From an uncultured Bdellovibrionales bacterium (lineage in GTDB: Bacteria; Patescibacteriota; Minisyncoccia; Moranbacterales; UBA2206): a DNA stretch of 60,819 bases. Shown here one piece after another: positions 1 to 60,819 of the stretch. Location of the stretch: assembly GCA_964547585.1 (NCBI GenBank), contig CAZJOI010000001.1:54037-114855 (forward strand), written 5' to 3'. How positions within the stretch are numbered: position 1 is the first letter of the stretch; each line of letters opens with the position of its first letter. The notes beneath the pieces were generated by a model that saw only the letters and a program-made list of their open reading frames with translations, was not told where the DNA came from and did not search any database. Both the position numbers and the translations under genes were made by a program.

Positions 1-60
1 TTTTTAACATAACCTCATCTTCCTCTCATATATAGTTTATATTGTATATTTTAAAATGCT

Positions 61-792
61 ATGGCAAAAACAAACAACAAACTTATTACGATTTTCGAAG
101 AACACCCAGTAAGGCGACACTGGGACAGCAAGCAAGAAAAATGGTATTTCTCAGTGGTGGATATTATTGCAATTCTAACGGAAAGTGCTGACCCAAGAAA
201 TTATTGGAAAGTGCTCAAGAATCGTTTAAAGAAGGAAGAATCTGAGGTGGTTACAAAATGTAACCAACTGAAAATGATAGCCTCTGATGGCAAATTTTAT
301 CTTACTGATGCAGCGGACGTGGAAACTATTTTGCGTCTAGTTCAATCGGTACCATCGCCAAAAGCGGAACCATTGAAAATATGGCTAGCCAAAACCGGCT
401 ATGAAAGAATGCGAGAAACTGTCGATCCGGAATTGGCAGTTAGTCGCGGAAGAAAAACTTGGCAGATGATGGGAAGAAGCAAGAAATGGATTGAGCAAAG
501 AATGCTAAGTGTAGAAACGAGAAATAAACTGACCGATTATTGGTCCGAACATGGAATTTCAAAAAGAGAAGAATATGCCAGACTAACGAATATTATTCAT
601 CAGGAGTGGAGCGGACTTTCAGTAAAAAGTCATAAGAATTTGAAAAGATTGAGAGAACATAACTTACGCGATCATATGGATGAAGCAGAATTAATTTTTA
701 CAGCTTTGGCGGAACTTTCAACAAGGCGAATTTCCGAAGCAGAGAAGGCAGAGGGATATGATCCGAATAAATCTTGTGCAATAAAAGGTTGA
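61..792 (+). CDS. DinD-like DNA-damage-inducible protein with Bro-N/KilA-N-type N-terminal domain
   Basis: 243-aa ORF. The N-terminus (RRHWD..KWYFSVVDIIAILT..PRNYW) and the SPSPKAEP..KIWLA and NLRDHM segments resemble the DinD/Bro-N family from memory. Adjacent to lexA. Confidence 0.6.
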   Translation: MAKTNNKLITIFEEHPVRRHWDSKQEKWYFSVVDIIAILTESADPRNYWKVLKNRLKKEESEVVTKCNQLKMIASDGKFYLTDAADVETILRLVQSVPSPKAEPLKIWLAKTGYERMRETVDPELAVSRGRKTWQMMGRSKKWIEQRMLSVETRNKLTDYWSEHGISKREEYARLTNIIHQEWSGLSVKSHKNLKRLREHNLRDHMDEAELIFTALAELSTRRISEAEKAEGYDPNKSCAIKG

Positions 793-913
793 AGAATTTC
801 CGGAGAGGCAAGAAAAAAATTGGAAGAGCAAACCGGTAAAAAAATTGTAAATAATAAAAACTATTTAAAACCGAAGGGAGAATTTATAAAATTAAAAAAT
901 AATTTTTAAAAAT

Positions 914-948
914 CCCAGTTAAATATTTTCTTTCAGAAATTTAACGGG
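914..948. promoter_or_regulatory. inverted repeat upstream of lexA (candidate operator)
   Basis: CCCAGTTAAAT-N14-ATTTAACGGG ends about 14 nt before the lexA ATG. The role is inferred from position only. Confidence 0.25.
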
Positions 949-961
949 ATAAATAAAAAAA

Positions 962-1627
962 ATGGACAAACTAACGGCCAAACAAAATTTAATTCTCGAA
1001 ACAATCAGGGAAATGATTGAAAGAGAAAAAAAGAATCCGACTACCTATGGAGTACATAAGGATCTGCAAGAAAGAGGTGTGGAAGTCGGCAGTCTCAAGG
1101 GGACTGTTCAAGTCATTGAAGCTCTTGAGAAAAAAGATTTACTCAAAAGAGACAAAGACAGAAAAATATTTTTAGTCGAAAATGAAAGCTATGCCAATTG
1201 GGGTAATATTTTTTCCATTCCAATGTATGGCTTGGCCTCCTGCGGAGAAGCCTTGTCTTTCGCTGACAATAATGTGGATGGCTATCTGCAAATTTCCAAG
1301 AGTCTTTTTCGAGAAGTTAGTCCAGCCAAACTTTTTGCGGTCAAAGCCTTGGGCGATTCGATGGATAAGAATGAAATCAATGATGGAGATTATGTGGTTT
1401 TTGAAAAATGTGAACCGGGCTGTGATTTTGAAAAAAAGATTGTGGTAGCGGTTATTAATGGTATGGCCACGATCAAAAAATATCAAAAACTTCCGCACGG
1501 CATTATTGGACTTTTCCCTAATTCAACCAATCCCATGCATCAACCAATCTATTTGGATGAATCAGATACGATCTTGATCGCAGGAACATTCAAAAAAGTT
1601 CTGCCAGTAAAGTATGTAAGTTTATAA
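962..1627 (+). CDS. lexA: LexA-type repressor (wHTH plus S24 peptidase)
   Basis: 221-aa ORF. The N-terminal winged-helix-like region is followed by an S24 autopeptidase domain with the GDSM Ser motif and a downstream Lys (ATIKKY). Confidence 0.8.
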   Translation: MDKLTAKQNLILETIREMIEREKKNPTTYGVHKDLQERGVEVGSLKGTVQVIEALEKKDLLKRDKDRKIFLVENESYANWGNIFSIPMYGLASCGEALSFADNNVDGYLQISKSLFREVSPAKLFAVKALGDSMDKNEINDGDYVVFEKCEPGCDFEKKIVVAVINGMATIKKYQKLPHGIIGLFPNSTNPMHQPIYLDESDTILIAGTFKKVLPVKYVSL

Positions 1628-1711
1628 ATTAAATATTGTTTGTTGCTTTGAAGAAAAATTGACTTGGTATATGATTGTTATATATGATGATGGAGTATTT
1701 ACTAAAACGTT

Positions 1712-2462
1712 ATGGAAAAGAAAAAGATTGTTATTGTTCTGCCAGCCTATAATGCCAGTGAAACACTGGAGAAAACCATTGAATTCTTACCAAAGGATTT
1801 GGATGCGGAAATAATTTTAGTTGATGATAATAGCAAAGACAATACATCTAAAATCGCAGAGAGGCTCAGAATAACCACCATAAAACATGAAAAAAAATGT
1901 TGGATATGGTGGCAATCAAAAAACATGTTATCGAGAAGCATTGAGAATGGGTGCAGACATTGTCGTTATGCTTCATCCGGATGGGCAATATGACCCAAGA
2001 ATGGTGAAGGGTCTTCTTATGCCATTGGAGCTTGGTATTTGTGATGTTGTGCTTGGAAATAGAATAAGATCAAGAAAAGAAACTTTGAAAAATGGAATGC
2101 CGCTTATTAAATATGTTTTGAATAGATTTCTTACGTTAATGCAAAATATTATCCTCAGCCAAAATCTGGGGGAGTTTCTAACTGGCTATAGGGCTTATAA
2201 AAGAGAGGTTTTGGAAGTAGTTGATTTTAATGTTTTTTCTGATGATTTCGTTTTCGACTCTGAATTTTTAATAGCGGCTATTTATCATGACTTCCGCATA
2301 GGTGATGTTCCAGTTCCGACAATCTATAATCAAAATTCTTCTCAGATTAAATTCGCAAAGGGAGCAAAATATGTCCTAGAAACATTTTTAGTTTTAATAA
2401 AATATTTTTTTCAAAAAATAAATATTTTTAAATTTAGAATTTTTAGAAAACGCTTTATCTGA
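1712..2462 (+). pseudogene. family-2 glycosyltransferase interrupted by a +1 frameshift in an A8 run
   Basis: ORFs 1712-1993 and 1887-2462 together read as one GT2 (IVLPAYNA..LVDDNSKD.. then NVGYGGN..HPDGQYDP). The frames join if the A8 run at 1890-1897 is read as A7. Confidence 0.7.
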
Positions 2463-2466
2463 CTCT

Positions 2467-3381
2467 ATGCTTTGTATTCATGAGAGAACAAAAAACATTT
2501 TGGAAGCGGATGACTTTTTCCTTTTGGAATGTCTTTCTTGTCGGTTGATTTTCTTGCAGAAAAAAAATGAACCAAATTCAGATCAAAATATCTATACGAA
2601 TTATTACAAAGAAGAAACAGGAGAAAGATTTGAGAACATAGTTGAATTTGTGGTCAAAGTTTTCCGGTTCTGGCGAGCTTTGAAAATCTTTCTTTTGAAT
2701 CCGAAAGGCAAAAAAATTCTGGATATTGGAAGCGGCAGGGGATGGATGCTTTATTTTTTGAAAAAATATTTTAAATATAATGTTGCTGTTGGTACTCAAA
2801 TTTCCGAAAATGCCTACAGATTTTCAAGAGATAAGCTTGGATTGGAAATTTACAACAAAGATTTGCTTGATTTGGAATTAAACAGTGCTAAATTTGATAT
2901 CATTACTCTTTGGCATGTTCTGGAGCATGTTCCAGCGCCGGAAGCCTACATTCAAAGAATAAGCGAACTATTGGAAAATGATGGCCTAATTCTGATTGAA
3001 GTTCCTAATTTTAATTCTTGGTCCAGAATATTGTCAAAAAAACGCTGGCTGGCCATGGACCCAGCGCATCATGTGACTTTTTTTACTCCAGATTCATTAG
3101 GCGATCTTCTGGAAAAATATAATTTTAAAATTAAAAAAATAAATACTTTTTCATTGGAATACTCTGCTTTTACTTCAACGCAAAGCCTGCTTAATCTTAT
3201 GGTTGGAACAAATAATTATTTTTTTCAGTGGCTTCAGAACGGAAGAATTAATTTTAAAATAATTTTTCACTTGTTGCTGTTTATAGTTTTGTTTCCTGGG
3301 TGTTTTATTTTTAATTCGGCACTATATTTTTCCCGTAAGGGAGAAATAATAAATATTATTGCAGAAAAGAATGTCAGATAA
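2467..3381 (+). CDS. class I SAM-dependent methyltransferase
   Basis: 304 aa. Motif I is ILDIGSGRGW, followed by FDIITLWHVLEHV and LIEVPN, typical of Methyltransf_11/23-like enzymes. Confidence 0.75.
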   Translation: MLCIHERTKNILEADDFFLLECLSCRLIFLQKKNEPNSDQNIYTNYYKEETGERFENIVEFVVKVFRFWRALKIFLLNPKGKKILDIGSGRGWMLYFLKKYFKYNVAVGTQISENAYRFSRDKLGLEIYNKDLLDLELNSAKFDIITLWHVLEHVPAPEAYIQRISELLENDGLILIEVPNFNSWSRILSKKRWLAMDPAHHVTFFTPDSLGDLLEKYNFKIKKINTFSLEYSAFTSTQSLLNLMVGTNNYFFQWLQNGRINFKIIFHLLLFIVLFPGCFIFNSALYFSRKGEIINIIAEKNVR

Positions 3382-5119
3382 TTGGAAAAATTTTTTTAAA
3401 AAAGAAACTTTTCTGGTTGGCAGACGGCCGTTTTTTTGGATTGCAGGTGTTATTTTTATTGTTTTTTTGCCAACTCTGTTTTATAGCATTGTTTATTTGG
3501 ATGACAATGTCTTGGCAGTTGGGCACTATCAATTTAATAGGCACTTAATAAATATTTTTCAAGCTTTTGGTGAAGATATATTCCGAAGCGTGCAAGGCGG
3601 GGGTTCTTTTTATCGTCCAATTTTAAGGTGGACATTTATATTTGACGCGCAGTTTGGGGAGGGGTTAGTGATATTTATGTCACATCTCACGAACATGATT
3701 TTGCATATAATTTCTATATGTTTGCTTTTTTATCTGCTTCTAAAATTTGAAATTAAGAAAGGTACAGCTCTGCTGCTTTCTCTGATTTTTGCTGTTCATC
3801 CGTTGACTTCTCAGACCGTGGCATTCATAGCAGGAAGAAATGACTCGCTGCTAGCTATTTTTGTTTTTCCTTCATTGATTTTTTTTCTAGATTTTTTGAA
3901 AAATAATGACAGAAGGAAATATGTTTGGCATTTGATATTTCTTACGTTAGCTTTGTTCACCAAGGAAACAGCCGTTATTTTGCCGGCACTGTGTTTTGTT
4001 TACGCAATTGTTTTTATCGGTGCAAGGAAAATTATAGTTGATTGGAAAAAATATGCATTTATTTTAACTGGATGGTTGATGATTTTAGTTTTTTGGTTTG
4101 CTGTGAGACGTGGAGTCTTAGAAAATTTTATAGGTAATGCGGACTACAATATTTTTAAAGCCATCTTTAATAATTTTCCTTCCATTTTACCTGCAATCGG
4201 AAAAATAATCCTTCCTTTTGGTCTGTCGGTTTTCCCGGTTCTAAGGGATATGTCATTTTTCTATGGAATTGTTTCTTTGATATTTTTGGCTTGTTGGTTT
4301 TTGTTGTCTCAAAAAAAGAATTATAAGTTGATAATGTTTGGGTTTTCTTGGTTTTTGCTTTTTATCTTACTCACTCTCATAAAACCAATGGATGCTGTAC
4401 CGGATTTTTCTGAAAATAGAATTTATCTTCCCATGTTTGGTTTTATATTTGTTATTTTGGGGTTAGGGGAAATCAGGCTTTTCCACAGAATTAAAGACGA
4501 GTTGTTCAGAAAAAAAATGTTGTTAGTCATGGCTGTGAGTCTGATAGTTATTTTTTCTTGTGTAACAATTTATCGGAATCAATATTACAAAGATAAGATG
4601 AGCTTTTGGGAGAATGCCGTGAAGACATCTCCTAGTTTTGCTTTTAATCACAATAATTTCGGAGCGATGAAATATTTGGATAAAAAACTTGATTTAGCAG
4701 AGATGGAATTCAGAAAGGCGCTAGAGCTTAATCCTAATGAAAAAATGGCGCATAATAATCTCGGTCTTATATATATGGATCAAGGCGATTATATGAGAGC
4801 AGAAGCGGAGTTTGAAATGGAATTAAAAATCAATCCATATTACGACAATTGTTATGCCAATCGCGGACTCTTGTATTACAAGATGGGTAAAATGGATCAG
4901 GCGATAGTCGATTGGAAAAAGACATTGGAAATAAATCCAAATTATAACAGCGTCTTGCATAATTTGGCGGTCTATTATTATGAACAGAAAAATTTTTCAG
5001 AAGCCATTTTTTATGCTCAGGAAATAGTTGATCGCGGATTTCCCTTACAACTCGAACTTCAGAGATTATTGCAGCCGACAAGCTTTTTGCAATTGCCAGC
5101 TGTTAATTTAAAAAAATAA
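3371..5119 (+). CDS. multi-pass membrane glycosyltransferase-like protein (GT-C/PMT-like) with C-terminal TPR repeats
   Basis: About 400 aa of hydrophobic helices are followed by TPR-like repeats (LELNPNEKMAHNNLGLIY.., INPYYDNCYANRGLLY.., INPNYNSVLHNLAVYY). The TTG at 3359 is an alternative start. Confidence 0.6.
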   Translation: MSDNWKNFFKKETFLVGRRPFFWIAGVIFIVFLPTLFYSIVYLDDNVLAVGHYQFNRHLINIFQAFGEDIFRSVQGGGSFYRPILRWTFIFDAQFGEGLVIFMSHLTNMILHIISICLLFYLLLKFEIKKGTALLLSLIFAVHPLTSQTVAFIAGRNDSLLAIFVFPSLIFFLDFLKNNDRRKYVWHLIFLTLALFTKETAVILPALCFVYAIVFIGARKIIVDWKKYAFILTGWLMILVFWFAVRRGVLENFIGNADYNIFKAIFNNFPSILPAIGKIILPFGLSVFPVLRDMSFFYGIVSLIFLACWFLLSQKKNYKLIMFGFSWFLLFILLTLIKPMDAVPDFSENRIYLPMFGFIFVILGLGEIRLFHRIKDELFRKKMLLVMAVSLIVIFSCVTIYRNQYYKDKMSFWENAVKTSPSFAFNHNNFGAMKYLDKKLDLAEMEFRKALELNPNEKMAHNNLGLIYMDQGDYMRAEAEFEMELKINPYYDNCYANRGLLYYKMGKMDQAIVDWKKTLEINPNYNSVLHNLAVYYYEQKNFSEAIFYAQEIVDRGFPLQLELQRLLQPTSFLQLPAVNLKK

Positions 5120-5195
5120 TTTATGGGCTGTGGATAACTCAATATTTTGGCTTATAATCCGCTACTTGCAAAGTGCTTGGCGGATTTTTATATTG

Positions 5196-5231
5196 TGGTA
5201 TAATGTTATTACTATACACTATATATAGTAC
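5196..5231 (+). promoter_or_regulatory. extended -10 promoter (TGgTATAAT) followed by an NrdR box
   Basis: TGGTATAAT lies at 5196-5204. ACACTATATATAGTAC at 5216-5231 matches 14 of 16 positions of the NrdR-box palindrome acaCwAtATaTwGtgt. A right half-site, ATATTGTG, sits about 33 nt upstream. Confidence 0.55.
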
Positions 5232-5271
5232 ATATTAGTTATAAGCTCTATAAAATTTTGATTTAAAAAAT

Positions 5272-5724
5272 ATGAATTGTCCATTTTGTAATAACTCTGA
5301 AACTAAGGTGGTTGATTCCAGAGAAACGAATGAAGGCAAAATTACCCGGAGGAGGCGAGAATGCTTGAAATGTAATCTGCGCTTCAGCACCTATGAAGAA
5401 GTGGAGCTCTTAAATTTGACGGTGCTGAAAAAAGACGGAGCCAGAGTTGAATATGACAAGAGCAAAATTGAATTTGGTATTAGAAAGGCATTGGAAAAAA
5501 GACCAATCAATGATGAGAAGTTTTCTAAGCTGATGGGGGACATTGAATACGAAATCAGGAGCTTGGAAAAACTGGAAGTAAGCACCAGAGAAATTGGAAA
5601 AATCATTCTCAAAAAATTGAAAGATTTAGATGAAGTAGCCTATGTGCGATTCGCCAGTGTTTATAAGTCCTTTGGCAGTATCGAAAGCTTTAAAAAAGAA
5701 CTGGACATGCTAGATAAAGATTAG
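5272..5724 (+). CDS. nrdR: transcriptional repressor NrdR
   Basis: Zinc ribbon CPFC..CLKC, then an ATP-cone. Collinear with NrdR along its whole length. Confidence 0.9.
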   Translation: MNCPFCNNSETKVVDSRETNEGKITRRRRECLKCNLRFSTYEEVELLNLTVLKKDGARVEYDKSKIEFGIRKALEKRPINDEKFSKLMGDIEYEIRSLEKLEVSTREIGKIILKKLKDLDEVAYVRFASVYKSFGSIESFKKELDMLDKD

Positions 5725-5769
5725 TTGCGTAATTTTTTTAGTAATTAATAAGTTAACTTTTTGAAAAAC

Positions 5770-7998
5770 ATGGCAAAACAAAAAAAGAAAGAAAAGGGGA
5801 CAAGGAAAAAAGAGGGAAAAAAAGAAGTAAAGAAAACTTCGAGAAAAACAGTTTCGAAAAATAACATAACGAGAGTCATCAAAAGAAGCGGACAAATTGC
5901 AGCTTTTGATAAGCGCAAGGTTGTTAAGGCTGTGCAGAAAGCTTTGGAAGCGACTGGAGAAGGAACGCTGACAGATGCAAAAAAAGTTACTGAAAAAATT
6001 ATTCGTCTTTTAAATAAAAATTACAAAAAAGGCTATATTCCCCAAATTGAAGAAATTCAGGATTTGGTAGAAAGAGTTTTGATGATTTTGGATTTTGACG
6101 AAACAGCCAAGGCCTACATTCTTTATCGAGAGCAACACAGAAAAATCAGAGAGACCGAAGAATCATTGAAGGAGGCTGTTAATTTGGTAGATAAATATAT
6201 TCAAGAAATTGACTGGAAGGTTAAAGAAAATGCCAACATGGCCTATTCCTTACAAGGACTCAATAACTATATTTCTTCAGTTGTGAGTTCCAAATATTGG
6301 ATGAATCGGGTTTATTCCAAAGATATTCGTAATGCACATGAAGAAGGAGATTTTCATATTCATGACTTGCAATTGGTAGCGGCTTATTGCTGTGGTTGGG
6401 ATTTGCAAGATTTATTGCGCCGAGGCTTCACCGGTGTTTCCGGAAAAGTAGCCTGCAAACCGGCCAAGCACTTTGGTTCCGCCTTGGGACAAATGGTTAA
6501 TTTCATCTATACCTTGCAGGGAGAAGTGGCTGGCGCACAAGCTTTTTCAAATTTCGACACACTGCTAGCACCCTTTATTCGTTTCGACAAATTGAGCTAT
6601 GAAGAAGTAAAGCAGGGCATTCAGTCGTTTGTTTTTAATATGAATGTCTCGACTCGAGTTGGTTTTCAAACTCCTTTTTCCAATATTACTTTAGACATCA
6701 TGCCTCCCAAAACTTTGGCCAAAGAGGCGATTATCATTGGCGGAGTTTTACAAAAAGAAACTTATGGAGAATTTCAGGAAGAAATGAATATGATAAATCG
6801 TGCTTTTGCAGAAGTGATGAGTGAGGGCGATTCTAATGGCAGAATTTTTACTTTTCCTATTCCAACTTACAATATTGGAAAAAATTTCGACTGGGATGAT
6901 AAGCGATACGATTCAATTTGGGAGATGACGGCTAAATATGGCATTCCTTATTTTGCTAATTTTATTAATTCTGATATGGATCCGGAAGATGCACGTTCGA
7001 TGTGTTGTCGCCTCAGATTGGATAATCGCGAATTACACAAACGTGGTGGCGGACTTTTTGGTGCCAACCCAATGACTGGCTCAATCGGAGTAGTCACAAT
7101 TAACTTACCGCGCCTGGGTTATGTTTCCAGAAATAAAAAAGAATTTTTTCAAAAACTTGATCATTTGATGGACTTGGCGGAGGAAAGTTTGGAAACAAAA
7201 AGAAAACTGGTTGAAAGTCTGACTGAAAAAGGTCTCTATCCATACACAAAGTTTTATTTGGATTCTATTAAGGTGCGTCGTGGTAAATATTGGAATAATC
7301 ATTTTTCCACCATTGGAATTGTCGGAATGAATGAAGCGCTTCTCAATTTGATGGGAGTGAACATTACTACCAAGGCTGGACAAAAATTGTCAGAAGAAAT
7401 TTTGACTCATATGCGAGAAAGAATTATCCAATATCAAGAGGAAACTGGCAATCTGTTCAATCTGGAAGCCACTCCAGCTGAAGGTACATCATACCGCCTG
7501 GCCAGACTCGACAGAGAAAAATATTCCAAGATTATTTTTGCCAACGATGAAAAAGTTAAAAAAGATGGCGTGGAACCATATTACACAAATTCTTCGCAAC
7601 TGCCAGTTGGACACACGGATGACATTTTTGAGGCTTTGGATCTTCAGGAAAAAATGCAAACGAAATATACTGGCGGAACAGTTTTGCATGGATTTTTGGG
7701 AGAAAGAATCTATGACATTGAATCAACCAAAAGACTCATCCGCAAGATCGCTGAAAATTATTCTTTGCCATATTTTACCCTCACCCCAACTTTTAGCATT
7801 TGCCCAGTGCATGGTTATTTGTCCGGTGAACATTACACTTGTCCAAAATGCGTAGTTGAACAAAAAACAGAAGTTTATTCACGCGTAGTCGGTTATATTC
7901 GTCCAATCCAACAATGGAATGGAGGCAAGCAAGAAGAATTCAGAGATCGCAAGGAATTTGTGGTCAAACAAAAAACCAAAGAGAAAATCAAATTGTAA
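5770..7998 (+). CDS. nrdD: anaerobic ribonucleoside-triphosphate reductase (class III)
   Basis: Lys-rich N-terminus, ATP-cone, class III RNR core, a C-terminal Cys site CPVHG..CPKC and a glycyl-radical-type SRVVGYIRP. The ORF track starts at TTG 5761; the ATG at 5770 is preferred. Confidence 0.9.
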   Translation: MAKQKKKEKGTRKKEGKKEVKKTSRKTVSKNNITRVIKRSGQIAAFDKRKVVKAVQKALEATGEGTLTDAKKVTEKIIRLLNKNYKKGYIPQIEEIQDLVERVLMILDFDETAKAYILYREQHRKIRETEESLKEAVNLVDKYIQEIDWKVKENANMAYSLQGLNNYISSVVSSKYWMNRVYSKDIRNAHEEGDFHIHDLQLVAAYCCGWDLQDLLRRGFTGVSGKVACKPAKHFGSALGQMVNFIYTLQGEVAGAQAFSNFDTLLAPFIRFDKLSYEEVKQGIQSFVFNMNVSTRVGFQTPFSNITLDIMPPKTLAKEAIIIGGVLQKETYGEFQEEMNMINRAFAEVMSEGDSNGRIFTFPIPTYNIGKNFDWDDKRYDSIWEMTAKYGIPYFANFINSDMDPEDARSMCCRLRLDNRELHKRGGGLFGANPMTGSIGVVTINLPRLGYVSRNKKEFFQKLDHLMDLAEESLETKRKLVESLTEKGLYPYTKFYLDSIKVRRGKYWNNHFSTIGIVGMNEALLNLMGVNITTKAGQKLSEEILTHMRERIIQYQEETGNLFNLEATPAEGTSYRLARLDREKYSKIIFANDEKVKKDGVEPYYTNSSQLPVGHTDDIFEALDLQEKMQTKYTGGTVLHGFLGERIYDIESTKRLIRKIAENYSLPYFTLTPTFSICPVHGYLSGEHYTCPKCVVEQKTEVYSRVVGYIRPIQQWNGGKQEEFRDRKEFVVKQKTKEKIKL

Positions 7999-8020
7999 AA
8001 GACAAAAAAGATAGCGGGGC

Positions 8021-8057
8021 GACCTAATGAAAATTTAGGTCGTCCTAAATTTTCATT
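8021..8057 (+). promoter_or_regulatory. two mutually exclusive hairpins immediately upstream of the nrdG start
   Basis: GACCTAA(8021-8027) pairs with TTAGGTC(8035-8041). This competes with AATGAAAATTTAGG(8026-8039) pairing with CCTAAATTTTCATT(8044-8057), a perfect 14-bp helix that ends at the ATG at 8058. Confidence 0.4.
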
Positions 8058-8756
8058 ATGATTTTAGGCGGTTGGCAAAAATTAACGCTTATTGATTATC
8101 CAGGCAAAATAGCCATGACTGTTTTTACGGTCGGCTGTAATTTTCGTTGTCCATTCTGTCATAACCCAGGATTAGTTGTTGGTTCACAGTTCACAGTTCA
8201 CGGTAATCTAGAAAAGGATTTTTTTGATTTTCTCAAAAAAAGAAAAGGCAAGTTGGAAGGAGTTTGCATTACCGGAGGCGAACCAATTATTCAAAAAGAT
8301 CTCATTGATTTTATTAAAAAAATAAAAAAGCTGGGTTTCTCGGTTAAGCTGGATACAAACGGTGCTCGTCCAGATGTTTTGAAACAAATTATTGATCAGA
8401 AGTTGGTGGATTTTGTTGCGATGGATATTAAAAATTCTCTCAAAAAATATTCCGAAACTTCTGGCGTCAAAGTTGATACTGACAGAATAAAATTGAGCGT
8501 GGAGTTGATCAAGAACAGTGGTTTGCCCTATGAATTTCGCACTACGGTTGTGCCAGGTTTTCACACAGAAAAAGATTTTCTGGAAATTGCGGCTTGGCTT
8601 AAGGGTTCGAAAAAATATTTTCTGCAGGAATATCGCCCAGAAAAAACACTGGATGCCAAGATTGGAAAAATAACCAAGGGCAAAAAAATTGATCTGGAAA
8701 AAATCAAGAAGAAAATTAAAAAGAGCTTTGATTTCGTGGGCGTTCGCAGTCAATAA
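8058..8756 (+). CDS. nrdG: anaerobic RNR activating protein (radical SAM)
   Basis: CNFRCPFCHN cluster motif and GGEP, directly downstream of nrdD. Confidence 0.85.
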   Translation: MILGGWQKLTLIDYPGKIAMTVFTVGCNFRCPFCHNPGLVVGSQFTVHGNLEKDFFDFLKKRKGKLEGVCITGGEPIIQKDLIDFIKKIKKLGFSVKLDTNGARPDVLKQIIDQKLVDFVAMDIKNSLKKYSETSGVKVDTDRIKLSVELIKNSGLPYEFRTTVVPGFHTEKDFLEIAAWLKGSKKYFLQEYRPEKTLDAKIGKITKGKKIDLEKIKKKIKKSFDFVGVRSQ

Positions 8757-8774
8757 AAATTATGTGAAATTTTC

Positions 8775-8993
8775 ATGAGGATATATGTAAAAATCCATCC
8801 TAAGTCATCGCAGAGTAAAGTTCTAAAAACAGCGGAGAATGAATATGAAGTTTGGGTAACTGCGCCGCCGGTTGACAACGCAGCCAACGAGATGCTAATA
8901 CGTACACTAGCGGAATATTTTAATGTCTCAAAAAGTTCATTGACAATAGTGGGTGGCAAAACTGCCAGGACTAAAATGATTGATATTAAGTAA
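8775..8993 (+). CDS. DUF167 (YggU-like) protein
   Basis: 72 aa. I recall the pattern V.V.PKSS.....E....V.V.APP.DN.AN..L...LA..F.V.KS...I..G.T.R.K as DUF167. Confidence 0.65.
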   Translation: MRIYVKIHPKSSQSKVLKTAENEYEVWVTAPPVDNAANEMLIRTLAEYFNVSKSSLTIVGGKTARTKMIDIK

Positions 8994-9014
8994 AAAAAGG
9001 AAGGAGAGAATGTC

Positions 9015-9335
9015 ATGTATATTTTTCAGAAGAAGAGAAATGGAGAGGTTTTGGAGATCTATGGTCCTAATGTCCCACTGGATCAGATATATGGTCGACT
9101 TGTCGACGGACTTGGCATAGGTTCGGGATGCAACTTGTTTAACGTATTAATGAAGATTGCGAATTTTGAAGAAAATTTGCATGTTGCATGGATTGAAAGC
9201 GTTGATTCCGGACATATTTTTTTCCGGAAAAAAACAGAAAATGTCAACATTCTAGGGCGCTTGGTTATCGAGATAAACGGAGATCTGGTCAAGCCCGAAG
9301 AAGCAGTGATGCACATGAGAATATGGTTACTCTGA
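9015..9335 (+). CDS. hypothetical protein
   Basis: 106-aa ORF preceded by AAGGAGA 8 nt upstream. No recognisable motif. Confidence 0.4.
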   Translation: MYIFQKKRNGEVLEIYGPNVPLDQIYGRLVDGLGIGSGCNLFNVLMKIANFEENLHVAWIESVDSGHIFFRKKTENVNILGRLVIEINGDLVKPEEAVMHMRIWLL

Positions 9336-9358
9336 TAAATATCAAGATCTGTTGATAA

Positions 9359-9396
9359 AAGCTAGTGGGAAACTCTGTTCTCGCTAGCTTTTTTCG
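9359..9396 (+). terminator. rho-independent terminator
   Basis: AAGCTAGTG..CGCTAGCTT stem followed by a T-run. Confidence 0.6.
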
Positions 9397-9411
9397 TTAT
9401 ATAATTATTGC

Positions 9412-10872
9412 ATGACAAAATCGCGTCTTTTTTTATTTTTTTCTTTGAGCTTAATTTCTGGAATATTTGTAAGCTCGTTTTTTTATCCCAAGACTCTGGA
9501 TTTTTTTTATTTGTTCGTTGTTTTGGTTTTCGTTCTGATTTGTCTTTTCGTTTTCTATAAAAATAAACCGGTTATGCTAGCCGGTTTTTGTGTACTGTTT
9601 TTTCTCTTTGGAATTTGGCTGACAGAAAGTCGATTTGAAAGAATGACAAATTTGGATCAAAACGGAAAAAATTTTTCTGGGCTCGTGGTTGTATTCAGAG
9701 AACCACAAATCAAAGACAGGCTGCAAAATGTCATTGTGAAATCACAAAGCGAAAAATTTATGTTAACAGTTCCAGCTTTTCCAGAATATGCCTATCAAGA
9801 TAAATTGAAAGTTGATTGCACTTTGGAAATTCCGGAAAATAAAGAAAGTACTTTCGATTATCGGATGTACTTGGCCAAGGATAATATTTTCTATCTTTGC
9901 AAAAGTCCCAAGATCGAAATTGTGGAAAAAGCCAAAAATAATAATTTTTTTAGTTTAGTTTTGAACGTTAAAAATAAATTTAAGCAAAACATTAATGAGC
10001 TTTTGCCCTCGCCCCAGTCAGGGCTTTTGACGGGTTTACTTTTGGGTGGGACAGGGGATTTGCCGCAATCAGTTAGTGATAATTTTTCCAGAACGGGCAT
10101 GACACACATTGTGGCAGTTTCCGGATATAATGTGACAATTATTGCGGAATATTTGATACTTCTGGGAATTTTTTTGGGTCTTTGGCGGAACCAAGCTTTC
10201 TGGTTCGCGATTTTTGGGATTATTCTGTTTGTTTTTATGGTCGGTTTTCCATCCTCAGCTGTCAGAGCTGGTGTCATGGGAACGGTTTTGCTTTGGGGCA
10301 TGAAAAATGGCCGACTAGGTAATTCGCAAAATGCGATTGTTTTTGCGGCGGCTGTTATGTTGCTCATCAATCCCTTGCTTCTCAGATGGGATATTGGTTT
10401 TCAGCTTTCTTTTTTGGCCACTCTCGGCATCGTCTATTTTTATCCAATCATTGAAAATCATTTGATCAAAGAACATAAGGTTGGAGGGCTAGGTGAAATT
10501 ATTTTTCTGAGTATTTCGGCTCAGGTTTTTGTTATTCCGATAATAATGTTTAATTTTGAAAAACTTTCTTTAATTTCGCCCTTGGCTAATCTTTTGGTTT
10601 TGCCGATTATTCCAATTACGATGCTGATTGGTTTTCTGGCACCTCTCTTTCAATTTTTTCTGCCAATTTTGGCTAAGGTTTTTGCGTGGATTGCCTATCT
10701 TTTGCTTAAATATGAAGTTGAAGTCATTAATTTCTTGGCCAGTCTCAAATTTTCATCCATCGAAATTAAAAATTTTTCATGGATTGGAATGATTATCTGG
10801 TATGCACTTTTGATTTTTATTATTTATAGAACCAAGGCCAAGAAGCAAAAGATTACAAAGAAGACGGTGTAG
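9412..10872 (+). CDS. comEC: ComEC/Rec2 membrane channel portion (no beta-lactamase domain)
   Basis: 486 aa. An N-terminal DUF4131-like region is followed by the multi-pass competence domain (GMTHIVAVSGYNV, SAVRAG). It stops before the MBL domain. Confidence 0.75.
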   Translation: MTKSRLFLFFSLSLISGIFVSSFFYPKTLDFFYLFVVLVFVLICLFVFYKNKPVMLAGFCVLFFLFGIWLTESRFERMTNLDQNGKNFSGLVVVFREPQIKDRLQNVIVKSQSEKFMLTVPAFPEYAYQDKLKVDCTLEIPENKESTFDYRMYLAKDNIFYLCKSPKIEIVEKAKNNNFFSLVLNVKNKFKQNINELLPSPQSGLLTGLLLGGTGDLPQSVSDNFSRTGMTHIVAVSGYNVTIIAEYLILLGIFLGLWRNQAFWFAIFGIILFVFMVGFPSSAVRAGVMGTVLLWGMKNGRLGNSQNAIVFAAAVMLLINPLLLRWDIGFQLSFLATLGIVYFYPIIENHLIKEHKVGGLGEIIFLSISAQVFVIPIIMFNFEKLSLISPLANLLVLPIIPITMLIGFLAPLFQFFLPILAKVFAWIAYLLLKYEVEVINFLASLKFSSIEIKNFSWIGMIIWYALLIFIIYRTKAKKQKITKKTV

Positions 10873-10915
10873 CTTTGTGTTTGATGTTTTTTGAATTAGA
10901 ATATGATCTGTGCAG

Positions 10916-10969
10916 CTGTTTTATATTTTTTAGTCACGCCTTCGAAGCGAATTAAAAAATATAAAACAG
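10916..10969. repeat. perfect 17-bp hairpin with a GAAGCGAAT-containing loop (mini element G)
   Basis: CTGTTTTATATTTTTTA(10916-10932) pairs with TAAAAAATATAAAACAG(10953-10969). The loop is GTCACGCCTTCGAAGCGAAT. Confidence 0.7.
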
Positions 10970-10996
10970 GTACATAGATTTTAATAGAAGATGTAA

Positions 10997-11860
10997 ATGA
11001 AAAAGAAAAAAATAATTTATGGTGTAATATTGTTGCTTTTTGTTTTGGCGATTATTTTGGGCCTGATTATTTTTGGATCGAACAAAGATTTTTTGACTGT
11101 AAATTTTTTGGATGTTGGGCAGGGAGATGCAATCTTGATTAGCCAAGGCAAAAAACAAGTCTTGATTGACGGGGGACCTAGTGGACAAAAAATGATGGAA
11201 AAGTTGGGGACCTACGTGCCTTTTTGGGACAGAGAAATAGAAGTTATTCTGATTACTCATCCAGATAGCGATCATATTGAAGGCTTGGTAAGTGTTCTGC
11301 AAAACTACAAAGTGGATGTAATCATTGAGACTGATGTGGCTTCTGAATCAGCTGTCTATGCTAAACTTCAAGATTTGATCAAGGAAAAAAATATTCAAAA
11401 AATAAAAGGAACGCGCGGAACAAAAATAAAAATTAGCGAAAAAAATGAATTGGAGATTTTGAATTCGCAAGATGAAAATGCAGCTGCACAAAAAGAAACC
11501 AACTCCAGCAGTATCGTTTCCAAATTAACTGTGGGCAATGAAAAGTTTTTGTTTATGGGCGATCTGCCAAGCGAAAATGAGATCAAACTTATTTCTCAGA
11601 ATGTTGATTTGTCAGCTGAAATTTTGAAAGTGGGACATCATGGTTCAAAATATTCAACCAGTACTGATTTTTTGAATAAAGTTGGCCCAGAAGAAGCGGT
11701 AATTTCAGCTGGAAAAAATAATCGTTATGGTCATCCAGCCATGGAAACACTCGATCGTCTCAAAAACAAAAAAATCAATATCTTAAGAACCGATGTGGTG
11801 GGGGACATCATGTACGAATGCCACAGTTTATCCGAAAAATGCCATCTGATTGCTAACTAA
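10997..11860 (+). CDS. stand-alone ComEC-type metallo-beta-lactamase domain protein with N-terminal TM helix
   Basis: DVGQGDAILI, ITHPDSDHIEG and VGHHGS motifs, as in the C-terminal domain of full-length ComEC. Confidence 0.75.
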   Translation: MKKKKIIYGVILLLFVLAIILGLIIFGSNKDFLTVNFLDVGQGDAILISQGKKQVLIDGGPSGQKMMEKLGTYVPFWDREIEVILITHPDSDHIEGLVSVLQNYKVDVIIETDVASESAVYAKLQDLIKEKNIQKIKGTRGTKIKISEKNELEILNSQDENAAAQKETNSSSIVSKLTVGNEKFLFMGDLPSENEIKLISQNVDLSAEILKVGHHGSKYSTSTDFLNKVGPEEAVISAGKNNRYGHPAMETLDRLKNKKINILRTDVVGDIMYECHSLSEKCHLIAN

Positions 11861-11931
11861 AAAACTTTGTGCTAAATTAAACTTAATCGCAAAATGCTTA
11901 GGCATTTGCTAATAAATATTAATAAAATTTT

Positions 11932-12546
11932 ATGGAAAATCATCCAAGCAAAGAAAGAACATTGGTAATCATCAAGCCGGACGGAGTACAAAGAACTTTG
12001 ATCGGAGAAATTATCAAGCGCTATGAAAGAGTGGGTTTAAAAATGACTGCTCTGAAAATGCTCATTCCGACAGAAGATATGGCTATCAAACATTACTACG
12101 AAGTTGGCGGAGATGCATGGCTCGAAGAAGTTGGCCGAAAAGCCAGATTAGCCTATGAAAAAAAAGGTTTAACGTCTCCCTTTGCTACTAATATGGACAA
12201 CGGAAACGCAATTATGAAAAGTAATGCTAAATATTTGAGTTCGGGTCCGGTTATTGCGATGATTTGGCAGGGTAATCAAGCGGCAGCATTAGTCAGAAAA
12301 ATTACCGGAGGTACCGAACCATTGTCTTCTGATATGGGAACCATTCGAGGCGACTATACTTTGGATACCTATATGATGGCCGATCTGGACACCAGAAGCA
12401 TCCGTAATTTGATTCATGCTTCTGGAAATACCGAAGAAGCGGAAAAAGAAATTCCGATTTGGTTTAGGCCAGAAGAAATCTTGGAATACAGATTGATTCA
12501 AGAAAGCGTTTTGTATGATGTAAATTTGGATGGAATTCTGGAATAG
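11932..12546 (+). CDS. ndk: nucleoside-diphosphate kinase (long form)
   Basis: TLVIIKPDGVQR and NLIHASG (catalytic His). An internal insertion and a C-terminal extension distinguish it from typical Ndk proteins of about 140-150 aa. Confidence 0.85.
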   Translation: MENHPSKERTLVIIKPDGVQRTLIGEIIKRYERVGLKMTALKMLIPTEDMAIKHYYEVGGDAWLEEVGRKARLAYEKKGLTSPFATNMDNGNAIMKSNAKYLSSGPVIAMIWQGNQAAALVRKITGGTEPLSSDMGTIRGDYTLDTYMMADLDTRSIRNLIHASGNTEEAEKEIPIWFRPEEILEYRLIQESVLYDVNLDGILE

Positions 12547-12637
12547 AATGTTTGGGACAATGCCTCGACAAAAAAACAATTCATTTCGACCGCACTAGAT
12601 AAAAAAATAGGGCGGTCTTATTGAATAAAGCTGAGCT

Positions 12638-13219
12638 ATGAAAAACCATAAAATTATCGACAGAAAAATTGCGGAAATAATAAAAAACAACGGTGTGGGC
12701 GTTTTACCAACGGACACTTTGTTTGGCTTGGTTGGAAGTGCTTTTTCCAAGAAGGCGGTAGCGAAAATATATAAAATAAAAAAAAGAAATCCCAAAAGTC
12801 CTTGCATTATTCTGATTAGTGCAATCGATGATTTGGAAAAATTTAATATTCAACTGAATGAAAATTCCAAAGAATTTTTACAAAAAAATTGGCCAGGCAG
12901 AATCAGTGTAATTTTTGATTGTCCGGATAAAAAATTTGAATATCTTCATCGGGGTACAAAATCCTTGGCTTTTCGTTTTCCAAAAAAGACCAGCCTCATA
13001 AATTTAATCAAAAAAACGGGACCGCTGGTAGTGCCCAGTGCTAATCCGGAAAAAGAAAAGCCAGCCCAAAATATTACTGAAGCTCAAAAATATTTTGGAG
13101 ATCAAGTTGATTTTTATGTTTCGGGCAAAATAGCCAGTAAATTGCCATCAACTCTGGTTGAAATCAAAAATGGAAAAATTAAAGTTTTGCGAAAAGGCGC
13201 CGGAAAGATAAAAAGTTAG
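12638..13219 (+). CDS. tsaC: L-threonylcarbamoyladenylate synthase (YrdC/TsaC family)
   Basis: YrdC-domain pattern (LPTDTLFGLVG, K.R....P..IL, SANPEK). Confidence 0.7.
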   Translation: MKNHKIIDRKIAEIIKNNGVGVLPTDTLFGLVGSAFSKKAVAKIYKIKKRNPKSPCIILISAIDDLEKFNIQLNENSKEFLQKNWPGRISVIFDCPDKKFEYLHRGTKSLAFRFPKKTSLINLIKKTGPLVVPSANPEKEKPAQNITEAQKYFGDQVDFYVSGKIASKLPSTLVEIKNGKIKVLRKGAGKIKS

Positions 13220-13222
13220 AAA

Positions 13223-13256
13223 TAAAAAAATCCCCCCTTAGGGGGATGTTTTTTTA
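13223..13256. terminator. bidirectional terminator between convergent tsaC and rpmB
   Basis: A-run, then the ATCCCCCC-TTA-GGGGGAT hairpin, then a T-run. Confidence 0.65.
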
Positions 13257-13263
13257 AAGAATC

Positions 13264-13440
13264 TTATTTCTCGGTCTTGTTGGCAGTTTTAATGCATTTG
13301 GTACAAGCCTTTACTCTTTTGCCGTCCATCTTCTTTTTTTGAAGATTTATTCCAAAAGTTCGGAGAGTAGCAATGTTAGAATGGCTTCTTGAATTTCCAC
13401 TACCAGGTTTTCTTCCGCAGATTTCGCAAACTTTACTCAT
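13264..13440 (-). CDS. rpmB: 50S ribosomal protein L28
   Basis: [22 protein letters not shown].. is a typical L28 N-terminus. The longer ORF (to 13533) would add a hydrophobic, non-L28 extension. Confidence 0.8.
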
Positions 13441-13510
13441 ATATTTAATAGATTGATTTATTACAAAATTTAGGTTAACATAGAAAATAATAATTGGCAA
13501 GGAAAAGCAT

Positions 13511-14215
13511 ATGCTAAATGAAATTGTTCTCATTGTTATCTATTTTTTTATTCTGATATATTCCATTATTTTACATGAAGTGGCCCATGGTGTTATGGCG
13601 TCATGGCTCGGCGATAAAACGGCTGAATATGCTGGTCGAATCACGGCTAATCCGCTAAAGCATATTGATCCATGGATGACAATAGTCGTGCCTTTTTTGA
13701 TGCTGGTTTTGAGTGGTGGCAGATTTGCTTTTGGTGGAGCTAAGCCCGTTCCGTATAATCCTTATAACTTGAAAAATCAGAAATGGGGACCGGCACTGGT
13801 GGCTTTGGCTGGACCAGCTTCCAATATTGGCATAGCTGTGTTGGCTGTTATTTTGGCTAAAATCATTTCTCTGCCGATGAATGCAAAACTAGATATCATC
13901 AACAATATTCGTTTTGAAAGCGATTGGGGATCCTTGGCGACAGTTATTTCGGGTTCTTGGGGCACAATTTGTTTTACTTTTCTGACCATAATAATTTTTT
14001 GGAACATTTTACTAGCTGTTTTCAATCTGATCCCCATTCCACCACTCGATGGTTCCAAACTTCTATTTTCCATAATTCCCATTAAGATGGAAACAGTGGC
14101 CATTTTAGAGCAATTTGGTTTTATTTTTTTGATTATGCTAATTATCCTGTTTCCAGGTCCTTTTAGCTTTTTGCTAAACCTTTTTTGGTCAATATTTTTC
14201 AGTCTGACTGTCTAG
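13511..14215 (+). CDS. site-2 protease family (M50) membrane metalloprotease
   Basis: HEVAHG (HExxH) inside a TM helix and [10 protein letters not shown] later in the protein. Confidence 0.7.
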
Positions 14216-14238
14216 GGCGGTACCATTTTAGTGCGGAT

Positions 14239-14267
14239 TTGACACCCCTTAGAATATCGTTTATTAT
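14239..14267 (+). promoter_or_regulatory. sigma70-type promoter of the rpsL-rpsG-fusA operon
   Basis: TTGACA(14239-14244), a 17-nt spacer, then TATTAT(14262-14267). Confidence 0.55.
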
Positions 14268-14321
14268 TGTTTTGCTAGGTTGACTGGCGGTTTTTTAATT
14301 TATAAATATAATTTTTACAAA

Positions 14322-14741
14322 ATGCCAACGATAAATCAACTCAAGAAAAGACCAAGAAAAAAGACGGGTAAAAAAACCAAAACCTCGGCTTTTAAGAATG
14401 TTTTTAATACACTGAAAAATAGACCAGTAGCGACTCCTAGCCCCTACAAACGAGGTGTTTGTCTGAAAGTGGGTACAACTACGCCAAAAAAACCTAACTC
14501 AGCTTTACGAAAAATTGCCAGAGTTAAACTTACGAATGGAATGGAAGTTACCGCTTACATCCCAGGCATCGGACACAATCTGCAAGAGCACTCAATCGTA
14601 GTATTGCGTGGAGGTAGAGTGAAAGATCTGCCGGGTGTGAGATATCATGTTGTCAGAGGCGTTATGGACTGTGCCGGAGTTGCTAAGAGAAAAAGAGGTC
14701 GCAGTTTGTACGGAGCCAAGAGAGAAAAGAAAGCAGAATAA
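14322..14741 (+). CDS. rpsL: 30S ribosomal protein S12
   Basis: MPTINQL.. start and the [10 protein letters not shown] motif. The upstream TTG at 14280 is rejected. Confidence 0.95.
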
Positions 14742-14766
14742 ATTTTTATAACTTAAATAAAATTGC

Positions 14767-15234
14767 ATGCCAAGACGAAAAAGAATATTTAAAAAAGATT
14801 TAAAGCCTGATCAAAGATACAATAATTTATTGGTCAGTAAATTTACCAACAGCATTATGCTCAAAGGTAAGCGATCTGCTGCTGAAGGCATTATTTATGA
14901 TGCTTTTGATATTATTCACGAAAGAACTAAAAAGGGCGGATTGAATATTTTTGAACAAGCATTGAAAAATGTTTCTCCTCTAGTCGAACTGAAATCCCGA
15001 AGAGTCGGTGGAGCTAATTATCAAGTTCCAATTCCTGTTTCCGGTGAAAGAAGAACTACTTTGGCTATTCGTTGGTTGAAAGATGCTACTCGCAAGAAGA
15101 AAGGCAAGAAAACTGCTGAAAAATTAGCCGATGAACTTATTGATGCTTCAAATAAAATTGGCGCAGCTATGAAAAAAAGAGAAGACGTTCATAGAATGGC
15201 TGAAGCCAATAAAGCTTTTGCGCACTTCGCGTAA
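14767..15234 (+). CDS. rpsG: 30S ribosomal protein S7
   Basis: MPRR...DP.Y......KF.N..M..GKK..AE and a full-length S7 pattern. Confidence 0.95.
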   Translation: MPRRKRIFKKDLKPDQRYNNLLVSKFTNSIMLKGKRSAAEGIIYDAFDIIHERTKKGGLNIFEQALKNVSPLVELKSRRVGGANYQVPIPVSGERRTTLAIRWLKDATRKKKGKKTAEKLADELIDASNKIGAAMKKREDVHRMAEANKAFAHFA

Positions 15235-15357
15235 TTCTCTACGAATTATTAATTAGTATGAATATACTAATGGTATTCAAATTGACCTGTAAATAAATCA
15301 AATAAAATTTTAAAACGAATTCGTATATTAGTACTTGAATTCGCAATTAGTAACAAA

Positions 15358-17445
15358 ATGGCCAGGCAATACCCAATCGAAAAATATAGAAATATTGGAA
15401 TTATCGCTCACATTGATGCTGGAAAAACCACTACCACTGAGCGTATTTTGTTTTACACCGGAATTACTCATAAGATTGGGGAGGTGCATGAAGGTGAAGC
15501 TGTGATGGACTGGATGGAACAAGAAAGAGAAAGAGGCATTACCATTACCAGTGCCGCGACAACTTGTTTTTGGAAAGATCATCAAATCAATATTATCGAT
15601 ACTCCAGGGCATGTGGATTTTACTGTTGAGGTGGAAAGATCCATGCGTGTTTTGGACGGAGGCGTAGTTGTTTTTGATGGTAAAGAAGGTGTCGAGCCTC
15701 AATCAGAAACAGTTTGGAGACAAGCTGATAAGTATAATGTGCCCAGAATGTGTTTCATTAATAAGATTGATAAGGAAGGTGCTGATTTTTTCAGAGCTTT
15801 GGAAACAATCTGGAACAGACTTACTCCCAACGCTGTGGCTGTTCAAATCCCAATTGGAGAAAGAGGTGATTTTGCTGGCGTGGTTGATTTGATTAAAATG
15901 AAAGGCTTCACTTTTGAAGGTGAAATGGGAGAAAAAGTCATTGAAGGTGAAATTCCAGCTGAACTTTTGGATAAAGCTAAAGAATGGAGAGAAAAGATGG
16001 TGGAAAAAATAGCTGAAACTGATGAAAAATTGACTGAAAAATATTTAAGTGGCGAAGAAATATCTATTGAAGAGCTGAAAAAAGCTTTGCGTGCTGGAAC
16101 AATCAAGACAGCACTCGTGCCAGTATTCACTGGAACATCTCTGCGTAATAAAGGTGTGCAACTTGTTTTGGACGGCGTAGTTGATTATTTACCATCTCCA
16201 CTGGATGTGCCAGCGCTTGAGGGTATGGATCCAGAAAATAAAGACAAGAAAATTGAAGTAAAATCAGAAGACGGTGCGCCATTTTCCGCTTTGGCTTTCA
16301 AAGTGGCTACCGATCCGTTTGTTGGGCAATTAACATTTTTCCGAGTTTATTCAGGAACACTGAAGGCCGGATCATATGTCTTAAATTCATCTAAAAATGA
16401 AAAAGAAAGAATTGGTAGAATTTTGCAAATGCATTCTAATCATCGTGAAGAAATTCAAGAAATATATGCCGGAGGCATCGGTGCCTTGGTTGGGCTAAAA
16501 AATACAACGACCGGGGATACTCTTTGCGATGTTGATCATCCGGTTATTTTGGAATCCATTACTTTTCCAGAGCCAGTTATTTCCATTGCAGTTGAACCAA
16601 AAACAAAAGCCGATCAAGAAAAGATGGGCATGGCTCTCAAAAAATTGGCTGAAGAAGATCCAACTTTGCGTATCAGAACTGACGAAGAAAGCGGACAAGT
16701 TATTATTTCCGGAATGGGAGAACTGCATTTGGATATCATTGTTGATCGAATGAAAAGAGAATTCAAAGTGGAAGCCAATATCGGTCAACCACAAGTCGCT
16801 TATCGTGAAACAATTAAATCCGAATCCCAAGCCGAAGGAAAATATATCAGACAATCTGGAGGACGCGGACAATACGGACATGTTTGGATTAAGGTTGAAC
16901 CAGGAGAAGAAGGCAAGGATTTTGAATTTGTTAATCAGATTAAAGGTGGTGTTATTCCTCAGGAATATATCACACCAATTGGCAAAGGAATCAAAGAGGC
17001 GATGGATAATGGTGTTTTGGCTGGGTACCCATTGGTTGGAATTAAAGCGACTCTCTATGATGGATCTTACCATGATGTGGATTCCTCAGAAGCAGCTTTC
17101 AAAATTGCTGGCTCAATGGCTTTAAAGGAAGCTGCGAGACGAGCCAATCCGATTATTATGGAACCAATTATGAAGGTGAATGTTATTACTCCAGAACAAT
17201 TTATGGGAGATGTAGTGGGTGATATCAATTCCAAGCGAGGTATGATTAAGGAAATGGGTGATCGCGGCGAAGGTAATGCCAGAGTGAAAGTTATTGATGC
17301 CGAAGCACCACTAGCCTCTATGTTTGGGTACGCGACACAACTCCGTTCGATGACTCAAGGCCGAGCGAGCTATGTAATGGAATTTGATCATTACAGTGAA
17401 GTTCCCAAGTCTATGGCGGAAGAAATTATGGGAAACAAAAAGTAA
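15358..17445 (+). CDS. fusA: elongation factor G
   Basis: [20 protein letters not shown] and NKID GTPase motifs. 695 aa. Confidence 0.95.
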
Positions 17446-17460
17446 AGTCTTTCTAGCTGA

Positions 17461-17493
17461 AACAGTCTCGATTAAGTCGGGGCTGTTTTTTTA
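17461..17493 (+). terminator. rho-independent terminator after fusA
   Basis: AACAGTC..GGCTGTT stem followed by a T-run. Confidence 0.6.
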
Positions 17494-17537
17494 TTTTTTG
17501 AAATATGATAGAATAATGCTATAAATTCAAAAAATAT

Positions 17538-18176
17538 ATGGACAAAAAAAATAAAATATTTTTTATTGTATTCCTCCTATTAATTATTGGTTCTGTTGGA
17601 GCTACCTATTATCGCACGATGATTAAAAAGGATTATATGATTTCAGCTCAAATCGATTGTGATCCTTACACAGAAAAATGTTTTATTTGGGAATGTGATC
17701 CGACTTCAACGGTGGAAGGGGAGGCTTGTACTGGTGAACTAGAGAATGATATTTGGTATTACCAAATTGTTGAAAGAAGAGCCTATAATATTCCATCTTG
17801 TGATCCAAATGATGAAAATTGTGAAGCTTTGGTTTGTCCTGAGGGTGAAGAAGATTGCGATGTGATTTTTTGCAATGAGGAAAATAAAGTTGAGCAAGGC
17901 GTTGAATGTAGTGACCCTGTCCAATATGCCATTGATAATCCAGAAGAAGAAGAGGAGGCAGAAGAATGTGAAGAAGGAGATGAGGAGTGCCTAGCTTCCG
18001 AAGAAGAGGCTTCTGAGTGCGAAGAGGGAGATGAAGAATGTTTGGCCGCTGAAGAAGAGGACGGAGAAGAAGATGCAGCAGCCGAGGAAACAGAAGCTGC
18101 TGACGAGGAAGGCGAAACTGAAACCGAAGGTGAAGCACCTACTGTAAACTCAGTTTTCCCAGTGGATAAAAATTAA
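17538..18176 (+). CDS. membrane-anchored Cys-rich protein with an acidic repeat tail
   Basis: N-terminal TM helix, many Cys residues (CDPYTEKCFIWECDP..) and the tandem repeat ECEEGDEECLA(S/A)EEE. Confidence 0.5.
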   Translation: MDKKNKIFFIVFLLLIIGSVGATYYRTMIKKDYMISAQIDCDPYTEKCFIWECDPTSTVEGEACTGELENDIWYYQIVERRAYNIPSCDPNDENCEALVCPEGEEDCDVIFCNEENKVEQGVECSDPVQYAIDNPEEEEEAEECEEGDEECLASEEEASECEEGDEECLAAEEEDGEEDAAAEETEAADEEGETETEGEAPTVNSVFPVDKN

Positions 18177-18299
18177 AAAAGATCTTTTGTATAAAACCTA
18201 AAAGCCCCACCTTAGGTGAGGCTTTTAAATACTTCCATTTTCCTGTAATTGGGGATAGAATCTAGGTAAGAATAATAATATTTTAAAGAAGGTGATTTT

Positions 18300-19349
18300 A
18301 TGAAAAAATACAAATCCAGAGTAGTAAAAGTTGGCCCATATCTTTTGGGTGGCAATAATCCAGTGCGGGTGCAATCGATGTGCACGACTGATACGCGTGA
18401 TGTGGTGGCAACTGTCAAACAAATTTTGGCTTTGGAAAAAGCTGGTTGTGAAATTATTCGTGTGGCGGTGCCGGATATGGCAGCAGCCAAAGCCATTGGT
18501 CAGATAAAAAAGAAAATTCATATTCCCTTAGTGGCAGACATTCATTTTGATTATTTGCTGGCGCTGGAGTGCGTGAAACAAGGCATAGACAAAATCAGAA
18601 TTAATCCGGGTAATATTGGTTCCAAAGAAAAAGTTGAAGCGGTGGTCAAAGCTTGCAAAGCCAAAAAAATTCCCATTCGCATTGGTGTGAATGTTGGATC
18701 AATTGAAAAAGATTTGCTCAAAAAATATGGACCAACTCCGAAAGCGGCGGTGGAATCTGCTCTGCGTCATGTGAAAATTCTGGAAGATTCGAAATTTTAT
18801 GATATTCTAGTTTCCATTAAATTCAGCGATGTGCCACAACTTGTGGAGGGTTATCAGTTGCTTTCTCAAAAAATTAATTATCCCTTGCATCTCGGAGTAA
18901 CTCATGCCGGAACTGTCTACGTGGGTACTCTTAAAAATGCCATTGGTATCGGCATCCTTCTGCATGAGAGAATTGGAGCCACAATTCGCGTTTCTTTGAC
19001 GGCTGATCCGTGTGAAGAGGTCAAGGCTGGTTTTGCCATCCTGAACGCCGTAGGGGTCAGAAAACATGGTCCAGAACTCATTGCTTGTCCAACTTGCGGA
19101 AGAACAGAAATTGATCTTATTGGTCTGGCCGAAAAAGTGGAAAAATTTTTGGTTGGCATTAAAAAACCTCTGAAAGTAGCCGTAATGGGTTGCGTGGTTA
19201 ATGGCCCTGGGGAAGCGCGCGAAGCGGATATTGGTATTGCCGCTGGAAAAAAATGCGGCGCCATTTTCGTTAAAGGCAAGGTTTTACGAACCGTGAATGA
19301 AGACAAACTTCTCTCAGAATTTCTCAAAGAAATTAAAAAAATTTCCTAA
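18300..19349 (+). CDS. ispG: 4-hydroxy-3-methylbut-2-en-1-yl diphosphate synthase
   Basis: GcpE pattern (VQSMC.TDT, RV.V.D, INPGN) and C-terminal CPTCGR..GCVVNGPGE. Confidence 0.9.
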   Translation: MKKYKSRVVKVGPYLLGGNNPVRVQSMCTTDTRDVVATVKQILALEKAGCEIIRVAVPDMAAAKAIGQIKKKIHIPLVADIHFDYLLALECVKQGIDKIRINPGNIGSKEKVEAVVKACKAKKIPIRIGVNVGSIEKDLLKKYGPTPKAAVESALRHVKILEDSKFYDILVSIKFSDVPQLVEGYQLLSQKINYPLHLGVTHAGTVYVGTLKNAIGIGILLHERIGATIRVSLTADPCEEVKAGFAILNAVGVRKHGPELIACPTCGRTEIDLIGLAEKVEKFLVGIKKPLKVAVMGCVVNGPGEAREADIGIAAGKKCGAIFVKGKVLRTVNEDKLLSEFLKEIKKIS

Positions 19350-19466
19350 CATTGAACGTTGGGAAATTTTGAATCCTAGAGAAATATCTCTTGGAAAATA
19401 GATGATTCTATGGTAATGTGCAGGAAAGGGAACCGCTTTTTTTGAGATAATTTTAAATTATTTCTT

Positions 19467-21092
19467 ATGGATAGTGCAATAGATAAAAATATTACAGATT
19501 TAAAAGATTTGGTTTTTAGTTATTACGCGAATAAAATTGAAAAAAGAGATGTGCACTTTCTTTTTGTCATTCATCTTACGCGTACCATGGAAGTATATAT
19601 AGAAGATTGGTTGAAAAATTTTCAAAGTGTGGGGATAATTTCTATTCCATATTCAGAAATACCAGAAGTGAAAGAGAAATTAGGGAAACAGACTAAGATT
19701 TATAGTCCAAAAGATGTATCAGAAATACCCGATCTTATATTTGAAATTTGTAATTCTCATCCTGATAAAAGTATTTGTCTAGTAGAGATAGGTGGATATT
19801 CCGCCTTGATGGAAAAAGACCCAGGTAACATAGTTGGATCTGTGGAAGATACTAATCAGGGATACTGGAACTTCAAAAAATATGAGTCAAGACTTAAGTT
19901 TCCAGTTATTAGCATTGCTCAAACTAATTTAAAAAACATTGAGAATAGATTTGTTGGAACTTCCATAAGTTATTCATTGGAGAAATTCGTCAGAAAGCAC
20001 TTTAATAAAGATCTCATAGCCATGAAAAATATTTTGGTTATGGGATATGGAGAAATTGGTCGGGGAACAGCCCAAAAGTTAAAAAGCACATTGGCCAATG
20101 TGTATGTTTATGATAGTGATCCTATAAATGTTATGTTGGCGAGGATTGATGGTTTTAACATAGCGGATAAAATATTTGCTATTGCTCAAGCCGATATAAT
20201 AATAGGAGCTACGGGACAGAGATCTTTGCAGATAAGCGACGTTGATTATTTGAAAAACAATGCTCTTCTGGCTAGTGCTTCGTCTAAGCAAGTTGAATTT
20301 CCCATGAATGAATTGAAGCAGTGCATGACTTATGAAAGTAAATATCTGAATTCCTATAAAAATAAAAATGGAACTTTTCATGTTGCTTATAACGGATTTC
20401 CTATAAATTTTATTGATGACTCTGCTTTCGGAGAAGTTTTTGATATCGTGATGTCAAGTCTTTTGTTGGCGGTCGATAACCTTTTGGAGTCCAAACCATT
20501 ACCTAGGGTATATGACTTGGAATTGAGATTGCAACAAGAGGTGGTAAGAAAATATTTTGAGTTGTATGAAGTAGATGATTATGAAAAATTTCTTTTTGTG
20601 GAAGAGGCCAAGAAAGAAAGGCATGATGCATCGAGTGCAATAGTGGTAAGCAAAAAATACAGAGATGAATTAATGGTTTTACTCCTAAAACATGAAAAAA
20701 TTGGTAAATGGATTCCTGTTGGAGGACACGTGGAAAGATTTGAATCTCCGGAGAGTGCTGTTATTCGAGAGTTGGGAGAGGAAATCGGAGTTACTCCTTT
20801 TTATTGGTTTGATAAAAATTCGAAAATTTGGTCTTCTTTGCCGATTCTTTTTGAAGAAAAAATGGAAGAAATTCCAGCTCCCGAAGGAGGAACAACTCAC
20901 TTTCATCGTGATTTTATTTTTGTAGCCATAATTGATTATTGCCTGGAAGAAAATTTTGTTGGCGAATCTAAAGAAAGAATAAAATGGTTTACGCTAGACG
21001 AAATATTTAAGCTTAATCCCGATGAAACTACACCAGAAACACTGGATCTGATCAGAGAGATAGAAAAATTCAAAAAAGAATTATTAAGATAA
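19467..21092 (+). CDS. fusion of a divergent S-adenosylhomocysteine-hydrolase-like fold with a C-terminal Nudix hydrolase domain
   Basis: Residues about 30-330 are collinear with AdoHcyase. Pairs (this protein vs AdoHcyase): HLTRTMEVYIE vs HMTVQTAVLIE; VEDTNQG vs SEETTTG; NILVMGYGEIGRGTAQKL..DSDPINVMLARIDGF vs VAVVAGYGDVGKGCAQAL..EIDPINALQAAMEGY. The C-terminus carries the Nudix box GGHVERFESPESAVIRELGEEIGV. Confidence 0.6.
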   Translation: MDSAIDKNITDLKDLVFSYYANKIEKRDVHFLFVIHLTRTMEVYIEDWLKNFQSVGIISIPYSEIPEVKEKLGKQTKIYSPKDVSEIPDLIFEICNSHPDKSICLVEIGGYSALMEKDPGNIVGSVEDTNQGYWNFKKYESRLKFPVISIAQTNLKNIENRFVGTSISYSLEKFVRKHFNKDLIAMKNILVMGYGEIGRGTAQKLKSTLANVYVYDSDPINVMLARIDGFNIADKIFAIAQADIIIGATGQRSLQISDVDYLKNNALLASASSKQVEFPMNELKQCMTYESKYLNSYKNKNGTFHVAYNGFPINFIDDSAFGEVFDIVMSSLLLAVDNLLESKPLPRVYDLELRLQQEVVRKYFELYEVDDYEKFLFVEEAKKERHDASSAIVVSKKYRDELMVLLLKHEKIGKWIPVGGHVERFESPESAVIRELGEEIGVTPFYWFDKNSKIWSSLPILFEEKMEEIPAPEGGTTHFHRDFIFVAIIDYCLEENFVGESKERIKWFTLDEIFKLNPDETTPETLDLIREIEKFKKELLR

Positions 21093-21184
21093 AATATATT
21101 TCGTACCCTATCTATCCTGGCCATAATTTTCTATGCAATTCTTATGTATATTTTTTGAAAGACGTAGGGATTAAATTGTTTTTT

Positions 21185-21357
21185 AAAAAGGCTTATGAAG
21201 GCCTTTTTGCTTACCTCGGATTAGGCATAATTTTATTGAAATGCTTAAAATAAGCCATTTGTTGTCTTTTTTTTGACAAAGTAAGTCCTCAGGTGTATAT
21301 TCTAAAGTCAGTCGATTTTGACTGAAAGTTCTTAAAAAATCATAAAAAGAAGGAGGT
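21185..21357 (+). promoter_or_regulatory. repeated terminator/operator/promoter/5' UTR module, copy P1
   Basis: AAAAAGGC..GCCTTTTT hairpin. Palindromic ATGCTTAAAATAAGCCAT at 21241-21258. TTGACA(21273-21278), 17 nt, TATATT(21296-21301) with a TGt extended -10. UTR hairpin TCAGTC..GACTGA. AAGGAGGTG. Confidence 0.6.
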
Positions 21358-21430
21358 GAAAAAGCGAGGCTTAGCGGTTAATGTGTTGGCACGAAAAGAA
21401 ATCTCTAACCCAGCAGAGGAGGTATGTATC

Positions 21431-22168
21431 ATGGAAAAATCATCTAATGCTTTTGAGCTTGCTCAGTACTTTGGGCAACAGGTGGAGGTAAAAACAAGGG
21501 TTGGACTCTTCAACGGATTCGTTATCAAGAGCTGTGAAGGACTCAATGCTTATGTCAGGGGAGAAATTATTAATGAATTTTTTCCGATGACAGTTGCAGC
21601 CTTTAGGCAGCGTTTTAACAATGAGTGGTTCCGCAGTGCGGTTGAACAACGAATGTTTAACTCGGATGTCTTGATTCTTGTTTTCGACGAGAAACAGCAG
21701 GGAGTTGGAGTTTGGGTTTTTGATGAGATTGAAATCAAGTATGACGTATATAATAAATGGGGGATATATGTTGCTATGATTTCTATCCGTCAAGAATACC
21801 AATGTATCGGTATGCACAAGGGTCTTCTGGATGTTTCGCATCATCATACAGTGAGAGGTCATTTCGACTTTACCATTTGTCGGACGCAAAATCCGATTGT
21901 GGCTACTGCTTGGTGGAATAAGTATGGCAATGTTTATCCTCTCGCCAACGAACCGGATGAAGATATAAAGGTTGTTGGAAGAATTACTGCCAAGAGAGTA
22001 GGATTTGACCATGCATACGAATCAAATCATATGATTGCTAGGGGCGTATATAATGGTGAATCTCTCCACGGCGAACCTTTTCATGTAGACAATTGTCTAG
22101 ACGGAAAGCTGTTTAATCTTATCGATTACCGCAAGGGGGACGCTGTAGTTTTGGTGTCTAGGGCTTGA
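21431..22168 (+). CDS. hypothetical protein, possibly GNAT-like acyltransferase fold
   Basis: The ATG at 21431 has GAGGAGG 8 nt upstream. The ORF track starts at GTG 21356, inside the module's SD. VAMISIRQEYQCIGMHKGLL resembles GNAT motif A. The gene is visibly more GC-rich than its neighbours. Confidence 0.45.
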   Translation: MEKSSNAFELAQYFGQQVEVKTRVGLFNGFVIKSCEGLNAYVRGEIINEFFPMTVAAFRQRFNNEWFRSAVEQRMFNSDVLILVFDEKQQGVGVWVFDEIEIKYDVYNKWGIYVAMISIRQEYQCIGMHKGLLDVSHHHTVRGHFDFTICRTQNPIVATAWWNKYGNVYPLANEPDEDIKVVGRITAKRVGFDHAYESNHMIARGVYNGESLHGEPFHVDNCLDGKLFNLIDYRKGDAVVLVSRA

Positions 22169-22259
22169 TAACTGTTTAAAAATAAGGGAGGTGTCCATTT
22201 TGGAAAATATAATTACATCGGGAAGTCGCATGACTTTCCCACAGACCAAGGTGTAATGA

Positions 22260-22290
22260 GGGATTCAGTCAGAATGATGAATCCCTTTTT
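22260..22290 (+). terminator. rho-independent terminator
   Basis: GGGATTCA..TGAATCCC stem followed by TTTTT. Confidence 0.6.
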
Positions 22291-22296
22291 ATATTT

Positions 22297-23094
22297 CTAA
22301 AATAAATTTAATTTACTTTTGCTGGCAGTAATTGCCAAAATTCCCTTATAACTTTCTTCTCCCACGAAGATAGGATAAAATTCTTTGTTTGATCTTATTT
22401 TTTTTCCAGCGGAACATCCAATGGTTGCATCTTTTTTTATTAACTTAAAGTTTTTGACATTTTTGCTGGTTTCAAAAAGCAGAGGAACTTTATAGGAGAC
22501 GCCAACGGTATATAGTTCCTTTTTGTCATGTAGTATCACGGGTCCTTTAATCATGCCTAAGTTTTTTAGAACCGTCATGATTTCAAGCAAGGCTTTTCTG
22601 TAATTAGCCCCCTTTTTGTCTGGACCATATTCAATGGCCAGTCCAATTTTTGCAAATCTTATCATCTCTCCTCCACCAAAAACATTTTTTCTTATCAAGG
22701 CTACATTTTTGCAGGGGACCAGACGCAAAAGATTTTTAGTTGTTTTTTGTAGATTAGTGACAATCACAATCCGATCAAAGTCAGAAGTTGTGGCATGAAT
22801 ATCAATTACGATATCCGAGTCTTCAATCTCCTTGCTTATGCAGTAGGCCAAGCGTTCTTCGTAGTTTCCATTTTTCTTTCCGGGGAAAGAGCGATTAAGA
22901 TCCTTGGTTATCATTCTTTGCTTTTTTTGCATAGCTTTCTCATTAGCAATAATTAGTTTCAGTGATCCTTTCAGTAGATCTACTTTCTTCAATTCGTCTA
23001 TGACTTTTTTGCCAATTACCTCGTCGCCATGTAAACAGCCAACAATGGAGACCAGTGGTTTGCCTTGTCCAATTTTTGTAATATTGAGTCTCAT
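22297..23094 (-). CDS. succinylglutamate desuccinylase/aspartoacylase (AstE/AspA) family zinc deacylase
   Basis: IVGCLHGDEVIG, DLNRSFPG and IDIHATT motifs. Confidence 0.7.
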   Translation of the reverse strand: MRLNITKIGQGKPLVSIVGCLHGDEVIGKKVIDELKKVDLLKGSLKLIIANEKAMQKKQRMITKDLNRSFPGKKNGNYEERLAYCISKEIEDSDIVIDIHATTSDFDRIVIVTNLQKTTKNLLRLVPCKNVALIRKNVFGGGEMIRFAKIGLAIEYGPDKKGANYRKALLEIMTVLKNLGMIKGPVILHDKKELYTVGVSYKVPLLFETSKNVKNFKLIKKDATIGCSAGKKIRSNKEFYPIFVGEESYKGILAITASKSKLNLF

Positions 23095-23293
23095 AAAGTT
23101 AGATTAAAAATTAAAACGACCTCGTTTGGGAAGGTCGGTTGTTTGCTTATTTTTGAAATATCTAAAGCCGACCTCTATCAATAGGTAAAGAAAAAAGAAA
23201 AGAAGAAGTTGCCTTTTAGTGATATTTTATTCATAATTTTATCTTGAGGCAAGTATATCAAGTTTGCCAGAAAAAGCAAATAATTATTTTTTT

Positions 23294-23444
23294 AAAGGCT
23301 TTGATATGCCTTTTTTGTTTGCCTTGGGTTGGGGATAATTTTATTAAAATGCTTAAAATAAGCCATTTTTGTCTTTTTGTTATTGACATTTTTGTTGGAC
23401 GAGTTATTATAATGATAGCTTGATTAATTTTGAGCTTGATTAAT
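23294..23444 (+). promoter_or_regulatory. repeated module copy P2 upstream of the small peptide gene
   Basis: AAAGGC..GCCTTT hairpin. ATGCTTAAAATAAGCCAT at 23349-23366. TTGACA at 23383-23388 and TATAAT at 23408-23413. Direct repeat AGCTTGATTAAT x2 at 23417-23428 and 23433-23444. Confidence 0.55.
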
Positions 23445-23461
23445 AATTTAATTAAAGAAGT

Positions 23462-23566
23462 ATGAAGACAAAAAAAGCCAAATCAGAAAAAAGCCAAATA
23501 AAGGAGATTGTAAGACTAAGAGTTGGTAAGCACACTTGCTCTACTTGTTCAGGAGGACACAAATAG
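23462..23566 (+). CDS. 34-aa Lys-rich peptide with a C-terminal HTCSTCSGGHK (candidate RiPP precursor)
   Basis: My translation is MKTKKAKSEKSQIKEIVRLRVGKHTCSTCSGGHK. It is not in the supplied ORF track (too short). It lies behind module P2 and 211 nt upstream of the radical SAM/SPASM gene. Confidence 0.35.
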   Translation: MKTKKAKSEKSQIKEIVRLRVGKHTCSTCSGGHK

Positions 23567-23777
23567 CAAATGTTCTCGTCGTCTTGGGTCTGTTTTGTAA
23601 ATTTGCACAAGTTTTTGTGATACTGTGTTTTTGTGCTAAGTTTGATTTTATTTTGAATGAGTAATTTTTTGTTTAGCCCGATTATTTCTGTGGTAATTTT
23701 TTAAAAATATAAATCTGAAAATTTGGTTATTTAACTATTTTTGTTTACAAACTAAATTACTGGTTTCACAAAATTTT

Positions 23778-24872
23778 ATGATTATAGAATGTTCAAAAAA
23801 TAAATACGAAGTATTTTTTGAAATGATTCAATTTGAAATTACTGGAAAATGCAATATGAAATGTGACCATTGTCGAGCGTGGAAAGAGCCAAAGGGCCAC
23901 ATGAAAATGGAAGTTATAGAGAAGGTATTGGATTTTGCTGTACCCGAATCAAGACATGAAATTAGATTTACGATTTCAGGAGGCGAGCCATTACTCAATC
24001 CTCATTTTTTTGATATTCTAAAATTAATAAAGAAAAAAATTAATCAATACGGAAAGAGACTTGATCATGCAGTTATTACAACCAATGGATCTCTTCTAAC
24101 ATCAGAAATAATTAAAAAAATAGAAGATCTTGATTTGGGGGAAATATTTTTGCAAGTCAGCATCGACAGTTTCGAGGCTGAAATACATGATAAATTCCGT
24201 CATTTTCCAGGTGCTTTTTATAAAGCCAAGAAGGCACTGGAAATGGTTGCAAAATCGAAATTGACTCCATTGTTACGAACAACAATTGTTTCAGGAGATG
24301 CAAAAAATGACTTTCGTATATTAGAAGAGATGATAAAAATGGCTCAAGAAACTGGGGTAGGAAAAATTAGTTTTGGGCCGGTGATTCCTACTGGTAAAGC
24401 GCAAATGAATCAAGGTATAATGCTGAAACCACTTGAAAAAAAAGCTTTTATAAAAAAGCTTTTAGTCCTTAAGCAAAAATATCCAAACATTGGCATATCC
24501 ACAGAAGATCCAGTCAAATTTTCTGTTTGTCCAAAAGAATGGGATTTTGGAGAATTTGATTATTCGAAATCTGATTTTATTGGTGGTTGCTCGGCAGGTG
24601 TAACTAATATGAATGTTTTTTCAAATGGAATTATTACTCCGTGCTCTATGTTGCAAGAGCCAATTGTAAATGTTATAGGAAAATCTTCGAGTCAAATTTA
24701 TAAAGAATATATTTCTTCTGATGTTATAAAAAATCTTGTAGAAAGAAATGTTGGTGGTAAGTGTAAGACATGCAGCATCAAAAGACTGTGTGGAGGGTGT
24801 AGGGCTGCTGCTGAAGGAATATCTGGAAACTATTTGGCTGAAGATCCGACATGTTGGAAAGTAAGGAAATAA
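23778..24872 (+). CDS. radical SAM enzyme with C-terminal SPASM domain
   Basis: CNMKCDHC (CxxxCxxC) near residue 25. SPASM-type C-x12-G-x4-C (CSAGVTNMNVFSNGIITPC), then CKTCSIKRLCGGC and a final C. Confidence 0.85.
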   Translation: MIIECSKNKYEVFFEMIQFEITGKCNMKCDHCRAWKEPKGHMKMEVIEKVLDFAVPESRHEIRFTISGGEPLLNPHFFDILKLIKKKINQYGKRLDHAVITTNGSLLTSEIIKKIEDLDLGEIFLQVSIDSFEAEIHDKFRHFPGAFYKAKKALEMVAKSKLTPLLRTTIVSGDAKNDFRILEEMIKMAQETGVGKISFGPVIPTGKAQMNQGIMLKPLEKKAFIKKLLVLKQKYPNIGISTEDPVKFSVCPKEWDFGEFDYSKSDFIGGCSAGVTNMNVFSNGIITPCSMLQEPIVNVIGKSSSQIYKEYISSDVIKNLVERNVGGKCKTCSIKRLCGGCRAAAEGISGNYLAEDPTCWKVRK

Positions 24873-24931
24873 CAAAAAATATGGTTGCTTGGTAATATTT
24901 GTTTGTATATTTTCGATTAAGAAAATTTAAT

Positions 24932-25059
24932 GAGGCAATGAAGCGGCCCAACCACCCGCCGAGCCTCCGCCACTTTCCAGCGAAACGGAAAAAAGAGTGC
25001 CCAAAAATAAGGGAATTCGAGTGGAACCCCCCACCCTTTTGTAAAAAGAGTGGGGCTCG
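24932..25059 (+). promoter_or_regulatory. T-box-like leader of thrS with a very short Stem I
   Basis: AATTCGAGTGGAACCCCC(25014-25031) resembles the T-box consensus AAUUAGGGUGGUACCGCG. The helix CGAG/CTCG, a 7-nt bulge TGGAACC and the helix CCCCACCCTTTT/AAAAGAGTGGGG reproduce the antiterminator architecture. The upstream hairpin GAGGC..GCGG-CCCAACCAC-CCGC..GCCTC displays ACC-A (Thr codon plus purine). Confidence 0.5.
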
Positions 25060-25111
25060 AAGTCATTTATTTTTTGGCATTTTTTGTTTAATTAAAATAA
25101 ATTAAAAAAAT

Positions 25112-26926
25112 ATGAAAAACCAACCAACCAAACTAGAAATTATTCGCCATTCTTCCGCTCATGTTTTGGCCGCGGCGGTTTTGGAAATGTTTCCAGAGGC
25201 TAAATTTGGCATTGGACCAGCCATTGAAAACGGCTTCTACTATGACTTTGAATTGCCCCGCACCCTTATTCCTGAAGATCTTCCATTGCTTGAAGAAAAA
25301 ATGAAAGAAATAATCAAGGCCAACTATAAATTTGAACAAGCGGATGTTTCCATCAATGATGCTAAGAAAGATTTCCAAAAACTTGGACAAACCTACAAGT
25401 TGGAACTTATTGATGATTTGGAAAAAGAGGGCAAGAAAAAAGTTTCTGTCTATAAATCAGATTCTTTTGTAGATCTTTGCTCTGGTCCACATCTTGATTC
25501 AACTGGAGAAATTGATCCAAGGGCACTGAAGCTCACTCGTATTTCCGGTGCCTATTGGAAATCAGATGAAAAAAATAAACAACTCCAAAGAATATATGGT
25601 GTCGCTTTTGATAATAAAAATGATTTAAATGAGTACCTTCGTATGCTTGAGGAGGCCGAAAAAAGAGATCATCGAAAATTAGGCAAGGAATTGGACTTGT
25701 TTCATATTGACCAAAAAGTAGGACTCGGTCTTCCCTTGTGGCATGCTAAGGGAGCATTGCTTTGGAGAATAGTTGAAGATTTTTGGTATAGCGAGCATCT
25801 AAAAAATAATTATGACTTAGTTCGCTCACCTCATATTGGAAACAAAACTTTATGGGAAACTTCTGGGCATTGGGGTTTTTATAATGCTAGCATGTATCCA
25901 CCTATTGAAATTGGGCAAACGCTTGAAGAAAGACAGAAAAATCAAATAATCAAGGAATCCGAAGAATATTTATTAAAACCGATGAATTGCCCTTTTCATG
26001 TTGAAATTTATAAAAATAATCTTTGGTCATATCGCGATCTTCCTCTCAGATGGGCTGAATGCGGAACTGTTTATCGTTATGAAAAAAAAGGTGAACTTTC
26101 TGGGCTTACTCGTGTTCGTGGTTTCACTCAGGATGATGCTCATATCATTTGTCGTATTGATCAAGTTGAGGATGAATTAAAAAAAGTAGTAGATTTCATA
26201 TTATTCATGTTTAAATCTTTCGGTTTCAATACAAATATAATCAATGTTTATCTTTCCCTTCGTGATTCAAAAAATAAAGAAAAATATGCCGGAAACGATG
26301 AAGGCTGGGAATTTACTGAAAGCGTTTTGCGGAAAGTAGCCATAGAAAAAAAACTTAATTTCAAGGAAGAAAAGGGCGAGGCTGCCTTTTATGGACCGAA
26401 ACTGGATTTCAAATTGAAGGATGTTCTTGGCAGAGAATGGCAATGTTCAACTCTCCAATTTGATTTTAACCTTCCGGAAAGATTTGACATGACTTTTATT
26501 AACAGCAAGGGCGAAAATGAAAGACCATATGTTTTGCACAGAGCTTTATTTGGGTCATTTGAAAGATTTATAGCACTTCTTATTGAACATTACGCAGGCG
26601 CTTTTCCAACTTGGCTTTCTCCTGTACAAGTGATGATAATTCCTATTTCTGAAGAAAAATTTGGGGATTATGCCGAGGAAGTGCAAAAAAAATTAGTGGC
26701 TATTGGCGTACGTGCTAAAATTGATGCTACTTCAGAAAGTTTAGGAAAAAGAATTCGCGAAGCGGAAAAACAAAAAATTCCATACATGCTAGTGGTTGGC
26801 GAAAAAGAAGTGGAGACTATTTCAGTTGCCGTAAGAGAGTATAAAACTAAAAATCAAGACATTATGAAAATGAGTGATTTTATGGAAAAGATAAGGAGTG
26901 AAATTAAAAAAAGGAAAAGTGAATAA
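25112..26926 (+). CDS. thrS: threonine--tRNA ligase (no N-terminal TGS domain)
   Basis: It starts directly in the editing/second-additional domain (IRHSSAHVLA). A class II core and an anticodon-binding domain follow. 604 aa. Confidence 0.95.
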   Translation: MKNQPTKLEIIRHSSAHVLAAAVLEMFPEAKFGIGPAIENGFYYDFELPRTLIPEDLPLLEEKMKEIIKANYKFEQADVSINDAKKDFQKLGQTYKLELIDDLEKEGKKKVSVYKSDSFVDLCSGPHLDSTGEIDPRALKLTRISGAYWKSDEKNKQLQRIYGVAFDNKNDLNEYLRMLEEAEKRDHRKLGKELDLFHIDQKVGLGLPLWHAKGALLWRIVEDFWYSEHLKNNYDLVRSPHIGNKTLWETSGHWGFYNASMYPPIEIGQTLEERQKNQIIKESEEYLLKPMNCPFHVEIYKNNLWSYRDLPLRWAECGTVYRYEKKGELSGLTRVRGFTQDDAHIICRIDQVEDELKKVVDFILFMFKSFGFNTNIINVYLSLRDSKNKEKYAGNDEGWEFTESVLRKVAIEKKLNFKEEKGEAAFYGPKLDFKLKDVLGREWQCSTLQFDFNLPERFDMTFINSKGENERPYVLHRALFGSFERFIALLIEHYAGAFPTWLSPVQVMIIPISEEKFGDYAEEVQKKLVAIGVRAKIDATSESLGKRIREAEKQKIPYMLVVGEKEVETISVAVREYKTKNQDIMKMSDFMEKIRSEIKKRKSE

Positions 26927-26970
26927 TGACGGTGCGTGTGTATGAGTATGTTTATTTTCTATCGAATTTT

Positions 26971-27020
26971 ATGAAGAGGCTTTTTTTGTTTGCTTTGGAT
27001 CGGACATAATTTTGTGATAA
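26971..27020 (+). repeat. degenerate partial copy (P3) of the repeated module
   Basis: ATGAAGAGGCTTTTTTTGTTTGCTTTGGATCGGACATAATTTTGTGATAA aligns with the first third of P1, P2 and P4. The palindromic site and TTGACA are missing. Confidence 0.4.
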
Positions 27021-27096
27021 TTTTTTAAATGTCTACATTGAAAATGTAAAAGAATATTAATCGTATTACAATACAAAGGAATAAATATAAAAAATT

Positions 27097-27708
27097 ATGA
27101 TAAAGGCAATTATATTTGATTATAATGGGGTGGTTAAAGCAATAAATAAATATTTTTTTGATGATGTCGAGTTGATTTTTAGTCTATCTGCGGAAGAAAA
27201 AGAATATGCAAAAAAAATGACCTGTGATCTTTTTGAACAATTTGATAAAGGTTTATTAGGCGAAGATAGTTTCTGGTTGAAATTTTCGCAACGCATAAAT
27301 AAATCAATGCCGACAAATGCGAAGGAGTTGGCTCGTAAATTATTTAACGAACATTTTGAACTTTACGAAGAGGTTGTAAATATGCTTAAAAATTTAAAAA
27401 CCAATGGATATGTTACTGCAGTTTTATCGGACACTTTCCCTTATATGGCCGATATTACTCGTGAGCGTAATGGCTACGATTATTTCGATAAAGTTTATTT
27501 GTCCTGCGAAGTTGGTTTTGTAAAACCGCAAAAAGAATTTTATGAGTTGGCTGTCAAAGATCTTGCCGTACTTCCTAGCGAATGCATTTTTATCGATGAC
27601 AATGAAGATAATCTTTTGCCAGCTGAAAAATTAGGAATGAAAACAATTTTAGCAAAAAAACCAGATCAAATTGTCGAAGATGTTTGGGCAATCATAAATA
27701 AGATGTGA
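27097..27708 (+). CDS. HAD-superfamily hydrolase
   Basis: IIFDYNGV (motif I-like), VLSDT and IFIDDNEDN. Confidence 0.7.
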   Translation: MIKAIIFDYNGVVKAINKYFFDDVELIFSLSAEEKEYAKKMTCDLFEQFDKGLLGEDSFWLKFSQRINKSMPTNAKELARKLFNEHFELYEEVVNMLKNLKTNGYVTAVLSDTFPYMADITRERNGYDYFDKVYLSCEVGFVKPQKEFYELAVKDLAVLPSECIFIDDNEDNLLPAEKLGMKTILAKKPDQIVEDVWAIINKM

Positions 27709-27715
27709 TTATTGT

Positions 27716-28720
27716 CTATTCAAAATCCACTTCATTGGCATTGAGTTCATAAAGGAAATTATAATTTCCTTTTTCTATTTCTTCTTCCATATCTGTTACA
27801 TTTTTGCCTTCGAATTCAGAAAACCCAAGAGCTTTCAGTCCATTGACGGTCATCATTTTTACTACATCTTTGGCAGAAATATGACTGGAATCAAGATTCA
27901 CTCCTTTTTGTACGAGAGCTGCAAATTTGCCGGCTTCCCAAACATCCAATCTATTGGAGCTGGCAGCGCCGTCTGTTCCCAAGCAAACATTGATATTTCT
28001 TTCGAGCATTTTTCCAAGAGGCATGATACCCGAGCCCAATTTCAAATTACTCAAAGGGCAATGAACAACATTAACTTTTCTTTCGGCCATAATATCCAGA
28101 TCTTCGTCAGTGATCCAAATGCAATGAGCCAAAAGAGATTTTTCATTCAAAAGACCAAGCTTATCCAAATAGGCAGTTGGAGTTAAACCAGTTTTTTTCA
28201 AACAATCGTCAAATTCTTTTTTGGTTTCGGCCAGATGAATATGCAAAAGGGCATCATATTTTTCAGCCAGCTCTTTGGCTTTGATCAGATTTTTTTCTGA
28301 AACCGCATAAATTGAATGTGGCGCAACGGCTACTTTTACCGCTGGGTTGTTTTGATATTTGATTAAAAGTTTTTCAGTAATTTCTAAAGCCTTTTCTGGA
28401 TTTTCAGCTTCGGGAGTAGGGAAGTCCAAAATACCTCCACCAATCACAACGCGCATTCCTAGCTCTCCGGAGGCTTCAGCCACTCTGTCTTCAAAAAAAT
28501 ACATATCTGCAAAAATTTTGATACCATTTTTTTTCATTTCCAAAATAGCTTTTTTGGTTTTTTCGTACACAAAATCGGAATTAACCTGATCCTTTTCGGC
28601 TGGCCAAATGTATTCTTCTAGCCATTTTTGCAATGGCAAATCTTCAGCCATTCCGCGAAAAGCGATCATAGCTGCATGAGTATGTACATTAACAAGAGGA
28701 AGATTGAATTTTTGTTTCAT
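27716..28720 (-). CDS. amidohydrolase of the MTA/SAH deaminase (MtaD)/chlorohydrolase group
   Basis: VHTHAAM, HIHLAE, HC, GTDGAAS.N..D ligand pattern. It is shorter than typical MtaD because the N-terminal beta-sandwich is absent. Confidence 0.7.
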   Translation of the reverse strand: MKQKFNLPLVNVHTHAAMIAFRGMAEDLPLQKWLEEYIWPAEKDQVNSDFVYEKTKKAILEMKKNGIKIFADMYFFEDRVAEASGELGMRVVIGGGILDFPTPEAENPEKALEITEKLLIKYQNNPAVKVAVAPHSIYAVSEKNLIKAKELAEKYDALLHIHLAETKKEFDDCLKKTGLTPTAYLDKLGLLNEKSLLAHCIWITDEDLDIMAERKVNVVHCPLSNLKLGSGIMPLGKMLERNINVCLGTDGAASSNRLDVWEAGKFAALVQKGVNLDSSHISAKDVVKMMTVNGLKALGFSEFEGKNVTDMEEEIEKGNYNFLYELNANEVDFE

Positions 28721-28980
28721 GGGGATAAAATATTATTTTTTAACATCTCTATTTTACACTTCTTGTACCCAAAGTCCAAGAGCAAAAATTTGGCGTAGTA
28801 GCCCTGCGGATTAGGAAAAAATAATCAGGAGTGGTTATTGCTTGTATCGGTGCATATTTTTTTGAAAATGTAAAAACTCAAAAAAATTGCAAAAATAAAA
28901 AAAAGTGATAGTATAATTTAAAGAGCCAAATTGGCCAGATTGTCAGTTTATGTTTTTAATTTTTATTAAATCTTTTAATT

Positions 28981-30102
28981 ATGAAAGAAATACTCAAAAA
29001 TAGTTGTCCTGATGGAGTTCATTTTTTAATCGAATTTTTTGGTTGTGATAAAAAACAGATTGATGATATAGATTTTCTGAAAAAAACATTAGAAGGGGGA
29101 GTTAAGGCTTCAGAAATAAAAATATTGGACAAATCCTTTTTTAAATTTGAACCGCAGGGCGTTACTGGTTTTTTGCTGTTGGAAGCTTCTCACGTGTCTA
29201 TACATACCTGGCCAGAATTCAGTTATGCTGCTTGTGATATTTTCAGCTGTGCTCCATATGACAAGACTCGAGAAATTGCTTATTTTTTAAGAAAAAATAT
29301 TATGCACGAAAAGATGTCCGTAGATGAAATCAAAAGAGGTTATAAGTATTTTGATTTCGAAAAATACATCAACAAGGAAAACGAGCTTACCATCCCTGTC
29401 TATGCGAATGGCGAACAAATGAAAATAAAAATAAAGGAAGTTTTGAGTGGGGTAAAATCCAGTTTTCAAGACATTCTTTTTGTTGATACGGATGATTTTG
29501 GAAAATGTCTGGTAATTGATGGAATAATGCAAACAGCCGAAAGTGATCATGAGGTTTATGATAAAGCGATTTTACGAGAATTAAAAAAAGAAGATCAGAA
29601 AATTCTGATTTTAGGTGGTGGCGATGGCTATGTGGCCAGAGAAGCCCTGAATATTAATCCTGATTTAAAAGTGAGTGTGGTTGATTTGGATGCTGAAGTG
29701 GTAAAGGGATGTGAACAATTTTTGGATCAAAAAGTGTTCAAGGATTTTCGAGTTAAACTTTGTATTGAAGACGCTTTTAAATATTTGAAGGATATGTCCA
29801 AAGATGGAGAGATGTTTGATGGAGTGGTTGTTGATTTGACGGATGAGCCTGAGAGAGAAGATGCGCTAGCTGATTTCAAAAAATTCTATGAAGAAATTTT
29901 GGCGTTGTCCAAAGATGTTTTAAAAGATGGGGGCTGGGTAAGTATGCAGGCAGGAGCCGCGGAAACGACTAAAGATTATTTTAACGCTGTTTCAGTGTTG
30001 GAAAAGACGCTTTCAAAAAAAGGATTTCAGGATATTTCAAGAGAGGACTTCTTGATCCCAAGTTTTGGGGAGAAAAATGCCTTTCTGTATGGCAAGAAAT
30101 AA
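28981..30102 (+). CDS. fused S-adenosylmethionine decarboxylase proenzyme (SpeD/SpeH type) and spermidine synthase-like aminopropyltransferase
   Basis: The N-terminal roughly 115 aa contain GFLLLEASHVSIHTWPEFSYAACDIFSC, the pyruvoyl AdoMetDC processing region. The C-terminal part carries LILGGGDGYVAREAL, VDLD and VVDLTD, which are SpeE-type motifs. Confidence 0.75.
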   Translation: MKEILKNSCPDGVHFLIEFFGCDKKQIDDIDFLKKTLEGGVKASEIKILDKSFFKFEPQGVTGFLLLEASHVSIHTWPEFSYAACDIFSCAPYDKTREIAYFLRKNIMHEKMSVDEIKRGYKYFDFEKYINKENELTIPVYANGEQMKIKIKEVLSGVKSSFQDILFVDTDDFGKCLVIDGIMQTAESDHEVYDKAILRELKKEDQKILILGGGDGYVAREALNINPDLKVSVVDLDAEVVKGCEQFLDQKVFKDFRVKLCIEDAFKYLKDMSKDGEMFDGVVVDLTDEPEREDALADFKKFYEEILALSKDVLKDGGWVSMQAGAAETTKDYFNAVSVLEKTLSKKGFQDISREDFLIPSFGEKNAFLYGKK

Positions 30103-30127
30103 AAAAGGGCAAATTTAAAAATATACC

Positions 30128-30310
30128 AAAAAAAGCTTTAAAATAGCTTTTTTTGTTTGCCTAGAATTAGGCATAGTTTTATCAAGATGCTTGAAATAAG
30201 CCATTTGTTGTCTTTTTGCTTTGACAAAATGGTCATTTGGGTGTATACTTACAAATCAGTCAATAATGACTGACAGTACCTAAAAAATCAAACAAAATGG
30301 AGGTGTCGCG
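30128..30310 (+). promoter_or_regulatory. repeated module copy P4
   Basis: AAAAAAAGC..GCTTTTTTT hairpin. GCCTAGAATTAGGC. ATGCTTGAAATAAGCCAT at 30187-30204. TTGACA(30221-30226), 17 nt, TATACT(30244-30249). UTR hairpin TCAGTC..GACTGA. GGAGGTG lies 5 nt before the ATG. Confidence 0.6.
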
Positions 30311-31012
30311 ATGAACGGTTTAGAGAAAGCCGCGAAATTCGCGGCGAAAGTGTTATTTTTAGCGGTAATTATTGTAGTGGCAACAGCTGACCTTAATGAC
30401 TGGTTTGTTGTTGCTGTATTGCCGATTATTATTGCAAGTTGGCAATTTATTCGGAGAAAATTTATATTAGTTACTGGCATATTGCTCTATGAGAGAATAA
30501 CAACTTTAATCTCAAGAGCACCGGATGTTTTGGCTGTTATTCTTTTGTTGAATGGGATGCATTTTGTGGTAGTATTTTTCATTAGTTTTATGATAAATAT
30601 TATCATGTATACAGCATTCATTAAGGGATATTATTTTCTTCCTGATTTTAAGGAAACTCTGGAAGAATTCAATGCCTTTAAAAAGAAGCAAATAGTTTGG
30701 ATAGAGTATGGATGGGAAGGATTAATGAGCTGGTTATGGGACAAGTCCTCTCAGTGGGTTTTGAAAAATAAAACACTGATGTTTCTTGTAGGCAGTCCAA
30801 TTTTTTTCGATCCAGACTGGGTAACATTCATTTTGGTGGAGGGAACTGAGATCAAAAAAAAGGACTTAATTTGCATTACACTTCCCTCTGTGTTTGTTTC
30901 AACAATCTTCTGGACTTCAGTATGTGTGCTGGGTGTTTATGGATTTTGGTCATACGACGATATGATAGCAAGAATCTACGAACACTTTGTCCATATGATT
31001 ATTAGAACTTAG
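30311..31012 (+). CDS. hypothetical multi-pass membrane protein
   Basis: 233 aa with about 6 hydrophobic helices and a strong SD. No recognisable family. Confidence 0.5.
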   Translation: MNGLEKAAKFAAKVLFLAVIIVVATADLNDWFVVAVLPIIIASWQFIRRKFILVTGILLYERITTLISRAPDVLAVILLLNGMHFVVVFFISFMINIIMYTAFIKGYYFLPDFKETLEEFNAFKKKQIVWIEYGWEGLMSWLWDKSSQWVLKNKTLMFLVGSPIFFDPDWVTFILVEGTEIKKKDLICITLPSVFVSTIFWTSVCVLGVYGFWSYDDMIARIYEHFVHMIIRT

Positions 31013-31053
31013 CCCGCCTAAGACTCAGAGAGTCGAAGGCGGGTTGTTTTTTT
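31012..31053 (+). terminator. rho-independent terminator
   Basis: CCCGCCT..AGGCGGG stem followed by a T-run. Confidence 0.65.
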
Positions 31054-31111
31054 ATTCTATTTTGTTATAATTACTAAATAGATATACAAATTATTTATCC
31101 AAGTTGTTTTT

Positions 31112-31681
31112 ATGAAAAATAAAAAAGAAAAAAGCAAAAGAACTTTCTCTTGGGTTAGCCCAAAATTGGAAGCACGAGAAACTGGCAAATTTGGCAAAGG
31201 TCTTTTTGCTACAGACAAAATAAAAAAAGACGAGATAGTTATTGCCTTTGGTGGTTATGTGATGACTACCGAAGAATTTTATAAATTACCAAGTGATGTA
31301 ATGCATTACCCTTCACAAATATTTGACAATTTACTTTTGGGAATAAAGCATATGAATGAAATAGAAGACGGCTATTATTTAAACCATAGTTGCGAGCCTA
31401 ATGTTGGTCATAAGGGACAAATATTTATGGTTGCTATGAAAAATATAAAGAAAGGCGAAGAAGTCACCTTTGATTATGGTATGGAGATGTATCCAGAAAA
31501 AATAAAATTGCCAAAAGGAAGAGAAAGGTATACCAGCATGAAGTGTGATTGTGGATCAAAGAAATGCAGAAAAATTGTTACCGAAAATGATTGGAAAATA
31601 CCAGAATTGCAAAAAAGATATGACGGTTACTTTCAGTGGTTTATACAAGAAAAAATTAATAAATTAAAAAAGAAAAAATAA
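31112..31681 (+). CDS. SET-domain protein (putative lysine methyltransferase)
   Basis: LNHSCEPN, a TFDYG segment (EEVTFDYG) and a post-SET-like CDCGSKKC. Confidence 0.75.
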   Translation: MKNKKEKSKRTFSWVSPKLEARETGKFGKGLFATDKIKKDEIVIAFGGYVMTTEEFYKLPSDVMHYPSQIFDNLLLGIKHMNEIEDGYYLNHSCEPNVGHKGQIFMVAMKNIKKGEEVTFDYGMEMYPEKIKLPKGRERYTSMKCDCGSKKCRKIVTENDWKIPELQKRYDGYFQWFIQEKINKLKKKK

Positions 31682-31685
31682 AAAT

Positions 31686-33425
31686 ATGTTTTGTATTGGA
31701 GATGCTGCCAATCCAGACTTAACCTTCTTGATATTTTCTAGCAATGTACCAAGTCTAATTTATTATTCCCATATACCTGCAATATTTGTTTCGCTATTTC
31801 TTGGTCTGTTTGTTTTTTTTAAAAAAAGAGATTTACTAATTAGTAAAGTCCTGCTTTCGCTTTCAATTATGAGTTCTGTTTTGGCTATGTTGGATCTAAT
31901 TATTTGGACTCAGTCGGACAGTAGAATTGTTGTTTTTTTGTGGGCACTTTGGTTTTTAGTTTTTGAATTGGTTTTTATTCTGGGTCTTTATTTCGCTTAT
32001 GTATTTTTTGATAAGAAGGACATATCTATTAAAACCAAAATCGTTTTGGGTCTGTTGTTATTGCCTACTTTTTTTATAGTTCCAACGAGCTACAATCTGT
32101 CTGGTATCGATCTTAGTACTTGCAATGCTTTTGAAAATTTATATTTTTCTAATTTTATATATTTAATATCTGCCTTTTTTGTTTTGTGGATGGTGATATT
32201 GTCCTTTTTGAGATACAGAAAGGCAGAAGAAGAATTTAAAAAACAAATACTTTTTGTTTCAATTGGTAGTTTTATTTTTCTTTCCATCCTTTCAATTACG
32301 TCTTATTTTGGAAGTGTAGAATATTTTTCTAATAATTCTATTCATAGCTTTGACATAGAGCAATATGGATTTTTTGGAATGCCGATTTTTATTGGTTTTC
32401 TTGCTTATATCATTGTTAAATACAAGGCTTTTAATATTAAACTTATCGGGGCACAGGCCTTGGTTGTTGCGCTAGTTATTTTGATTGGTTCACAGTTCTT
32501 CTTTATTCAAACTGATACTAACAGAATTTTGACTGCAATAACTTTGGCATTAGCGGGTGGTTTTGGAATATTTTTGATTCGTTCGATTAAGGCGGAAGCA
32601 CAAAGAAAAGAAGAATTGCAATTGATGTCTGATAAGCTGGCTCAATCAAATGATAAATTGCAAAAATTGGACAATGCCAAATCCGAATTTATTTCAATCG
32701 CTTCACATCAGTTGCGTACGCCTCTCACGGCCATCAAAGGCTTCATTTCTTTACTCAATGAGGGAGCCTATGGGAATCTGGATTCAAAGCAATCTGATGT
32801 TTTGAAAAAAGTCTATATCAGCAATGAAAGATTGATTGCCTTGGTGGAAGATTTATTGAATATTTCCCGCATTGAATCTGGCCGAATGGAATTTAAATTT
32901 GACTCGTGTCAACTTACGGATCTTTGTAGTGAACTGGTGGATACATTTACCTTCAAAGCCAAAGACGCCAATCTCTATTTGGATTTCAAGGCGCCAGAAA
33001 ATGCTTTGCCGGAAGTATTCGTAGACCGTGCTAAGGTCAGAGAAGTGCTTTCTAATTTGATTGATAATGCGATTAAATATACGCCTAAGGGAGGCGTGAG
33101 TGTGAGATTGGAAAGAATTTTTGCGGAAGATTCCAAAATCGAAAATGTTAACGAAAGAGGCTCGGTTAAGATTATTATTTCGGATACGGGAATTGGAGTT
33201 CCGGCTGAAGAAATTCCCTATCTTTTTTCCAAGTTTTCTCGTGGCAAAGATGTTAGTCGTCTCAATGTTAGCGGAACTGGACTGGGACTCTATGTGGGCA
33301 GAAGTATGATTGAAGCTAATGGCGGAAAAATCTGGCTTGAATCAGAAGGAGCTGGTAAAGGTTCACGTTTCATCATCGAGGTGCCAGTTGAACAAACACC
33401 CGAAAATCTCACCCGCTGGAGCTAG
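31686..33425 (+). CDS. sensor histidine kinase with a multi-pass membrane N-terminal domain
   Basis: SHQLRTPLTAIKG H-box. N box DNAIKYT. DTGIGV and GTGLGL boxes. No response regulator gene is adjacent. Confidence 0.85.
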   Translation: MFCIGDAANPDLTFLIFSSNVPSLIYYSHIPAIFVSLFLGLFVFFKKRDLLISKVLLSLSIMSSVLAMLDLIIWTQSDSRIVVFLWALWFLVFELVFILGLYFAYVFFDKKDISIKTKIVLGLLLLPTFFIVPTSYNLSGIDLSTCNAFENLYFSNFIYLISAFFVLWMVILSFLRYRKAEEEFKKQILFVSIGSFIFLSILSITSYFGSVEYFSNNSIHSFDIEQYGFFGMPIFIGFLAYIIVKYKAFNIKLIGAQALVVALVILIGSQFFFIQTDTNRILTAITLALAGGFGIFLIRSIKAEAQRKEELQLMSDKLAQSNDKLQKLDNAKSEFISIASHQLRTPLTAIKGFISLLNEGAYGNLDSKQSDVLKKVYISNERLIALVEDLLNISRIESGRMEFKFDSCQLTDLCSELVDTFTFKAKDANLYLDFKAPENALPEVFVDRAKVREVLSNLIDNAIKYTPKGGVSVRLERIFAEDSKIENVNERGSVKIIISDTGIGVPAEEIPYLFSKFSRGKDVSRLNVSGTGLGLYVGRSMIEANGGKIWLESEGAGKGSRFIIEVPVEQTPENLTRWS

Positions 33426-33450
33426 GAAAAATATAAATCTTTCAAAAAAC

Positions 33451-33477
33451 AAAAACCGCCTAGTGGCGGTTTTTTTA
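33451..33477 (+). terminator. rho-independent terminator
   Basis: AACCGCC-TAGT-GGCGGTT followed by TTTTTT. Confidence 0.7.
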
Positions 33478-33574
33478 GTTCTTTGATACTAGTCTTTATT
33501 TATGCTATATTTCTAGCATAAAAAGCGTAAATTTACCATCCGCTTGATCCCTGAGTATGGTAAATTAAAAAAAT

Positions 33575-34603
33575 ATGAAAAAGAATAAAATTATCAAACA
33601 GAACAATTTTATGGAGTTTTTGCTTTATACTACACCAAACGGAAAAGTGAAAGTAGAGATTTTCTTAAAAGATGAAAATATTTGGTTGACGCAGAAAAAA
33701 ATAGCGGAGCTTTTTGATGTGGAAATTAATACTGTGAATTATCATCTCAAAGAAATCTTTAAAAGTGCAGAATTAAGCGAAGATTCAGTTATTCGAAAAA
33801 TTCGAATAACTGCCAATGACGGAAAAAATTACGAAACTAATTTTTACAACCTCGATGCCATTATTTCTGTCGGTTATCGCGTAAATAGCGCGCAAGCAAC
33901 GCAGTTCCGTATTTGGGCAACCGAAAGATTAAAAGAATATATTATCAAGGGGTTCACGATGAATGACGAAAAGCTAAAAGACCCATATAATATTTTCGGT
34001 AAGGATTATTTTGAAGAACAATTGGCAAGGATCAGGGATATTCGTTCCAGTGAGCGGAGATTTTACCAAAAAATTACTGATATTTATGCTCAGTGCAGCA
34101 TTGATTATAACCCAAATGAAGAAATTACCAAACAATTTTTTGCTACTGTGCAAAATAAATTACATTTTGCAATTTCTGGGTTGACCGCTGCCGAGATTAT
34201 TCACAAAAGAATTGGAAGTACAAAACCCAATATGGGACTGACGAATTGGAAAAATTATCCCAAAGGAGAAATTCGAATTACCGATATGGCAATTGCTAAA
34301 AATTACTTGGATGAAAAGGAATTGGACGGACTCAATAGAATCGTGACGATGTATCTTGATTATGCTGAAATACAAGCACAAAGAGGAATAGCGATGCGGA
34401 TGAAGGATTGGGTGAAAAAATTGGATGCTTTTTTACGATTTAATGAAAGAAAAATTCTCAAAGATAACGGAAAAATATCGCATGAAGTCGCAGTTGCTCT
34501 AGCTGAGAAAGAATATAAAAAATATCGCAAAGTGCAAGATAAAAATTATATTTCAGACTTCGATCGGGAAGTTAAGAAGCTTTTGAGAAAGAATGAAAAA
34601 TAA
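33575..34603 (+). CDS. RhuM-family protein
   Basis: The N-terminal pattern V.V....E.VWL.Q..IA.LF......V..H...IF...EL and YNLD.IISVGYRVNS..ATQFR.WAT is characteristic of RhuM-like proteins, from memory. Confidence 0.7.
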   Translation: MKKNKIIKQNNFMEFLLYTTPNGKVKVEIFLKDENIWLTQKKIAELFDVEINTVNYHLKEIFKSAELSEDSVIRKIRITANDGKNYETNFYNLDAIISVGYRVNSAQATQFRIWATERLKEYIIKGFTMNDEKLKDPYNIFGKDYFEEQLARIRDIRSSERRFYQKITDIYAQCSIDYNPNEEITKQFFATVQNKLHFAISGLTAAEIIHKRIGSTKPNMGLTNWKNYPKGEIRITDMAIAKNYLDEKELDGLNRIVTMYLDYAEIQAQRGIAMRMKDWVKKLDAFLRFNERKILKDNGKISHEVAVALAEKEYKKYRKVQDKNYISDFDREVKKLLRKNEK

Positions 34604-34621
34604 TTTTGCTAATAAATTGTT

Positions 34622-35233
34622 ATGTCTGAAAACCTACTTTCATTATTGGATCAACTCAGGGCGATTGCTACTGGAGGTTTGACTTTTACTAAGAATGAAT
34701 ATGATATCGAAAGATATAGAAAACTAATGGATATTGTTGCCAAAAAATACTCCGATATTTTTAAAATACCACCAGAAGAAATCATAGAAAAATTTAAAAA
34801 AGAAACCGGATCCATTACACCCAAAGTAGGTGTGGATGTTGCCATCTTAAACGAAGATAATGAGGTACTTGTTTTGAAAAGGAGTGATGATGAAAATTGG
34901 TGTTTGCTAGGTGGTTGGATGGATATTGGAGAAACTCCACTTGAAACAGCTACAAGAGAAGCAAAAGAGGAGGCTGGAATAGAAATCGAACCAGTGGGTT
35001 ATATTGCAATAAACACAAAAGGACCAAATACTCATCCGAATTTAGTTTGTCATCAAATAAATATTCTGGTTGCATCAAAACCAATTAAAAAGGCGACAAA
35101 AATTAATTTGAGTCATGAACATTCTAAATATAGATGGATTAATCTGGACGAAAATATTAAATGGCACGCAGGACACGAACTTCTCGTGGGGCCAATTAAG
35201 AAATTTATGAAAAACGGAATATTTATTCCATAA
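34622..35233 (+). CDS. Nudix hydrolase with an N-terminal helical Nudix-associated domain
   Basis: Nudix box GGWMDIGETPLETATREAKEEAGI. Confidence 0.8.
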   Translation: MSENLLSLLDQLRAIATGGLTFTKNEYDIERYRKLMDIVAKKYSDIFKIPPEEIIEKFKKETGSITPKVGVDVAILNEDNEVLVLKRSDDENWCLLGGWMDIGETPLETATREAKEEAGIEIEPVGYIAINTKGPNTHPNLVCHQINILVASKPIKKATKINLSHEHSKYRWINLDENIKWHAGHELLVGPIKKFMKNGIFIP

Positions 35234-35276
35234 AAAATAAAAATATAAATTTTATAAAATTTTCAGATTAATTTTG

Positions 35277-35708
35277 ATGAACATGCAGAAAAAGAATAAA
35301 ACTAAGGCAGTAGTTATATCTGGGAGTGCTTCTCTAAGTGAGGAAATGAAAAAGTGGTTTTTTTATTGGCAAAAGAAAGGTTATCGAGTAATTGATTGGC
35401 CCGTTCCGATTAAAGCTAGAGAGTTTGGTAAAAAATGGCCAGTTATCTATAAAAAGTTTTATAATTCTTTGAAAAAAACAGATATACATTTTGTCGCCAA
35501 TGAGGATAAAAACGGAATCAAGGGTTATGTTGGTGCAGGAGTTTTTGCTGAGATTTCTTTTTCTGTAGGACTGAATTTAATAAGAAAGACCCCCATCAAG
35601 ATATTGTTATACAAAATGCCATCCAAAAAATTATTTTATTATAAGGATTTGAGTCTTTGGATTAAGATGGGATGGTTGAAAGTTTATTGCAAACAAGATG
35701 AATCTTAA
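35277..35708 (+). CDS. hypothetical protein
   Basis: 143-aa ORF. There is a faint resemblance to small Rossmann-like nucleoside-transferase folds (VVISGSAS), which I cannot support further. Confidence 0.35.
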   Translation: MNMQKKNKTKAVVISGSASLSEEMKKWFFYWQKKGYRVIDWPVPIKAREFGKKWPVIYKKFYNSLKKTDIHFVANEDKNGIKGYVGAGVFAEISFSVGLNLIRKTPIKILLYKMPSKKLFYYKDLSLWIKMGWLKVYCKQDES

Positions 35709-35744
35709 TAGAATAAAAATTTAATTAGTTTTTGGTATTTTTGT

Positions 35745-35773
35745 TTGACATTATATTTTTTTTGCGTTATTAT
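35745..35773 (+). promoter_or_regulatory. sigma70-type promoter driving element F
   Basis: TTGACA(35745-35750), 17 nt, TATTAT(35768-35773). Confidence 0.55.
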
Positions 35774-35783
35774 TTCTAAGTAC

Positions 35784-35866
35784 ACCCCCACACCAATTTT
35801 TATAATTTAAAAATTTTTGTAAGTGTGATATTGCGAAATATTATTTGTGGGAATTGGTGTGGGGGT
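35784..35866 (+). repeat. structured element family, copy F (stand-alone, promoter-driven)
   Basis: ACCCCCACACCAATT(35784-35798) pairs perfectly with AATTGGTGTGGGGGT(35852-35866). The interior contains ATATT-GCGA-AATAT. It is followed by TAAATTAATATTTTTT. Confidence 0.65.
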
Positions 35867-35891
35867 AAATTAATATTTTTTAAGGGGAAAT

Positions 35892-36170
35892 ATGTTGGAT
35901 AAAAAATTAAAAGAAGCCCTGGAACTTTTAGGCGGAAAAGCAGTCGTAAAAGATGGGGAAGGTTACTATATTGTTCTGACTCTTTCTGAATTTAAGAAAA
36001 TTAGGCTCGGAGAAATCGGGAATTTGACAAAGCAAGAGTTAGTTGATAAAATCAACAATGATATTGCAATCTGGAAATCAGCTCAGGAAGAAGAGAAGGT
36101 AAATTCGATCATTTTGGATGAAATGGAGAAGAACAATTCGGAAGAAGTGATTTACGAAAAAGCTAATTGA
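35892..36170 (+). CDS. hypothetical protein
   Basis: 92-aa ORF with a weak GGGGA SD. No recognisable family. Confidence 0.4.
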   Translation: MLDKKLKEALELLGGKAVVKDGEGYYIVLTLSEFKKIRLGEIGNLTKQELVDKINNDIAIWKSAQEEEKVNSIILDEMEKNNSEEVIYEKAN

Positions 36171-36332
36171 ATATTCTCTAATTTTGGCTAAAAAAAGCCA
36201 AAATTTTTGTTCGATTTGCCAAAAATAACATTCTGTATTAGAATAAAAAAACTATGTATTTTTTTGTTCCAAGAAGAGACCAAGACTTGGAATGATTAAT
36301 AATAATTAAGTAAATATTAAACACATAAAAAT

Positions 36333-37526
36333 ATGGCAGCAGAAAAATTTGAAAGAATCAAACCGCATGTCAACGTAGGAACAATTGGACACGTTGACCA
36401 TGGAAAAACCACTTTAACAACGGCAATTCTTCACGTTCTGGCTTTCTTGGGTAAAGCCAAGGAAAAAGGCGTAGATGAAATTGACAAAGCTCCTGAAGAA
36501 AGAGAACGTGGTATAACAATTGCAACTGCTCATTGCGAATATGAGTCAGATGCGAGACATTATGCTCATGTTGACTGTCCAGGACATGCTGATTATATCA
36601 AAAACATGATTACTGGTGCCGCTCAAATGGACGGAGCTGTTTTGGTTGTTGCTGCGACCGATGGTCCTATGCCACAAACCAGAGAGCACATTCTTTTGGC
36701 TCATCAAGTAGGTGTTCCTGAAATCGTTGTCTTTTTAAACAAAGTTGATATGGTAGATGACCCAGAATTGATTGAATTGGTTGAAGCTGAAGTGAGAGAA
36801 CTTTTGACCAAATATGAATTTGATGGCGATAACGCCACTGTTATTAGAGGTTCAGCTTTGAAAGCTTTGAATTCTAAGTCAGCGGAAGATCCAGATGCTA
36901 AACCAATCATCGATTTGATTGCTGCTTTGGATGTTAAAATCCCAGAACCAGTGAGAGAAACTGAAAAAGCATTTTTGATGCCAATCGAAGACATATTCTC
37001 CATTGAAGGAAGAGGAACTGTTGTAACTGGTAGAATTGAAAGAGGAACAATCAAAGTTGGAGAAGAAGTGGAAATTGTTGGATTGAAACCTACTCAAAAA
37101 ACAACTGTGACTGGAATTGAAATGTTTAACAAATCATTGGACAGCGGACAGGCCGGAGACAATGCTGGAGTTTTGCTTCGTGGAACCAAAAAAGAAGAAG
37201 TTGAAAGAGGACAAGTTTTGGCCAAGACAGGAACAATTACTCCTCACACTGAATTCGAAGGCGAAATCTATATTTTGACTAAAGAAGAAGGTGGAAGACA
37301 TACTCCATTTTTCAAGGGCTACAAGCCTCAGTTCTACATCAGAACAACTGATGTTACCGGAGAAGTAATTCTGCCAGAAGGAACAGAAATGGTTATGCCT
37401 GGAGACACCGTCACTTTGAATGTTAAATTGATTGCCCCAGTAGCTATGGAAGAGGGCATGAGATTTGCTATTCGAGAAGGCGGAAGAACGGTTGGAGCTG
37501 GAGTAGCCACTAAAATCATCAAGTAG
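36333..37526 (+). CDS. tuf: elongation factor Tu
   Basis: [18 protein letters not shown] and NKVD motifs. 397 aa. Confidence 0.97.
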
Positions 37527-37537
37527 TTTATCTTTTA

Positions 37538-37563
37538 AGCTCCCGAATATCTCGGGAGCTTTA
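37538..37563 (+). terminator. hairpin after tuf (weak terminator or attenuator)
   Basis: AGCTCCCGA-ATATC-TCGGGAGCT followed only by TTAT. Confidence 0.4.
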
Positions 37564-37619
37564 TAAGGTAAGTATAATTAAGGAATAGGCAATATTCACA
37601 TTAAAAATCAATAAGATCA

Positions 37620-37943
37620 ATGAAAAAAGAAGAAGAGGTAAAATCAAGAATAAGGATAAAAATCAAGGCCTATGATCACAAGATTATTGATCAAACAGCC
37701 AAGCAAATTGTGGAAACAGCTGAGAGAACTGGCGCTAGTGTTTCTGGCCCTGTTCCTTTACCAACTGAAATCAGAAAGTTTACGGTTAACAGATCCACTT
37801 TCATTTACAAAGATGCCCGTGATCAGTATGAAATGAGAATGCACAAAAGACTCATTGATATTATTAATCCTACCCCAAAGACAATTGATAGCTTGACTAA
37901 TCTCGATTTACCAGCTGGGGTTGACATAGAGATAAAAATGTAA
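37620..37943 (+). CDS. rpsJ: 30S ribosomal protein S10
   Basis: [13 protein letters not shown] and a full S10 pattern. Confidence 0.95.
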
Positions 37944-38088
37944 TATAAAAGGATAGAGATCGATCCTAGTTAAAGTCCCCAGTTTTATCGAGGGATACTC
38001 AACTAGCCAGAGAGAAATTGATTCGTCAGTTGGCGAATTAGACTGGCTTATAGAGAGGTCAGTTTTTTTATTTGAAATCAGGATTATT

Positions 38089-38243
38089 ATCCCAGCACCA
38101 ATTCCAGCAAGGATTAGATGAGGTGTAAAGATTTATTTGCGAATACGCCTAACGGCTTAGTTAATAAAAATATAAAAGTTTAGATAGCGAATTGGTGCGG
38201 GATGCTCATATTTGTAGCTCCTCGTGCCTCGGAGACAAATATG
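38089..38243 (+). repeat. structured element family, copy A (S10/L3 spacer)
   Basis: 5' arm ATCCCAGCACCAATTC(38089-38104). TTGCGAATACGCCTAACGGCTT. AAAGTTTAGATAGC. 3' arm GAATTGGTGCGGGAT(38189-38203). CATATTTGT(38207-38215) pairs with ACAAATATG(38235-38243), which includes the rplC ATG. Confidence 0.75.
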
Positions 38244-38816
38244 GCAAAAGCTATACTCGGAAAAAAAATAGGCATGACAACTATTTATAACGAAGATAAA
38301 GAAGCACTGAATGTGACTCTGGTTGAATGTTTTTCAAAAGTATCAATGCTTAGGACTGAAGAAAAAAATGGTTATTCAGCTGTTCAAATTGAAATACCAA
38401 AAACCAAGAAAAGAATATTTAAAAAAGAATTTAAAATAGAAAAAGCCGAAGAGGAAACTTTGAAGGCAGGTGATGACATCAGCATTGATGTTTTCGAAAT
38501 AGGTGAAAAAGTCAAAGTCAGCGGTATTACCAAGGCCAAGGGATTCCAAGGTGTAGTCAAAAGACATGGCTTTAAGGGATCTCCAAAAACTCATGGACAC
38601 AAGCATGATTTACGTGCTCCTGGTTCAATTGGTTCAGGCTTTCCAGAACATGTAACCAAAGGCAAGAGAATGGCTGGCAGAATGGGTGGAAAAAGAGCTA
38701 CATCAAAAAATGTCAAAATTGTTTTCATGGATAAGGAAAAAAACATAATCGGAGTAAAAGGTGCTGTTCCCGGAGTAGCCGGTCGAATAGTTGAAATTGT
38801 AAAAAGTAACCAATAA
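38241..38816 (+). CDS. rplC: 50S ribosomal protein L3
   Basis: MAKAILGKKIGMT is a typical L3 start. The in-frame upstream ATG at 38202 lies inside the repeat element. Confidence 0.93.
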   Translation: MAKAILGKKIGMTTIYNEDKEALNVTLVECFSKVSMLRTEEKNGYSAVQIEIPKTKKRIFKKEFKIEKAEEETLKAGDDISIDVFEIGEKVKVSGITKAKGFQGVVKRHGFKGSPKTHGHKHDLRAPGSIGSGFPEHVTKGKRMAGRMGGKRATSKNVKIVFMDKEKNIIGVKGAVPGVAGRIVEIVKSNQ

Positions 38817-38819
38817 TGC

Positions 38820-38992
38820 TCCCCGCACCAAATTCTAAGAGAGTGCGGAAATAGCAAAAAGTTAATCTGAAGAATACGCCTCGCCTCGGCGAAGCGGGCT
38901 AACGGCTTGATAATAAAAAATATAAAGTTTAGATAGCGAATTGGTGCGGGATGCTCATTTTTGTAGCCACTCGTACCTCGCGGACAAAAATG
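38820..38992 (+). repeat. structured element family, copy B (L3/L4 spacer)
   Basis: 5' arm TCCCCGCACCAAATTC(38820-38835). GAATACGCC-[GC-rich insert]-TAACGGCTT. AAAGTTTAGATAGC. 3' arm GAATTGGTGCGGGA(38938-38951). CATTTTTGT(38956-38964) pairs with ACAAAAATG(38984-38992). Confidence 0.75.
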
Positions 38993-39640
38993 GCAAAGAT
39001 ATCAGTCTACAACTTAAAAGGAGAAAAGAAAGAAGAACTGGAAGTAACAGACAAAGTTTTTGGTTTACCTGAAAATGATACGCTGTTACATCAAGTTTTT
39101 GTTTCTTTGATGGCGAATAAAAGACAGTCTATAGCTGATACAAAAAATAGAGGAGACCGAGCTGGATCTGGCATTAAACCTTGGAAACAAAAAGGAACTG
39201 GCCGAGCTCGCGTTGGATCATCCAGAACCCCAACTTGGAAAGGTGGAGGTGTGGCTTTTGGTCCAAAAAGCGAAAGAAATTACAAACAAAAAATCAACAA
39301 AAAGATGAATTCCAAAGCGATCACTTTGGCTCTCAGTGGAAAGTTTCGCGACGGAGAAATATTTGTATTGGAAAATCTTGATTTGAAAGAAAAAAAGACC
39401 AAAAGCATGTCAGCTGTTCTGAAAAGTTTGAAAATAAAAGGCAGCGTGCTGATGGGTTTTCATACTAAAGAAAAAGAGATGGTGCTCACTGCCCGAAATT
39501 TGAAAAAAGTTGATTGTGTTTTGTCAGAAAGTCTGAGTGTTTTGGATATCCTAAATCACAAAAATATTATTTTATCCAAAGAATCGGTAAAAAGCATAGA
39601 AAAGAAATACGGCAAAGAAAGCCTGAAGTCTAAAGCCTAA
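38990..39640 (+). CDS. rplD: 50S ribosomal protein L4
   Basis: [11 protein letters not shown].. and the [12 protein letters not shown] motif. Confidence 0.93.
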
Positions 39641-39687
39641 AGTCACAATTAATTTATTTCTGTTTGAATCTTTTAAATTAGATAATT

Positions 39688-39996
39688 ATGCCTGATATTA
39701 AAAATAACAATTTAGCTTCCAGGATTTTGATTAAGCCTTGGATAACCGAAGCAGCGACTACTCTCATTGAGCTGAACAAATATGTTTTTGTAGTTGCTCC
39801 AAAAGCTACTAAAAAACAAATTATTTCAGCCGTTGAAGGTTTGTACAAAGTCAAGGTTATTTCCGCTAATACCATAAAAATTCCCAGAAAATTCAAGAAT
39901 TATGGTCGTACTCCTGGTTGGAAATCTGGTTTTAAAAAAGCTATACTCACATTAAAAGAGGGAGATAAAATAGATTTATTCGAAGAAAAAAAATAG
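39688..39996 (+). CDS. rplW: 50S ribosomal protein L23
   Basis: Size, position and an ILIKPWITEAA..NKYVFVVA..A.K..I pattern. Confidence 0.9.
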   Translation: MPDIKNNNLASRILIKPWITEAATTLIELNKYVFVVAPKATKKQIISAVEGLYKVKVISANTIKIPRKFKNYGRTPGWKSGFKKAILTLKEGDKIDLFEEKK

Positions 39997-40087
39997 ATTA
40001 AAATAGTTCACAGTTATTAGTCAACAGTTCGCAGTAAATATAAAAAATATCTTAAAACCATTAACTGTTAACTGAGAACCAAAGCAA

Positions 40088-40921
40088 ATGGCAATAAAAA
40101 TTTATCGAAAAAATAATGCCGGTAGGAGAAATATGTCGATTGTAAAATCGGATATTTTGACTAAGAATAAACCCGAGAAATCTTTGCTGGCTTCGAAAAA
40201 GAGCAAGGCCGGAAGATCAAATGGAAAAATATCTGTGAGACACCAAGGTGGTGGCAACAAACAGAGATTCAGAATTATTGATTTCAAGCAAGATATTTTG
40301 GGAATGCCAGGCAGGGTTACGGCCATCGAAAAAGATCCAAATCGCAGTGGTTTTATTGCTTTAATTTGTTATCCTAGTGGAGAAAAAAGATACGTGTTGG
40401 CTACTGAAGGGCTGAAGACAGGCGATCAGATTATCTGTGAAGCTAATGCGCCTGTAAAATCTGGTAACAGATTGATGGTGAAAAATATTCCGGTTGGAAC
40501 AATTATTTCTAATGTGGAAATGTTTAAAGGTAAGGGTGGGCAATTTGCCAGAAGTGCTGGTTCAGGTGTTATTCTAATGGCTATTGATGAAAAAAGTGCT
40601 CAATTGAAATTAGCTTCAGGTGAAATCAGATTGGTGGATAGCGAGTGCTATGCTACAGTTGGAAAAGTTAGCAATTTTGAACATAATGCCGTTACGATTG
40701 GAAAGGCTGGAAGAAAAAGACATATGGGTGTTCGCCCAGGTGTTCGCGGAAGTGCAATGAATCCCGTAGATCACCCACATGGAGGAGGAGAAGGTCGCCA
40801 AGGAATTGGACTTAAACATCCAAAAACCCCTTGGGGTAAGCCAGCTCTTGGGAAGAAGACTCGCAAAAGAAAAAAATATAGTAATAAGTTTATAATCAAA
40901 AGAAGACAAAAGAGGAAATAA
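40088..40921 (+). CDS. rplB: 50S ribosomal protein L2
   Basis: GRSNGKISVRHQGGG and MNPVDHPHGGGEG motifs. Confidence 0.95.
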   Translation: MAIKIYRKNNAGRRNMSIVKSDILTKNKPEKSLLASKKSKAGRSNGKISVRHQGGGNKQRFRIIDFKQDILGMPGRVTAIEKDPNRSGFIALICYPSGEKRYVLATEGLKTGDQIICEANAPVKSGNRLMVKNIPVGTIISNVEMFKGKGGQFARSAGSGVILMAIDEKSAQLKLASGEIRLVDSECYATVGKVSNFEHNAVTIGKAGRKRHMGVRPGVRGSAMNPVDHPHGGGEGRQGIGLKHPKTPWGKPALGKKTRKRKKYSNKFIIKRRQKRK

Positions 40922-40977
40922 ATAAGCGACAAGTAGATTTAACGTATTAAGTAAAAAGATTATTATAATTAAAAAAT

Positions 40978-41319
40978 ATGGCGCGTAGCTTAAAGAGCGG
41001 TCCTTATGTGGACGAAAGACTACTCAAAAAAATTCAGAACAAAAGACCTGAAGACAGATCAGTTATTAAAACTTGGTCTCGGGCTTCAATGATTTCTCCT
41101 GAAATGATTGGATTTACTTTCGGCGTGCATAATGGAAAAGATTTTATTTCCGTTTTTGTGACAGAAGAAATGGTTGGACACAGACTGGGAGAATTTTCTT
41201 TAACTAGAAAATTTGTGAGACATGGAGGTAAGATTCAGAAAGAAATAGAAATGGCCGCTAAACAAAAAGAATTGGATGCTTCCAAGGCAGCTAAAGCAGC
41301 CGATGCGCCTAAGAAATAA
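40978..41319 (+). CDS. rpsS: 30S ribosomal protein S19 (with a Lys/Ala-rich C-terminal tail)
   Basis: [12 protein letters not shown].. and VHNGK.F..V.V.E.MVGH.LGEF. Confidence 0.93.
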
Positions 41320-41345
41320 TTTGAATAGTAAGAAATAAAATCAAG

Positions 41346-41921
41346 ATGAAAGTATCAGCCAAATTGAAAAATTTAAGAACCTCACCCAGAAAAGTAAGAT
41401 TAGTTGCTAATTTTATTAAAGGCTTGGATGTGGCTGAAGCACTCAATCAATTGGAAGTTCAGATAAAGAAAAGTAATCCAGTGATGAAGAAGCTTTTGGA
41501 AAGTGCCATTAGCAATGCTGAAAACAATTTTGGTTTGGATAAAGGCAATCTCTATGTTTATAGCGTTCAAGTTGGAGCTGGTGCTACTCTCAAAAGATGG
41601 ATGCCCAGAGCTTTCGGTAGAGCTTCAACAATTCTCAAAAGAACTTCGCAAATTGAAATAGTTTTGGAAGAAAGAGTTGAAGGTAAAGGGCGAAAAACCA
41701 AGGAAGAAATGGAAAAGGAAAAGCAAAAAAGAATGGAAGCCAGAAAGAAACAGGAAAAGGAAGCCAAGAAAGAACAGGAAGAAAAAGAAGAAACTTCAAA
41801 AAGTGAAGGTGAAATCGTAGCCAAAAATACAGACAAGATAAAAGAATCAGGAAAAGTAAAAAAGGGTGGCGAAACCAAGGGTGGTCTGGCCAGTCGAATA
41901 TTCAGAAGAAAGTCAATGTGA
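41346..41921 (+). CDS. rplV: 50S ribosomal protein L22 with a C-terminal extension of about 75 aa rich in Lys and Glu
   Basis: The L22 core is residues 1-115 (SPRKVRLVA..I.G). A low-complexity KEEMEKEKQKR.. tail follows. Confidence 0.9.
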   Translation: MKVSAKLKNLRTSPRKVRLVANFIKGLDVAEALNQLEVQIKKSNPVMKKLLESAISNAENNFGLDKGNLYVYSVQVGAGATLKRWMPRAFGRASTILKRTSQIEIVLEERVEGKGRKTKEEMEKEKQKRMEARKKQEKEAKKEQEEKEETSKSEGEIVAKNTDKIKESGKVKKGGETKGGLASRIFRRKSM

Positions 41922-41999
41922 TGCATAGCATCATCCTGAGGCCGCCAGCTGGCGGATCGAAGGATCTAATATATATAACTTTTTGATTTAAAAAACAGC

Positions 42000-42644
42000 A
42001 TGGGACATAAAGTTAACCCAACCGGACTCCGAACAGGAATAACAAGCACATGGAGATCCAGATGGTTTAGTAAAAAAGAATTCAGTGAAAACCTCAAGCA
42101 AGATGTAAATCTCCGTGAGGATATTATGAAGAAGTGGAAAACTTCTGCTATTGCTGATGTGGAAATCGAAAGATCAGCCTCAAAGGTAAAAATCATTATT
42201 AAAACAGCCAGACCGGGAGTTTTGATTGGACGAGGTGGTAGTGGAGTTGAAGATATCAACAAATATATCAAAAAGAAGTTTTTTGCTGGAAAGAAAGCTG
42301 AGCTCAATATTGAAATTCAGGAAATTAAGAATTTTATGGAAAATTCACAGTTGATTGCTCAAAATATTGCTGAACAATTGGAGAAAAGAATGCCTTTCAG
42401 AAGAGTAATCAAAAGTATGATCGACCAATCAGTCAAAGAAGGCATAACCAAGGGAATAAAAATTCAAGTTTCTGGCAGGTTGGGTGGAGCGGAAATGTCC
42501 AGATTGGAATGGGTTTCCAAGGGAACATTACCTTTACACACACTCCGAGCCAATATTGATTTTTCCCGAGCGACAGCCTATACGACCTATGGAACCATTG
42601 GTGTAAAAGTCTGGTTGTATAAAGGGGAAGTATTTGATAAATAG
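42000..42644 (+). CDS. rpsC: 30S ribosomal protein S3
   Basis: MGHKVNP.GLR.G and a KH-domain GRGGSG. Confidence 0.95.
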
Positions 42645-42713
42645 ATAGTTTGTAGTTTATAGTTAGTAGTTTGTAGAAAACTAAAAACTAAAAACCAAAA
42701 ACTAAAAACCATT
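42645..42713 (+). repeat. TAGTTTGTAG / CTAAAAAC intercistronic spacer motif (S3/L16)
   Basis: TAGTTTGTAG occurs twice, then four CTAAAAAC-like units. The two halves are near-complementary. Confidence 0.6.
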
Positions 42714-43136
42714 ATGTTGATGCCCAGAAAAGTAAAATTTAGAAAGCCACACCGCGGAGGCAAAATAAAAGGAAAAGCCAACCGAGGTAATTTGGTTAGC
42801 TTCGGAAGTTTTGGACTCAAATCTATTGAAACCAATTTAGTTTCAGCTAGACAGATTGAAGCTGCTAGACGCGCTATGACCAGATATACGCAAAGAGGTG
42901 GAAAGATTTGGATCAGAATATTTCCCGATAAAGCTATGACGAAAAAAGGCGACGAAACTCCAATGGGTAAGGGAAAAGGAACGCCAGATCATTTCGTTTC
43001 AGTAGTTAAGGCTGGAAAAGTATTATTTGAAATGGATGGAGTGAAAAGAGAAACAGCCAAAGAAGCAATGCGACTAGCTGCGCATAAGTTAAATGTTAAA
43101 ACTAAATTCGTAGAAAAAGGGGAAGAAGTAATATAA
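42714..43136 (+). CDS. rplP: 50S ribosomal protein L16
   Basis: [14 protein letters not shown] and the L16 pattern. Confidence 0.95.
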
Positions 43137-43140
43137 TTTT

Positions 43141-43329
43141 ATGATGAAAATCAAAGAACTCAGAGAAAAAAATAAAGAAGAGCTGAAGAAGCTTTTAACT
43201 GAAAAAGAAGAGATTGTCAGAAAGCTTAGATTTGAAATTGCTTCAAAACAAATCAAGAATGTTAAGGATTTGAAGAATAATAGGAAAGAGATTGCTCGTA
43301 TTTTGACCTTAATCAATGAATCAAAATAA
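43141..43329 (+). CDS. rpmC: 50S ribosomal protein L29
   Basis: Size and position. ELREK...EL...L.E... Confidence 0.88.
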   Translation: MMKIKELREKNKEELKKLLTEKEEIVRKLRFEIASKQIKNVKDLKNNRKEIARILTLINESK

Positions 43330-43566
43330 ATGGAAAAGGAAAAGATAATTATCAAGAAAAAAGGCACAGTCGTGAGTGATAAAATGAGCAAGACCATTGT
43401 TGTGGCCGTTGATATTTTTAAGACTCACCCAAAATACAAGAAGAAGTATAAATCAACCAAAAAATACAAGGCTCACGATGAAGAGAATAAATATAAGACA
43501 GGAGATGTGGTTGAAATTATTCCGTGCCGACCCTACAGTAAATCTAAGAGGTATAAAGTTATATAA
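43330..43566 (+). CDS. rpsQ: 30S ribosomal protein S17
   Basis: G.VVSDKM.KT.VV.V......HP.Y.K.....KKY.AHDE.N. Confidence 0.92.
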   Translation: MEKEKIIIKKKGTVVSDKMSKTIVVAVDIFKTHPKYKKKYKSTKKYKAHDEENKYKTGDVVEIIPCRPYSKSKRYKVI

Positions 43567-43613
43567 AATGGTTGGTGGTTTGTAGAAAAAAATAAGAACT
43601 AAGAACTGATAAA
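43567..43613 (+). repeat. GGTTTGTAG .. AAGAACTAAGAACTGATAAA spacer (S17/L14)
   Basis: It shares GGTTTGTAGAAAAAA and AAGAACTGATAAAATG with the L24/L5 spacer. Confidence 0.55.
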
Positions 43614-43979
43614 ATGATACAAGCAGAAACAAAATTAAATGTAGCCGATAATACTGGAGCAAAAATGATAAAATGCTTTAAGATTTTGGGTGGAACTAGA
43701 AGGCGTTATGCTGGTATTGGGGATATTGTTGTCGCTTCAGTTAAAACCGCTGCTCCCAGAGGTATGGTTAAAAAAGGAGATATTGTTAAAGCGGTAATTG
43801 TCAGACAGAGAAAAGAATTGCGCCGAAAAGACGGTTCCTATATTCGTTTTGATGAAAATGCAGCCGTGATTTTGGATGGTAAGGATCCCAAGGGAACCCG
43901 AATTTTTGGACCAATAGCAAGAGAGATAAGAGAGAAAGGTTACAGTAAGATAATTTCACTGGCTCCGGAAGTATTATAA
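43614..43979 (+). CDS. rplN: 50S ribosomal protein L14
   Basis: MIQ..T.L.VADN.GAK...C. Confidence 0.95.
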
Positions 43980-43999
43980 ATAATAATTCGAGAAAAGAA

Positions 44000-44311
44000 A
44001 TGTCAAAAATTAAGAAAAATGATCAAGTCAAGATAATATCCGGAAAAGATAAGGGAAAGACAGGTAAGGTTCTTCGCGTTTTTCCAACCGAGGAAAAAAT
44101 TTTGGTGGAAGGTTTAAATTTACGTAAAAAACACATGAAACCCAGAAAAGAAGGTGAAAAAGGACAACGAATAGAAATTCCCGGAAAGCTTAATATTTCG
44201 AATATAATGTTGGTTTGCCCAAAATGCGGTAAAGATACGCGAGTTGGGTATAAAATAGTTGAAAAAAATAAGTTTAGATTTTGTAAAAAGTGCCAAGCAG
44301 AAATAAATTAA
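44000..44311 (+). CDS. rplX: 50S ribosomal protein L24
   Basis: KKND.V.IISGKDKGK.GKV and a KOW motif. The C-terminus carries a CPKC..C.KC zinc-ribbon-like segment. Confidence 0.9.
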   Translation: MSKIKKNDQVKIISGKDKGKTGKVLRVFPTEEKILVEGLNLRKKHMKPRKEGEKGQRIEIPGKLNISNIMLVCPKCGKDTRVGYKIVEKNKFRFCKKCQAEIN

Positions 44312-44385
44312 ATAGTTGGTAGTTTGTAGTCGGCGGTTTGTAGAAAAAACCAAAAACTAAAAACTAAGAACTAAAAACTGATAAA
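44312..44385 (+). repeat. TAGTTTGTAG / CGGTTTGTAG .. CTAAAAAC spacer (L24/L5)
   Basis: Two GTTTGTAG units, then CCAAAAACTAAAAACTAAGAACTAAAAACTGATAAA. Confidence 0.6.
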
Positions 44386-44928
44386 ATGAGTGTTAAAGAT
44401 AAATATGATAAAGAAACAGTTACGGAACTAAAAAAGATTTTTGGTTTCAAAAATAATCTGCAAACTCCCCGAATTGGCAGAGTGGTTATTAATGTTGGAA
44501 CTGGAAAATTTTTAAAAGATGCTAATACCGTCAAAGAAATATTTGATTCCATGCAGCTTATTGCTGGACAAAGACCCGTTCAAACTAAAGCCAAAAAGTC
44601 TATTGCTGGATTCAAAATCAGAGAAGGTTTGGAAGTTGGTGTGAAGGTTACGCTCAGAGGAAAGAGAAAATGGGATTTCATTGAAAGATTAGTGGCGACT
44701 GCCATTCCGCGTATAAAAGATTTTCAAGGCATCAAAGAATCTGCAGTTGATACTAATGGAAATTTCAATTTAGGAATCAAGGAACATGTTATTTTTCCAG
44801 AAATTCTCCCCGAAAATGTAAAAACAATTTTCAGTTTACAAGTAAATATTGTTACTACTGCCAAGAATCACAAAGAAGGATTAGAATTATTTAAGGCTCT
44901 GAAATTCCCAATTAAGACGAAGGAATAA
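44386..44928 (+). CDS. rplE: 50S ribosomal protein L5
   Basis: L5 pattern (P.I.KVV.N.G.G, FR.G..VG..VTLRG..M..F..RL). Confidence 0.95.
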   Translation: MSVKDKYDKETVTELKKIFGFKNNLQTPRIGRVVINVGTGKFLKDANTVKEIFDSMQLIAGQRPVQTKAKKSIAGFKIREGLEVGVKVTLRGKRKWDFIERLVATAIPRIKDFQGIKESAVDTNGNFNLGIKEHVIFPEILPENVKTIFSLQVNIVTTAKNHKEGLELFKALKFPIKTKE

Positions 44929-44972
44929 AAAATAATTTAGACTAAAAAATATTTAGAATAATTATAAAGTTT

Positions 44973-45158
44973 ATGGCAAAGTTATCAGTTATCGCAAGAT
45001 CACAAAAGAAACCCAAGTTTTCATCTCGAATCGTGAAGAGATGTTGGCGCTGTGGAAGAAAACATGGATATATGAGGCAATTTGATATTTGCAGAATTTG
45101 CTTTAGAGAATTGGCTAGTACGAATCAAATTCCCGGAGTTAAAAAATCAAGTTGGTAA
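44973..45158 (+). CDS. rpsN: 30S ribosomal protein S14 type Z (zinc-binding)
   Basis: 61 aa with CWRCGR..CRIC. Confidence 0.93.
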
Positions 45159-45180
45159 GAATTAATTACAAATAAAATTA

Positions 45181-45207
45181 AAGGTTAAATTAGAGATTTA
45201 TAAAACT
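45181..45207 (+). repeat. leader shared by rpsH and rplF (copy 1)
   Basis: AAGGTTAAATTAGAGATTTATAAAACT precedes ATGTCA. Compare 45622-45647. Confidence 0.6.
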
Positions 45208-45612
45208 ATGTCAGATCCAATAGCAGAAATGCTAACTAAAATAAGAAATGCTCAGAGAGTAGGCAAAAAAGATGTGATTCTTAGTGCATCTAAGCTTAAA
45301 CTTTCTATTGGTAAAATCTTGGAAAAAGAAGGTTTTGTTGAGAGTGTCCTTAAAGAAAGAATTGGTAATTTTGAAAAAATCAAGATTGTTTTAAAATATC
45401 ATACAATTTCGAGAACCAAAAAAATTCCAGCTATTAATGACATAAAGAGAGTGAGCAAGGAAGGACAGAGAATCTATGTTGGAAGCAAAGAAATAAAGAA
45501 AGTAAAAAACAGTTATGGTATTGGTGTTATTTCTACCTCCAAGGGTGTTATGACTAATGCTGAAGCCAGAAAGAATGGTTTGGGAGGAGAATATATTTGT
45601 GAAGTTTGGTAG
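45208..45612 (+). CDS. rpsH: 30S ribosomal protein S8
   Basis: M.DPIA.MLT.IRNA. Confidence 0.95.
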   Translation: MSDPIAEMLTKIRNAQRVGKKDVILSASKLKLSIGKILEKEGFVESVLKERIGNFEKIKIVLKYHTISRTKKIPAINDIKRVSKEGQRIYVGSKEIKKVKNSYGIGVISTSKGVMTNAEARKNGLGGEYICEVW

Positions 45613-45621
45613 AATATAAAT

Positions 45622-45647
45622 AAGGTAAATTAGAGATTTATAATATT
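45622..45647 (+). repeat. leader shared by rpsH and rplF (copy 2)
   Basis: AAGGTAAATTAGAGATTTATAATATT precedes ATGTCA. Confidence 0.6.
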
Positions 45648-46187
45648 ATGTCAAGAATAGGAAAAAAAGTAATAATTATTCCTCAAGGAGTTGAGGTTAA
45701 ATATCAGAATAAGACCGTAAGCGTTAAGGGTCCAAAAGGAACTTTGGATTTGGTTATTTATGATGAATTGGATTTGGAAGTTAAGGAAAATGAAATTATA
45801 GTAAATAAAATTAGAAACTCAAAAAAAGCGCCAGCGCTTTGGGGTCTAACTCGAGCATTGATAAGCAATCTTATCACCGGAGTAACAGTTGGTTATGAAA
45901 AGAAATTGGAACTTCAGGGAGTTGGATTCCGTATGGCTGTTCAAGGTAAAAAAATCAATTTGGCTCTGGGATTTTCTCATCCAGTTGTGGTTGATGTCCC
46001 AGAAGGAATTGAAGCTAAGATTGCTGAAGCAAATATTTTGATAATTTCCGGAATTGATAAGCAAAAAATAGGACAATTTGCTGCCGACATCAGATCACTC
46101 AAAGAAGCTGAACCGTACAAAGGCAAAGGATTCAGATATGTCGGTGAATATGTCAGAAGAAAAGCTGGCAAAAAAGCCGCCAAATAA
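45648..46187 (+). CDS. rplF: 50S ribosomal protein L6
   Basis: MSRIGKK.I.IP.GV.V and the PYKGKG.RY motif. Confidence 0.95.
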   Translation: MSRIGKKVIIIPQGVEVKYQNKTVSVKGPKGTLDLVIYDELDLEVKENEIIVNKIRNSKKAPALWGLTRALISNLITGVTVGYEKKLELQGVGFRMAVQGKKINLALGFSHPVVVDVPEGIEAKIAEANILIISGIDKQKIGQFAADIRSLKEAEPYKGKGFRYVGEYVRRKAGKKAAK

Positions 46188-46209
46188 TTAGAAATAATCT
46201 ATCATTTTT

Positions 46210-46557
46210 ATGAAAACATTAAGCAGAAATAAAACAAGACTGCAAAGAACAAAAAGAATCAGAGCTAAGGTCAGAGGAACAAACGAAGTTCCAAGGCTTT
46301 CTGTTTTCAAAAGCCTGAAAGGAGTTTGGGCTCAGGTTATTGATGATGAAAACGGAAAAACTCTGGCTGCGGCTAGTTCAAAAACAGCCAAAGCCAAGGA
46401 TGATTTGGAGGGCGCCAAAAAGGTTGGTATTCTTTTGGCCAAGAAATGTTTGGAAAAGAAAATCGAGAAAGTTGTTTTTGATAGAGCTGGATATAAATAT
46501 CATGGGAAAGTTAAATCCCTAGCCGAAGGTGCAAGAGAAGGGGGACTCAAATTTTAG
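46210..46557 (+). CDS. rplR: 50S ribosomal protein L18
   Basis: R.R.R.K..GT...PRL.VF.S.K...AQ.IDD and YHG.VKALAE.ARE.GL.F. Confidence 0.93.
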   Translation: MKTLSRNKTRLQRTKRIRAKVRGTNEVPRLSVFKSLKGVWAQVIDDENGKTLAAASSKTAKAKDDLEGAKKVGILLAKKCLEKKIEKVVFDRAGYKYHGKVKSLAEGAREGGLKF

Positions 46558-46579
46558 GTTATAATAAATATCAATGGCG

Positions 46580-46738
46580 ACCCCGCAAAAAATTCCAGTA
46601 ACATTTTATTTTAATATTTAGAATCATTTGCGAATACGCCTGACGGCTTAATAAATAAATAACAAAGAGTTTAAATAGCGAATTTTCGCGGGGTGCTCAT
46701 AATTGTAGCTACTCGCGAGGCGCTCGAAGACAATTATG
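46580..46738 (+). repeat. structured element family, copy C (L18/S5 spacer)
   Basis: 5' arm ACCCCGCAAAAAATTC(46580-46595). TTGCGAATACGCCTGACGGCTT. GAGTTTAAATAGC. 3' arm GAATTTTCGCGGGGT(46680-46694). CATAATTGT(46698-46706) pairs with ACAATTATG(46730-46738). Confidence 0.75.
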
Positions 46739-47236
46739 GCAAGAGATAAAAAATTTAGAGCTAAAAGAGAAAAACCTGAATTTGAACAGAAGCTCTTGGA
46801 TTTGGCGAGAGTTGCCCGCGTAGTTAAGGGCGGAAGACGTTTTCGATTTAGAGCAACTTTGGTTATCGGTAATAGAAAAGGCAAGGTTGGTGTTGGAGTT
46901 GGCAAAGGTGCTGATGTTTCTGATGCCATCAAAAAAGCCTATGACGATGCTAACAAAAATATGATTTCAGTTTTGTTTAATAAAAACACAATTTTTCATG
47001 ACATTCATCATAAAAAAGGTAGTGCAAAAATTATTCTAAAGCCTGCTAAGGAAGGAAGAGGAATTATTGCCGGAGGTGCAATTCGAGCTGTGATTGATTT
47101 GTCCGGAATAAGAGATATCGTAGCCAAATCACTTGGGACTTCAAATAAATTAAATGTTGCCAGAGCAACAGTTGAAGCCCTTTCCCAATTGGCTTATTCC
47201 AAAACAAGAAAAGAAAGACTGGAAGCTAAAAACTAA
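46736..47236 (+). CDS. rpsE: 30S ribosomal protein S5
   Basis: VVKGGRRF.F.A.VV.G...G.VG.G.GKA. Confidence 0.95.
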   Translation: MARDKKFRAKREKPEFEQKLLDLARVARVVKGGRRFRFRATLVIGNRKGKVGVGVGKGADVSDAIKKAYDDANKNMISVLFNKNTIFHDIHHKKGSAKIILKPAKEGRGIIAGGAIRAVIDLSGIRDIVAKSLGTSNKLNVARATVEALSQLAYSKTRKERLEAKN

Positions 47237-47250
47237 AAATTTATTAATTT

Positions 47251-47709
47251 ATGCAAATCAATACACTAAAACTTAAGAACAGCAGAAAGAAAAAGAAACA
47301 ACAGATTGGACGTGGCGGAAAAAAAGGAACTTACTGCGGTAAGGGAAATAAAGGACAAAAGGCCCGATCGGGGGCCCACGTGAACCCTCTTTTCGAAGGC
47401 GGAAGGTCGACTTTAATCGACCATTTGAAAAAAGCCAAAGGTTTCAAATCTCTCAGCTCAAAAACAGTAGTTGTCAGAATTGAAAGACTGGAAAAGAAAT
47501 TTAAAGATGGTTCGGAAATCAGCAAGGAAACTTTGGTGAAATCAGGAATTATCAATAGCTTAGAATCAAAAAGAAAAGTAAAAATTCTTGGCAAAACTGA
47601 TCTTAAGCACAAATTCAAAGTTAACAAGGATATTTTTGTCAGTCTTTCTTCTAAAACTTCAATCGAAAAAGCTGGTGGAGAAATTGAAATTGAAAAAAAG
47701 AGTAAGTAG
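47251..47709 (+). CDS. rplO: 50S ribosomal protein L15
   Basis: The GRGG.KG.T.G.G.KGQK.RSG pattern. It starts 14 nt after rpsE with no rpmD in between. Confidence 0.93.
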   Translation: MQINTLKLKNSRKKKKQQIGRGGKKGTYCGKGNKGQKARSGAHVNPLFEGGRSTLIDHLKKAKGFKSLSSKTVVVRIERLEKKFKDGSEISKETLVKSGIINSLESKRKVKILGKTDLKHKFKVNKDIFVSLSSKTSIEKAGGEIEIEKKSK

Positions 47710-47714
47710 ATGAA

Positions 47715-47740
47715 AAAGGGCGCCTTGAGTGCCCTTTGTT
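47715..47740 (+). terminator. hairpin after rplO (weak terminator)
   Basis: AAAGGGC-N9-GCCCTTT followed by GTTATT. Confidence 0.35.
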
Positions 47741-47763
47741 ATTATGATAAACTATTCTACAGC

Positions 47764-47881
47764 TATCCCGCGATCAATTCCAGTATAGTTTTATAATAAT
47801 GTAAAATTCCGACTGCGAATTCGCCTGCCTACCGGCAGGCAGGCCTACGGTTTAAGTTTCCAAAAATTATAAAGTTTAGAT
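47764..47881 (+). repeat. structured element family, copy D (L15/secY spacer), lacking the 3' arm and start-codon helix
   Basis: TATCCCGCGATCAATTCCAG. CTGCGAATTCGCC-[GCCTGCC-TACC-GGCAGGC]-..CTACGGTTT. ATAAAGTTTAGAT is followed immediately by the secY ATG. Confidence 0.65.
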
Positions 47882-49150
47882 ATGGAAAAAATAATTCAAA
47901 TATTTAAAGTCAAGGAACTGAGGAATAAGATATTTTTTATTCTGGGTTTGTTGATTGTTTTTAGATTGGCGGCTAACATTCCATTGCCTGGAGTAAATCA
48001 AGATCAATTGGTCAGATTCTTTGAGGGCAATCAATTTTTCGGACTTCTGAACCTTTTTTCAGGCGGGGGGCTAAGCAGCATTTCTATTGTCATGTTGGGA
48101 GTTGGTCCATATATCACAGCTTCCATTATTATGCAGCTTTTGACTATGATTGTTCCGCGTCTGGAACAAATATATAAGGAAGAGGGCGAGGCTGGTAGAC
48201 AAAAATTTAACCAATGGACCAGGTGGATCACGGTTCCGCTGGCGGCTATGCAAACTTTTGGGATGGTTTCTCTTTTGCGTTCGCAACAGATTCTGGGCGA
48301 TATTGATTCCTTTGGAATGTTTTCCATTATTACCGTCGCGGTTGCCGGAACGGTATTTTTGATGTGGTTGGGGGAACTTATAACAGAGAAAAAAATTGGA
48401 AATGGCGTTTCTTTAATAATATTTGCGGGAATTGTGGCTGGGCTGCCTTCAGTTATTTCTCGAATTTTTACCACTGGTGATTCATCCCAGATATTTCTTT
48501 ATGGCGGAATATTGGTTTTGGTTGTTGCCGCGATTGCCAGTATTGTTTTCATAACTGAAGGACAAAGAAATATTCCAGTTTCCTATGCCAAGAGAATCAG
48601 AGGCAATCGCATGTATGGCGGGACAACTTCTCATCTGCCGCTTCGAGTCAATCAAGCCGGAGTTATCCCAATTATTTTTGCTATGTCAATTATGCTTTTT
48701 CCAGGAATGATTGCTAATTTTTTGGCTAATGCAGGAAATCCAGCAATTGCCAGTATTGCTAAAACAGTCGGAAATGTTTTTCAAAACCAATGGTTCTATG
48801 GATCGCTATATTTCATTTTGGTAGTAGCTTTTACCTATTTCTATACCGCTGTAGTGTTTGATCCACATAAAATTTCTGAAAGCCTGCAAAAGCAAGGCGG
48901 ATACATTCCCGGTATCAGACCAGGTGGCAATACAGCTGAATATCTATACAAAATTATGAATAGAATAATTCTTTCCGGAGCTTTGTTTTTAGGCTTAATT
49001 GCAGTCTTGCCTTTTATTGTTACGGGTGTAACTAATATTAGCTCTCTGAGCATTGGCGGAACCGGACTTCTGATTGTGGTTTCGGTTGTTATTGAAACAA
49101 TCAAACAAATTGAAAGTCAGCTAATGATGAGAGATTACGAAGGATTCTAA
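47882..49150 (+). CDS. secY: preprotein translocase subunit SecY
   Basis: 10-TM SecY pattern (GLNLFSGG, GNGVSLIIF). Confidence 0.95.
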   Translation: MEKIIQIFKVKELRNKIFFILGLLIVFRLAANIPLPGVNQDQLVRFFEGNQFFGLLNLFSGGGLSSISIVMLGVGPYITASIIMQLLTMIVPRLEQIYKEEGEAGRQKFNQWTRWITVPLAAMQTFGMVSLLRSQQILGDIDSFGMFSIITVAVAGTVFLMWLGELITEKKIGNGVSLIIFAGIVAGLPSVISRIFTTGDSSQIFLYGGILVLVVAAIASIVFITEGQRNIPVSYAKRIRGNRMYGGTTSHLPLRVNQAGVIPIIFAMSIMLFPGMIANFLANAGNPAIASIAKTVGNVFQNQWFYGSLYFILVVAFTYFYTAVVFDPHKISESLQKQGGYIPGIRPGGNTAEYLYKIMNRIILSGALFLGLIAVLPFIVTGVTNISSLSIGGTGLLIVVSVVIETIKQIESQLMMRDYEGF

Positions 49151-49248
49151 CCAACTTGCTTCGCAAGAATTTTTAATTTTTATTTTTTTTAATTTTATAA
49201 ATAAATCTAAATTTTAAAATGTTTAAAAATTAGATATTAAAAATTATT

Positions 49249-49902
49249 TTGAATATTGTTATTCTCGGTCCGCAAGGATCTGGTAAGGGGACTCAATCGG
49301 AAATGGTAGCGCAAAAATATGATGCGGAGCATTTTGACACCGGAAAATTATTGCGTCAAGTTTCCAAATCAGACACACCGCTTGGAAAAGAAATTCACGA
49401 AATTGTTATTGAAAAAAAAGAGTTGGTTCCCAGCAGAATCTTGAAAGAAATTTTGCATCTTCGACTGAATGATTTGCAGAGGGAACAAAGCATTGTTTTC
49501 GATGGTGTTCCGAGAAATATGGAACAAGCTAGCTATTTTGAAGAAGCCTTGCTGGAATTCGGTCGTAAATTGGACAAAGTATTTTTTATTAATATTTCTG
49601 AAAAAGAATCAATCAAAAGAATTTCCAAGAGATGGATTTGCCAAAAATGCCGAAAAATTATGATTATGGGTAAAGACATAAAAAAAGAAAAAGAGGCTTG
49701 TCCTGCGTGTGGTGGAGAAATATCGCAAAGAGCAGATGACACACCCGAAGGTGTCAAGAAAAGACTACATATTTATCAAGAAGAAACCCTCCCAGTATTG
49801 GATTTTTTCAAAAAAGAAAATCTGCTGGTAGAAATAAATGGAGAACAATTAATTGAAAAAGTTTTTGAAGATATTATAAAAGTTGTAGAAAAAAATGATT
49901 AG
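49249..49902 (+). CDS. adk: adenylate kinase (zinc-lid type)
   Basis: GPQGSGKGTQ P-loop. Lid with CQKC..CPAC. TTG start. Confidence 0.92.
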   Translation: MNIVILGPQGSGKGTQSEMVAQKYDAEHFDTGKLLRQVSKSDTPLGKEIHEIVIEKKELVPSRILKEILHLRLNDLQREQSIVFDGVPRNMEQASYFEEALLEFGRKLDKVFFINISEKESIKRISKRWICQKCRKIMIMGKDIKKEKEACPACGGEISQRADDTPEGVKKRLHIYQEETLPVLDFFKKENLLVEINGEQLIEKVFEDIIKVVEKND

Positions 49903-50662
49903 TATCAAATCGCAAAAAGAAATAGAGTCAATGCGTAAGGGAGGTAAGATTTTGGCGGGTATCATGAACAAACTTGGAAAAAAAGTTACCTCCGGAACAA
50001 ATACAAAAACCATAGACAAGCTTGCCGAAGAGCTTGTTTTTGCTGTTGGGGGAGTTCCAGCTTTCAAGGGTTATGGTGCAGAAATGGGCAATCCCTTTCC
50101 AGCCACTATTTGTTCTTCGGTTAATTCGGAAGTTGTGCACGCGATTCCCAGCAAAAAAGTAGTTTTGAAAGAAGGGGATATTTTGAAGATTGATATTGGC
50201 ATGAAACTGGAAGGAGTTTTTACGGATATGACGAGAACTTTTCCAGTAGGGGAAGTGTCCGAGGAGGCCAAAAAATTGATGGCTGTGGCGGAAGAATGTT
50301 TTTGGCAAGGCATCAAAAATATGAAAGCCGGAACGATGCTGAGTGATTATTCCAAGGCCGCTCAAAAGTATGTTGAGAGTCAGGGATTCTCAGTAGTCAG
50401 AAATTTAGTTGGTCATGGTATCGGGAAAGAACTACATGAAGATCCGTACGTTCCGAATTATTATGAAAAAAAATATCAAGATGTGAGACTACGAACTGGG
50501 ATGGCCTTGGCGCTTGAACCGATGGTTAATGCTGGAAAACACGAAACAATTTTGGGCGAGGATGGTTGGGTTTTTGTTACCAAAGACGGTAGTCTCAGCG
50601 CGCAATATGAAAATACTTTGATTATCAATGAGGACGGAGTGGAGGTAGTGACGATTGCTTGA
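49895..50662 (+). CDS. map: type I methionine aminopeptidase
   Basis: VVHAIP, DIGMK, GHGIG, LEPMV and ENT metal-ligand pattern. It overlaps the end of adk by 8 nt. Confidence 0.93.
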   Translation: MISIKSQKEIESMRKGGKILAGIMNKLGKKVTSGTNTKTIDKLAEELVFAVGGVPAFKGYGAEMGNPFPATICSSVNSEVVHAIPSKKVVLKEGDILKIDIGMKLEGVFTDMTRTFPVGEVSEEAKKLMAVAEECFWQGIKNMKAGTMLSDYSKAAQKYVESQGFSVVRNLVGHGIGKELHEDPYVPNYYEKKYQDVRLRTGMALALEPMVNAGKHETILGEDGWVFVTKDGSLSAQYENTLIINEDGVEVVTIA

Positions 50663-50676
50663 TGCTTTCAAAACAG

Positions 50677-50767
50677 GGGTATTTTATTATGATAATCCAC
50701 GCTGCGGTGCGATAACGGACAATTTTATAATCGCACCTACGAAGCGAATTATCATAATAAAATACCC
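50677..50767. repeat. perfect 20-bp hairpin enclosing an 8-bp inner hairpin (mini element H)
   Basis: GGGTATTTTATTATGATAAT(50677-50696) pairs with ATTATCATAATAAAATACCC(50748-50767). The inner helix is GGTGCGAT(50706-50713) with ATCGCACC(50730-50737). It contains TAACGG and ..CGAAGCGAATT next to the 3' arm. Confidence 0.7.
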
Positions 50768-50798
50768 AGTTTCTTGAAAAATAAGATTATTTTGAAAA

Positions 50799-50838
50799 TA
50801 AAAAAAGACCGGATACGCTATGCGTTAAATACCGGTCT
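50799..50838 (-). terminator. rho-independent terminator for the minus-strand small gene
   Basis: AGACCGG..CCGGTCT stem with an inner ACGC/GCGT helix. On the minus strand a T-run follows (the A-run at 50801-50806 on the plus strand). Confidence 0.6.
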
Positions 50839-50862
50839 CGTGTTCGCTGGTCGGGCATGTGA

Positions 50863-51087
50863 TCAGCGAACAAAAATTCTTTGGTTTTCTTTCCTTGGCC
50901 ATATTGCTATGGCCGCTGCGGCTGATACAACGGCTATGAAAAATAGCCCCCATACCATCCACCACGGATCCAGCGGATTCCCGTCGGGAATCCTTTTCCC
51001 CTGAACATTGGAAATCAGAAGGAAAATCCATCCCAGAGCCGCGTATCCCCCCAGAATTCCGAAAAACACTGACAAAGATTTCTTCAT
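50863..51087 (-). CDS. small two-TM membrane protein, GC-rich relative to its surroundings
   Basis: 74 aa (MKKSLSVFFGILGGYAALGW.. and ..WGLFFIAVVSAAAAIAIW). GGAGGA lies 6 nt upstream of this ATG, and its own terminator follows. Confidence 0.55.
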   Translation of the reverse strand: MKKSLSVFFGILGGYAALGWIFLLISNVQGKRIPDGNPLDPWWMVWGLFFIAVVSAAAAIAIWPRKENQRIFVR

Positions 51088-51157
51088 GATCATTCCTCCT
51101 TATTTTTTGGTTTTATTTTTTGTATTTTTCACTAACTGTCTATAATAGCACATAATT

Positions 51158-51670
51158 ATGGAAAAGTCAATATATACCGACAATAAGCCTTATATAAGCC
51201 TTGTCCCGCACCATTCAAATTCTTTTGGGTCAGCGAATAGCGAAAAGACCCAAAAGAATAAAAAAGATGAATTGGTGCTGGGGCATGTTTTGGCAATAGA
51301 TTTTGGAAAATCCAAGGTTGGTTTGGCTATGGCGGATATGGAGACTAAAATAGCTTTTGTCTATGGAATAATCCCAAATGACAAGAATATTTTTGATAAA
51401 CTAGCGGAAATAATCACCAAGGAAGGGATTAAGATGATCATAATTGGTGTTCCGGACTATGTGCATAAAGCCAAAGAAGAATATGCTGGCATATCGCTTG
51501 GCAATAGGCTAAAAGAAAAAATGGGCATTGAGGTGGAATATCAAAATGAAATGTTTACGACTAAAATGGCTCAAGAAAATATCAAAGAGCGGGATGGCAA
51601 AAATATTGCCAAAAAGGACGACCAAGAAGCAGCCAAAATAATTTTGCAGGACTGGCTCGATAAAGCCTAG
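51158..51670 (+). CDS. ruvX: Holliday-junction-resolvase-like nuclease RuvX/YqgF (start uncertain)
   Basis: The YqgF core starts near VLAIDFGKSKVGLAMAD. The first 40 or so codons coincide with repeat element R. In-frame alternative starts are TTG 51272, GTG 51275 and TTG 51290. Confidence 0.7.
   Translation: MEKSIYTDNKPYISLVPHHSNSFGSANSEKTQKNKKDELVLGHVLAIDFGKSKVGLAMADMETKIAFVYGIIPNDKNIFDKLAEIITKEGIKMIIIGVPDYVHKAKEEYAGISLGNRLKEKMGIEVEYQNEMFTTKMAQENIKERDGKNIAKKDDQEAAKIILQDWLDKA
51205..51283 (+). repeat. structured element family, short copy R inside the annotated ruvX 5' end
   Basis: CCCGCACCATTC(51205-51216) and GAATTGGTGCTGGGG(51269-51283) flank a perfect 10-bp hairpin, CTTTTGGGTC/GACCCAAAAG, whose loop is AGCGAATAGCGAAAA. 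Confidence 0.55.
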
Positions 51671-51787
51671 AATATATCAAATATTGAGAGGCATATTGCT
51701 CAGGAACAATTTTTCCTTGTTCCGTAATTTTGTGCTATAATTAACCAGTATAAAATAGATTAATCAGCTTAAGTGAAAAATAAAACC

Positions 51788-52531
51788 ATGGAAAAACCGT
51801 ATTTATCAGTTGTTATTCCAGCTTATAATGAAGGCAGTCGTGATGGAGCAGGTATCAGAGAACATTTACAAAGCATAAAAGCATATCTGGATAATAAAAA
51901 TATTTCATATGAAATAATCGTTGTTAATGATGGCTCAAAAGATGATACGGCTAAAGTTATCGAAGAATATAAAAAAAATATACCCAATCTAGTTTTTATT
52001 AACAGAAAGGAAAACAAAGGAAAACTATTTTCTGTTCAGGAGGGGCTTTTGAAAGCACAGGGGCAATTCCGTCTTTTTACGGATGCTGATGGCGCGACAC
52101 CCATTGATAGTTTGGATAAATTTTGGGATCATATGAAAGCCAACGAGCATATTATCATTGGATCTCGAGACTTGGAACAATCCAAGATTGAAAAACATCA
52201 GCCATGGATAAAAGAATTTTTGGGAGATATGGGAAATTACCTCATTCAGTTTACATTGGATCTTCGTGGAATTATGGATACACAGTGTGGTTTCAAAGTT
52301 CTTTCGCAGGAGGTGGTAGAAAAAATTATTCCGCAAATGCAAGCTATCAGGTGGGGTGGTGATTTTGAAATTTTAGCAATCGGGAAAAAAATGGGATACA
52401 AAATAGTTGAAGTCCCAGTTACTTGGATTGACTCAGGACAAAGCACGGTGGGGATTAAGGGATATATCCAAACATTAAAAGAACTGTTTCAGGTAAAATG
52501 GAGAATGATAACGGGGAAATATAAAATATAG
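51788..52531 (+). CDS. family-2 glycosyltransferase (polyprenyl-phosphate sugar transferase-like)
   Basis: SVVIPAYNE, VVNDGSKDDT and TDADG. The ORF track starts at GTG 51773. Confidence 0.8.
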   Translation: MEKPYLSVVIPAYNEGSRDGAGIREHLQSIKAYLDNKNISYEIIVVNDGSKDDTAKVIEEYKKNIPNLVFINRKENKGKLFSVQEGLLKAQGQFRLFTDADGATPIDSLDKFWDHMKANEHIIIGSRDLEQSKIEKHQPWIKEFLGDMGNYLIQFTLDLRGIMDTQCGFKVLSQEVVEKIIPQMQAIRWGGDFEILAIGKKMGYKIVEVPVTWIDSGQSTVGIKGYIQTLKELFQVKWRMITGKYKI

Positions 52532-52540
52532 GTTAAGTCG

Positions 52541-52698
52541 GACCCCGCACCAATTCCAAAAAATGTTTTCTGCCAGAAGTTGGTTTTGTGCGCGTGGTCG
52601 CCTAACGGCTTAAAGTTAAAAAATAAAAAGTCTCACGAGCGAATTGGTGCAGGGGTTCTCATTTTTGTTCCTGCTCGCTTAGCTCACAGACAAAAATG
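52541..52698 (+). repeat. structured element family, copy E (upstream of galT)
   Basis: 5' arm GACCCCGCACCAATTCC(52541-52557). ..GTCGCCTAACGGCTT. ..GAGC. 3' arm GAATTGGTGCAGGGG(52641-52655). CATTTTTGT(52660-52668) pairs with ACAAAAATG(52690-52698). Confidence 0.7.
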
Positions 52699-53715
52699 GA
52701 AAAAATAAAAAAACAAAAAATATCACAATTGCGGCAAGATTTGGTGACGGGTGATTGGGTTGTGATTGCAACTGGGAGAGCTAAAAGACCAGAAGATTTT
52801 GTCTTGCATAAAGAAGAGCAGATTGAGGTTACTATTAACAATGAAAATAAAACCTGCGTTTTTTGTACGCCAGAGGAAACAGGACAAGAAAAAGATATTT
52901 TGATTTATAAAAAAGCTGATGAAGACTGGAGTCTTCGAGTTTTCCCAAATAAATATCCGGCTTTCACTCGAGGTAGGGTAGTCAAGCATTTTGAAGAAGG
53001 CCCATATTTTGGGATGGATGGCGTTGGCTATCATGAGGTTATTGTGACTCGAGATCACAATAGACAAATTGCCAATCTGGATGTGATGGAGGTAATGGAA
53101 ATAATCGATGCCTATCAAAGTCGTTATATTGACTTGATGAACAAAAAAAGTGTCAATTTTATTGAAATTTTTCATAATCATGGCAAAGAGGCTGGAGCTT
53201 CTCTTTCTCATCCGCATTCTCAACTAGCGGCTATTCCTGTGATTTCACCCTACATTAAAGGCGAATTGCAAGGAGCGGAGACATACTATAAAAATAACAA
53301 GGAGTGCGTTTTTTGTGTTATGAATGAATGGGAATGTGAAAGCCAGAAAAGAGTTATTTTTGAAAATAAAGAATTTGTGGCGTATTGTCCTTTTTCATCG
53401 CGTGCAGCTTTTGAAGTTTGGATTGTTCCTAAAAAACATCAGCCTTACTTCGAAAGAATAACGGACAAACAAAAAAAAGGATTGGCAGAAGCTTTGCAAA
53501 ATTCAATAAATAAAATCTACAAGGCCTTGGGAAATCCGCCTTACAATTTTTATCTGCACACTGCGCCTTGCGATGGAAAAGATTATGCACATTATCATTG
53601 GCACATCGAGATTATTCCACATACCTCTACTTGGGCTGGGTTTGAACTTTCAACTGGGGTTGAAATATCCACCATTGAACCGGAAGTTGCCGCAGAATTT
53701 TTAAGAAATATTTAA
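52696..53715 (+). CDS. galT: galactose-1-phosphate uridylyltransferase family (HIT superfamily) enzyme
   Basis: CVFC zinc site, FPNKYPA and SLSHPHSQL (HxHxQ). Confidence 0.8.
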   Translation: MEKIKKQKISQLRQDLVTGDWVVIATGRAKRPEDFVLHKEEQIEVTINNENKTCVFCTPEETGQEKDILIYKKADEDWSLRVFPNKYPAFTRGRVVKHFEEGPYFGMDGVGYHEVIVTRDHNRQIANLDVMEVMEIIDAYQSRYIDLMNKKSVNFIEIFHNHGKEAGASLSHPHSQLAAIPVISPYIKGELQGAETYYKNNKECVFCVMNEWECESQKRVIFENKEFVAYCPFSSRAAFEVWIVPKKHQPYFERITDKQKKGLAEALQNSINKIYKALGNPPYNFYLHTAPCDGKDYAHYHWHIEIIPHTSTWAGFELSTGVEISTIEPEVAAEFLRNI

Positions 53716-53720
53716 AGAAT

Positions 53721-54341
53721 ATGATTGAAACTATTATTAGTTATTTAGCTAGTTTTATTATTGCAGGAATATCAATGCTGGGATATGGCGGAGTCGTCCT
53801 GATGATGGCCATTGAAAGTGCCTGCATCCCTTTACCCTCGGAAATAATTATGCCTTTTTCTGGTTATTTGGTTTCAACTGGAAAATTCAGTCTGTGGGGC
53901 GTTTCATTTGCCGGAGCATTTGGTTGTGTGATTGGTTCAGTGGTTGCTTATTGGATTGGATATTATGGAGGAAGACCAATGGCGGAAAAATATGGAAAAT
54001 ATGTTTTAGTGACTAAGCATGATTTGGATATTGCGGATAATTTTTTTAATAAATATGGGAATACGGCGGTTTTCATCTCGCGCTTATTGCCAGTAGTCAG
54101 GACATTCATTTCTTTACCAGCCGGAATTGCTCGCATGAATTTTTGGCAATTTGTGATTTATACATTTCTTGGATCTTTGCCTTTCTGCCTTTTCCTGGCA
54201 TATATTGGTAAAAAATTAGGTGATAACTGGGACACACTAGGAGTATATTTTCATAAATTCGACTTGGTTATTGGCATAATTATTGTGCTGGGATTGGTTT
54301 GGTTTGTTCGCAGACATCTTAATCTAGGAAAAACAAAATGA
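53721..54341 (+). CDS. DedA-family membrane protein
   Basis: SACIPLPSEIIMPF.GYL and the R.LPVVRTFISLPAG motif. Confidence 0.8.
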   Translation: MIETIISYLASFIIAGISMLGYGGVVLMMAIESACIPLPSEIIMPFSGYLVSTGKFSLWGVSFAGAFGCVIGSVVAYWIGYYGGRPMAEKYGKYVLVTKHDLDIADNFFNKYGNTAVFISRLLPVVRTFISLPAGIARMNFWQFVIYTFLGSLPFCLFLAYIGKKLGDNWDTLGVYFHKFDLVIGIIIVLGLVWFVRRHLNLGKTK

Positions 54342-55099
54342 AAAAACTGATAGTTGCTAATTTAAAAATGAACCTGGTATCTCCGCAAGAGCGAGAGCGT
54401 TATTTAACTTCTTTGGCTAAAGAATTACAGGGTAAAAAAATAAAAAACTCAGAAATTATTCTTTGTCCGCCCTTTGTGCACCTAGAGGCTTTTGGAAAAA
54501 TAAAGAATAAAAATATAAAACTAGGAGCGCAAAATGTATTTTCTGAAGACAAGGGATCATATACGGGAGAGATTTCTCCAACTATGCTCAAAAATTTTGG
54601 ATGTGAATATGTCATTTTGGGTCACAGCGAGAGAAGAAGATATTTTTCTGAAAATAATGAAGATATCAATTTGAAAATAGTGGCAGCAATCAAAAATGGA
54701 TTGCATCCTATTCTTTGCTTGGGAGAAACAAAGGCAGAAAAGGAAAGCGAATTGACTTTACAAATTATTGAAAAACAAGTTCAGGAATGTTTGGCGGGCA
54801 TTTCTAGAACTAAACTGGAGCAAATTATTTTTGTCTATGAGCCTATTTGGGCGGTTGGCAGCGATTTGATTCCAACTATGAATGAAATTATGGAAGCTAA
54901 GGTTTTGATCAGAAAAATTTTGGTGGAAATGTTTGGACAAAAATATATTAAAAACATACAAATACTTTATGGTGGTAGCGTAAATTGTAAAAATAGTAAA
55001 GAAGTTTGTATTGACCCAGAGTTAGATGGCGTTTTGGTTGGCAGAGAAAGTTTGGTTCCGCATGAATTTATGAAAATTGTAGAAACATTAACGAATTAA
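54338..55099 (+). CDS. tpiA: triose-phosphate isomerase
   Basis: ANLKMN, GHSERR and YEPIWAVG. Confidence 0.92.
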   Translation: MKKLIVANLKMNLVSPQERERYLTSLAKELQGKKIKNSEIILCPPFVHLEAFGKIKNKNIKLGAQNVFSEDKGSYTGEISPTMLKNFGCEYVILGHSERRRYFSENNEDINLKIVAAIKNGLHPILCLGETKAEKESELTLQIIEKQVQECLAGISRTKLEQIIFVYEPIWAVGSDLIPTMNEIMEAKVLIRKILVEMFGQKYIKNIQILYGGSVNCKNSKEVCIDPELDGVLVGRESLVPHEFMKIVETLTN

Positions 55100-55167
55100 T
55101 GAGTCAAAGTATTAATTAATGGAAATTTTTTAATCCGCTAATCCTTTAATCTGTTAACTAAAATAAA

Positions 55168-56049
55168 ATGATTACATCAGTTAAAGAAATATTAGCCAAA
55201 GCTAAGGCGGGTGGATATGCTGTCGGAGCCTTTAATACTGTAAATTTGGAAACTACCAAGGCAATTGTTGCGGCTGCCAGGGAAATGAATTCTCCGGTGA
55301 TTATTCAGATTACGGAAAAAACCATGGAATATGCTGGAGGAAGAGGTATATTTAATTTGGTGAAAAATGAAGCTGAATTCTATGCTCCAGACATTCCTAT
55401 TGGAATTCATTTGGATCATGGGAAAAGTTTTGAAATAGTTAAAAGATGCGCGGTTATTGGCTTCACCTCTGTTATGTATGACGGATCCAGAAAAACGTTT
55501 GAAGATAATGTAATTACCACCAAGGAGGTGGTGGATTTTTGTCATGGGAACGGGAAAGAAATATGTGTTCAGGGCGAATTGGGTAATGTGCCTTATCTTA
55601 GTGAGCATAAAATGGGAGAGGTTGACTGGGATGAATATATGACTAAGCCTGAACAGGCCAAAGAATTTGTTGAGCGCACAGGCGTGGATGCTTTGGCGGT
55701 AGCAATCGGCAACGCGCATGATTTTTTTCAAGAAAGGGAGACTCCGGATTGGGAGAGATTAGAAAAAATTGTGGGCTTGGTTAATGTGCCAATTATCATT
55801 CATGGGGCATCAGACTGGGAGGACGGAAAAGCGACAGAAGCCATAAGGAGGGGAGCAACCTGTTTTAATGTAGATACCAATATTCGCTTAGCTTTTGTGA
55901 ATACTTTGAGCAGTATTTTCAGGGGAAAACAAGAGCCAGGATTTGATCCAAGAAATATTTTGGGTCAAGCGCGTGAATCAGTAAAGGAAAAAGTAAAAAG
56001 GAAGATGAAATTATTTGGCAGTGTTGATAAAGCGCAAATTGGTTCGTAG
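55168..56049 (+). CDS. fba: class II fructose-bisphosphate aldolase family protein
   Basis: GYAVGAFN, HLDHG, H.ASD and the rest of the class II aldolase pattern. Confidence 0.85.
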   Translation: MITSVKEILAKAKAGGYAVGAFNTVNLETTKAIVAAAREMNSPVIIQITEKTMEYAGGRGIFNLVKNEAEFYAPDIPIGIHLDHGKSFEIVKRCAVIGFTSVMYDGSRKTFEDNVITTKEVVDFCHGNGKEICVQGELGNVPYLSEHKMGEVDWDEYMTKPEQAKEFVERTGVDALAVAIGNAHDFFQERETPDWERLEKIVGLVNVPIIIHGASDWEDGKATEAIRRGATCFNVDTNIRLAFVNTLSSIFRGKQEPGFDPRNILGQARESVKEKVKRKMKLFGSVDKAQIGS

Positions 56050-56075
56050 TTTGTAGTTTTCGGTTTGTAGCAAAT
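56047..56075 (+). repeat. TAGTTTGTAG / CGGTTTGTAG motif after the fba stop
   Basis: The fba TAG stop is part of TAGTTTGTAGTTTTCGGTTTGTAG. Confidence 0.55.
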
Positions 56076-56104
56076 ATTTTTTAATAATTCTTTATTATAA
56101 ATTT

Positions 56105-57097
56105 ATGATTAAAATTGCCATCAATGGCTTTGGTAGAATCGGTCGTCTATCATTTAAAATTGCTTTTGAGAGAGAAGATGTAGAAATAGTTGCCATTAAT
56201 GATTTAACCGATATCCAGACATCTACGCATCTTTTGAAATACGACTCATCTTACGGAAGATATGACCATGAAGTTTTTGTGGATGAAGAAAAATCAGAAA
56301 TTGTTATTGATGGAACAATTGTAAAATATTTTAGCGAAGTTGATCCAGCCAAATTGCCCTGGGAAGAGTTGGGTGTGGATATTGTTTTGGAATGTACGGG
56401 TGCCTTTGAAAATAAAGAAGCGGCTGGGAAACATCTGGCTGCCGGAGCTAAAAAAGTTATTATGAGTGCTCCAGCTAAGGACGATACCCCAGTTTTTATT
56501 TTGGGTATCAATGAAAATGAATACAATGGAGAAGACATAATTTCCAATGGATCTTGCACAACTAATTGCTTGGCGCCAATTATTAAAGTTTTGGATGATA
56601 ATTTTGGCTTAGATAAGGGATTTATGACCACTACTCATTCTTACACCAACGATCAAAGACTTTTGGATTTGCCTCACCGAGATTTACGCAGAGCTCGAGC
56701 AGCAGCTCTTAATATTATTCCGACAACCACTGGCGCTGCCAAAACAGTTGGGAAAGTTATTAAACATTTGGATGGAAAACTGGATGGAATTTCGCTACGA
56801 GTTCCAACTCCGGTAGTTTCTATTGTTGATTTTATTTGTAATATCAAAAAACCTTCCAGTGCGGAAGAAGTTAATAGAGTTTTCGAAGAGGCTTCGCAAA
56901 ACGGGCTCAGAGGGATTTTGGGAATCGAAAAAGAAAAATTGGTTTCCATGGATTTTAAAGGTGATCCACGCTCATCGATTGTTGACCTATCACTTACGAT
57001 GGTAAATGGCAATTTGGTTAAGGTTGTGGGCTGGTATGACAATGAATGGGGATATGCTAATCGCTTAGTAGAAATGGCTGAATATATTTCCAAATAA
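56105..57097 (+). CDS. gap: glyceraldehyde-3-phosphate dehydrogenase
   Basis: INGFGRIGR, SCTTNCLAP and WYDNEWGY. Confidence 0.95.
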   Translation: MIKIAINGFGRIGRLSFKIAFEREDVEIVAINDLTDIQTSTHLLKYDSSYGRYDHEVFVDEEKSEIVIDGTIVKYFSEVDPAKLPWEELGVDIVLECTGAFENKEAAGKHLAAGAKKVIMSAPAKDDTPVFILGINENEYNGEDIISNGSCTTNCLAPIIKVLDDNFGLDKGFMTTTHSYTNDQRLLDLPHRDLRRARAAALNIIPTTTGAAKTVGKVIKHLDGKLDGISLRVPTPVVSIVDFICNIKKPSSAEEVNRVFEEASQNGLRGILGIEKEKLVSMDFKGDPRSSIVDLSLTMVNGNLVKVVGWYDNEWGYANRLVEMAEYISK

Positions 57098-57120
57098 TCT
57101 AAAAACTTAAGAACTAACTT

Positions 57121-58695
57121 ATGTTTGATGTTTTAATAAAAAATGGAGTTGTTATTGATGGAACAGGGGAGCCCATGTATCGGGCGGACATTGGAATTAA
57201 TGAAGAAAAAATTTCTAAAATCGGGCAATTGCAAAATGAAAGAGGAAAAATAGAAATTGATGCCTCGGGCCTTTTGGTTTGCCCTGGCTTTGTGGATGTG
57301 AATAATCACAGCGATACTTATTGGCAAATATTTTTAGATCCAGATCTCGAGAGTCTCGTATATCAAGGAATCACAACAATTATTGGAGGAAATTGTGGAT
57401 CGTCCTTGGCTCCACTTATAAATGAAAAGTCTATTCAGTCTATTCAAAAATGGGTAAATATTGGCAAAATAAGTTTCAGTTGGCTGAAGCTTGATGAGTT
57501 GCTAACTTTTATTGAAAATAAAGAATTGTCAGTAAACTTTGGAACGTTGATTGGTTATGGAACACTTCGCAGAGGTCTTATTCGCGATCAAGCAGAGGAT
57601 CTGGATTCCAAAGAAAGAAAAGTAATAGAAAATCTCTTTATGGCCTCAATGAAAGAAGGTGCTTTTGGACTTTCGGCTGGCTTGGTTTATGTTCATACAA
57701 GACTGGCGAAATTTCAGGATTTATTAGATATGGCTGCTATTGTCAAAAAATATGATGGAGTTTTTGTTTTACACCTTCGAAATGAAAGAGAAAAATTAAT
57801 AGAGTCAATCCAAGAAGTTATAGATATTGCTAAGGAATCAGGTGCTAAGGTTCATATTTCCCACCTCAAAGTAATGGGAAAGAAAAATTGGCCATTGATG
57901 TCAGCGGCCCTAGAAATGTTACAAAAGGCTTGTGAAGATGGAGCACTGATAACTTTCGATGTCTATCCTTATACAACTACAGGAACAGTTTTACATACGC
58001 TTTTGCCTGACTGGGTAACTGAAGGTGGAAAATACATGATGCTGCGTCGTATTAAGGATCCATCAATCCGTCCTAAGATTATCGCCGATATGAAAAAATC
58101 TGGATTTGATTTTTCTAAAATAAAAATAGCCATTTCTCCTATTGTCAAATCTTTAGCCAAGAGAGATGTTGCTGAAAGTGCTGCTGACCAAGGCAGAGGC
58201 GTAGAAGATGTTCTTTTAAATATTTTGGCGGCCTCTGAGGGACACGTTGTTGTTTCAATGGAGGTTTTGAACGATGAAAGCATTGAAAGAATCATTGCCA
58301 ATCCGCTTTCGATTATTTCCTCCAACAGTGCTGGCTATAATCTGGGTCACGCCAAAACAGGGGAATTCGTTCATCCTAGAAGCTTTGGAACTTTTCCTAG
58401 AGTTCTGCATGAATATATTCTGAGAAGACAAATTATCAGCTGGGAAGAAGCTGTTCGAAAAATGACAAGTTTTCCAGCTGAAAGATTCGGAATTTTAAAA
58501 AGAGGAAAAATAGAAGAAAAATATTTTGCCGACATAACTATTATTGATAGAGATGAGATACAAGACCTTGCAACGGTCGAAAACCCCTATCAATACAGCA
58601 AAGGAGTCAAGTTTGTTTTAGTTAATGGAAAAGTGGCCATGGATAATGGAAAATATTTGGGAATCAAAAATGGCTCAGTGCTGAAGCGGGATTAG
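57121..58695 (+). CDS. D-aminoacylase-like amidohydrolase (N-acyl-D-amino-acid deacylase family)
   Basis: Collinear with the D-aminoacylase family (DG.G......DI.I....I..IG). The usual HxH reads VNNHSD here, so the first His is replaced by Asn. Confidence 0.7.
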   Translation: MFDVLIKNGVVIDGTGEPMYRADIGINEEKISKIGQLQNERGKIEIDASGLLVCPGFVDVNNHSDTYWQIFLDPDLESLVYQGITTIIGGNCGSSLAPLINEKSIQSIQKWVNIGKISFSWLKLDELLTFIENKELSVNFGTLIGYGTLRRGLIRDQAEDLDSKERKVIENLFMASMKEGAFGLSAGLVYVHTRLAKFQDLLDMAAIVKKYDGVFVLHLRNEREKLIESIQEVIDIAKESGAKVHISHLKVMGKKNWPLMSAALEMLQKACEDGALITFDVYPYTTTGTVLHTLLPDWVTEGGKYMMLRRIKDPSIRPKIIADMKKSGFDFSKIKIAISPIVKSLAKRDVAESAADQGRGVEDVLLNILAASEGHVVVSMEVLNDESIERIIANPLSIISSNSAGYNLGHAKTGEFVHPRSFGTFPRVLHEYILRRQIISWEEAVRKMTSFPAERFGILKRGKIEEKYFADITIIDRDEIQDLATVENPYQYSKGVKFVLVNGKVAMDNGKYLGIKNGSVLKRD

Positions 58696-58771
58696 GTTAG
58701 GAGGTCAAAATATTTTGCGGAAACATTAATCGTTGCTGTTTTTTTGGTTTTAAGCTTAAAACTTAGCGAAG

Positions 58772-60172
58772 ATGAAAATTAAAGATCTCAAAGGTAAAAA
58801 AATAACTGTGATGGGGCTAGGACTCTTGGGTGGAGGTCTGGCCGTTGTTCGTTTTCTACATGAAGCCGGAGCCAGGGTCATTGTTACTGATATAAAATCC
58901 AAAGAAGACCTAGTGCCTTCAATTGAAAAATTGAAAGATCTGAAAAATATAGAATATGTTTTGGGACAACATCGCGTTGAAGATTTTGTAAAAGTTGATA
59001 TGATAGTCAAGAATCCAGCTGCGCGCTGGGACAACAAATATATAAAATTAGCCTTAGAAAATAATGTTCCTGTAGAGATCGATTCTAGCTTGTTCTTTAA
59101 GCTTTGTAAAAATACGATCGTAGGTGTTACGGGAACAAAAGGAAAAACTACAACGTCAAGTTTGATATATGAAATTTTAAAGACAGCTGGAAAAAATGTG
59201 GTCAAGGTTGGTATTGATAAAATTTCTGTTTTAGATAAGCTAAAAGAATTGAAAAAAGACAGTATTGTTGTTTTCGAGCTCTCGAGCTGGAGACTCAGTG
59301 CTTTGGGAATGTACGGGATTAGCCCACACGTGGCCGTTTTTACTAATATTTATCCAGATCATCTCAACTATTACAAGACATTAGCCGGTTATATTGGAGA
59401 TAAAAAATTTATTTTTTCCAGTCAAAAAGTAACGGATTTTTGCATAATCAACAGTGATGATAGGGCTTTGCAAAAAATGATTTCTGAAATAAAATCACAA
59501 ATCATCAAATTTTCTCGCGAGAAAATTGAGCGAGGCAGGTCGGTCTATATGGATGAGGAAAAAATTTATCTTAATAATGGAATTGACGAAAAAAGAATAG
59601 TTGATATTTCGGAGATAAAATTAAAAGGACAGCATAATTGGGGAAACATTATGGCAAGTATCGGAGCGACCTACGTATTGGATATTAAAGTTGAAAGTAT
59701 GCGCAAGGCTATTTTGAATTTTGTAAAAGCTCCCTCGCAAAGGCTGGAATTTATTCGAGAATTTGAAGGTATTCAATATTATAATGATACGGCCGCGACT
59801 ACTCCAGAAAGCGCTCTTTTAGGCATCAATTCGTTTGAGGAGCCAATTATTTTGATTTGCGGCGGAGCTGATAAAAATTTAGATATGTCGGAATTGGCCA
59901 AAACTATCTGTGAAAGGGTTAAGGGTGTAATTTTTTTGAAAGGAGAGGCGAGTGATAAAATTATTTCAGAAATGAATAATCTTTTTTGTGATGCCGAGAA
60001 AAAAAGATTCCCTATTGTTGAATCAATGAAAAAAGCCGTAGAAGTTGCTAGGTCAGTTGCCGAACCAGGAGATGTGATTTTGCTTTCTCCAGGAGCTGCC
60101 AGTTTTGGAATTTTTGTCAACGAGTTTGATCGGGGAGAGAAATTTGTGAAGGAAGTGAAAAGTTTAAAGTAA
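58772..60172 (+). CDS. murD: UDP-N-acetylmuramoylalanine--D-glutamate ligase
   Basis: GLGLLGGG Rossmann-like N-terminus, GVTGTKGKTTT P-loop and the Mur ligase middle and C domains. Confidence 0.88.
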   Translation: MKIKDLKGKKITVMGLGLLGGGLAVVRFLHEAGARVIVTDIKSKEDLVPSIEKLKDLKNIEYVLGQHRVEDFVKVDMIVKNPAARWDNKYIKLALENNVPVEIDSSLFFKLCKNTIVGVTGTKGKTTTSSLIYEILKTAGKNVVKVGIDKISVLDKLKELKKDSIVVFELSSWRLSALGMYGISPHVAVFTNIYPDHLNYYKTLAGYIGDKKFIFSSQKVTDFCIINSDDRALQKMISEIKSQIIKFSREKIERGRSVYMDEEKIYLNNGIDEKRIVDISEIKLKGQHNWGNIMASIGATYVLDIKVESMRKAILNFVKAPSQRLEFIREFEGIQYYNDTAATTPESALLGINSFEEPIILICGGADKNLDMSELAKTICERVKGVIFLKGEASDKIISEMNNLFCDAEKKRFPIVESMKKAVEVARSVAEPGDVILLSPGAASFGIFVNEFDRGEKFVKEVKSLK

Positions 60173-60229
60173 CTATGGACAAAAAAGAACCAGTTTGCTA
60201 GAATTAAATTTAGTTTTTGAATTTGATTT

Positions 60230-60387
60230 GGGTTCTTAGCTCAGTTTCCGCCGGAGGCGGACAAGGTCCGAGCGCTGTAATAGTGAAAGTATATAATCCG
60301 AGTTTGATTTAAGGAACTCAGTTCCCGCCGGAGGCGGACAGGGTACGAGCGCTGTAATAGTGAAAGTATATAATCCGAGTTTGATTT
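60230..60387 (+). repeat. two tandem units of about 77-81 nt, each starting with a tRNA-Ala 5'-like fragment and carrying a CCGCC-GGA-GGCGG hairpin and a TATAAT box
   Basis: Unit 1 is 60230-60310 and starts with GGGTTCTTAGCTCAGTT, 16 of 17 identical to the tRNA-Ala 5' end. Unit 2 is 60311-60387. Both contain ..GAGCGCTGTAATAGTGAAAGTATATAATCCGAGTTTGATTT. Confidence 0.75.
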
Positions 60388-60460
60388 GGGCTCTTAGCTC
60401 AGTTGGTAGAGCGCCTCGCTTGCACCGAGGAGGTCAGGAGTTCGAATCTCCTAGAGTCCA
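60388..60460 (+). tRNA. tRNA-Ala (anticodon UGC)
   Basis: Manual cloverleaf: GGGCUCU acceptor with G3:U70, anticodon loop CUUGCAC, T-loop UUCGAAU, discriminator A. CCA is not encoded. Confidence 0.9.
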
Positions 60461-60475
60461 CCGTAGGATAGATAT

Positions 60476-60545
60476 GGGCGTATAGCTCAGTTGGTTATCT
60501 GCCTGCCGGTAGACAGGGAGTGCGCCCGCCTAGGCGGGTAATGAT
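60476..60545 (+). pseudogene. tRNA-Ile-like 5' fragment followed by GC-rich hairpins (no anticodon or T arm)
   Basis: GGGCGTATAGCTCAGTTGGTTA matches the first 22 nt of the downstream tRNA-Ile at 20 of 22. Then come CTGCCTGCCGGTAGACAGG and CCCGCC-TA-GGCGGG. No T-arm can be found. Confidence 0.55.
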
Positions 60546-60576
60546 GAGGTTAACATAAAAATAAATTAAAATTTTA

Positions 60577-60650
60577 GGGCGATTAGCTCAGTTGGTTAGA
60601 GCGCGTCACTGATAATGACGAGGTCTCAAGTTCGAATCTTGAATCGCCCA
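60577..60650 (+). tRNA. tRNA-Ile (anticodon GAU)
   Basis: Manual cloverleaf: GGGCGAU acceptor, anticodon loop CUGAUAA, T-loop UUCGAAU, discriminator A. Confidence 0.9.
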
Positions 60651-60653
60651 CCC

Positions 60654-60819
60654 ATGTTTTTTACATATGTATTGGAAAATTCCAATGCAAAAAGATATAT
60701 AGGTAGCACAAATAATCTTGAAAAAAGATTGTTTTTTCACAACGATATTTCTCCAGAAAGAGCCAAATTTCATAAAACGACTTACAAGAAAGGTCCCTGG
60801 AAAGTTATTTTTGAAAAAG
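60654..60819 (+). CDS. GIY-YIG nuclease-family protein (partial, runs off the window end)
   Basis: My translation is MFFTYVLENSNAKRYIGSTNNLEKRLFFHN...KFHKTTYKKGPWKVIFEK. It shows the GIY-YIG/URI pattern (Y(V/I)L....YIG.T.NLE.RL..HN). It starts 4 nt after tRNA-Ile. Confidence 0.6.
   Translation, partial: MFFTYVLENSNAKRYIGSTNNLEKRLFFHNDISPERAKFHKTTYKKGPWKVIFEK

Follow-up and report, generated by a model that had tools for sequence, protein, structure and literature searches.

In this study, we found a cassette of approximately 180 nt repeated in a window of 60,819 nucleotides (the whole stretch of DNA analysed) from an uncultured member of the Patescibacteriota. We consider it probable that the cassette is the front end of a gene here called NYPLY, which has been copied or recombined before unrelated genes in a strain-variable locus, that is, a case of promoter reuse. 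Promoter reuse itself is already known; here it comes with an unusually clear donor gene and with population-level evidence of recombination. The module would consist of an A-run/hairpin/T-run terminator, approximately 65 nt of upstream sequence and a sigma-70 promoter, followed by a stem-loop with which the mRNA would begin, an A-rich stretch and a strong SD. A preliminary description of this DNA had proposed that one regulator functionally links the loci behind the copies. No candidate regulator was found. The link between the GNAT-like, peptide/radical SAM (rSAM) and membrane-protein genes is more readily explained by promoter reuse at a locus that varies among strains.

The window is cellular DNA with a G+C content of 32–39%, and IspG, EF-G, EF-Tu, ribosomal proteins, SecY, ThrS and glycolytic enzymes are encoded in it. 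The closest matches of ThrS were metagenome proteins with an amino-acid identity of at most 83%, and its identity to Moranbacteria, Parcubacteria and other Patescibacteria was approximately 64–71%, which places the source among the CPR bacteria. With the copies named c1 to c4, the gene order in the left part of the locus is AdoHcyase-like/NUDIX, c1, a 270-aa gene, an AstE-like gene on the minus strand and c2. In the middle, c2 is followed by a 34-aa peptide gene, an rSAM/SPASM-like gene, thrS, c3, a HAD gene and an amidohydrolase gene on the minus strand. The right part holds the gene of an AdoMetDC-spermidine synthase, c4, the gene of a 233-aa hydrophobic protein, a SET gene and a histidine-kinase gene.

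A direct-repeat search of the 60.8-kb window showed that the repeat is real, with three copies and one 52-nt fragment, all on the + strand. The segments 21174–21273, 23282–23381 and 30120–30219 form the largest repeat family in the window (70–76% ungapped identity over 100 nt), and a second family, of 52 nt, adds 26979–27030. All four places named in the preliminary description exist, but "near-identical" was too strong a word: the identity among copies is 75–85%, and the values for c1 and c2, c2 and c4, and c1 and c4 were 84.5% over 103 nt, 82.5% over 97 nt and 77% over 178 nt, respectively. The most conserved 20-mer, ATGCTTRAAATAAGCCATTT, occurs 3 times in the window against 0.03 expected, and the first motif, TTTGCCTNGNATTAGGCATANTTTTAT, occurs 3 times at no more than 3 mismatches against 0.00 expected. 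A cassette profile built from four cassette sequences and run over the window found no copy beyond the four known places. All copies lie within 9 kb of the 60.8-kb window, which does not agree with the dispersed arrangement described before. The sequence inspected amounts to approximately 70 kb of a genome of probably about 1 Mb, so more copies may lie elsewhere.

The first copy, c1 (21185–21358, + strand), is a full cassette and was recognised by the repeat search, the promoter scan and the profile. It begins with terminator T1 (21185–21208), a weak palindrome (21212–21227) and a second palindrome, which holds an AAGCC box (palindrome 2, 21241–21258). A T-rich stretch (21259–21272), the -35 hexamer (21273–21278) and the -10 hexamer (21296–21301) follow, and then the 5' stem-loop (21308–21325), TAAAAAATCA (21333–21342) and the SD GGAGGTG (21352–21358). 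This SD is probably vestigial at its present place. The gene served by c1 (21415–22168, + strand) has a second SD, GAGGAGGT (21415–21422), and its true start is likely ATG 21431.

The fourth copy, c4 (30128–30345, + strand), was recognised by the same three methods and comprises a full cassette and a coding start. Its parts are T1 (30128–30155), a perfect palindrome TGCCTAGAATTAGGCA (30158–30173), palindrome 2 (30187–30204), a T-rich stretch (30205–30217), the -35 (30221–30226) and -10 (30244–30249) hexamers, the 5' stem-loop (30256–30273), TAAAAAATCA (30281–30290) and the SD (30299–30305). The homology passes the SD and the ATG (30311) and continues through the first 12 codons, ending at the GC palindrome GCCGCGAAATTCGCGGC (30329–30345).

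The second copy, c2 (23287–23388, + strand; repeat search and alignment), holds the left block only, with T1 (23294–23313), palindrome 2 (23349–23366), a T-rich stretch and TTGACA (23383–23388). It had been drawn as far as 23444, but the homology stops at TTGACA (23388) and the sequence beyond the -35 is unrelated to the cassette. This TTGACA is part of a different promoter (-10 TATTAT, 23405–23410), which serves the 34-aa peptide, rSAM and thrS. The region around c2 is intergenic and divergent, and its T1 has no + strand gene to terminate. The degenerate fragment reported after thrS (c3) is indeed present, at 26979–27030 on the + strand instead of 26971–27020, and the sequence flanking it on the right does not resemble the cassette. 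It is 77% identical to c2 over 52 nt (profile E 0.007–0.02) and comprises the T1 3' arm with its T-run, the first palindrome in degenerate form and the left margin of palindrome 2. It has neither a promoter part nor the T1 5' arm, and hence no complete terminator hairpin. We read c3 as a relic of a rearrangement junction. The idea that c3 is a decayed full-length copy reaching to the HAD start codon was rejected, because shuffled sequences score as well as the right flank does. In c1, c2 and c4, T1 folds into stems of 6–10 bp followed by a T-run, and the stems differ among copies by compensatory changes (GGC/GCC vs AGC/GCT).

The promoter scan gave three sigma-70 promoter matches at 11/12, the only ones in 20.9–31.2 kb, and all of them lie at cassette copies on the + strand. 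They are TTGACA-17-TATATT in c1 (21273–21301), TTGACA-16-TATTAT at c2 (23383–23410) and TTGACA-17-TATACT in c4 (30221–30249). The hexamers are near consensus and kept across the paralogues, and their spacers of 16 or 17 nt lie within the 16–18 nt of promoters of the sigma-70 type. Among the orthologous regions, TTGACA is retained throughout and the -10 in most. Downstream of the -10, TCAGTC-N6-GACTGA is exact at 21308–21325 and 30256–30273, and TAAAAAATCA and GGAGGTG are found in both c1 and c4, as the preliminary description had noted for the hairpin and the SD. The leaders each fold into a hairpin of 7–8 bp that begins 6–7 nt past the -10, and transcription is predicted to start near 21308 and 30256.

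Three independent full-length sequences, namely c1, c4 and the full copy of the type V strains described below, were aligned, and the invariant columns were counted by segment. The promoter spacer, discriminator, hairpin loop and linker, with 15 of 36 columns invariant, were taken as the reference class for Fisher tests. In the segments set a priori (-35, -10, stem arms and SD), 29 of 31 columns were invariant (Fisher 6e-6). The counts for palindrome 2 with its T-rich flank and for TAAAAAATCA were 28/31 (3e-5) and 10/10 (9e-4), respectively. The first palindrome (TGCCT..AGGCA), with 11/18, did not differ significantly from the reference (0.25). Of the five parts proposed earlier, the promoter, the stem of the leader hairpin, the SD and palindrome 2 are therefore constrained in this alignment, and the first palindrome is not. 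Within the upstream sequence of approximately 65 nt, it is the promoter-proximal half (ATGCTTrAAATAAGCCATTTGTTGTCTTTTT) that is constrained. Judged from the contrast between 29/31 and 15/36 in these alignments, the cassette appears to be a functional promoter-leader unit. Because the promoter, the 5' stem-loop and the SD are conserved far above the spacer, loop and linker, the downstream genes very probably have expression signals in common. The shared promoter by itself makes it likely that the genes behind the copies are co-expressed.

The sole change in a leader stem, GACTGA to GGCTGA in type V, retains a U-G pair on the + strand. The structure of the leader hairpin is conserved while its sequence drifts, also in relatives, and the hairpin is therefore an RNA feature under compensatory evolution. 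The 5'-terminal stem-loops of the Escherichia coli ompA leader and of the Bacillus subtilis aprE and ermC leaders stabilise their mRNAs. By analogy, the cassette hairpin, which lies only a few nucleotides from the predicted 5' end, may also stabilise the mRNA.

NYPLY is a 180-aa membrane protein with the motif NYPLY and no Pfam family. Its homologues were found at 57–92% identity in many metagenomes and in no viral contigs, and its gene is usually found close to one for a histidine kinase. The native front end of the NYPLY gene in relatives is made up of the promoter, leader, SD and first approximately 12 codons. The upstream regions of three relatives, L044 (85% identical), L042 (78%) and L023, were compared. 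In L044 the arrangement is IspG, cassette and NYPLY with nothing in between, and the full cassette, including the left block, is intact before NYPLY both there and in type V. The L044 left block is recognisable, and the identity over the whole cassette is approximately 65–67%. TTGACA, GGAGGTGTYGCRATG and the AAGCC box are kept before NYPLY in all three relatives, GGTGTATAMT is kept in L044 and L042, and the box upstream of the -35 reads wTGCTTnnnnTTrAGCCA, with GTTT for GCTT in L044. A stem-loop begins 6 nt past the -10 in these relatives, and its sequences are unrelated to that of the cassette: TTGACTT..AAGTCAA in L044, a 14-bp stem in L042 and a 10-bp stem in L023.

The profile also found cassette-like regions (box through SD) before other genes, namely serS in L023 and a 304-aa membrane protein in L022. 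The 304-aa protein is unrelated to NYPLY, and its promoter is close to that of NYPLY in L023, with an identical stretch from the -35 to the leader. A promoter like that of NYPLY before an unrelated gene suggests that promoter reuse has been repeated in the clade. The direction of copying, that is, which copy is ancestral, was read from just five lineages.

Contigs of the same population from other samples were recovered by exact-protein look-ups, and three near-identical strain haplotypes were found to differ exactly at this locus, with their left junctions at cassette boundaries. The haplotype comparison placed the strain-variable segment at 23365–32348. Type W is the arrangement of this window and is also present in the independent assemblies L034, L009 and L010; it has 8.96 kb in the variable segment, compared with 3.27 kb in type V, and lacks NYPLY and purD. 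Type V (L030 and L033) is 99.95% identical to the window over 8300–23388 and resumes, at 99.7%, at 32349 within the histidine-kinase gene. Its segment consists of the cassette right block, the 180-aa NYPLY gene, purD, a divergent SET gene and the N-terminus of the histidine kinase. At the position of c2, type V has a full cassette, of which the left 82 nt equal c2 up to ...AAGCC, and the right part (promoter, hairpin, TAAAAAATCA, SD, ATG and the palindrome GCCGCGAAATTCGCGGC) is 83–86% identical to c4. Exact-protein look-ups for thrS or rSAM elsewhere in the type V strains gave nothing.

In type X (L040 and L041), the flank is 97.6% identical to the window, and 4.35 kb with a DUF2268 gene, two rSAM genes and a NUDIX gene substitute exactly for the 95-nt left block (from 23287). 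The type X junctions lie after ...GCAAATAATTA (window 23286) and right before TTTGACAAG, and its right block is 100% identical to that of type V over 93 nt. The haplotype junctions are thus at 23286|23287, at 23364|23365 and immediately before TTTGACA. The copy c1 is 100% identical in types V and X, and one further contig (L032) terminates inside c1, which a repeat would be expected to cause. The left and right blocks show discordant relationships among copies (informative sites 10:7 vs 2:16, Fisher 0.0045). This discordance, together with the strain junctions at block boundaries, suggests that recombination or gene conversion between copies is ongoing. Gene conversion, instead of purifying selection, may also account for part of the high conservation among the paralogous copies.

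We infer the following course for promoter reuse. The complete 5' region of NYPLY would have been copied before the 270-aa gene as c1. At c4, the cassette would have been retained before an ORFan that took the place of NYPLY just past the GC palindrome. At c2, recombination would have left the left block ahead of another promoter, that of the peptide/rSAM/thrS operon. The copies would have arisen by homologous recombination or gene conversion between cassettes, and unrelated genes would in this way gain the same expression signals. The region of the AAGCC box may act as an upstream promoter element through contact with a protein or the alpha-CTD, or may be a weak second terminator.

We regard it as possible, and on balance doubtful, that a dedicated DNA-binding protein acts on ATGCTTrAAATAAGCCAT at about -59, in the geometry of a class I activator, and co-regulates the genes behind all copies. 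Palindrome 2 with its T-rich flank is as invariant as the core promoter, and AAGCC upstream of the -35 is invariant in 8/8 aligned promoter regions from 5 lineages. The centre of palindrome 2 lies approximately 58–60 nt upstream of the predicted start site, close to the 60 nt given before, and in this position the imperfect palindrome resembles CRP-type class I sites. The reading is also compatible with copies that arose by duplication. However, GCTTA-N3-TAAGC, TGCCTA-N4-TAGGCA and TCAGTC-N6-GACTGA do not occur in the window outside whole-cassette homologues, and the motif of palindrome 2 has just 2 extra matches at one mismatch, both within genes and in the chance range. The short motif never recurs in otherwise unrelated promoters of the window, as the operator of a regulon would. 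Because the palindromes lie only within cassettes, we believe that the motifs are shared by common descent of one intergenic region and are not an independently recruited operator.

Within palindrome 2, only AAGCC is invariant across the eight aligned regions, and the right half TTrAGCCA is kept across lineages. The left half-site, however, is gone in L022 and in L023 serS, so palindromy is not conserved, and the two halves are not kept at a fixed distance from the -35 as in the site of a class I activator. The distance from the AAGCC box to the -35 is 17–19 nt in most regions, 10 nt in L042 and approximately 46 nt (to the main -35) in L023 serS; because it varies, the box may not be one single kind of element. 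Unlike CRP-type sites, the cassette has a sequence unrelated to the CRP consensus, loses its palindromy in orthologues and varies in its spacing to the -35. The two substitutions seen in palindrome 2 (A>G in c4 and A>G in type V) both leave G-U pairs possible on the + strand, a pattern more in keeping with an RNA hairpin than with a symmetric operator. No candidate regulator for palindrome 2 was found in the window, and no DNA-binding response regulator is encoded next to the histidine kinase nearby. NrdR and a LexA-like S24 protein are encoded in the window, and the cassette does not appear to resemble the known binding sites of these proteins. The position and conservation of the 31 constrained nucleotides ahead of the -35 make a protein contact there (an activator or the RNA polymerase alpha subunit) plausible, a palindrome-binding dimer is not favoured, and a weak second terminator or insulator is the alternative for the constrained region. 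A dedicated palindrome-binding regulator and a genome-wide dispersed regulon are hypothetical.

The haplotypes could also be explained if the cassette, especially its 95-nt left block, were a recombination module at which copy-bearing segments integrate into a resident copy, in the manner of an integron with no visible integrase; we consider this unlikely. The route would be a single crossover by homologous recombination with natural competence, or an unidentified site-specific recombinase. The copies do alternate with gene blocks in the order c1, 270-aa and AstE, c2, peptide-rSAM-thrS, c3, HAD to SpdS, c4, and no genes lie between IspG, the cassette and NYPLY in L044. All three left-side haplotype junctions fall at cassette boundaries, the 4.35-kb insert of type X replaces precisely the left block, and a ComEC competence gene is present at 9412–10872. 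However, no integrase, transposase or recombinase domain (including Phage_integrase) turned up in a Pfam scan of 40 window ORFs, which took in every ORF of at least 110 aa in 18.3–35.7 kb and left out several in 12–17, 40–46 and 55–59 kb. The junctions lie at four places (block start, after AAGCC, before TTGACA and at the centre of palindrome 2) instead of a fixed core site, and on the right the W/V difference ends within the histidine-kinase gene, which is what ordinary homologous replacement would produce. Copies that are 75–85% alike show no recent integration, and the blocks hold housekeeping genes on both strands. Integron attC sites and Vibrio cholerae repeats resemble the cassette as direct repeats of approximately 100 nt with imperfect palindromes between strain-variable gene blocks. 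Unlike an integron, the locus has no IntI-type integrase among the ORFs scanned, its repeats carry a promoter and lie 5' of genes, and its blocks are multi-gene and on both strands, with no single core site at the junctions. If the recombination module were true, any incoming or excised segment with a copy would bring along its own terminator as an insulator, together with a strong promoter, a leader that stabilises the mRNA and an SD, and the W, V and X haplotypes would be generated in this way.

It is improbable, in our opinion, that the left block acts as RNA and not as a protein-binding region, either as a tandem terminator or insulator, in which a U-rich run follows each of three hairpins, or as an attenuator of read-through from the upstream gene. 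The compensatory changes that maintain T1 and the G-U compatible substitutions in palindrome 2 agree with it, and the scan flagged TGCCTAGAATTAGGCA with TAGTTTTAT as terminator-like. In L044 and L023 serS, a T-run follows a hairpin whose 5' arm is formed by the AAGCC box (AAGCCAAAAATTGGCTTTTT and AAGCCTTTTGATGGCTTTTT). However, the box has no pairing partner or U-run in L042, L022 and L023-NYPLY, the first palindrome is not conserved, and on the + strand the left block does not fold more stably than shuffled sequences (z -0.0 to -1.0). Neither c2 nor the type V copy has an upstream + strand gene to terminate.

The possibility that the copies are a MITE, REP or Correia-like element, or that they are promoter-carrying ends of some known mobile element, is very improbable and largely refuted: a size of 100–190 nt, an intergenic position and a unit with terminator and promoter would fit, but the copies have a single orientation within 9 kb, no terminal inverted repeats or target duplications (just low-complexity A/T complementarity and internal hairpins), a right block orthologous to the relatives' own NYPLY promoter, and no plasmid, phage, IMG/VR or Rfam match. 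In detail, BLAST of the cassette against 72,556 plasmids and 50,697 phages was negative, and Rfam 15 gave nothing near the cassette with an E-value below 1, with only two tRNAs in the window reaching the gathering score. Scans of 185,579 species genomes and of the JGI metagenome contigs for the 20-mer ATGCTTRAAATAAGCCATTT gave nothing but single chance matches, and IMG/VR contained no match. Both a terminator and a promoter may be part of Correia, ERIC and REPIN elements (PMC3575422), and the cassette is likewise a short intergenic repeat able to supply both. Unlike them, it has no terminal inverted repeats or target duplications, forms four clustered copies and is orthologous to the promoter of a resident gene.

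Several readings of the minus strand were also rejected. A minus-strand sRNA ending at a bidirectional terminator has no minus-strand promoter, and c2 diverges where one would lie; the fold z-scores are weak except for c4. A minus-strand small ORF of 32–43 aa (30138–30236 and 23258–23389) is shifted in frame by 1-nt indels between copies, and c1 lacks an in-frame start. Palindrome 2 read on the minus strand as a sigma-54 promoter (TGGCTT-N5-AAGCA, with GG/GC spacing) would have a poor -12 TTGC, its GC is lost in L044, and transcription from it would run into the terminator.

Putative mobile promoters are recognised where the sequences ahead of non-paralogous genes are at least 80% identical across 50 nt or more (Nijveen, Matus-Garcia & van Passel 2012, PMC3575422), and are also the subject of Matus-Garcia et al., NAR 2012, as cited in PMC3575422. 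By these measures, c1-c2 (84.5% over 103 nt) and c2-c4 (82.5% over 97 nt) belong to this class, and the genes behind them are non-paralogous. As in that class, the cassette stands in front of non-homologous genes within one genome with no known mobile element, and related promoters precede other genes in related genomes. Unlike putative mobile promoters, it has a nameable donor gene (NYPLY), it includes a terminator, a 5' stem-loop, an SD and once the first 12 codons, and its copies are clustered in a strain-variable locus with haplotype junctions at their edges.

In the vsp, vlp and vsa families of Mycoplasma, a bacterium with a reduced genome, membrane-protein genes that otherwise differ have a conserved promoter, leader and N-terminal codons, and lie at a locus prone to recombination. 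Similarly, the cassette's promoter, leader and start codons appear to be common to otherwise different genes. Unlike those families, the locus described here has no recombinase among the ORFs scanned and no invertible segment or homopolymer tract, most of its genes are not paralogues or lipoproteins, and housekeeping genes such as thrS lie in the array.

To our knowledge, almost nothing is known experimentally about promoters, leaders and gene regulation in CPR/Patescibacteria. The cassette offers a well-delimited and comparatively validated promoter-leader unit from this group (-35, -10, stem-loop, A-rich tract, SD and AAGCC box). It is a concrete case of a reused promoter with a nameable donor gene, and shows gene-content turnover between strains whose flanks are 97.6–99.95% identical. 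If the AAGCC box binds a protein, it would belong to one of the few regulatory circuits in such reduced genomes.

The genes downstream of the copies are non-paralogous. The 245/270-aa protein served by c1, which has no Pfam, NCBIfam or PADLOC match, has no similarity to the 233-aa protein, and the peptide and rSAM belong to other families. The 233-aa protein (30311–31012, + strand) is a hydrophobic ORFan that shares only its approximately 12 first residues, and the codons for them, with NYPLY; it has no database homologue besides itself. The similarity of the c2 promoter to the peptide promoter in L023 was not significant (219/3000 shuffles), and the idea that the c2 promoter is a conserved native peptide promoter is no more than suggestive and was set aside. 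The 75 nt between the c1 SD and ATG 21431 showed a weak collinear similarity to NYPLY codons 3–11, and 67 of 3000 shuffles scored equally.

In addition to the terminator–promoter–leader cassette, the window carries a second, unrelated repeat family of approximately 110 nt. Its copies lie at 38129-38245, 38878-38996, 46620-46742 and 52581-52702, and the genes immediately 3' of them are rplC (L3), rplD (L4), rpsE (S5) and a GalT-like gene. A partial copy precedes secY (47843-47887), and in a relative a further copy was found upstream of SHMT (L019:20440-20560, minus strand), with 90% identity over 63 nt. RNAalifold paired UGCUCAUAUUUGU with ACAAAUAUGGCA, a pairing that is predicted to sequester the start codon, and each copy has compensatory changes (CATATTTGT/ACAAATATG, CATTTTTGT/ACAAAAATG, CATAATTGT/ACAATTATG and CATTTTTTT/AAAAAAATG). 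The comparison of the repeat with Rfam matched nothing, even at E below 5. The family looks like an undescribed cis-regulatory leader of CPR bacteria. The ORFs listed mechanically behind the repeat, as well as the gene call in L019, take the ATG inside GGATGCTCAT as their start codon, and this choice is probably wrong.

The 34-aa peptide MKTKKAKSEKSQIKEIVRLRVGKHTCSTCSGGHK (23462-23566) and the radical SAM gene (23778-24872) have counterparts in the relative L023 (4934-5041 and 5178-6266). The C-terminal VRVGKHTCSTCSGGHK of the peptide is kept there, and the L023 peptide also precedes a radical SAM/SPASM-like maturase, followed by thrS. The peptide and the maturase appear to form a conserved, thrS-linked RiPP-like pair in this CPR clade.

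The strain-variable segment is directly adjoined on its right by a RhuM-family gene (PADLOC candidate PDC-S05) and a NUDIX gene (PDC-S07), which occupy 33575-35233, and radical SAM genes with weak viperin-like matches lie inside the variable inserts. The region as a whole may represent an island of defence or accessory genes.

The GC-rich palindrome GCCGCGA-NNN-TCGCGGC lies within codons 7-13 of NYPLY genes, which encode a CPR membrane protein. It was found at 30329-30345 in the window, at L030:15194-15210 in a sister strain, and in the NYPLY genes of L044, L042 and L023; across the lineages examined, the arms were conserved and the centre was variable. Its Ala codons are GCC and GCG, and the genome has 35% G+C. 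The likeness between NYPLY and the 233-aa ORFan of the window stops directly after the palindrome, which may fold into a hairpin in the mRNA or be a hotspot of recombination.

The leader of the AstE/aspartoacylase-like gene contains a hairpin that resembles a terminator and has a T-run behind it (CGACCTTCCCAAACGAGGTCG TTTTAATTTT; 23117-23137, minus strand). This hairpin is approximately 20 nt upstream of the start codon and may be an attenuator.

Short repeats rich in GTTTGTAG / AGTTnGTAG occur at 40001-40038, 42639-42723, 43571-43617, 44306-44389 and 56037-56074; together with AAAACTAAAAAC runs, they recur between the genes of the ribosomal-protein and glycolysis clusters. Three 38-nt GAA/GAG-rich repeats (17946-18088) code for an acidic repeat region in an unknown 212-aa protein (17538-18176).

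Beyond the end of murD (60172), two 77-nt tandem units with 96% identity (60240-60387) directly precede a tRNA gene (60388-60460). Their copy number differs between strains, because the sister contig L025 appears one unit short. In L025, a diversity-generating retroelement (bAvd accessory protein and reverse transcriptase, L025:6918-8551) follows shortly after murD and the tRNA genes, at about 2.4-4.0 kb from the end of murD, and is preceded by an Lcl_C-domain protein.

What the first reader, a model, noticed from the sequence alone, without database searches (positions are those of the whole stretch)
23417..24872. Candidate RiPP pair: a 34-aa Lys-rich peptide ending HTCSTCSGGHK next to a radical SAM/SPASM enzyme
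Seen: an unannotated ORF at 23462-23566 encodes MKTKKAKSEKSQIKEIVRLRVGKHTCSTCSGGHK. It lies directly behind promoter module P2 and a 12-nt direct repeat (AGCTTGATTAAT x2). The next gene, 211 nt downstream, has CxxxCxxC near its N-terminus and a C-terminal SPASM-type Cys pattern. Established knowledge: SPASM-domain radical SAM enzymes commonly install thioether or carbon-carbon crosslinks, or modify Cys/Ser, in short co-encoded peptides. Examples are sactipeptides, ranthipeptides, SCIFF, PQQ and anSME. Inference: the Cys-x2-Cys core, flanked by Thr/Ser and His, is the substrate. Two cautions apply. The enzyme has no obvious N-terminal RRE/PqqD-like domain, since its cluster motif starts at about residue 25. 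No transporter or protease is adjacent, although the co-regulated membrane protein at 30311 could serve as one.
Basis: partly seen in the sequence, partly recalled or inferred. Interest (0 to 1): 0.65.

Follow-up and report, generated by a model that had tools for sequence, protein, structure and literature searches.

The report
Unannotated Cys peptide with radical-SAM maturase
A tiny unannotated gene for a lysine-rich, cysteine-containing peptide is a real gene that always travels with one radical SAM enzyme in ultra-small bacteria and archaea, which marks an undescribed modified-peptide system that is often encoded next to the threonyl-tRNA synthetase gene.

Summary
The 34-aa ORF (23462-23566) is a real gene. 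Against a relative whose enzyme is 95% identical, pN is 0.08 and pS is 0.65, and the last 14 codons show 0 nonsynonymous and 5 synonymous changes.

A homologous short ORF lies beside the enzyme's homologues in all 23 distinct loci that can be judged, in Patescibacteria, Woesearchaeota and one Firmicutes MAG. Each has a K/R-rich leader, a beta-strand-like (I/V)R(L/V)x(I/V)GK segment and a C-terminal core around one invariant Cys. Most have a clear Shine-Dalgarno sequence.

The enzyme (23778-24872) is a radical SAM/SPASM protein with no RRE. It falls far below every NCBIfam equivalog cut-off. Its closest structures are CteB, anSME, SkfB and SuiB. Its seven auxiliary Cys map onto CteB's 3+4 ligand scheme.

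Best reading: a new RiPP-like precursor/maturase family with a Cys-centred modification, most likely a thioether. The chemistry is inferred, not shown.

The unexpected part is that thrS is adjacent in 10 of 25 loci, in at least six arrangements and as two ThrRS types. One clade adds a CCA-enzyme-like nucleotidyltransferase, a GNAT and an amidohydrolase. The biological role is unknown.

The parts
23282..23381 (+). Copy 2 of a roughly 100-nt intergenic module (stacked short hairpins, each followed by a T-run) that precedes four genes in this window. It is specific to this genome and is not part of the conserved peptide/enzyme unit.
   Evidence: Searches show the four copies: 21174-21273, 23282-23381, 26979-27030 and 30120-30219. 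It is absent upstream of the same promoter in L161.
23383..23410 (+). Sigma-70-type promoter, TTGACA-16-TATTAT, for the peptide gene and probably the enzyme gene as well.
   Evidence: 11 of 12 consensus matches. The core is conserved in L161 although the sequence upstream of it is unrelated.
23417..23444 (+). Two perfect 12-nt direct repeats (AGCTTGATTAAT), 4 nt apart, at the predicted 5' end of the transcript. Possibly an operator; function unknown.
   Evidence: The repeat is degenerate but recognisable in L161.
23462..23566 (+). Precursor-peptide gene (34 aa). It has a K-rich N-terminus, a beta-strand-like IVRLRVGK segment and the core HTCSTCSGGHK, with invariant Cys26.
   Evidence: pN 0.080 and pS 0.648 against L161; 0 and 0.50 in the last 14 codons. 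Family alignment A6. Codon table. SD sequences in relatives. Present in 23 of 23 evaluable loci.
23567..23777 (+). 211-nt spacer between the peptide gene and the enzyme gene. No terminator, no significant structure and no Rfam match, so co-transcription is plausible.
   Evidence: no + strand terminator; z = -0.11; no relevant Rfam match. In L169 and L164 the equivalent spacer holds a T-box-like leader.
23778..24872 (+). Radical SAM/SPASM enzyme (364 aa) without an RRE. The radical SAM cluster uses C25/C29/C32. The auxiliary-cluster Cys are C271, C289 and C341 (AC1-type) and C329, C332, C338 and C359 (AC2-type).
   Evidence: Pfam PF04055, 72.7 bits. Invariant Cys in A1. AF2 model pLDDT 94.3. 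Foldseek: CteB 5e-17, anSME 3e-16. Ligand mapping plus PMC10177961.
24925..25085 (+). Structured leader of thrS with a T-box-type antiterminator core: UUCGAG-UGGAACC-CCCCAC...GUGGGG-CUCGAA at 25016-25061.
   Evidence: Folds at -53.8 kcal/mol, z = -3.88. A structural pattern scan gave 5 hits in 496 kb, with 1.0 expected, all in leaders of thrS or of the enzyme gene. Rfam's T-box model does not score it.
25112..26926 (+). Threonyl-tRNA synthetase, the recurrent neighbour of the pair.
   Evidence: TIGR00418, 718.9 bits against a cut-off of 383.65. ThrRS is adjacent in 10 of 25 distinct loci.

Best explanation
The small ORF encodes the precursor of a ribosomally made, post-translationally modified peptide, and the downstream radical SAM/SPASM enzyme is its dedicated maturase.

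Shown:
- The two genes are co-inherited.
- The peptide is under protein-level purifying selection.
- The enzyme has the fold and Fe-S ligand pattern of peptide-modifying SPASM enzymes.

Inferred mechanism:
- The peptide docks without an RRE, probably through its conserved alternating hydrophobic/basic strand, (I/V)-R-(L/V)-x-(I/V)-G-K.
- The thiolate of the single invariant Cys (C26) binds the open iron of auxiliary cluster 1, which has only three protein Cys ligands, as in CteB, PapB and Tte1186.
- 5'-deoxyadenosyl radical abstracts a hydrogen from a nearby residue of the small C-terminal core.
- An intramolecular thioether forms, giving a small ring at the C-terminus.

In the window the unit is transcribed from the promoter at 23383-23410, with the enzyme gene probably read through the terminator-free 211-nt spacer. 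No protease or exporter is part of the conserved unit, so the product probably stays leader-attached or intracellular, as is suspected for SCIFF. Its biological role is unknown. The recurrent thrS neighbour suggests a link to threonyl-tRNA synthetase or tRNA metabolism.
For: Gene pairing:
- A peptide of this family occurs in 23 of 23 evaluable distinct loci, at 35-95% enzyme identity, in Patescibacteria, Woesearchaeota and one Firmicutes MAG. It is usually 14-215 nt upstream on the same strand.

The small ORF is coding:
- pN/pS is 0.080/0.648 overall and 0/0.50 in the core.
- Ser is encoded by TCN and AGY, Gly by all four codons, and Cys by TGC 13 times and TGT 8 times.
- GGAGG-type SD sequences precede most copies.

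The core:
- One Cys is invariant, inside G-K-[NGH]-[TSA]-C-[ST]-x-[CS].

The enzyme:
- Pfam Radical_SAM match.
- CX3CX2C plus seven invariant SPASM Cys.
- The family profile's best PDB match is CteB at 3e-24, over CteB residues 97-427, that is after its RRE. SkfB, anSME, PqqE and SuiB follow.
- Foldseek finds the same set, on a model with pLDDT 94.
- The aligned Cys reproduce CteB's scheme of three Cys on AC1 and four on AC2 (PMC10177961). That paper also reports direct binding of the substrate's cross-linking Cys (as selenocysteine) at the auxiliary clusters of the homologous thioether-forming enzymes PapB and Tte1186.
Against: - No chemistry has been observed. A thioether is only the most economical reading.
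- The best NCBIfam scores go to tetrapyrrole enzymes (NirJ2, AhbD), although far below their cut-offs.
- Pfam's SPASM model (PF13186) does not reach E <= 0.01 on this protein.
- The last cluster motif is CX2CX5CX2C, not the usual CX2CX5CX3C.
- A seven-Cys SPASM pattern is not unique to thioether-forming enzymes.
- No acceptor residue is conserved across the whole family.
- There is no RRE, protease or exporter, so this is not a classical RiPP cluster.
- Two loci showed no peptide, but both contigs are short or end early: L163 ends inside thrS, and L166 has only 229 nt upstream of the enzyme gene.
Confidence: 0.72

Rival explanations
1. Same precursor/enzyme pair, different chemistry. The enzyme oxidises the invariant Cys (or the Cys/Ser at +3) to formylglycine or another oxidised form, as anSME does. 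Alternatively it makes a C-C or C-O crosslink or an epimer, not a thioether.
For: - anSME is as close in fold as CteB (E 3e-16, TM 0.69), has the same size and also lacks an RRE.
- Position +3 alternates between Cys and Ser, the two residues that anSME accepts.
- Many cores end in an aromatic residue followed by Lys (YK, WK, HK), which could take part in a carbon-carbon crosslink.
Against: - The anSME substrate motif C/S-x-P/A-x-R is absent from every peptide.
- The family has seven auxiliary Cys, not eight, and no Cys lies 6 residues before C271, where anSME has its extra ligand (the anSME ligand list is from my own knowledge).
- Only Cys26 is invariant. The aromatic residue and Lys are missing in the 35-38% clade.
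Confidence: 0.15
2. The peptide is not a substrate. It is a small metal-binding or thiol-carrying partner of the enzyme (a redox partner or sulfur donor), and the enzyme's true substrate is something else, for instance tRNA-Thr, ThrRS or a small molecule.
For: - The window-type core H-x-C-x2-C-x3-H could bind a metal.
- thrS is the most frequent neighbour.
- One clade adds a tRNA-nucleotidyltransferase-like protein.
- The K/R-rich N-terminus could bind RNA.
Against: - Seven of the 21 aligned peptides have a single Cys and no His (the C-S/T-T-S-G-S-Y-K cores), so metal binding by the peptide alone is not conserved.
- The closest characterised relatives all act on peptide or protein Cys, Ser or side chains.
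- SPASM enzymes with a short co-encoded Cys peptide are, in established cases, maturases of that peptide.
Confidence: 0.07
3. The small ORF is a regulatory upstream ORF or leader peptide. It would sense Thr/Ser/Cys-tRNA supply and control the enzyme gene or thrS, and it would not be a functional product.
For: - It lies in the 5' region of the transcript.
- In L164 it sits directly upstream of a T-box-like thrS leader, and in L169 upstream of a T-box-like leader of the enzyme gene.
- The core contains Thr codons.
Against: - In L173/L174 and L179 the peptide gene lies about 2 kb downstream of the enzyme gene.
- There are only two Thr codons, not a run.
- Selection is on the amino-acid sequence, with an invariant Cys, across lineages that have different codon usage and different spacers of 14-215 nt.
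- Its coupling to the enzyme gene (23 of 23 loci) is tighter than its coupling to thrS (10 of 25).
Confidence: 0.03
4. The enzyme is a tetrapyrrole-type SPASM enzyme (an AhbD/NirJ-like 'AdoMet-dependent heme synthase', as JGI names several homologues), and the neighbouring ORF is irrelevant.
For: The top NCBIfam matches are NirJ2 (1.7e-41) and AhbD (2e-39). JGI gives this name to several homologues.
Against: - The scores of 143 and 136 bits are far below the 500-bit cut-offs.
- No ahb or nir genes were seen near any locus.
- The hosts are CPR/DPANN-type organisms, which are generally regarded as lacking tetrapyrrole synthesis (my own knowledge).
- The peptide's universal co-occurrence is not explained by this reading.
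Confidence: 0.03

Closest known systems
SCIFF/ranthipeptide systems (CteA/CteB, Tte1186a/Tte1186, PapA/PapB)
   Same: - A short peptide with a Lys-rich leader and a Cys/Ser/Thr-rich C-terminal core, paired with one SPASM radical SAM enzyme.
- CteB is the best PDB match by sequence and by fold.
- The same arrangement of auxiliary-cluster ligands: three Cys on AC1 and four on AC2.
- Like SCIFF, the pair usually has no dedicated protease or exporter and sits among housekeeping genes.
   Different: - No N-terminal RRE. The cluster motif starts at residue 25, against residue 104 in CteB.
- One to four Cys instead of six, and the peptides are 17-35 aa long.
- The peptides match no NCBIfam model, and the enzyme is far below the ScfB-related and PapB cut-offs.
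- The hosts are CPR/DPANN, not Clostridia.
- Recurrent linkage to thrS.
Anaerobic sulfatase-maturating enzyme (anSME)
   Same: About 365 aa, no RRE, a SPASM domain, and action on a Cys or Ser within a polypeptide. The fold match is as good as for CteB (TM 0.69).
   Different: - No sulfatase substrate and no C/S-x-P/A-x-R motif.
- Seven auxiliary Cys, not eight.
- A dedicated short co-encoded peptide.
Haft-type RRE-less SPASM peptide systems (GeoRSP, ACGX-repeat peptide system, TIGR04053)
   Same: These are among the best NCBIfam matches (about 1e-35 to 1e-33) over the full length of enzymes of about 325-366 aa. Some distant family peptides contain A-C-G-I, which resembles ACGX.
   Different: The scores of 114-123 bits are far below the cut-offs of 395-400. 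The peptides are not repeats. I did not retrieve members of these systems for direct comparison.
Microcin C-type aaRS-targeting peptide-nucleotides. This is a functional analogy only, and only for the extended clade.
   Same: In the 40-46% clade the peptide is encoded with a nucleotidyltransferase, a GNAT acetyltransferase, a hydrolase and an aminoacyl-tRNA synthetase. The peptide, nucleotide-transferring enzyme, GNAT and hydrolase recall the parts list of microcin C biosynthesis and immunity (my own knowledge).
   Different: - The nucleotidyltransferase has a Pol-beta/CCA-enzyme fold, not the E1-like fold of MccB.
- A radical SAM enzyme is central.
- The C-terminal residue is Lys, not the amino acid cognate to the synthetase.
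- The window itself lacks the nucleotidyltransferase, the GNAT and the Amidohydro_2 gene.
- Nothing about this analogy has been tested.

Membership tests
Radical SAM superfamily | CX3CX2C cluster motif and a match to Pfam PF04055 above its gathering score | tested here: met
   C25-x3-C29-x2-C32 is invariant in 31 sequences. PF04055 scores 72.7 bits against 29.5.
SPASM-domain subfamily | C-terminal seven-Cys motif CX9-15GX4C ... CX2CX5CX3C ... C that binds two auxiliary 4Fe-4S clusters | tested here: met
   - C271-x12-G-x4-C289; C329-x2-C332-x5-C338-x2-C341; C359. All are invariant.
- Full-length fold matches to CteB, anSME and SuiB.
- Caveats: the last spacing is X2, not X3, and Pfam PF13186 is not hit on this protein at E <= 0.01.
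RiPP precursor/maturase pair | A short co-encoded peptide with a conserved leader and core that co-occurs with the enzyme across genomes | tested here: met
   23 of 23 evaluable loci. Alignment A6. Purifying selection.
RiPP precursor/maturase pair | Demonstrated post-translational modification of the peptide | not testable with these tools
   Needs co-expression or in vitro reconstitution with mass spectrometry.
RRE-dependent SPASM maturases (CteB, PapB, SuiB, PqqE with PqqD, MftC with MftB) | An N-terminal or separately encoded PqqD-like RiPP recognition element | tested here: not met
   - Only 24 residues precede the cluster motif.
- The family profile matches CteB from residue 97 onwards.
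- No PqqD-like gene is listed among the Pfam-annotated neighbours in any locus.
SCIFF (TIGR03973) with ScfB maturase | A peptide of about 45 aa with six Cys that matches the SCIFF model, and an enzyme above the ScfB cut-off | tested here: not met
   The peptides match no NCBIfam model even at E <= 10. The ScfB-related model NF040492 scores 74 bits against a cut-off of 855.
Sactipeptide / ranthipeptide (defined by chemistry) | A Cys S to C-alpha thioether (sactipeptide) or a Cys S to C-beta/C-gamma thioether (ranthipeptide) | not testable with these tools
   Only indirect support: an invariant Cys and a three-Cys AC1, as in CteB.
anSME | A sulfatase-type C/S-x-P/A-x-R substrate motif and fully ligated auxiliary clusters (eight Cys) | tested here: not met
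   The motif is absent from all 21 aligned peptides. Only seven auxiliary Cys are invariant. anSME does not appear among the 25 best NCBIfam families shown.
AhbD / NirJ tetrapyrrole SPASM enzymes | A score above the NCBIfam equivalog cut-off and an ahb or nir gene context | tested here: not met
   143 and 136 bits against cut-offs of 500. No such neighbours were seen.
Mycofactocin system | An MftA-type peptide ending in GVY, an MftB chaperone, and MftC above its cut-off | tested here: not met
   - TIGR03962 scores 64.8 bits against a cut-off of 265.
- The cores do not end in GVY.
- One creatininase-family (MftE-like) gene lies upstream of the peptide in L169 only.
T-box leader (for the thrS leader at 24925-25085) | A match to Rfam RF00230 at its gathering score, with Stem I and a specifier plus an antiterminator carrying a UGGN bulge | tested here: inconclusive
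   - The window gives no RF00230 match.
- L169 scores 43.2 bits and L164 35.4 bits, against a gathering score of 93.
- An antiterminator-like arm-UGGAACC-hairpin-arm core is present in the window.
- Stem I and the specifier were identified only by eye.

The most novel reading that the evidence does not exclude
The peptide/radical-SAM pair is functionally tied to threonyl-tRNA synthetase and tRNA 3'-end chemistry. The modified peptide would be an effector of ThrRS or a product that depends on it. It might be an aaRS-directed inhibitor or Trojan-horse compound made by episymbiotic CPR/DPANN cells, with the adjacent thrS acting as the co-regulated or resistant target. Alternatively it might be a peptide-derived factor that acts together with ThrRS. 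In one clade it would be built with a CCA-enzyme-like nucleotidyltransferase, a GNAT and an amidohydrolase. That would be a new class of translation-linked modified peptide, conserved across bacteria and archaea with ultra-small genomes.
Probability: 0.15. Interest if true: 0.85.

Novelty: new variant of a known kind. Interest (0 to 1): 0.62.

Why it matters
- CPR bacteria and DPANN archaea have minimal genomes, so a peptide/maturase pair kept across both groups probably does something important for them.
- The peptide gene is almost entirely missed by gene callers. Seven of ten tested sequences are absent from a collection of 15 billion proteins.
- Several enzyme homologues carry the probably wrong label "heme synthase".
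- The system offers an RRE-less SPASM maturase with a very small substrate whose single essential residue is one Cys. That makes it a convenient model for how such enzymes recognise and cross-link peptides.
- The repeated, rearranged linkage to thrS, and in one clade to a tRNA-nucleotidyltransferase-like protein, raises a testable link between a modified peptide and aminoacyl-tRNA synthesis.

Tried and rejected
- NCBIfam and Pfam on the peptides found no family, even at E <= 10.
- Literature searches found no description of this pair. The terms tried were radical SAM, RiPP, Patescibacteria, CPR, DPANN, SCIFF, ranthipeptide and threonyl-tRNA synthetase. The tRNA-deacylase paper concerns AlaX-family deacylases and is not this system.
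- I asked whether the window's unannotated 270-aa ORF (21356-22168, same promoter module) is the partner protein seen in other loci. It is not: hhalign probability 0.1% and no BLAST hit.
- I asked whether the window's AstE/AspA-like gene, its membrane protein at 30311, or a creatininase gene is conserved near the pair. None is.
- I looked for an RNA element in the 211-nt spacer. There is no Rfam match, no terminator and no excess structure.
- Rfam's T-box model does not score the window's thrS leader. I kept only the structural-pattern evidence.
- I considered that the conserved ORF might really be T-box Stem I RNA, because the Rfam alignment in L169 starts inside the ORF. I rejected this because of the codon-level evidence and because the ORF occurs in loci with 14-nt spacers and no T-box.
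- Sequence searches for the 260-aa partner gave nothing. Only structure prediction and Foldseek identified its fold.
- My first regular expressions missed the peptides in L091 and L175, where Tyr precedes the Cys. I found them by reading the ORF lists.
Full report
**1. What is in the window**

- A near-consensus promoter, TTGACA-16-TATTAT, lies at 23383-23410.
- Two perfect AGCTTGATTAAT repeats follow at 23417-23428 and 23433-23444.
- An ATG ORF at 23462-23566 encodes MKTKKAKSEKSQIKEIVRLRVGKHTCSTCSGGHK.
- A 211-nt spacer follows. It has no terminator, no excess structure and no Rfam match.
- A 364-aa gene lies at 23778-24872. It has C25-x3-C29-x2-C32 and a Cys-rich C-terminus.

The window has 36% G+C and carries EF-G, EF-Tu, SecY, NrdD and ComEC, so it looks like ordinary chromosome of a Patescibacteria-type organism. 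A 34-codon ORF is not remarkable here by itself, because 110 ORFs of at least 30 aa overlap the surrounding 12 kb.

**2. The small ORF is a real gene**

- A metagenomic contig, L161, encodes an enzyme 95% identical to the window's and keeps the ORF.
- Over the ORF, pN is 0.080 and pS is 0.648. In the last 14 codons there are five synonymous and no nonsynonymous changes. The sequence upstream of the promoter cannot be aligned at all.
- Across 21 loci, conserved Ser positions use both TCN and AGY codons. Gly at -4 uses all four codons. The invariant Cys is TGC 13 times and TGT 8 times. Selection therefore acts on the amino-acid sequence and not on an RNA motif.
- Most copies are preceded by a clear GGAGG, AAGGAG or GGGGG ribosome-binding site 5-10 nt before the start codon.

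**3. The peptide always travels with the enzyme**

The enzyme has more than 100 full-length homologues at 35-95% identity. Those with names come from Patescibacteria, Woesearchaeota, Nanoarchaeota and one Firmicutes MAG. I obtained 25 distinct loci that encode orthologues.

In all 23 loci with enough sequence to judge, a short ORF of the same family is present.
- It is usually 14-215 nt upstream of the enzyme gene on the same strand.
- In L173/L174 and L179 it lies about 2 kb downstream, behind one intervening gene.
- In L164 it is on the other strand, upstream of thrS.
- L163 ends inside thrS. In its close relative L164 the peptide lies beyond thrS. L166 has only 229 nt upstream of the enzyme gene. 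I count these two loci as not evaluable.

The alignment (A6) shows three parts:
- a K/R-rich N-terminus;
- a strand-like (I/V)-R/K-(L/V)-x-(I/V)-G-K segment;
- a short C-terminal core, [NGH]-[TSA]-C-[STG]-x-[CS], followed by 1-5 residues.

Only the first Cys (C26 in the window) is invariant. In L091 and L175, which are not in A6, Tyr precedes that Cys.

Core types track enzyme clades.
- TCSTC(S/T)GGHK occurs in the window's closest relatives (L161, L164, L169). The other relatives with at least 50% enzyme identity carry TCSTCGDYK or TCSKCSGSWK.
- C(S/T)TSGSYK, with a single Cys, occurs in the 40-46% clade.
- SC(S/G/C)xC plus 1-2 residues occurs in most of the 35-38% clade.

Seven of ten of these peptides are absent from a collection of 15 billion proteins, and the three that are present carry no functional name. 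None matches any NCBIfam or Pfam model.

**4. What the enzyme is**

- It matches Pfam Radical_SAM at 72.7 bits.
- In a 31-sequence alignment the start MxIE..., the CNMxCxHCRA motif and seven C-terminal Cys are invariant: C271-x12-G-x4-C289, then C329-x2-C332-x5-C338-x2-C341, then C359.
- All 79 NCBIfam matches are far below their curated cut-offs: NirJ2 143 of 500 bits, AhbD 136 of 500, GeoRSP 123 of 400, TIGR04053 121 of 395, ACGX 114 of 400 and PapB 96 of 340. It therefore belongs to no modelled subfamily. The JGI label "AdoMet-dependent heme synthase" on several homologues is probably an over-annotation.
- A profile of the family matches solved structures in this order: CteB (3e-24, over CteB residues 97-427, that is after its RRE), SkfB, anSME, PqqE and SuiB.
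- The AlphaFold model is confident (pLDDT 94.3). Foldseek returns the same set: CteB 5e-17, anSME 3e-16 with TM 0.69, then SkfB, SuiB, TigE, ChlB and PqqE.
- I combined the residue alignment to CteB (the PDB chain numbering is offset by +3) with the published ligand list (PMC10177961). C271, C289 and C341 correspond to the three Cys of auxiliary cluster 1. C329, C332, C338 and C359 correspond to the four Cys of cluster 2.
- Only 24 residues precede the radical SAM motif, so there is no RRE.

**5. Most likely mechanism**

Shown:
- The two genes are co-inherited.
- The peptide is under protein-level selection.
- The enzyme has the SPASM fold and a CteB-like ligand scheme.

Inferred:
- The peptide is the substrate.
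- Its conserved strand provides recognition without an RRE.
- The C26 thiolate binds the open iron of auxiliary cluster 1. Direct binding of the cross-linking residue at the auxiliary clusters is reported for the homologous enzymes PapB and Tte1186.
- 5'-deoxyadenosyl radical abstracts a hydrogen from a nearby residue, and a thioether closes a small C-terminal ring.

No acceptor residue is conserved family-wide. The linkage could therefore be to a C-alpha (sactionine-type, tolerant of residue identity) or could differ between clades. An anSME-like oxidation or a crosslink to the C-terminal aromatic residue or Lys remains possible.

No protease or exporter belongs to the conserved unit. The membrane protein at 30311 shares only the window's repeated promoter module and is never near the pair elsewhere.

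**6. Unexpected context: thrS and tRNA-related genes**

All-against-all clustering of neighbouring genes shows that threonyl-tRNA synthetase is the only recurrent neighbour. It is present in 10 of 25 distinct loci. At least six arrangements occur:
- peptide, enzyme, thrS on one strand (window, L161);
- the enzyme gene convergent with thrS, which has the peptide upstream of it (L164);
- peptide, enzyme, then a convergent P-loop gene and thrS (L170);
- thrS, peptide, enzyme (L167, L081);
- thrS, enzyme, nucleotidyltransferase, peptide (L179);
- peptide, enzyme, nucleotidyltransferase, thrS (archaeal L085/L171).

L163 and L084 also have a thrS gene downstream of the enzyme gene, cut off by the contig end.

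Two different ThrRS types are involved. The full-length bacterial type (TIGR00418) occurs in the window, L161, L164 and L170. An archaeal-type catalytic-only form (NF003068), which matches that model only from about position 140 and so lacks the editing domain, occurs in L081, L167 and L085. By Pfam domains, length (471 aa) and tblastn similarity, the L179 synthetase belongs with this short form, but I did not run it against NCBIfam.

Within the close clade, ThrRS divergence parallels enzyme divergence. Part of the adjacency is therefore inherited synteny. The rearrangements and the change of ThrRS type argue for more than that, but I cannot prove it with 25 loci.

In the close clade thrS has a T-box-like leader.
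- Rfam gives sub-threshold T-box matches in L169 (43 bits) and L164 (35 bits).
- A structural scan for arm-UGGNACC-hairpin-arm found five hits in 496 kb, with 1.0 expected. All five lie in leaders: before thrS in the window (25016-25061), L161, L162 and L164, and before the enzyme gene in L169.

In the 40-46% clade the pair is joined by three more genes.
- One is a protein of about 260 aa with no sequence-family match. Its confident model (pLDDT 90.6) has the head-and-neck fold of class II tRNA nucleotidyltransferases (A-adding enzyme 4wby at 1.2e-8, and CCA-adding enzymes).
- The others are an Amidohydro_2 protein and a GNAT.
- The window has none of these. It carries the minimal version.

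**7. Comparison with known systems, and novelty**

The system works like a SCIFF/ranthipeptide or sactipeptide pair. It is not a member of any defined family:
- there is no RRE;
- the peptides are not SCIFF;
- every equivalog score is below its cut-off;
- the anSME and mycofactocin criteria fail (see the membership table).

I found no description of it in the searchable literature. That search covers open-access papers and bioRxiv only, so prior mention in a large-scale mining study cannot be excluded.

I rate it a new variant of a known kind. The reasons are a compact RRE-less SPASM maturase, a minimal one-Cys peptide, a distribution across CPR bacteria and DPANN archaea, and an unexplained genomic tie to thrS.

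**8. Limits**

- No chemistry, expression or phenotype was measured.
- The sample is 25 loci, many on short contigs.
- Start codons of a few distant peptides (L002, L089, L090) are uncertain.
- The T-box specifier was read only by eye.
- The number of ThrRS copies per genome could not be checked.

Noticed in passing
window 21174-21273, 23282-23381, 26979-27030, 30120-30219: A module of about 100 nt is repeated in front of four genes: the 270-aa unknown ORF at 21356, the peptide gene, the HAD hydrolase at 27097 and the membrane protein at 30311. It consists of stacked short hairpins, each followed by a T-run, including the palindromes TGCCT-N6-AGGCA and GCTTA-AAA-TAAGC, and it ends in a TTGACA-type promoter. 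It is absent upstream of the same promoter in the close relative L161, so it is specific to this genome. It could be an insulator or terminator-plus-promoter cassette, or a regulon operator.
   Followed up: partly
window 21292-21348 and 30240-30296: A second repeat, 57 nt long and 77% identical, lies in the 5' UTRs behind module copies 1 and 4. It contains the hairpin AGTCAGTC-N-TTTTGACTGA and may be a shared regulatory RNA element.
   Followed up: no
window 24925-25085 (core 25016-25061): The G+C-rich thrS leader folds much better than shuffled controls (z = -3.9). It contains a T-box-type antiterminator with a UGGAACC bulge and a possible ACC (Thr) specifier near 24947-24960. Rfam's T-box model does not detect it, so this may be a divergent CPR T-box.
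   Followed up: partly
L169 1306-1511; L164 3268-3447 (- strand): Sub-threshold Rfam T-box matches lie directly after the peptide ORF. In L169 the leader precedes the radical SAM gene, not thrS, so that gene may be under tRNA-sensing control there.
   Followed up: partly
L171 5044-5802; L173 1338-2117; L179 11083-11904: A recurring partner protein of about 260 aa sits next to the enzyme gene in the 40-46% clade. It has no sequence-family match, but its predicted fold is that of the head and neck of class II tRNA nucleotidyltransferases (CCA- and A-adding enzymes), without their tRNA-binding body and tail. Only eight homologues were found, all annotated as hypothetical.
   Followed up: yes
L081 3880-5409; L167 982-2490; L179 8583-9998; L085 7826-9289: Short ThrRS genes lie next to the pair. 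Three of them (L081, L167, L085) match the archaeal-type catalytic-only model, which lacks the editing domain. The L179 gene resembles them by Pfam domains, length and tblastn. Some of these loci look bacterial; L179, for example, carries YceG and a Por_Secre_tail protein. How these organisms edit Ser-tRNA(Thr) is an open question.
   Followed up: partly
window 19467-21092, 27716-28720 (-), 28981-30102, 31112-31681: A cluster of genes related to SAM metabolism surrounds the pair: an AdoHcy-hydrolase-like/NUDIX fusion, a TRZ/ATZ-family deaminase resembling 5'-deoxyadenosine/MTA/SAH deaminases (N-terminally short and below the cut-offs), an AdoMet decarboxylase/spermidine synthase fusion, and a SET-domain protein. 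A 5'-deoxyadenosine deaminase would fit salvage of the radical SAM by-product.
   Followed up: partly
L091 5965-9640: A distant locus on a 749-kb contig has two tandem paralogues of the enzyme, with a family-type peptide (MKKREIKQNSKSNNTEKPRIRIKAGQDYCDRCS, 7197-7298) between them. A third, different radical SAM/SPASM gene and a large multi-pass membrane protein follow. This layout looks more like a classical RiPP cluster.
   Followed up: partly
L169 393-1061: A creatininase-family gene, the family of the mycofactocin peptidase MftE, lies just upstream of the peptide gene. It was seen in this one locus only.
   Followed up: partly
window 22297-23094 (-): An aspartoacylase/succinylglutamate-desuccinylase-like (AstE/AspA) zinc hydrolase is transcribed divergently from the peptide promoter region. 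It is not conserved near the pair in other loci.
   Followed up: partly
window 21356-22168 and 30311-31012: Two genes behind the repeated promoter module, a 270-aa soluble protein and a 233-aa membrane protein, match nothing in Pfam or NCBIfam.
   Followed up: partly
homologues P0043, P0049, P0059, P0081, P0095, P0103: JGI annotates several members of this enzyme family as 'AdoMet-dependent heme synthase'. Given the sub-threshold scores and the universal peptide partner, this is probably a misannotation.
   Followed up: partly

Follow-up and report, generated by a model that had tools for sequence, protein, structure and literature searches.

A candidate two-state leader cassette spanning start codons in ribosomal-protein operons of Candidatus Moranbacteria

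The ribosomal-protein operon of this uncultured bacterium raises two connected questions: what fills four of its junctions, and does it act as DNA or as RNA? In the 60,819-nt window, meaning the whole stretch of DNA that was analysed, the spacers at S10/L3 (297 nt), L3/L4 (173 nt), L18/S5 (178 nt) and L15/secY (172 nt) are long, and each remaining junction from rpsJ to secY measures 0–91 nt. An earlier, sequence-only reading of this DNA had given a matching range of about 170–300 nt and had described a common series of ordered blocks with an optional GC hairpin, all of which are present. Its claim that every long spacer holds the complete architecture fails at L15/secY, where copy D has no 3′ arm; its extension of that architecture beyond the cluster is right for a full copy at 52540–52701 and wrong for 35784–35866 and 51205–51283, which carry the arms only. 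An assembly artefact is ruled out by the recurrence of the same copies in independent JGI, ENA, NCBI and Logan assemblies.

The full cassette is about 160 nt long, or about 178 nt with the optional GC hairpin present in copies B and D; units including the short copies span 80–180 nt, and a conserved ORF is absent. The arms, with the sequence CCCCGCACCAATT, are 14–18 bp long and complementary in every full and short copy, and form a long-range helix, P1, of 14–17 bp (CCCGCACCAAATTC/GAATTGGTGCGGG), which lies between cistrons, carries conserved bulges and encloses an interior of about 85 nt. About 40 nt of this interior vary freely, and the motifs AGCGAA, GCCUAACGGCUU and the CCA after the 5′ arm are invariant and unpaired. 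A second hairpin, P2, stands directly 3′ of P1, and its 3′ strand, ACAAAAAUGGC, consists of the downstream gene's start codon plus bases 1 and 2 of the second codon, thereby holding the start codons of rplC, rplD, rpsE and the galT-like gene (copies A, B, C and E). The earlier extent of about 150 nt, ending at the 3′ arm, captured a real repeat and missed P2, which follows it. In the predicted default fold, with P1 and P2 both formed, the AUG is fully paired. The long-range helix appears in the MFE folds of copies A, B, C, E, F and G, and copy A has a folding z-score of −3.7 on the + strand; the two strands do not differ in how well they fold. A search for extra helices in the P1 interior, covering every pair of columns, yields no convincing helix beyond P1, P2 and a 3-bp GCC/GGC hairpin, and ARAGORN, run on the window for tRNA-like structure, returns only two tRNAs at the window end. 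A leader peptide starting at the ATG of GGGATGCTCAT was considered and rejected, this ATG being in the gene's frame only in copies A and B and absent from several copies.

Five long copies (A–E) and two short relatives (F and G) lie within 17 kb of the window, all on the + strand. The 3′-arm pattern AGCGAATTGGTGCGGG, allowing up to three mismatches, occurs six times against 0.32 expected, a count equalled in 0 of 100 shuffles, and AAAGTTTAGATAGCGAATT occurs three times in the window against 0.03 expected. Copy A (38088–38246, 147.7 bits) is a full cassette between rpsJ (S10) and rplC (L3), with P1 arms at 38089–38104 and 38189–38203 and a P2 hairpin at 38204–38245 that takes the rplC start codon (38241–38243) into its 3′ strand; an orthologous copy occupies the same junction in the related locus L122. 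Copy B (38818–38995, 134.6 bits), a full cassette between rplC and rplD (L4), has its P1 arms at 38820–38835 and 38938–38952, the optional GC hairpin at 38877–38898, and P2 at 38953–38994 with the rplD ATG at 38990–38992. Copy C (46578–46741, 154.5 bits), a full cassette between rplR (L18) and rpsE (S5) with the rpsE ATG at 46736–46738, represents a subfamily with arms CCCCGCAAAAAATTC/GAATTTTCGCGGGG and P2 loop CTCGCGAGGCGCTC that is also found at secE/nusG in L007. Copy D (47762–47881, 27.6 bits, model positions 14–103), between rplO (L15) and secY, retains the 5′ arm, interior and optional hairpin; its 3′ arm and P2 are deleted, with AAAGTTTAGAT abutting the secY ATG at 47882. It is a truncated relic, since its orthologue in L122 keeps both arms; in L213 the same junction has the 3′ arm and P2 only. 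Copy E (52540–52701, 143.8 bits) is a full cassette before a GalT/HIT-like gene, with the ATG at 52696–52698 in P2 and an orthologous copy in L013. The two short relatives share their arms with the long copies and are devoid of the internal blocks. Copy F (35784–35866, arms CCCCCACACCAATT/AATTGGTGTGGGGG) is an arms-only hairpin starting a few nucleotides past a strong promoter-like site (TTGACA-17-TATTAT, 35745–35773), and copy G (51205–51283) is an arms-only element with a 3′ arm that extends over the likely ruvX start (about 51275–51280); L122 has this element conserved at the same gene.

P1 and P2 covary across 23 copies, with 94% of cells paired and 15 of 33 pairs changing on both sides; none of 500 shuffles reaches the observed values, and slid controls are 35–48% paired. 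Six comparisons of the same junction between species, in which unpaired columns differ by 14–42%, reveal 19 compensated doubles among 34 changed stem pairs. The covariation lies largely between subfamilies, and independent events are therefore fewer than the cells counted. At a single locus, an appearance of compensation could also arise by gene conversion between copies; for example, P2 of the S10/L3 copy in L122 is nearly identical to P2 of copy B. Among stem mismatches, G-U (14) and A-C (21) are about equally frequent, so wobble pairs carry no strand-specific RNA signal, and a strand assignment on this basis was discarded as uninformative. The compensated arm variants quoted in the sequence-only reading are correct, with copy C pairing imperfectly (one mismatch or bulge), and its proposal that selection acts on the long-range helix is borne out by the covariation of P1.

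A covariance-model search retrieves some 25 copies from related Moranbacteria; at E ≤ 1e-8 the window and 12 loci yield 23 copies, and further copies or relics occur in other strains and species. A second model, built from the 23 copies, adds no new members in 33 loci, and about 16 other Moranbacteria clusters are without any copy. A first exact-pattern scan gave no match in genome contigs or in viral contigs, and a metagenome pattern scan, dominated by chance matches to a conserved enterobacterial gene, gave at least 10 true loci. The element is specific to a clade of Candidatus Moranbacteria, and its subfamilies are common to non-orthologous loci of different genomes. The genes after full copies are rplC, rplD, rpsE, galT-like, rplX, rpsN, rpsC, secE, nusG, rplK, groEL, murA and mreB, and one downstream gene codes for a 93-aa protein. 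All of the roughly 25 full copies are co-oriented with the following gene, each ending at its start; within the window this orientation bias is uninformative, because nearly all window genes share one strand.

The start-codon hairpin P2 provides the strongest argument that the element acts in mRNA. Three copies precede a gene whose own ATG is 5 nt further downstream (rpsC in L209, mreB in L090 and an rplN relic in L121), and in these the AUG within P2 is replaced by AUC, CCG and AUC, respectively; the opposite P2 strand is altered to match in L209 (GAU) and L090 (CGA), preserving the hairpin. The galT copies have UC/GA at the base of P2, the other copies GC/GC; the second codon after copy E is GAA, and the P2 base of this copy is adapted to it. 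At the four cassette genes the start region has a folding energy of −11 to −16 kcal/mol; the mean for the remaining 53 genes of the window is −3.9 ± 3.4 kcal/mol. P2 is never found without the P1 3′ arm, ruling out that it is a general start-site feature merely targeted by the element, and P2 is probably selected as a structure in mRNA. Gene callers add 13 spurious residues to L3, L4 and L24 from an ATG within the cassette.

Occupancy of the junctions differs between congeneric species and between 99%-identical strains. L039 and L215 carry a copy at the L14/L24 junction, which is empty in the window and in at least six further contigs of the same strain level (about 99% identity). SNPs are concentrated within some 100 nt of this polymorphic junction, and homologous recombination, rather than fresh insertion, may have spread the allele. 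Copy F is absent from L089, a 99.5%-identical strain, with a target-site comparison that is not clean. The L3/L4 junction is empty in L208, L211 and L213, where it spans 2–14 nt and L4 starts with ATGACA instead of ATGGCA, and the rplX start changes from ATGTCA to ATGGCA where the cassette is present. L209 alone carries a copy at L22/S3, and at L5/S14 a copy is present in L213 and L140 only. The element is thus mobile, or at least gained and lost, and this variable occupancy together with the covariation bears out the earlier proposal of a structured element, either an RNA module or a mobile one. A short relative in L122 and L121 has the same arms and, compared with the unoccupied site of the window, L089 and L208, a clean 4-bp duplication of TTCA, so the arms were probably terminal inverted repeats in origin. 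No direct repeat flanks any of about 20 full cassettes, in which the bases beside the arms belong to the helix. Old copies decay differently by species (D, L121:9061 and L213:19629), and individual copies are therefore dispensable.

Collectively, these features are best explained by a non-autonomous, MITE-derived mobile cassette that serves as a co-transcribed leader and gates the start codon through a two-state fold, a reading to which we assign a probability of roughly one half. Lying in spacers that are probably transcribed and co-oriented with the next gene, the cassette would be co-transcribed, would fold in vivo and would be active in mRNA. Were the P1 5′ arm unavailable, the 3′ arm would pair with the P2 loop instead, the P2 stem would then open and the AUG would be exposed, following a 1:2/3:4 versus 2:3 pairing logic as in attenuators. 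Specifically, the P1 3′ arm has two invariant motifs, AGCG and GCGGG, with complementarity to the P2 loop CUCGC..CGCU, which is itself nearly invariant; in copy A the segments lie at 38186–38201 (AGCG/GCGGG) and 38219–38228 (loop UCCUCGUGCC), both on the + strand. These alternative pairs are 81% complementary, against 36–54% in slid controls, and the helix shows no covariation because both of its sides are conserved. According to the predictions it opens P2 in 14 of the 18 copies and not in the other four, of which L039b, for instance, stays closed. When the 5′ arm is deleted in silico, the probability that the AUG is unpaired goes up from 0.00 to 0.52 on average, the mean with a shuffled loop being 0.29 (one-sided Wilcoxon p = 0.001, n = 18 mutually non-independent copies). 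These modelled folds are consistent with a two-state switch. Translational coupling through a terminating ribosome is doubtful as a general trigger, the upstream stop codon lying 4–34 nt before P1, from where such a ribosome could reach the helix in two copies only.

A self-contained, switchable translation start would explain why the cassette is tolerated within essential ribosomal-protein operons, and provision of the start site may be the reason that the element is tolerated or useful. The genes of this lineage are mostly without Shine-Dalgarno sequences. If the two-state fold is real, it would show how a mobile element can settle in the most tightly constrained operons of a minimal genome with no polar damage, or can even add a layer of translational control. 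Ordinary cut-and-paste movement of a MITE does not account for the whole unit, because no target-site duplication accompanies the full cassettes and the inverted repeats do not include P2. A more specific formulation, which we offer tentatively, is a portable translation-initiation switch on a mobile element, in which two exclusive folds hide or expose the AUG and which replaces the native intercistronic junction together with the start codon and base 1 of codon 2, having spread by a mechanism other than classical cut-and-paste. If true, a mobile element would be rewiring how the translation of essential ribosomal-protein, secretion and chaperone genes is controlled. The unit of about 160 nt also offers a compact test case for RNA switches in unculturable organisms.

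With terminal inverted repeats, small size, non-coding sequence, multiple copies and presence/absence polymorphism, the cassette has much of the profile of a MITE; insertion in either orientation and independent of genes is not seen. A purely selfish palindromic MITE with no RNA role, its arms being transposase-bound terminal inverted repeats and P2 a DNA hairpin for transposition, is nevertheless unlikely. Orientation and position would then follow from the insertion mechanism, such as single-strand insertion tied to replication direction in a genome with nearly all of its genes facing one way, and the nearly one-stranded window, with its uninformative orientation bias, would suit this, as would the 4-bp target duplication of a short relative, polymorphic and decaying copies, equal folding of both strands, and stems that are almost purely Watson–Crick with G-U not in excess over A-C. 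Such a MITE does not explain why P2 pairs take in the host coding bases +4 and +5 in gene-adapted form (GA/UC in the galT copies), why the P2 AUG is removed with a compensating change exactly where it would be out of frame, why all of the roughly 25 copies adjoin a start codon, or why stems at orthologous junctions change by compensated doubles. A search for an autonomous partner found no arm pair around a transposase-sized segment in 2.4 Mb of loci, and no transposase domain was found in the scanned window ORFs or beside any copy; the full copies, moreover, are without target duplication. The earlier preference for an RNA module or a mobile structured element over a simple transposase-bound inverted repeat needs a refinement, in that the short relative with its 4-bp TTCA duplication keeps a transposon-type origin plausible.

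Equally improbable is a cis-regulatory leader of the host, be it a riboswitch or an RNA-binding-protein operator, that coordinates housekeeping translation with P1 as sensor and P2 as expression platform, its spread being secondary. The sequestration of the AUG by P2 with an alternative pairing available, both predicted, and the invariant unpaired motifs (AGCGAA, GCCUAACGGCUU and CCA after the 5′ arm) would fit such a leader, and 9 of the 14 genes after copies are ribosomal-protein, nusG, secE or groEL genes, recovered by a pattern scan blind to gene type. The remaining genes are heterogeneous (galT-like, murA, mreB and that for the 93-aa protein), however, and the patchy distribution within the genus and between strains, with about 16 Moranbacteria clusters free of the element, the decaying relics and the freely variable interior of about 40 nt all argue against it. 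The stable vertical conservation at orthologous genes that marks a riboswitch is not observed. Rfam matches no copy at the gathering score; at E ≤ 5 no riboswitch, r-protein-leader or ribozyme family falls on any copy and nothing falls on A–D, the chance-level overlaps being those of copy F with eukaryotic miRNA models (20–25 bits, far sub-threshold) and of the 3′ end of copy E with tmRNA_permuted (21.8 bits against a gathering score of 47). This agrees with the earlier reading, which recognised no named RNA family in the element.

An RNA processing or stability signal would be provided if a double-strand-specific RNase cut P1, or stacked P1/P2, and split the polycistronic mRNA, leaving a 5′ hairpin that protects or activates the downstream message, in the manner of the phage T7 intercistronic sites and the Neisseria Correia elements. 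The latter are bound and cleaved by RNase III, according to PMC2649163 and PMC10969869. A P1 of 14–17 bp with conserved bulges between cistrons, and the location of copy F at the very 5′ end of a predicted transcript, are in keeping with cleavage. Processing alone is quite improbable, leaving the conserved P2 loop and its complementarity to the arm unexplained, and it is compatible with the two-state leader cassette rather than exclusive of it. Very improbable is a mobile promoter cassette, in which an outward promoter in the AT-rich linker (GGCTTAGTT, 17 nt, TTTAAAT) would start transcripts in the 3′ arm without the 5′ arm: the nearly constant spacing from GGCTTA to TTTAAAT, the terminator-like hairpins 15–25 nt upstream of A, D and the L090 murA copy, and the open state that such a transcript would adopt in the model speak for it, but a sigma-70 scan passes no site within any window copy, the key A2 or T6 is absent from the −10-like hexamers and the G from half of the −35-like ones, the hairpin before A belongs to a conserved S10-L3 attenuator-like leader present in cassette-free genomes too, and P1 covariation is left unexplained.

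Among known classes, an integron attC site is excluded: the only RYYYAAC-like string, GCCTAAC, lies in an interior loop and not in the arms, there is no GTTRRRY partner, and no integrase domain was found in the scanned window ORFs. REP/BIME elements, which are palindromes of 20–40 nt with a conserved 5′ tetranucleotide and an associated RAYT transposase, are excluded as well, the units here being 110–180 nt with arms about 85 nt apart; a Y1-transposase domain was likewise not found in the scanned window ORFs. A full-text literature search returned no repeat family in which every copy is oriented with a gene and holds its start codon in a covarying hairpin, and no such element described for Patescibacteria.

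Known co-transcribed interspersed structured repeats include Correia, ERIC, BOX and RUP. According to PMC2649163 and PMC10969869, Correia (Neisseria) and ERIC (enterobacteria) repeats resemble the cassette in being about 100–160 nt long with terminal inverted repeats that form a long hairpin, and in occupying transcribed intergenic regions in many copies whose presence varies by strain; their folded transcripts affect the expression of neighbouring genes. They insert in either orientation with a TA duplication and are untied to start codons, whereas the cassette has one orientation, no TA duplication and an additional start-codon hairpin outside the inverted repeats, and the sequences are unrelated. 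Chunjie, as described in PMC10969869, is likewise a small non-autonomous element tolerated within an operon. Its ends are direct repeats, and that review, in whose text the terms 'start codon' and 'orientation' are absent, mentions no start-codon hairpin for it. Unlike Chunjie, the cassette replaces the whole intercistronic junction.

Attenuators and erm leaders use mutually exclusive 1:2/3:4 and 2:3 pairings to hide or free a start site. The cassette similarly has four segments in the same order, exclusive pairings (predicted here) and the start codon in the last segment; it differs in having no conserved leader peptide (the GGGATGCTCAT ATG is in frame in some copies only), in a distance of about 100 nt between segments 1 and 2, and in being repeated and mobile rather than confined to a single locus, so the resemblance would be one of logic only. 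The autoregulatory leaders of ribosomal proteins (the L4/S10, S8/spc and L1/L11 operators) also place structured RNA at the starts of r-protein cistrons. They are operon-specific mimics of rRNA sites, whereas the cassette is one sequence family standing before many unrelated genes.

The four long spacers of the rpsJ-secY cluster are present as the sequence-only reading had claimed (S10/L3, 297 nt; L3/L4, 173 nt; L18/S5, 178 nt; L15/secY, 172 nt), with all remaining junctions at 0-91 nt, and the gene names it gave (L4, S5, SecY, GalT/HIT-like protein) are confirmed; the gene after copy G encodes RuvX. The 3'-arm motif occurs 6 times in the window versus 0.32 expected, and MFE folding predicts the long-range helix, P1, in all copies but D, copy A having a fold z-score of -3.7. 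The element does not end at the 3' arm, where its boundary had been drawn, and extends into an overlooked second hairpin, P2, beginning one base past that arm. P2 of copy A consists of GCUCAUAUUUGU - loop - ACAAAUAUGGC; for each gene preceded by a full copy (rplC, rplD, rpsE and the galT-like gene), the 3' strand of P2 holds the start codon and the two bases after it. Copy D is without the 3' arm and is a truncated relic; F (35784-35866) and G (51205-51283) have the arms in common with full copies and nothing beyond them.

Structural selection, proposed earlier for the long-range helix, is borne out by covariation across a model-fitted alignment of 23 copies, in which 94% of cells pair and 15 of 33 pairs change on both sides (54 cells), much of the variation falling between subfamilies. 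In 500 shuffles the observed values are never reached, and sliding the partners lowers pairing to 35-48%. Among same-junction copies in different species (six comparisons), 34 stem pairs change, 19 of them as compensated doubles, and unpaired columns differ by 14-42%. Both P1 and P2 are well supported, the case for P2 being the stronger one, with an upper stem that varies as CUCC/GGAG, CUUC/GAAG, CUGC/GCAG and CUA/UAG. Where the gene's own ATG is displaced 5 nt downstream, in the rpsC, mreB and rplN-relic copies, the P2 AUG is replaced (AUC, CCG and AUC, respectively), the opposite P2 strand being altered to match in the rpsC and mreB copies (GAU, CGA); in the galT copies codon 2 is GAA, and the P2 base pairs UC with GA rather than GC with GC. 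Both the replacements and the adapted base link P2 to the mRNA. In the stems, G-U and A-C mismatches occur with equal frequency, and the two strands of the cassette fold equally well. Gene conversion among copies is likely; those sharing a genome are more alike than orthologous copies are. In public gene calls (P0001, P0003 and L215), L3, L4 and L24 begin at an ATG within the cassette, that of GGGATGCTCAT (38202-38240 and 38951-38989), which adds 13 spurious residues (MLIFVA...), so that L3 has 204 versus 191 aa, L4 229 versus 216 and L24 116 versus 103. At 8020-8060, the radical-SAM activase gene after nrdD has its start codon (8058) in a different, even stronger hairpin (CCTAATGAAAATTTAGG/CCTAAATTTTCATTATG, -19.5 kcal/mol).

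A covariance model trained on 12 copies recovers 18 full copies in the window and ten true loci from one metagenome pattern scan, a scan otherwise swamped by an unrelated enterobacterial gene. The model finds additional copies in the nearest named genomes, which are Candidatus Moranbacteria/Moraniibacteriota of the Parcubacteria group (the two closest mislabelled 'Bdellovibrionales'), and still more lie in contigs retrieved via L3 and L14 homologues. All full copies are co-oriented with a real gene and end at its start; on related contigs they precede rplX and rpsE (L039), secE, nusG and rplK consecutively (L007), nusG (L038), rplK (L073), groEL (L066), murA and mreB (L090), a galT-like gene (L013), rpsN (L213 and L140), rpsC (L209) and the gene for a 93-aa protein (L005). 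The cassette is confined to a Moranbacteria clade. Viral contigs and Rfam returned 0 matches to it, the latter in agreement with the original failure to recognise a named RNA family, and full-text literature searches found no description. At the start of a contig from a more distant Patescibacteria MAG (L143:1-118; 48% L5 identity), a weak model match (E about 0.005-0.02) carries GCGGGGTGCTCA, a P2-like hairpin and ...TTGGCA|TG ahead of a gene that we take, from its N-terminus, to be rplB; on this match, the family may extend beyond the genus.

Occupancy differs between ~99%-identical strains and between species, in keeping with the mobile structured element first suggested, and the cassette very probably moves, or is at any rate gained and lost. 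Contig L039, 98-99% identical to window 41547-50484, has a 179-nt cassette at L14/L24 versus a 17-nt spacer in the window, and its L24 starts ATGGCA versus ATGTCA. L215 (GCA_029567105.1) shares this cassette, which is missing from the window and from six or more further strain-level contigs; SNPs concentrate within about 100 nt of the junction, so the allele may have moved by homologous recombination. Copy F is absent from the 99.5%-identical L089. In L208, L211 and L213 the L3/L4 junction is only 2-14 nt and L4 starts ATGACA or ATGACG, versus ATGGCA in the window. Occupancy of further junctions is limited to certain species (L22/S3 to L209; L5/S14 to L213 and L140), and about 16 other Moranbacteria clusters lack any copy. 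Decay of the old L15/secY copy has taken a different course in each of three species, a relic lies at S17/L14 in L121, and another is probably present at S10/L3 in L211. The tuf/S10 spacer holds a short element bearing the cassette's arms in L122, and a decayed version of it in L121. TTCA is cleanly duplicated on either side of this element and occurs once in the window, L089 and L208; the arms therefore most likely derive from the terminal inverted repeats of an element of transposon type. P2 lies outside these repeats. No target duplication was found at full cassettes and no transposase near the copies. Upstream of copy F, window 33377-35737 diverges abruptly from L089, leaving rearranged 76-85% patches, which marks the RhuM-family/NUDIX-like region at 33.5-35.7 kb as strain-variable.

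Other structures and repeats occupy the same stretch. Upstream of copy A, the S10-L3 spacer has as its first half (37944-38072) a distinct structured leader, also conserved (CTAGTTAAAGTC..GATACTCAACTAGCCAG..), ending with a terminator-like hairpin and T-run (38040-38072); it is kept in L122, L208, L211, L213 and L121, cassette present or not, resembles an attenuator placed between rpsJ and rplC, and has 0 Rfam matches. A second intergenic hairpin family (39997-40087, 42645-42713, 43567-43613, 44312-44385 and 56037-56074) occupies L23/L2, S3/L16, S17/L14 and L24/L5 in this operon, with arms in which units of about 7 nt recur periodically (5' arm, TAGTTTG...; 3' arm, ...CTAAAAAC) and fold z-scores of -2.4 to -4.1 in four of five members and -1.4 in the fifth. 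Four unrelated genes are each preceded by a repeat of 50-100 nt (70-83% identity; 21174-21273, 23282-23381, 26979-27030 and 30120-30219), in which a promoter-like TTGCTT...CATAAT comes after a small GC hairpin and which may be a common terminator-promoter module. A 71-nt unit occurs twice, 77 nt apart and at 96% identity (60240-60387), directly before tRNA-Ala (60388) and tRNA-Ile (60577). Just past the window's 3' end, overlapping contig L201 carries after murD a diversity-generating retroelement (5232-8551) comprising an Lcl_C-domain target gene, bAvd and reverse transcriptase.

Start regions in this genome are open, the interval -45 to +6 folding at -3.9 +/- 3.4 kcal/mol (53 genes), whereas in the four cassette genes it folds at -11 to -16 kcal/mol with the AUG fully paired, so the cassette should block initiation by default; P1 and P2 together would constitute this closed state. 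Two invariant motifs in the P1 3' arm, AGCG and GCGGG, have complements in the near-invariant P2 loop (CUCGC..CGCU), a match without covariation (81% paired versus 36-54% when slid). In silico removal of the 5' arm shifts the MFE to the arm-loop helix in most copies and raises the AUG unpaired probability from 0.00 to a mean of 0.52, compared with 0.29 when only the terminal loop is shuffled; the native value exceeds its own shuffled-loop control in 14 of 18 copies (one-sided Wilcoxon p=0.001, copies non-independent). Pairing of the P1 3' arm with the P2 loop would thus be the open state, which would explain the loop's conservation. The upstream stop codon lies 4-34 nt from P1, placing the helix within reach of a terminating ribosome in only two copies. 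Possible triggers are cleavage, a protein, or transcripts starting inside the element, where a search of the copies found no good promoter in any. An RNA switch at the start codon is plausible on these predicted folds, and we give the combined model, a mobile element that would also act as an mRNA switch there, a probability of about one half. We class the cassette with the bacterial co-transcribed intergenic repeats (MITE-like), as a new variant that is oriented and coupled to the start codon, and its likeness to attenuators would lie in the logic of a closed (P1 + P2) versus an open (arm-loop) fold.
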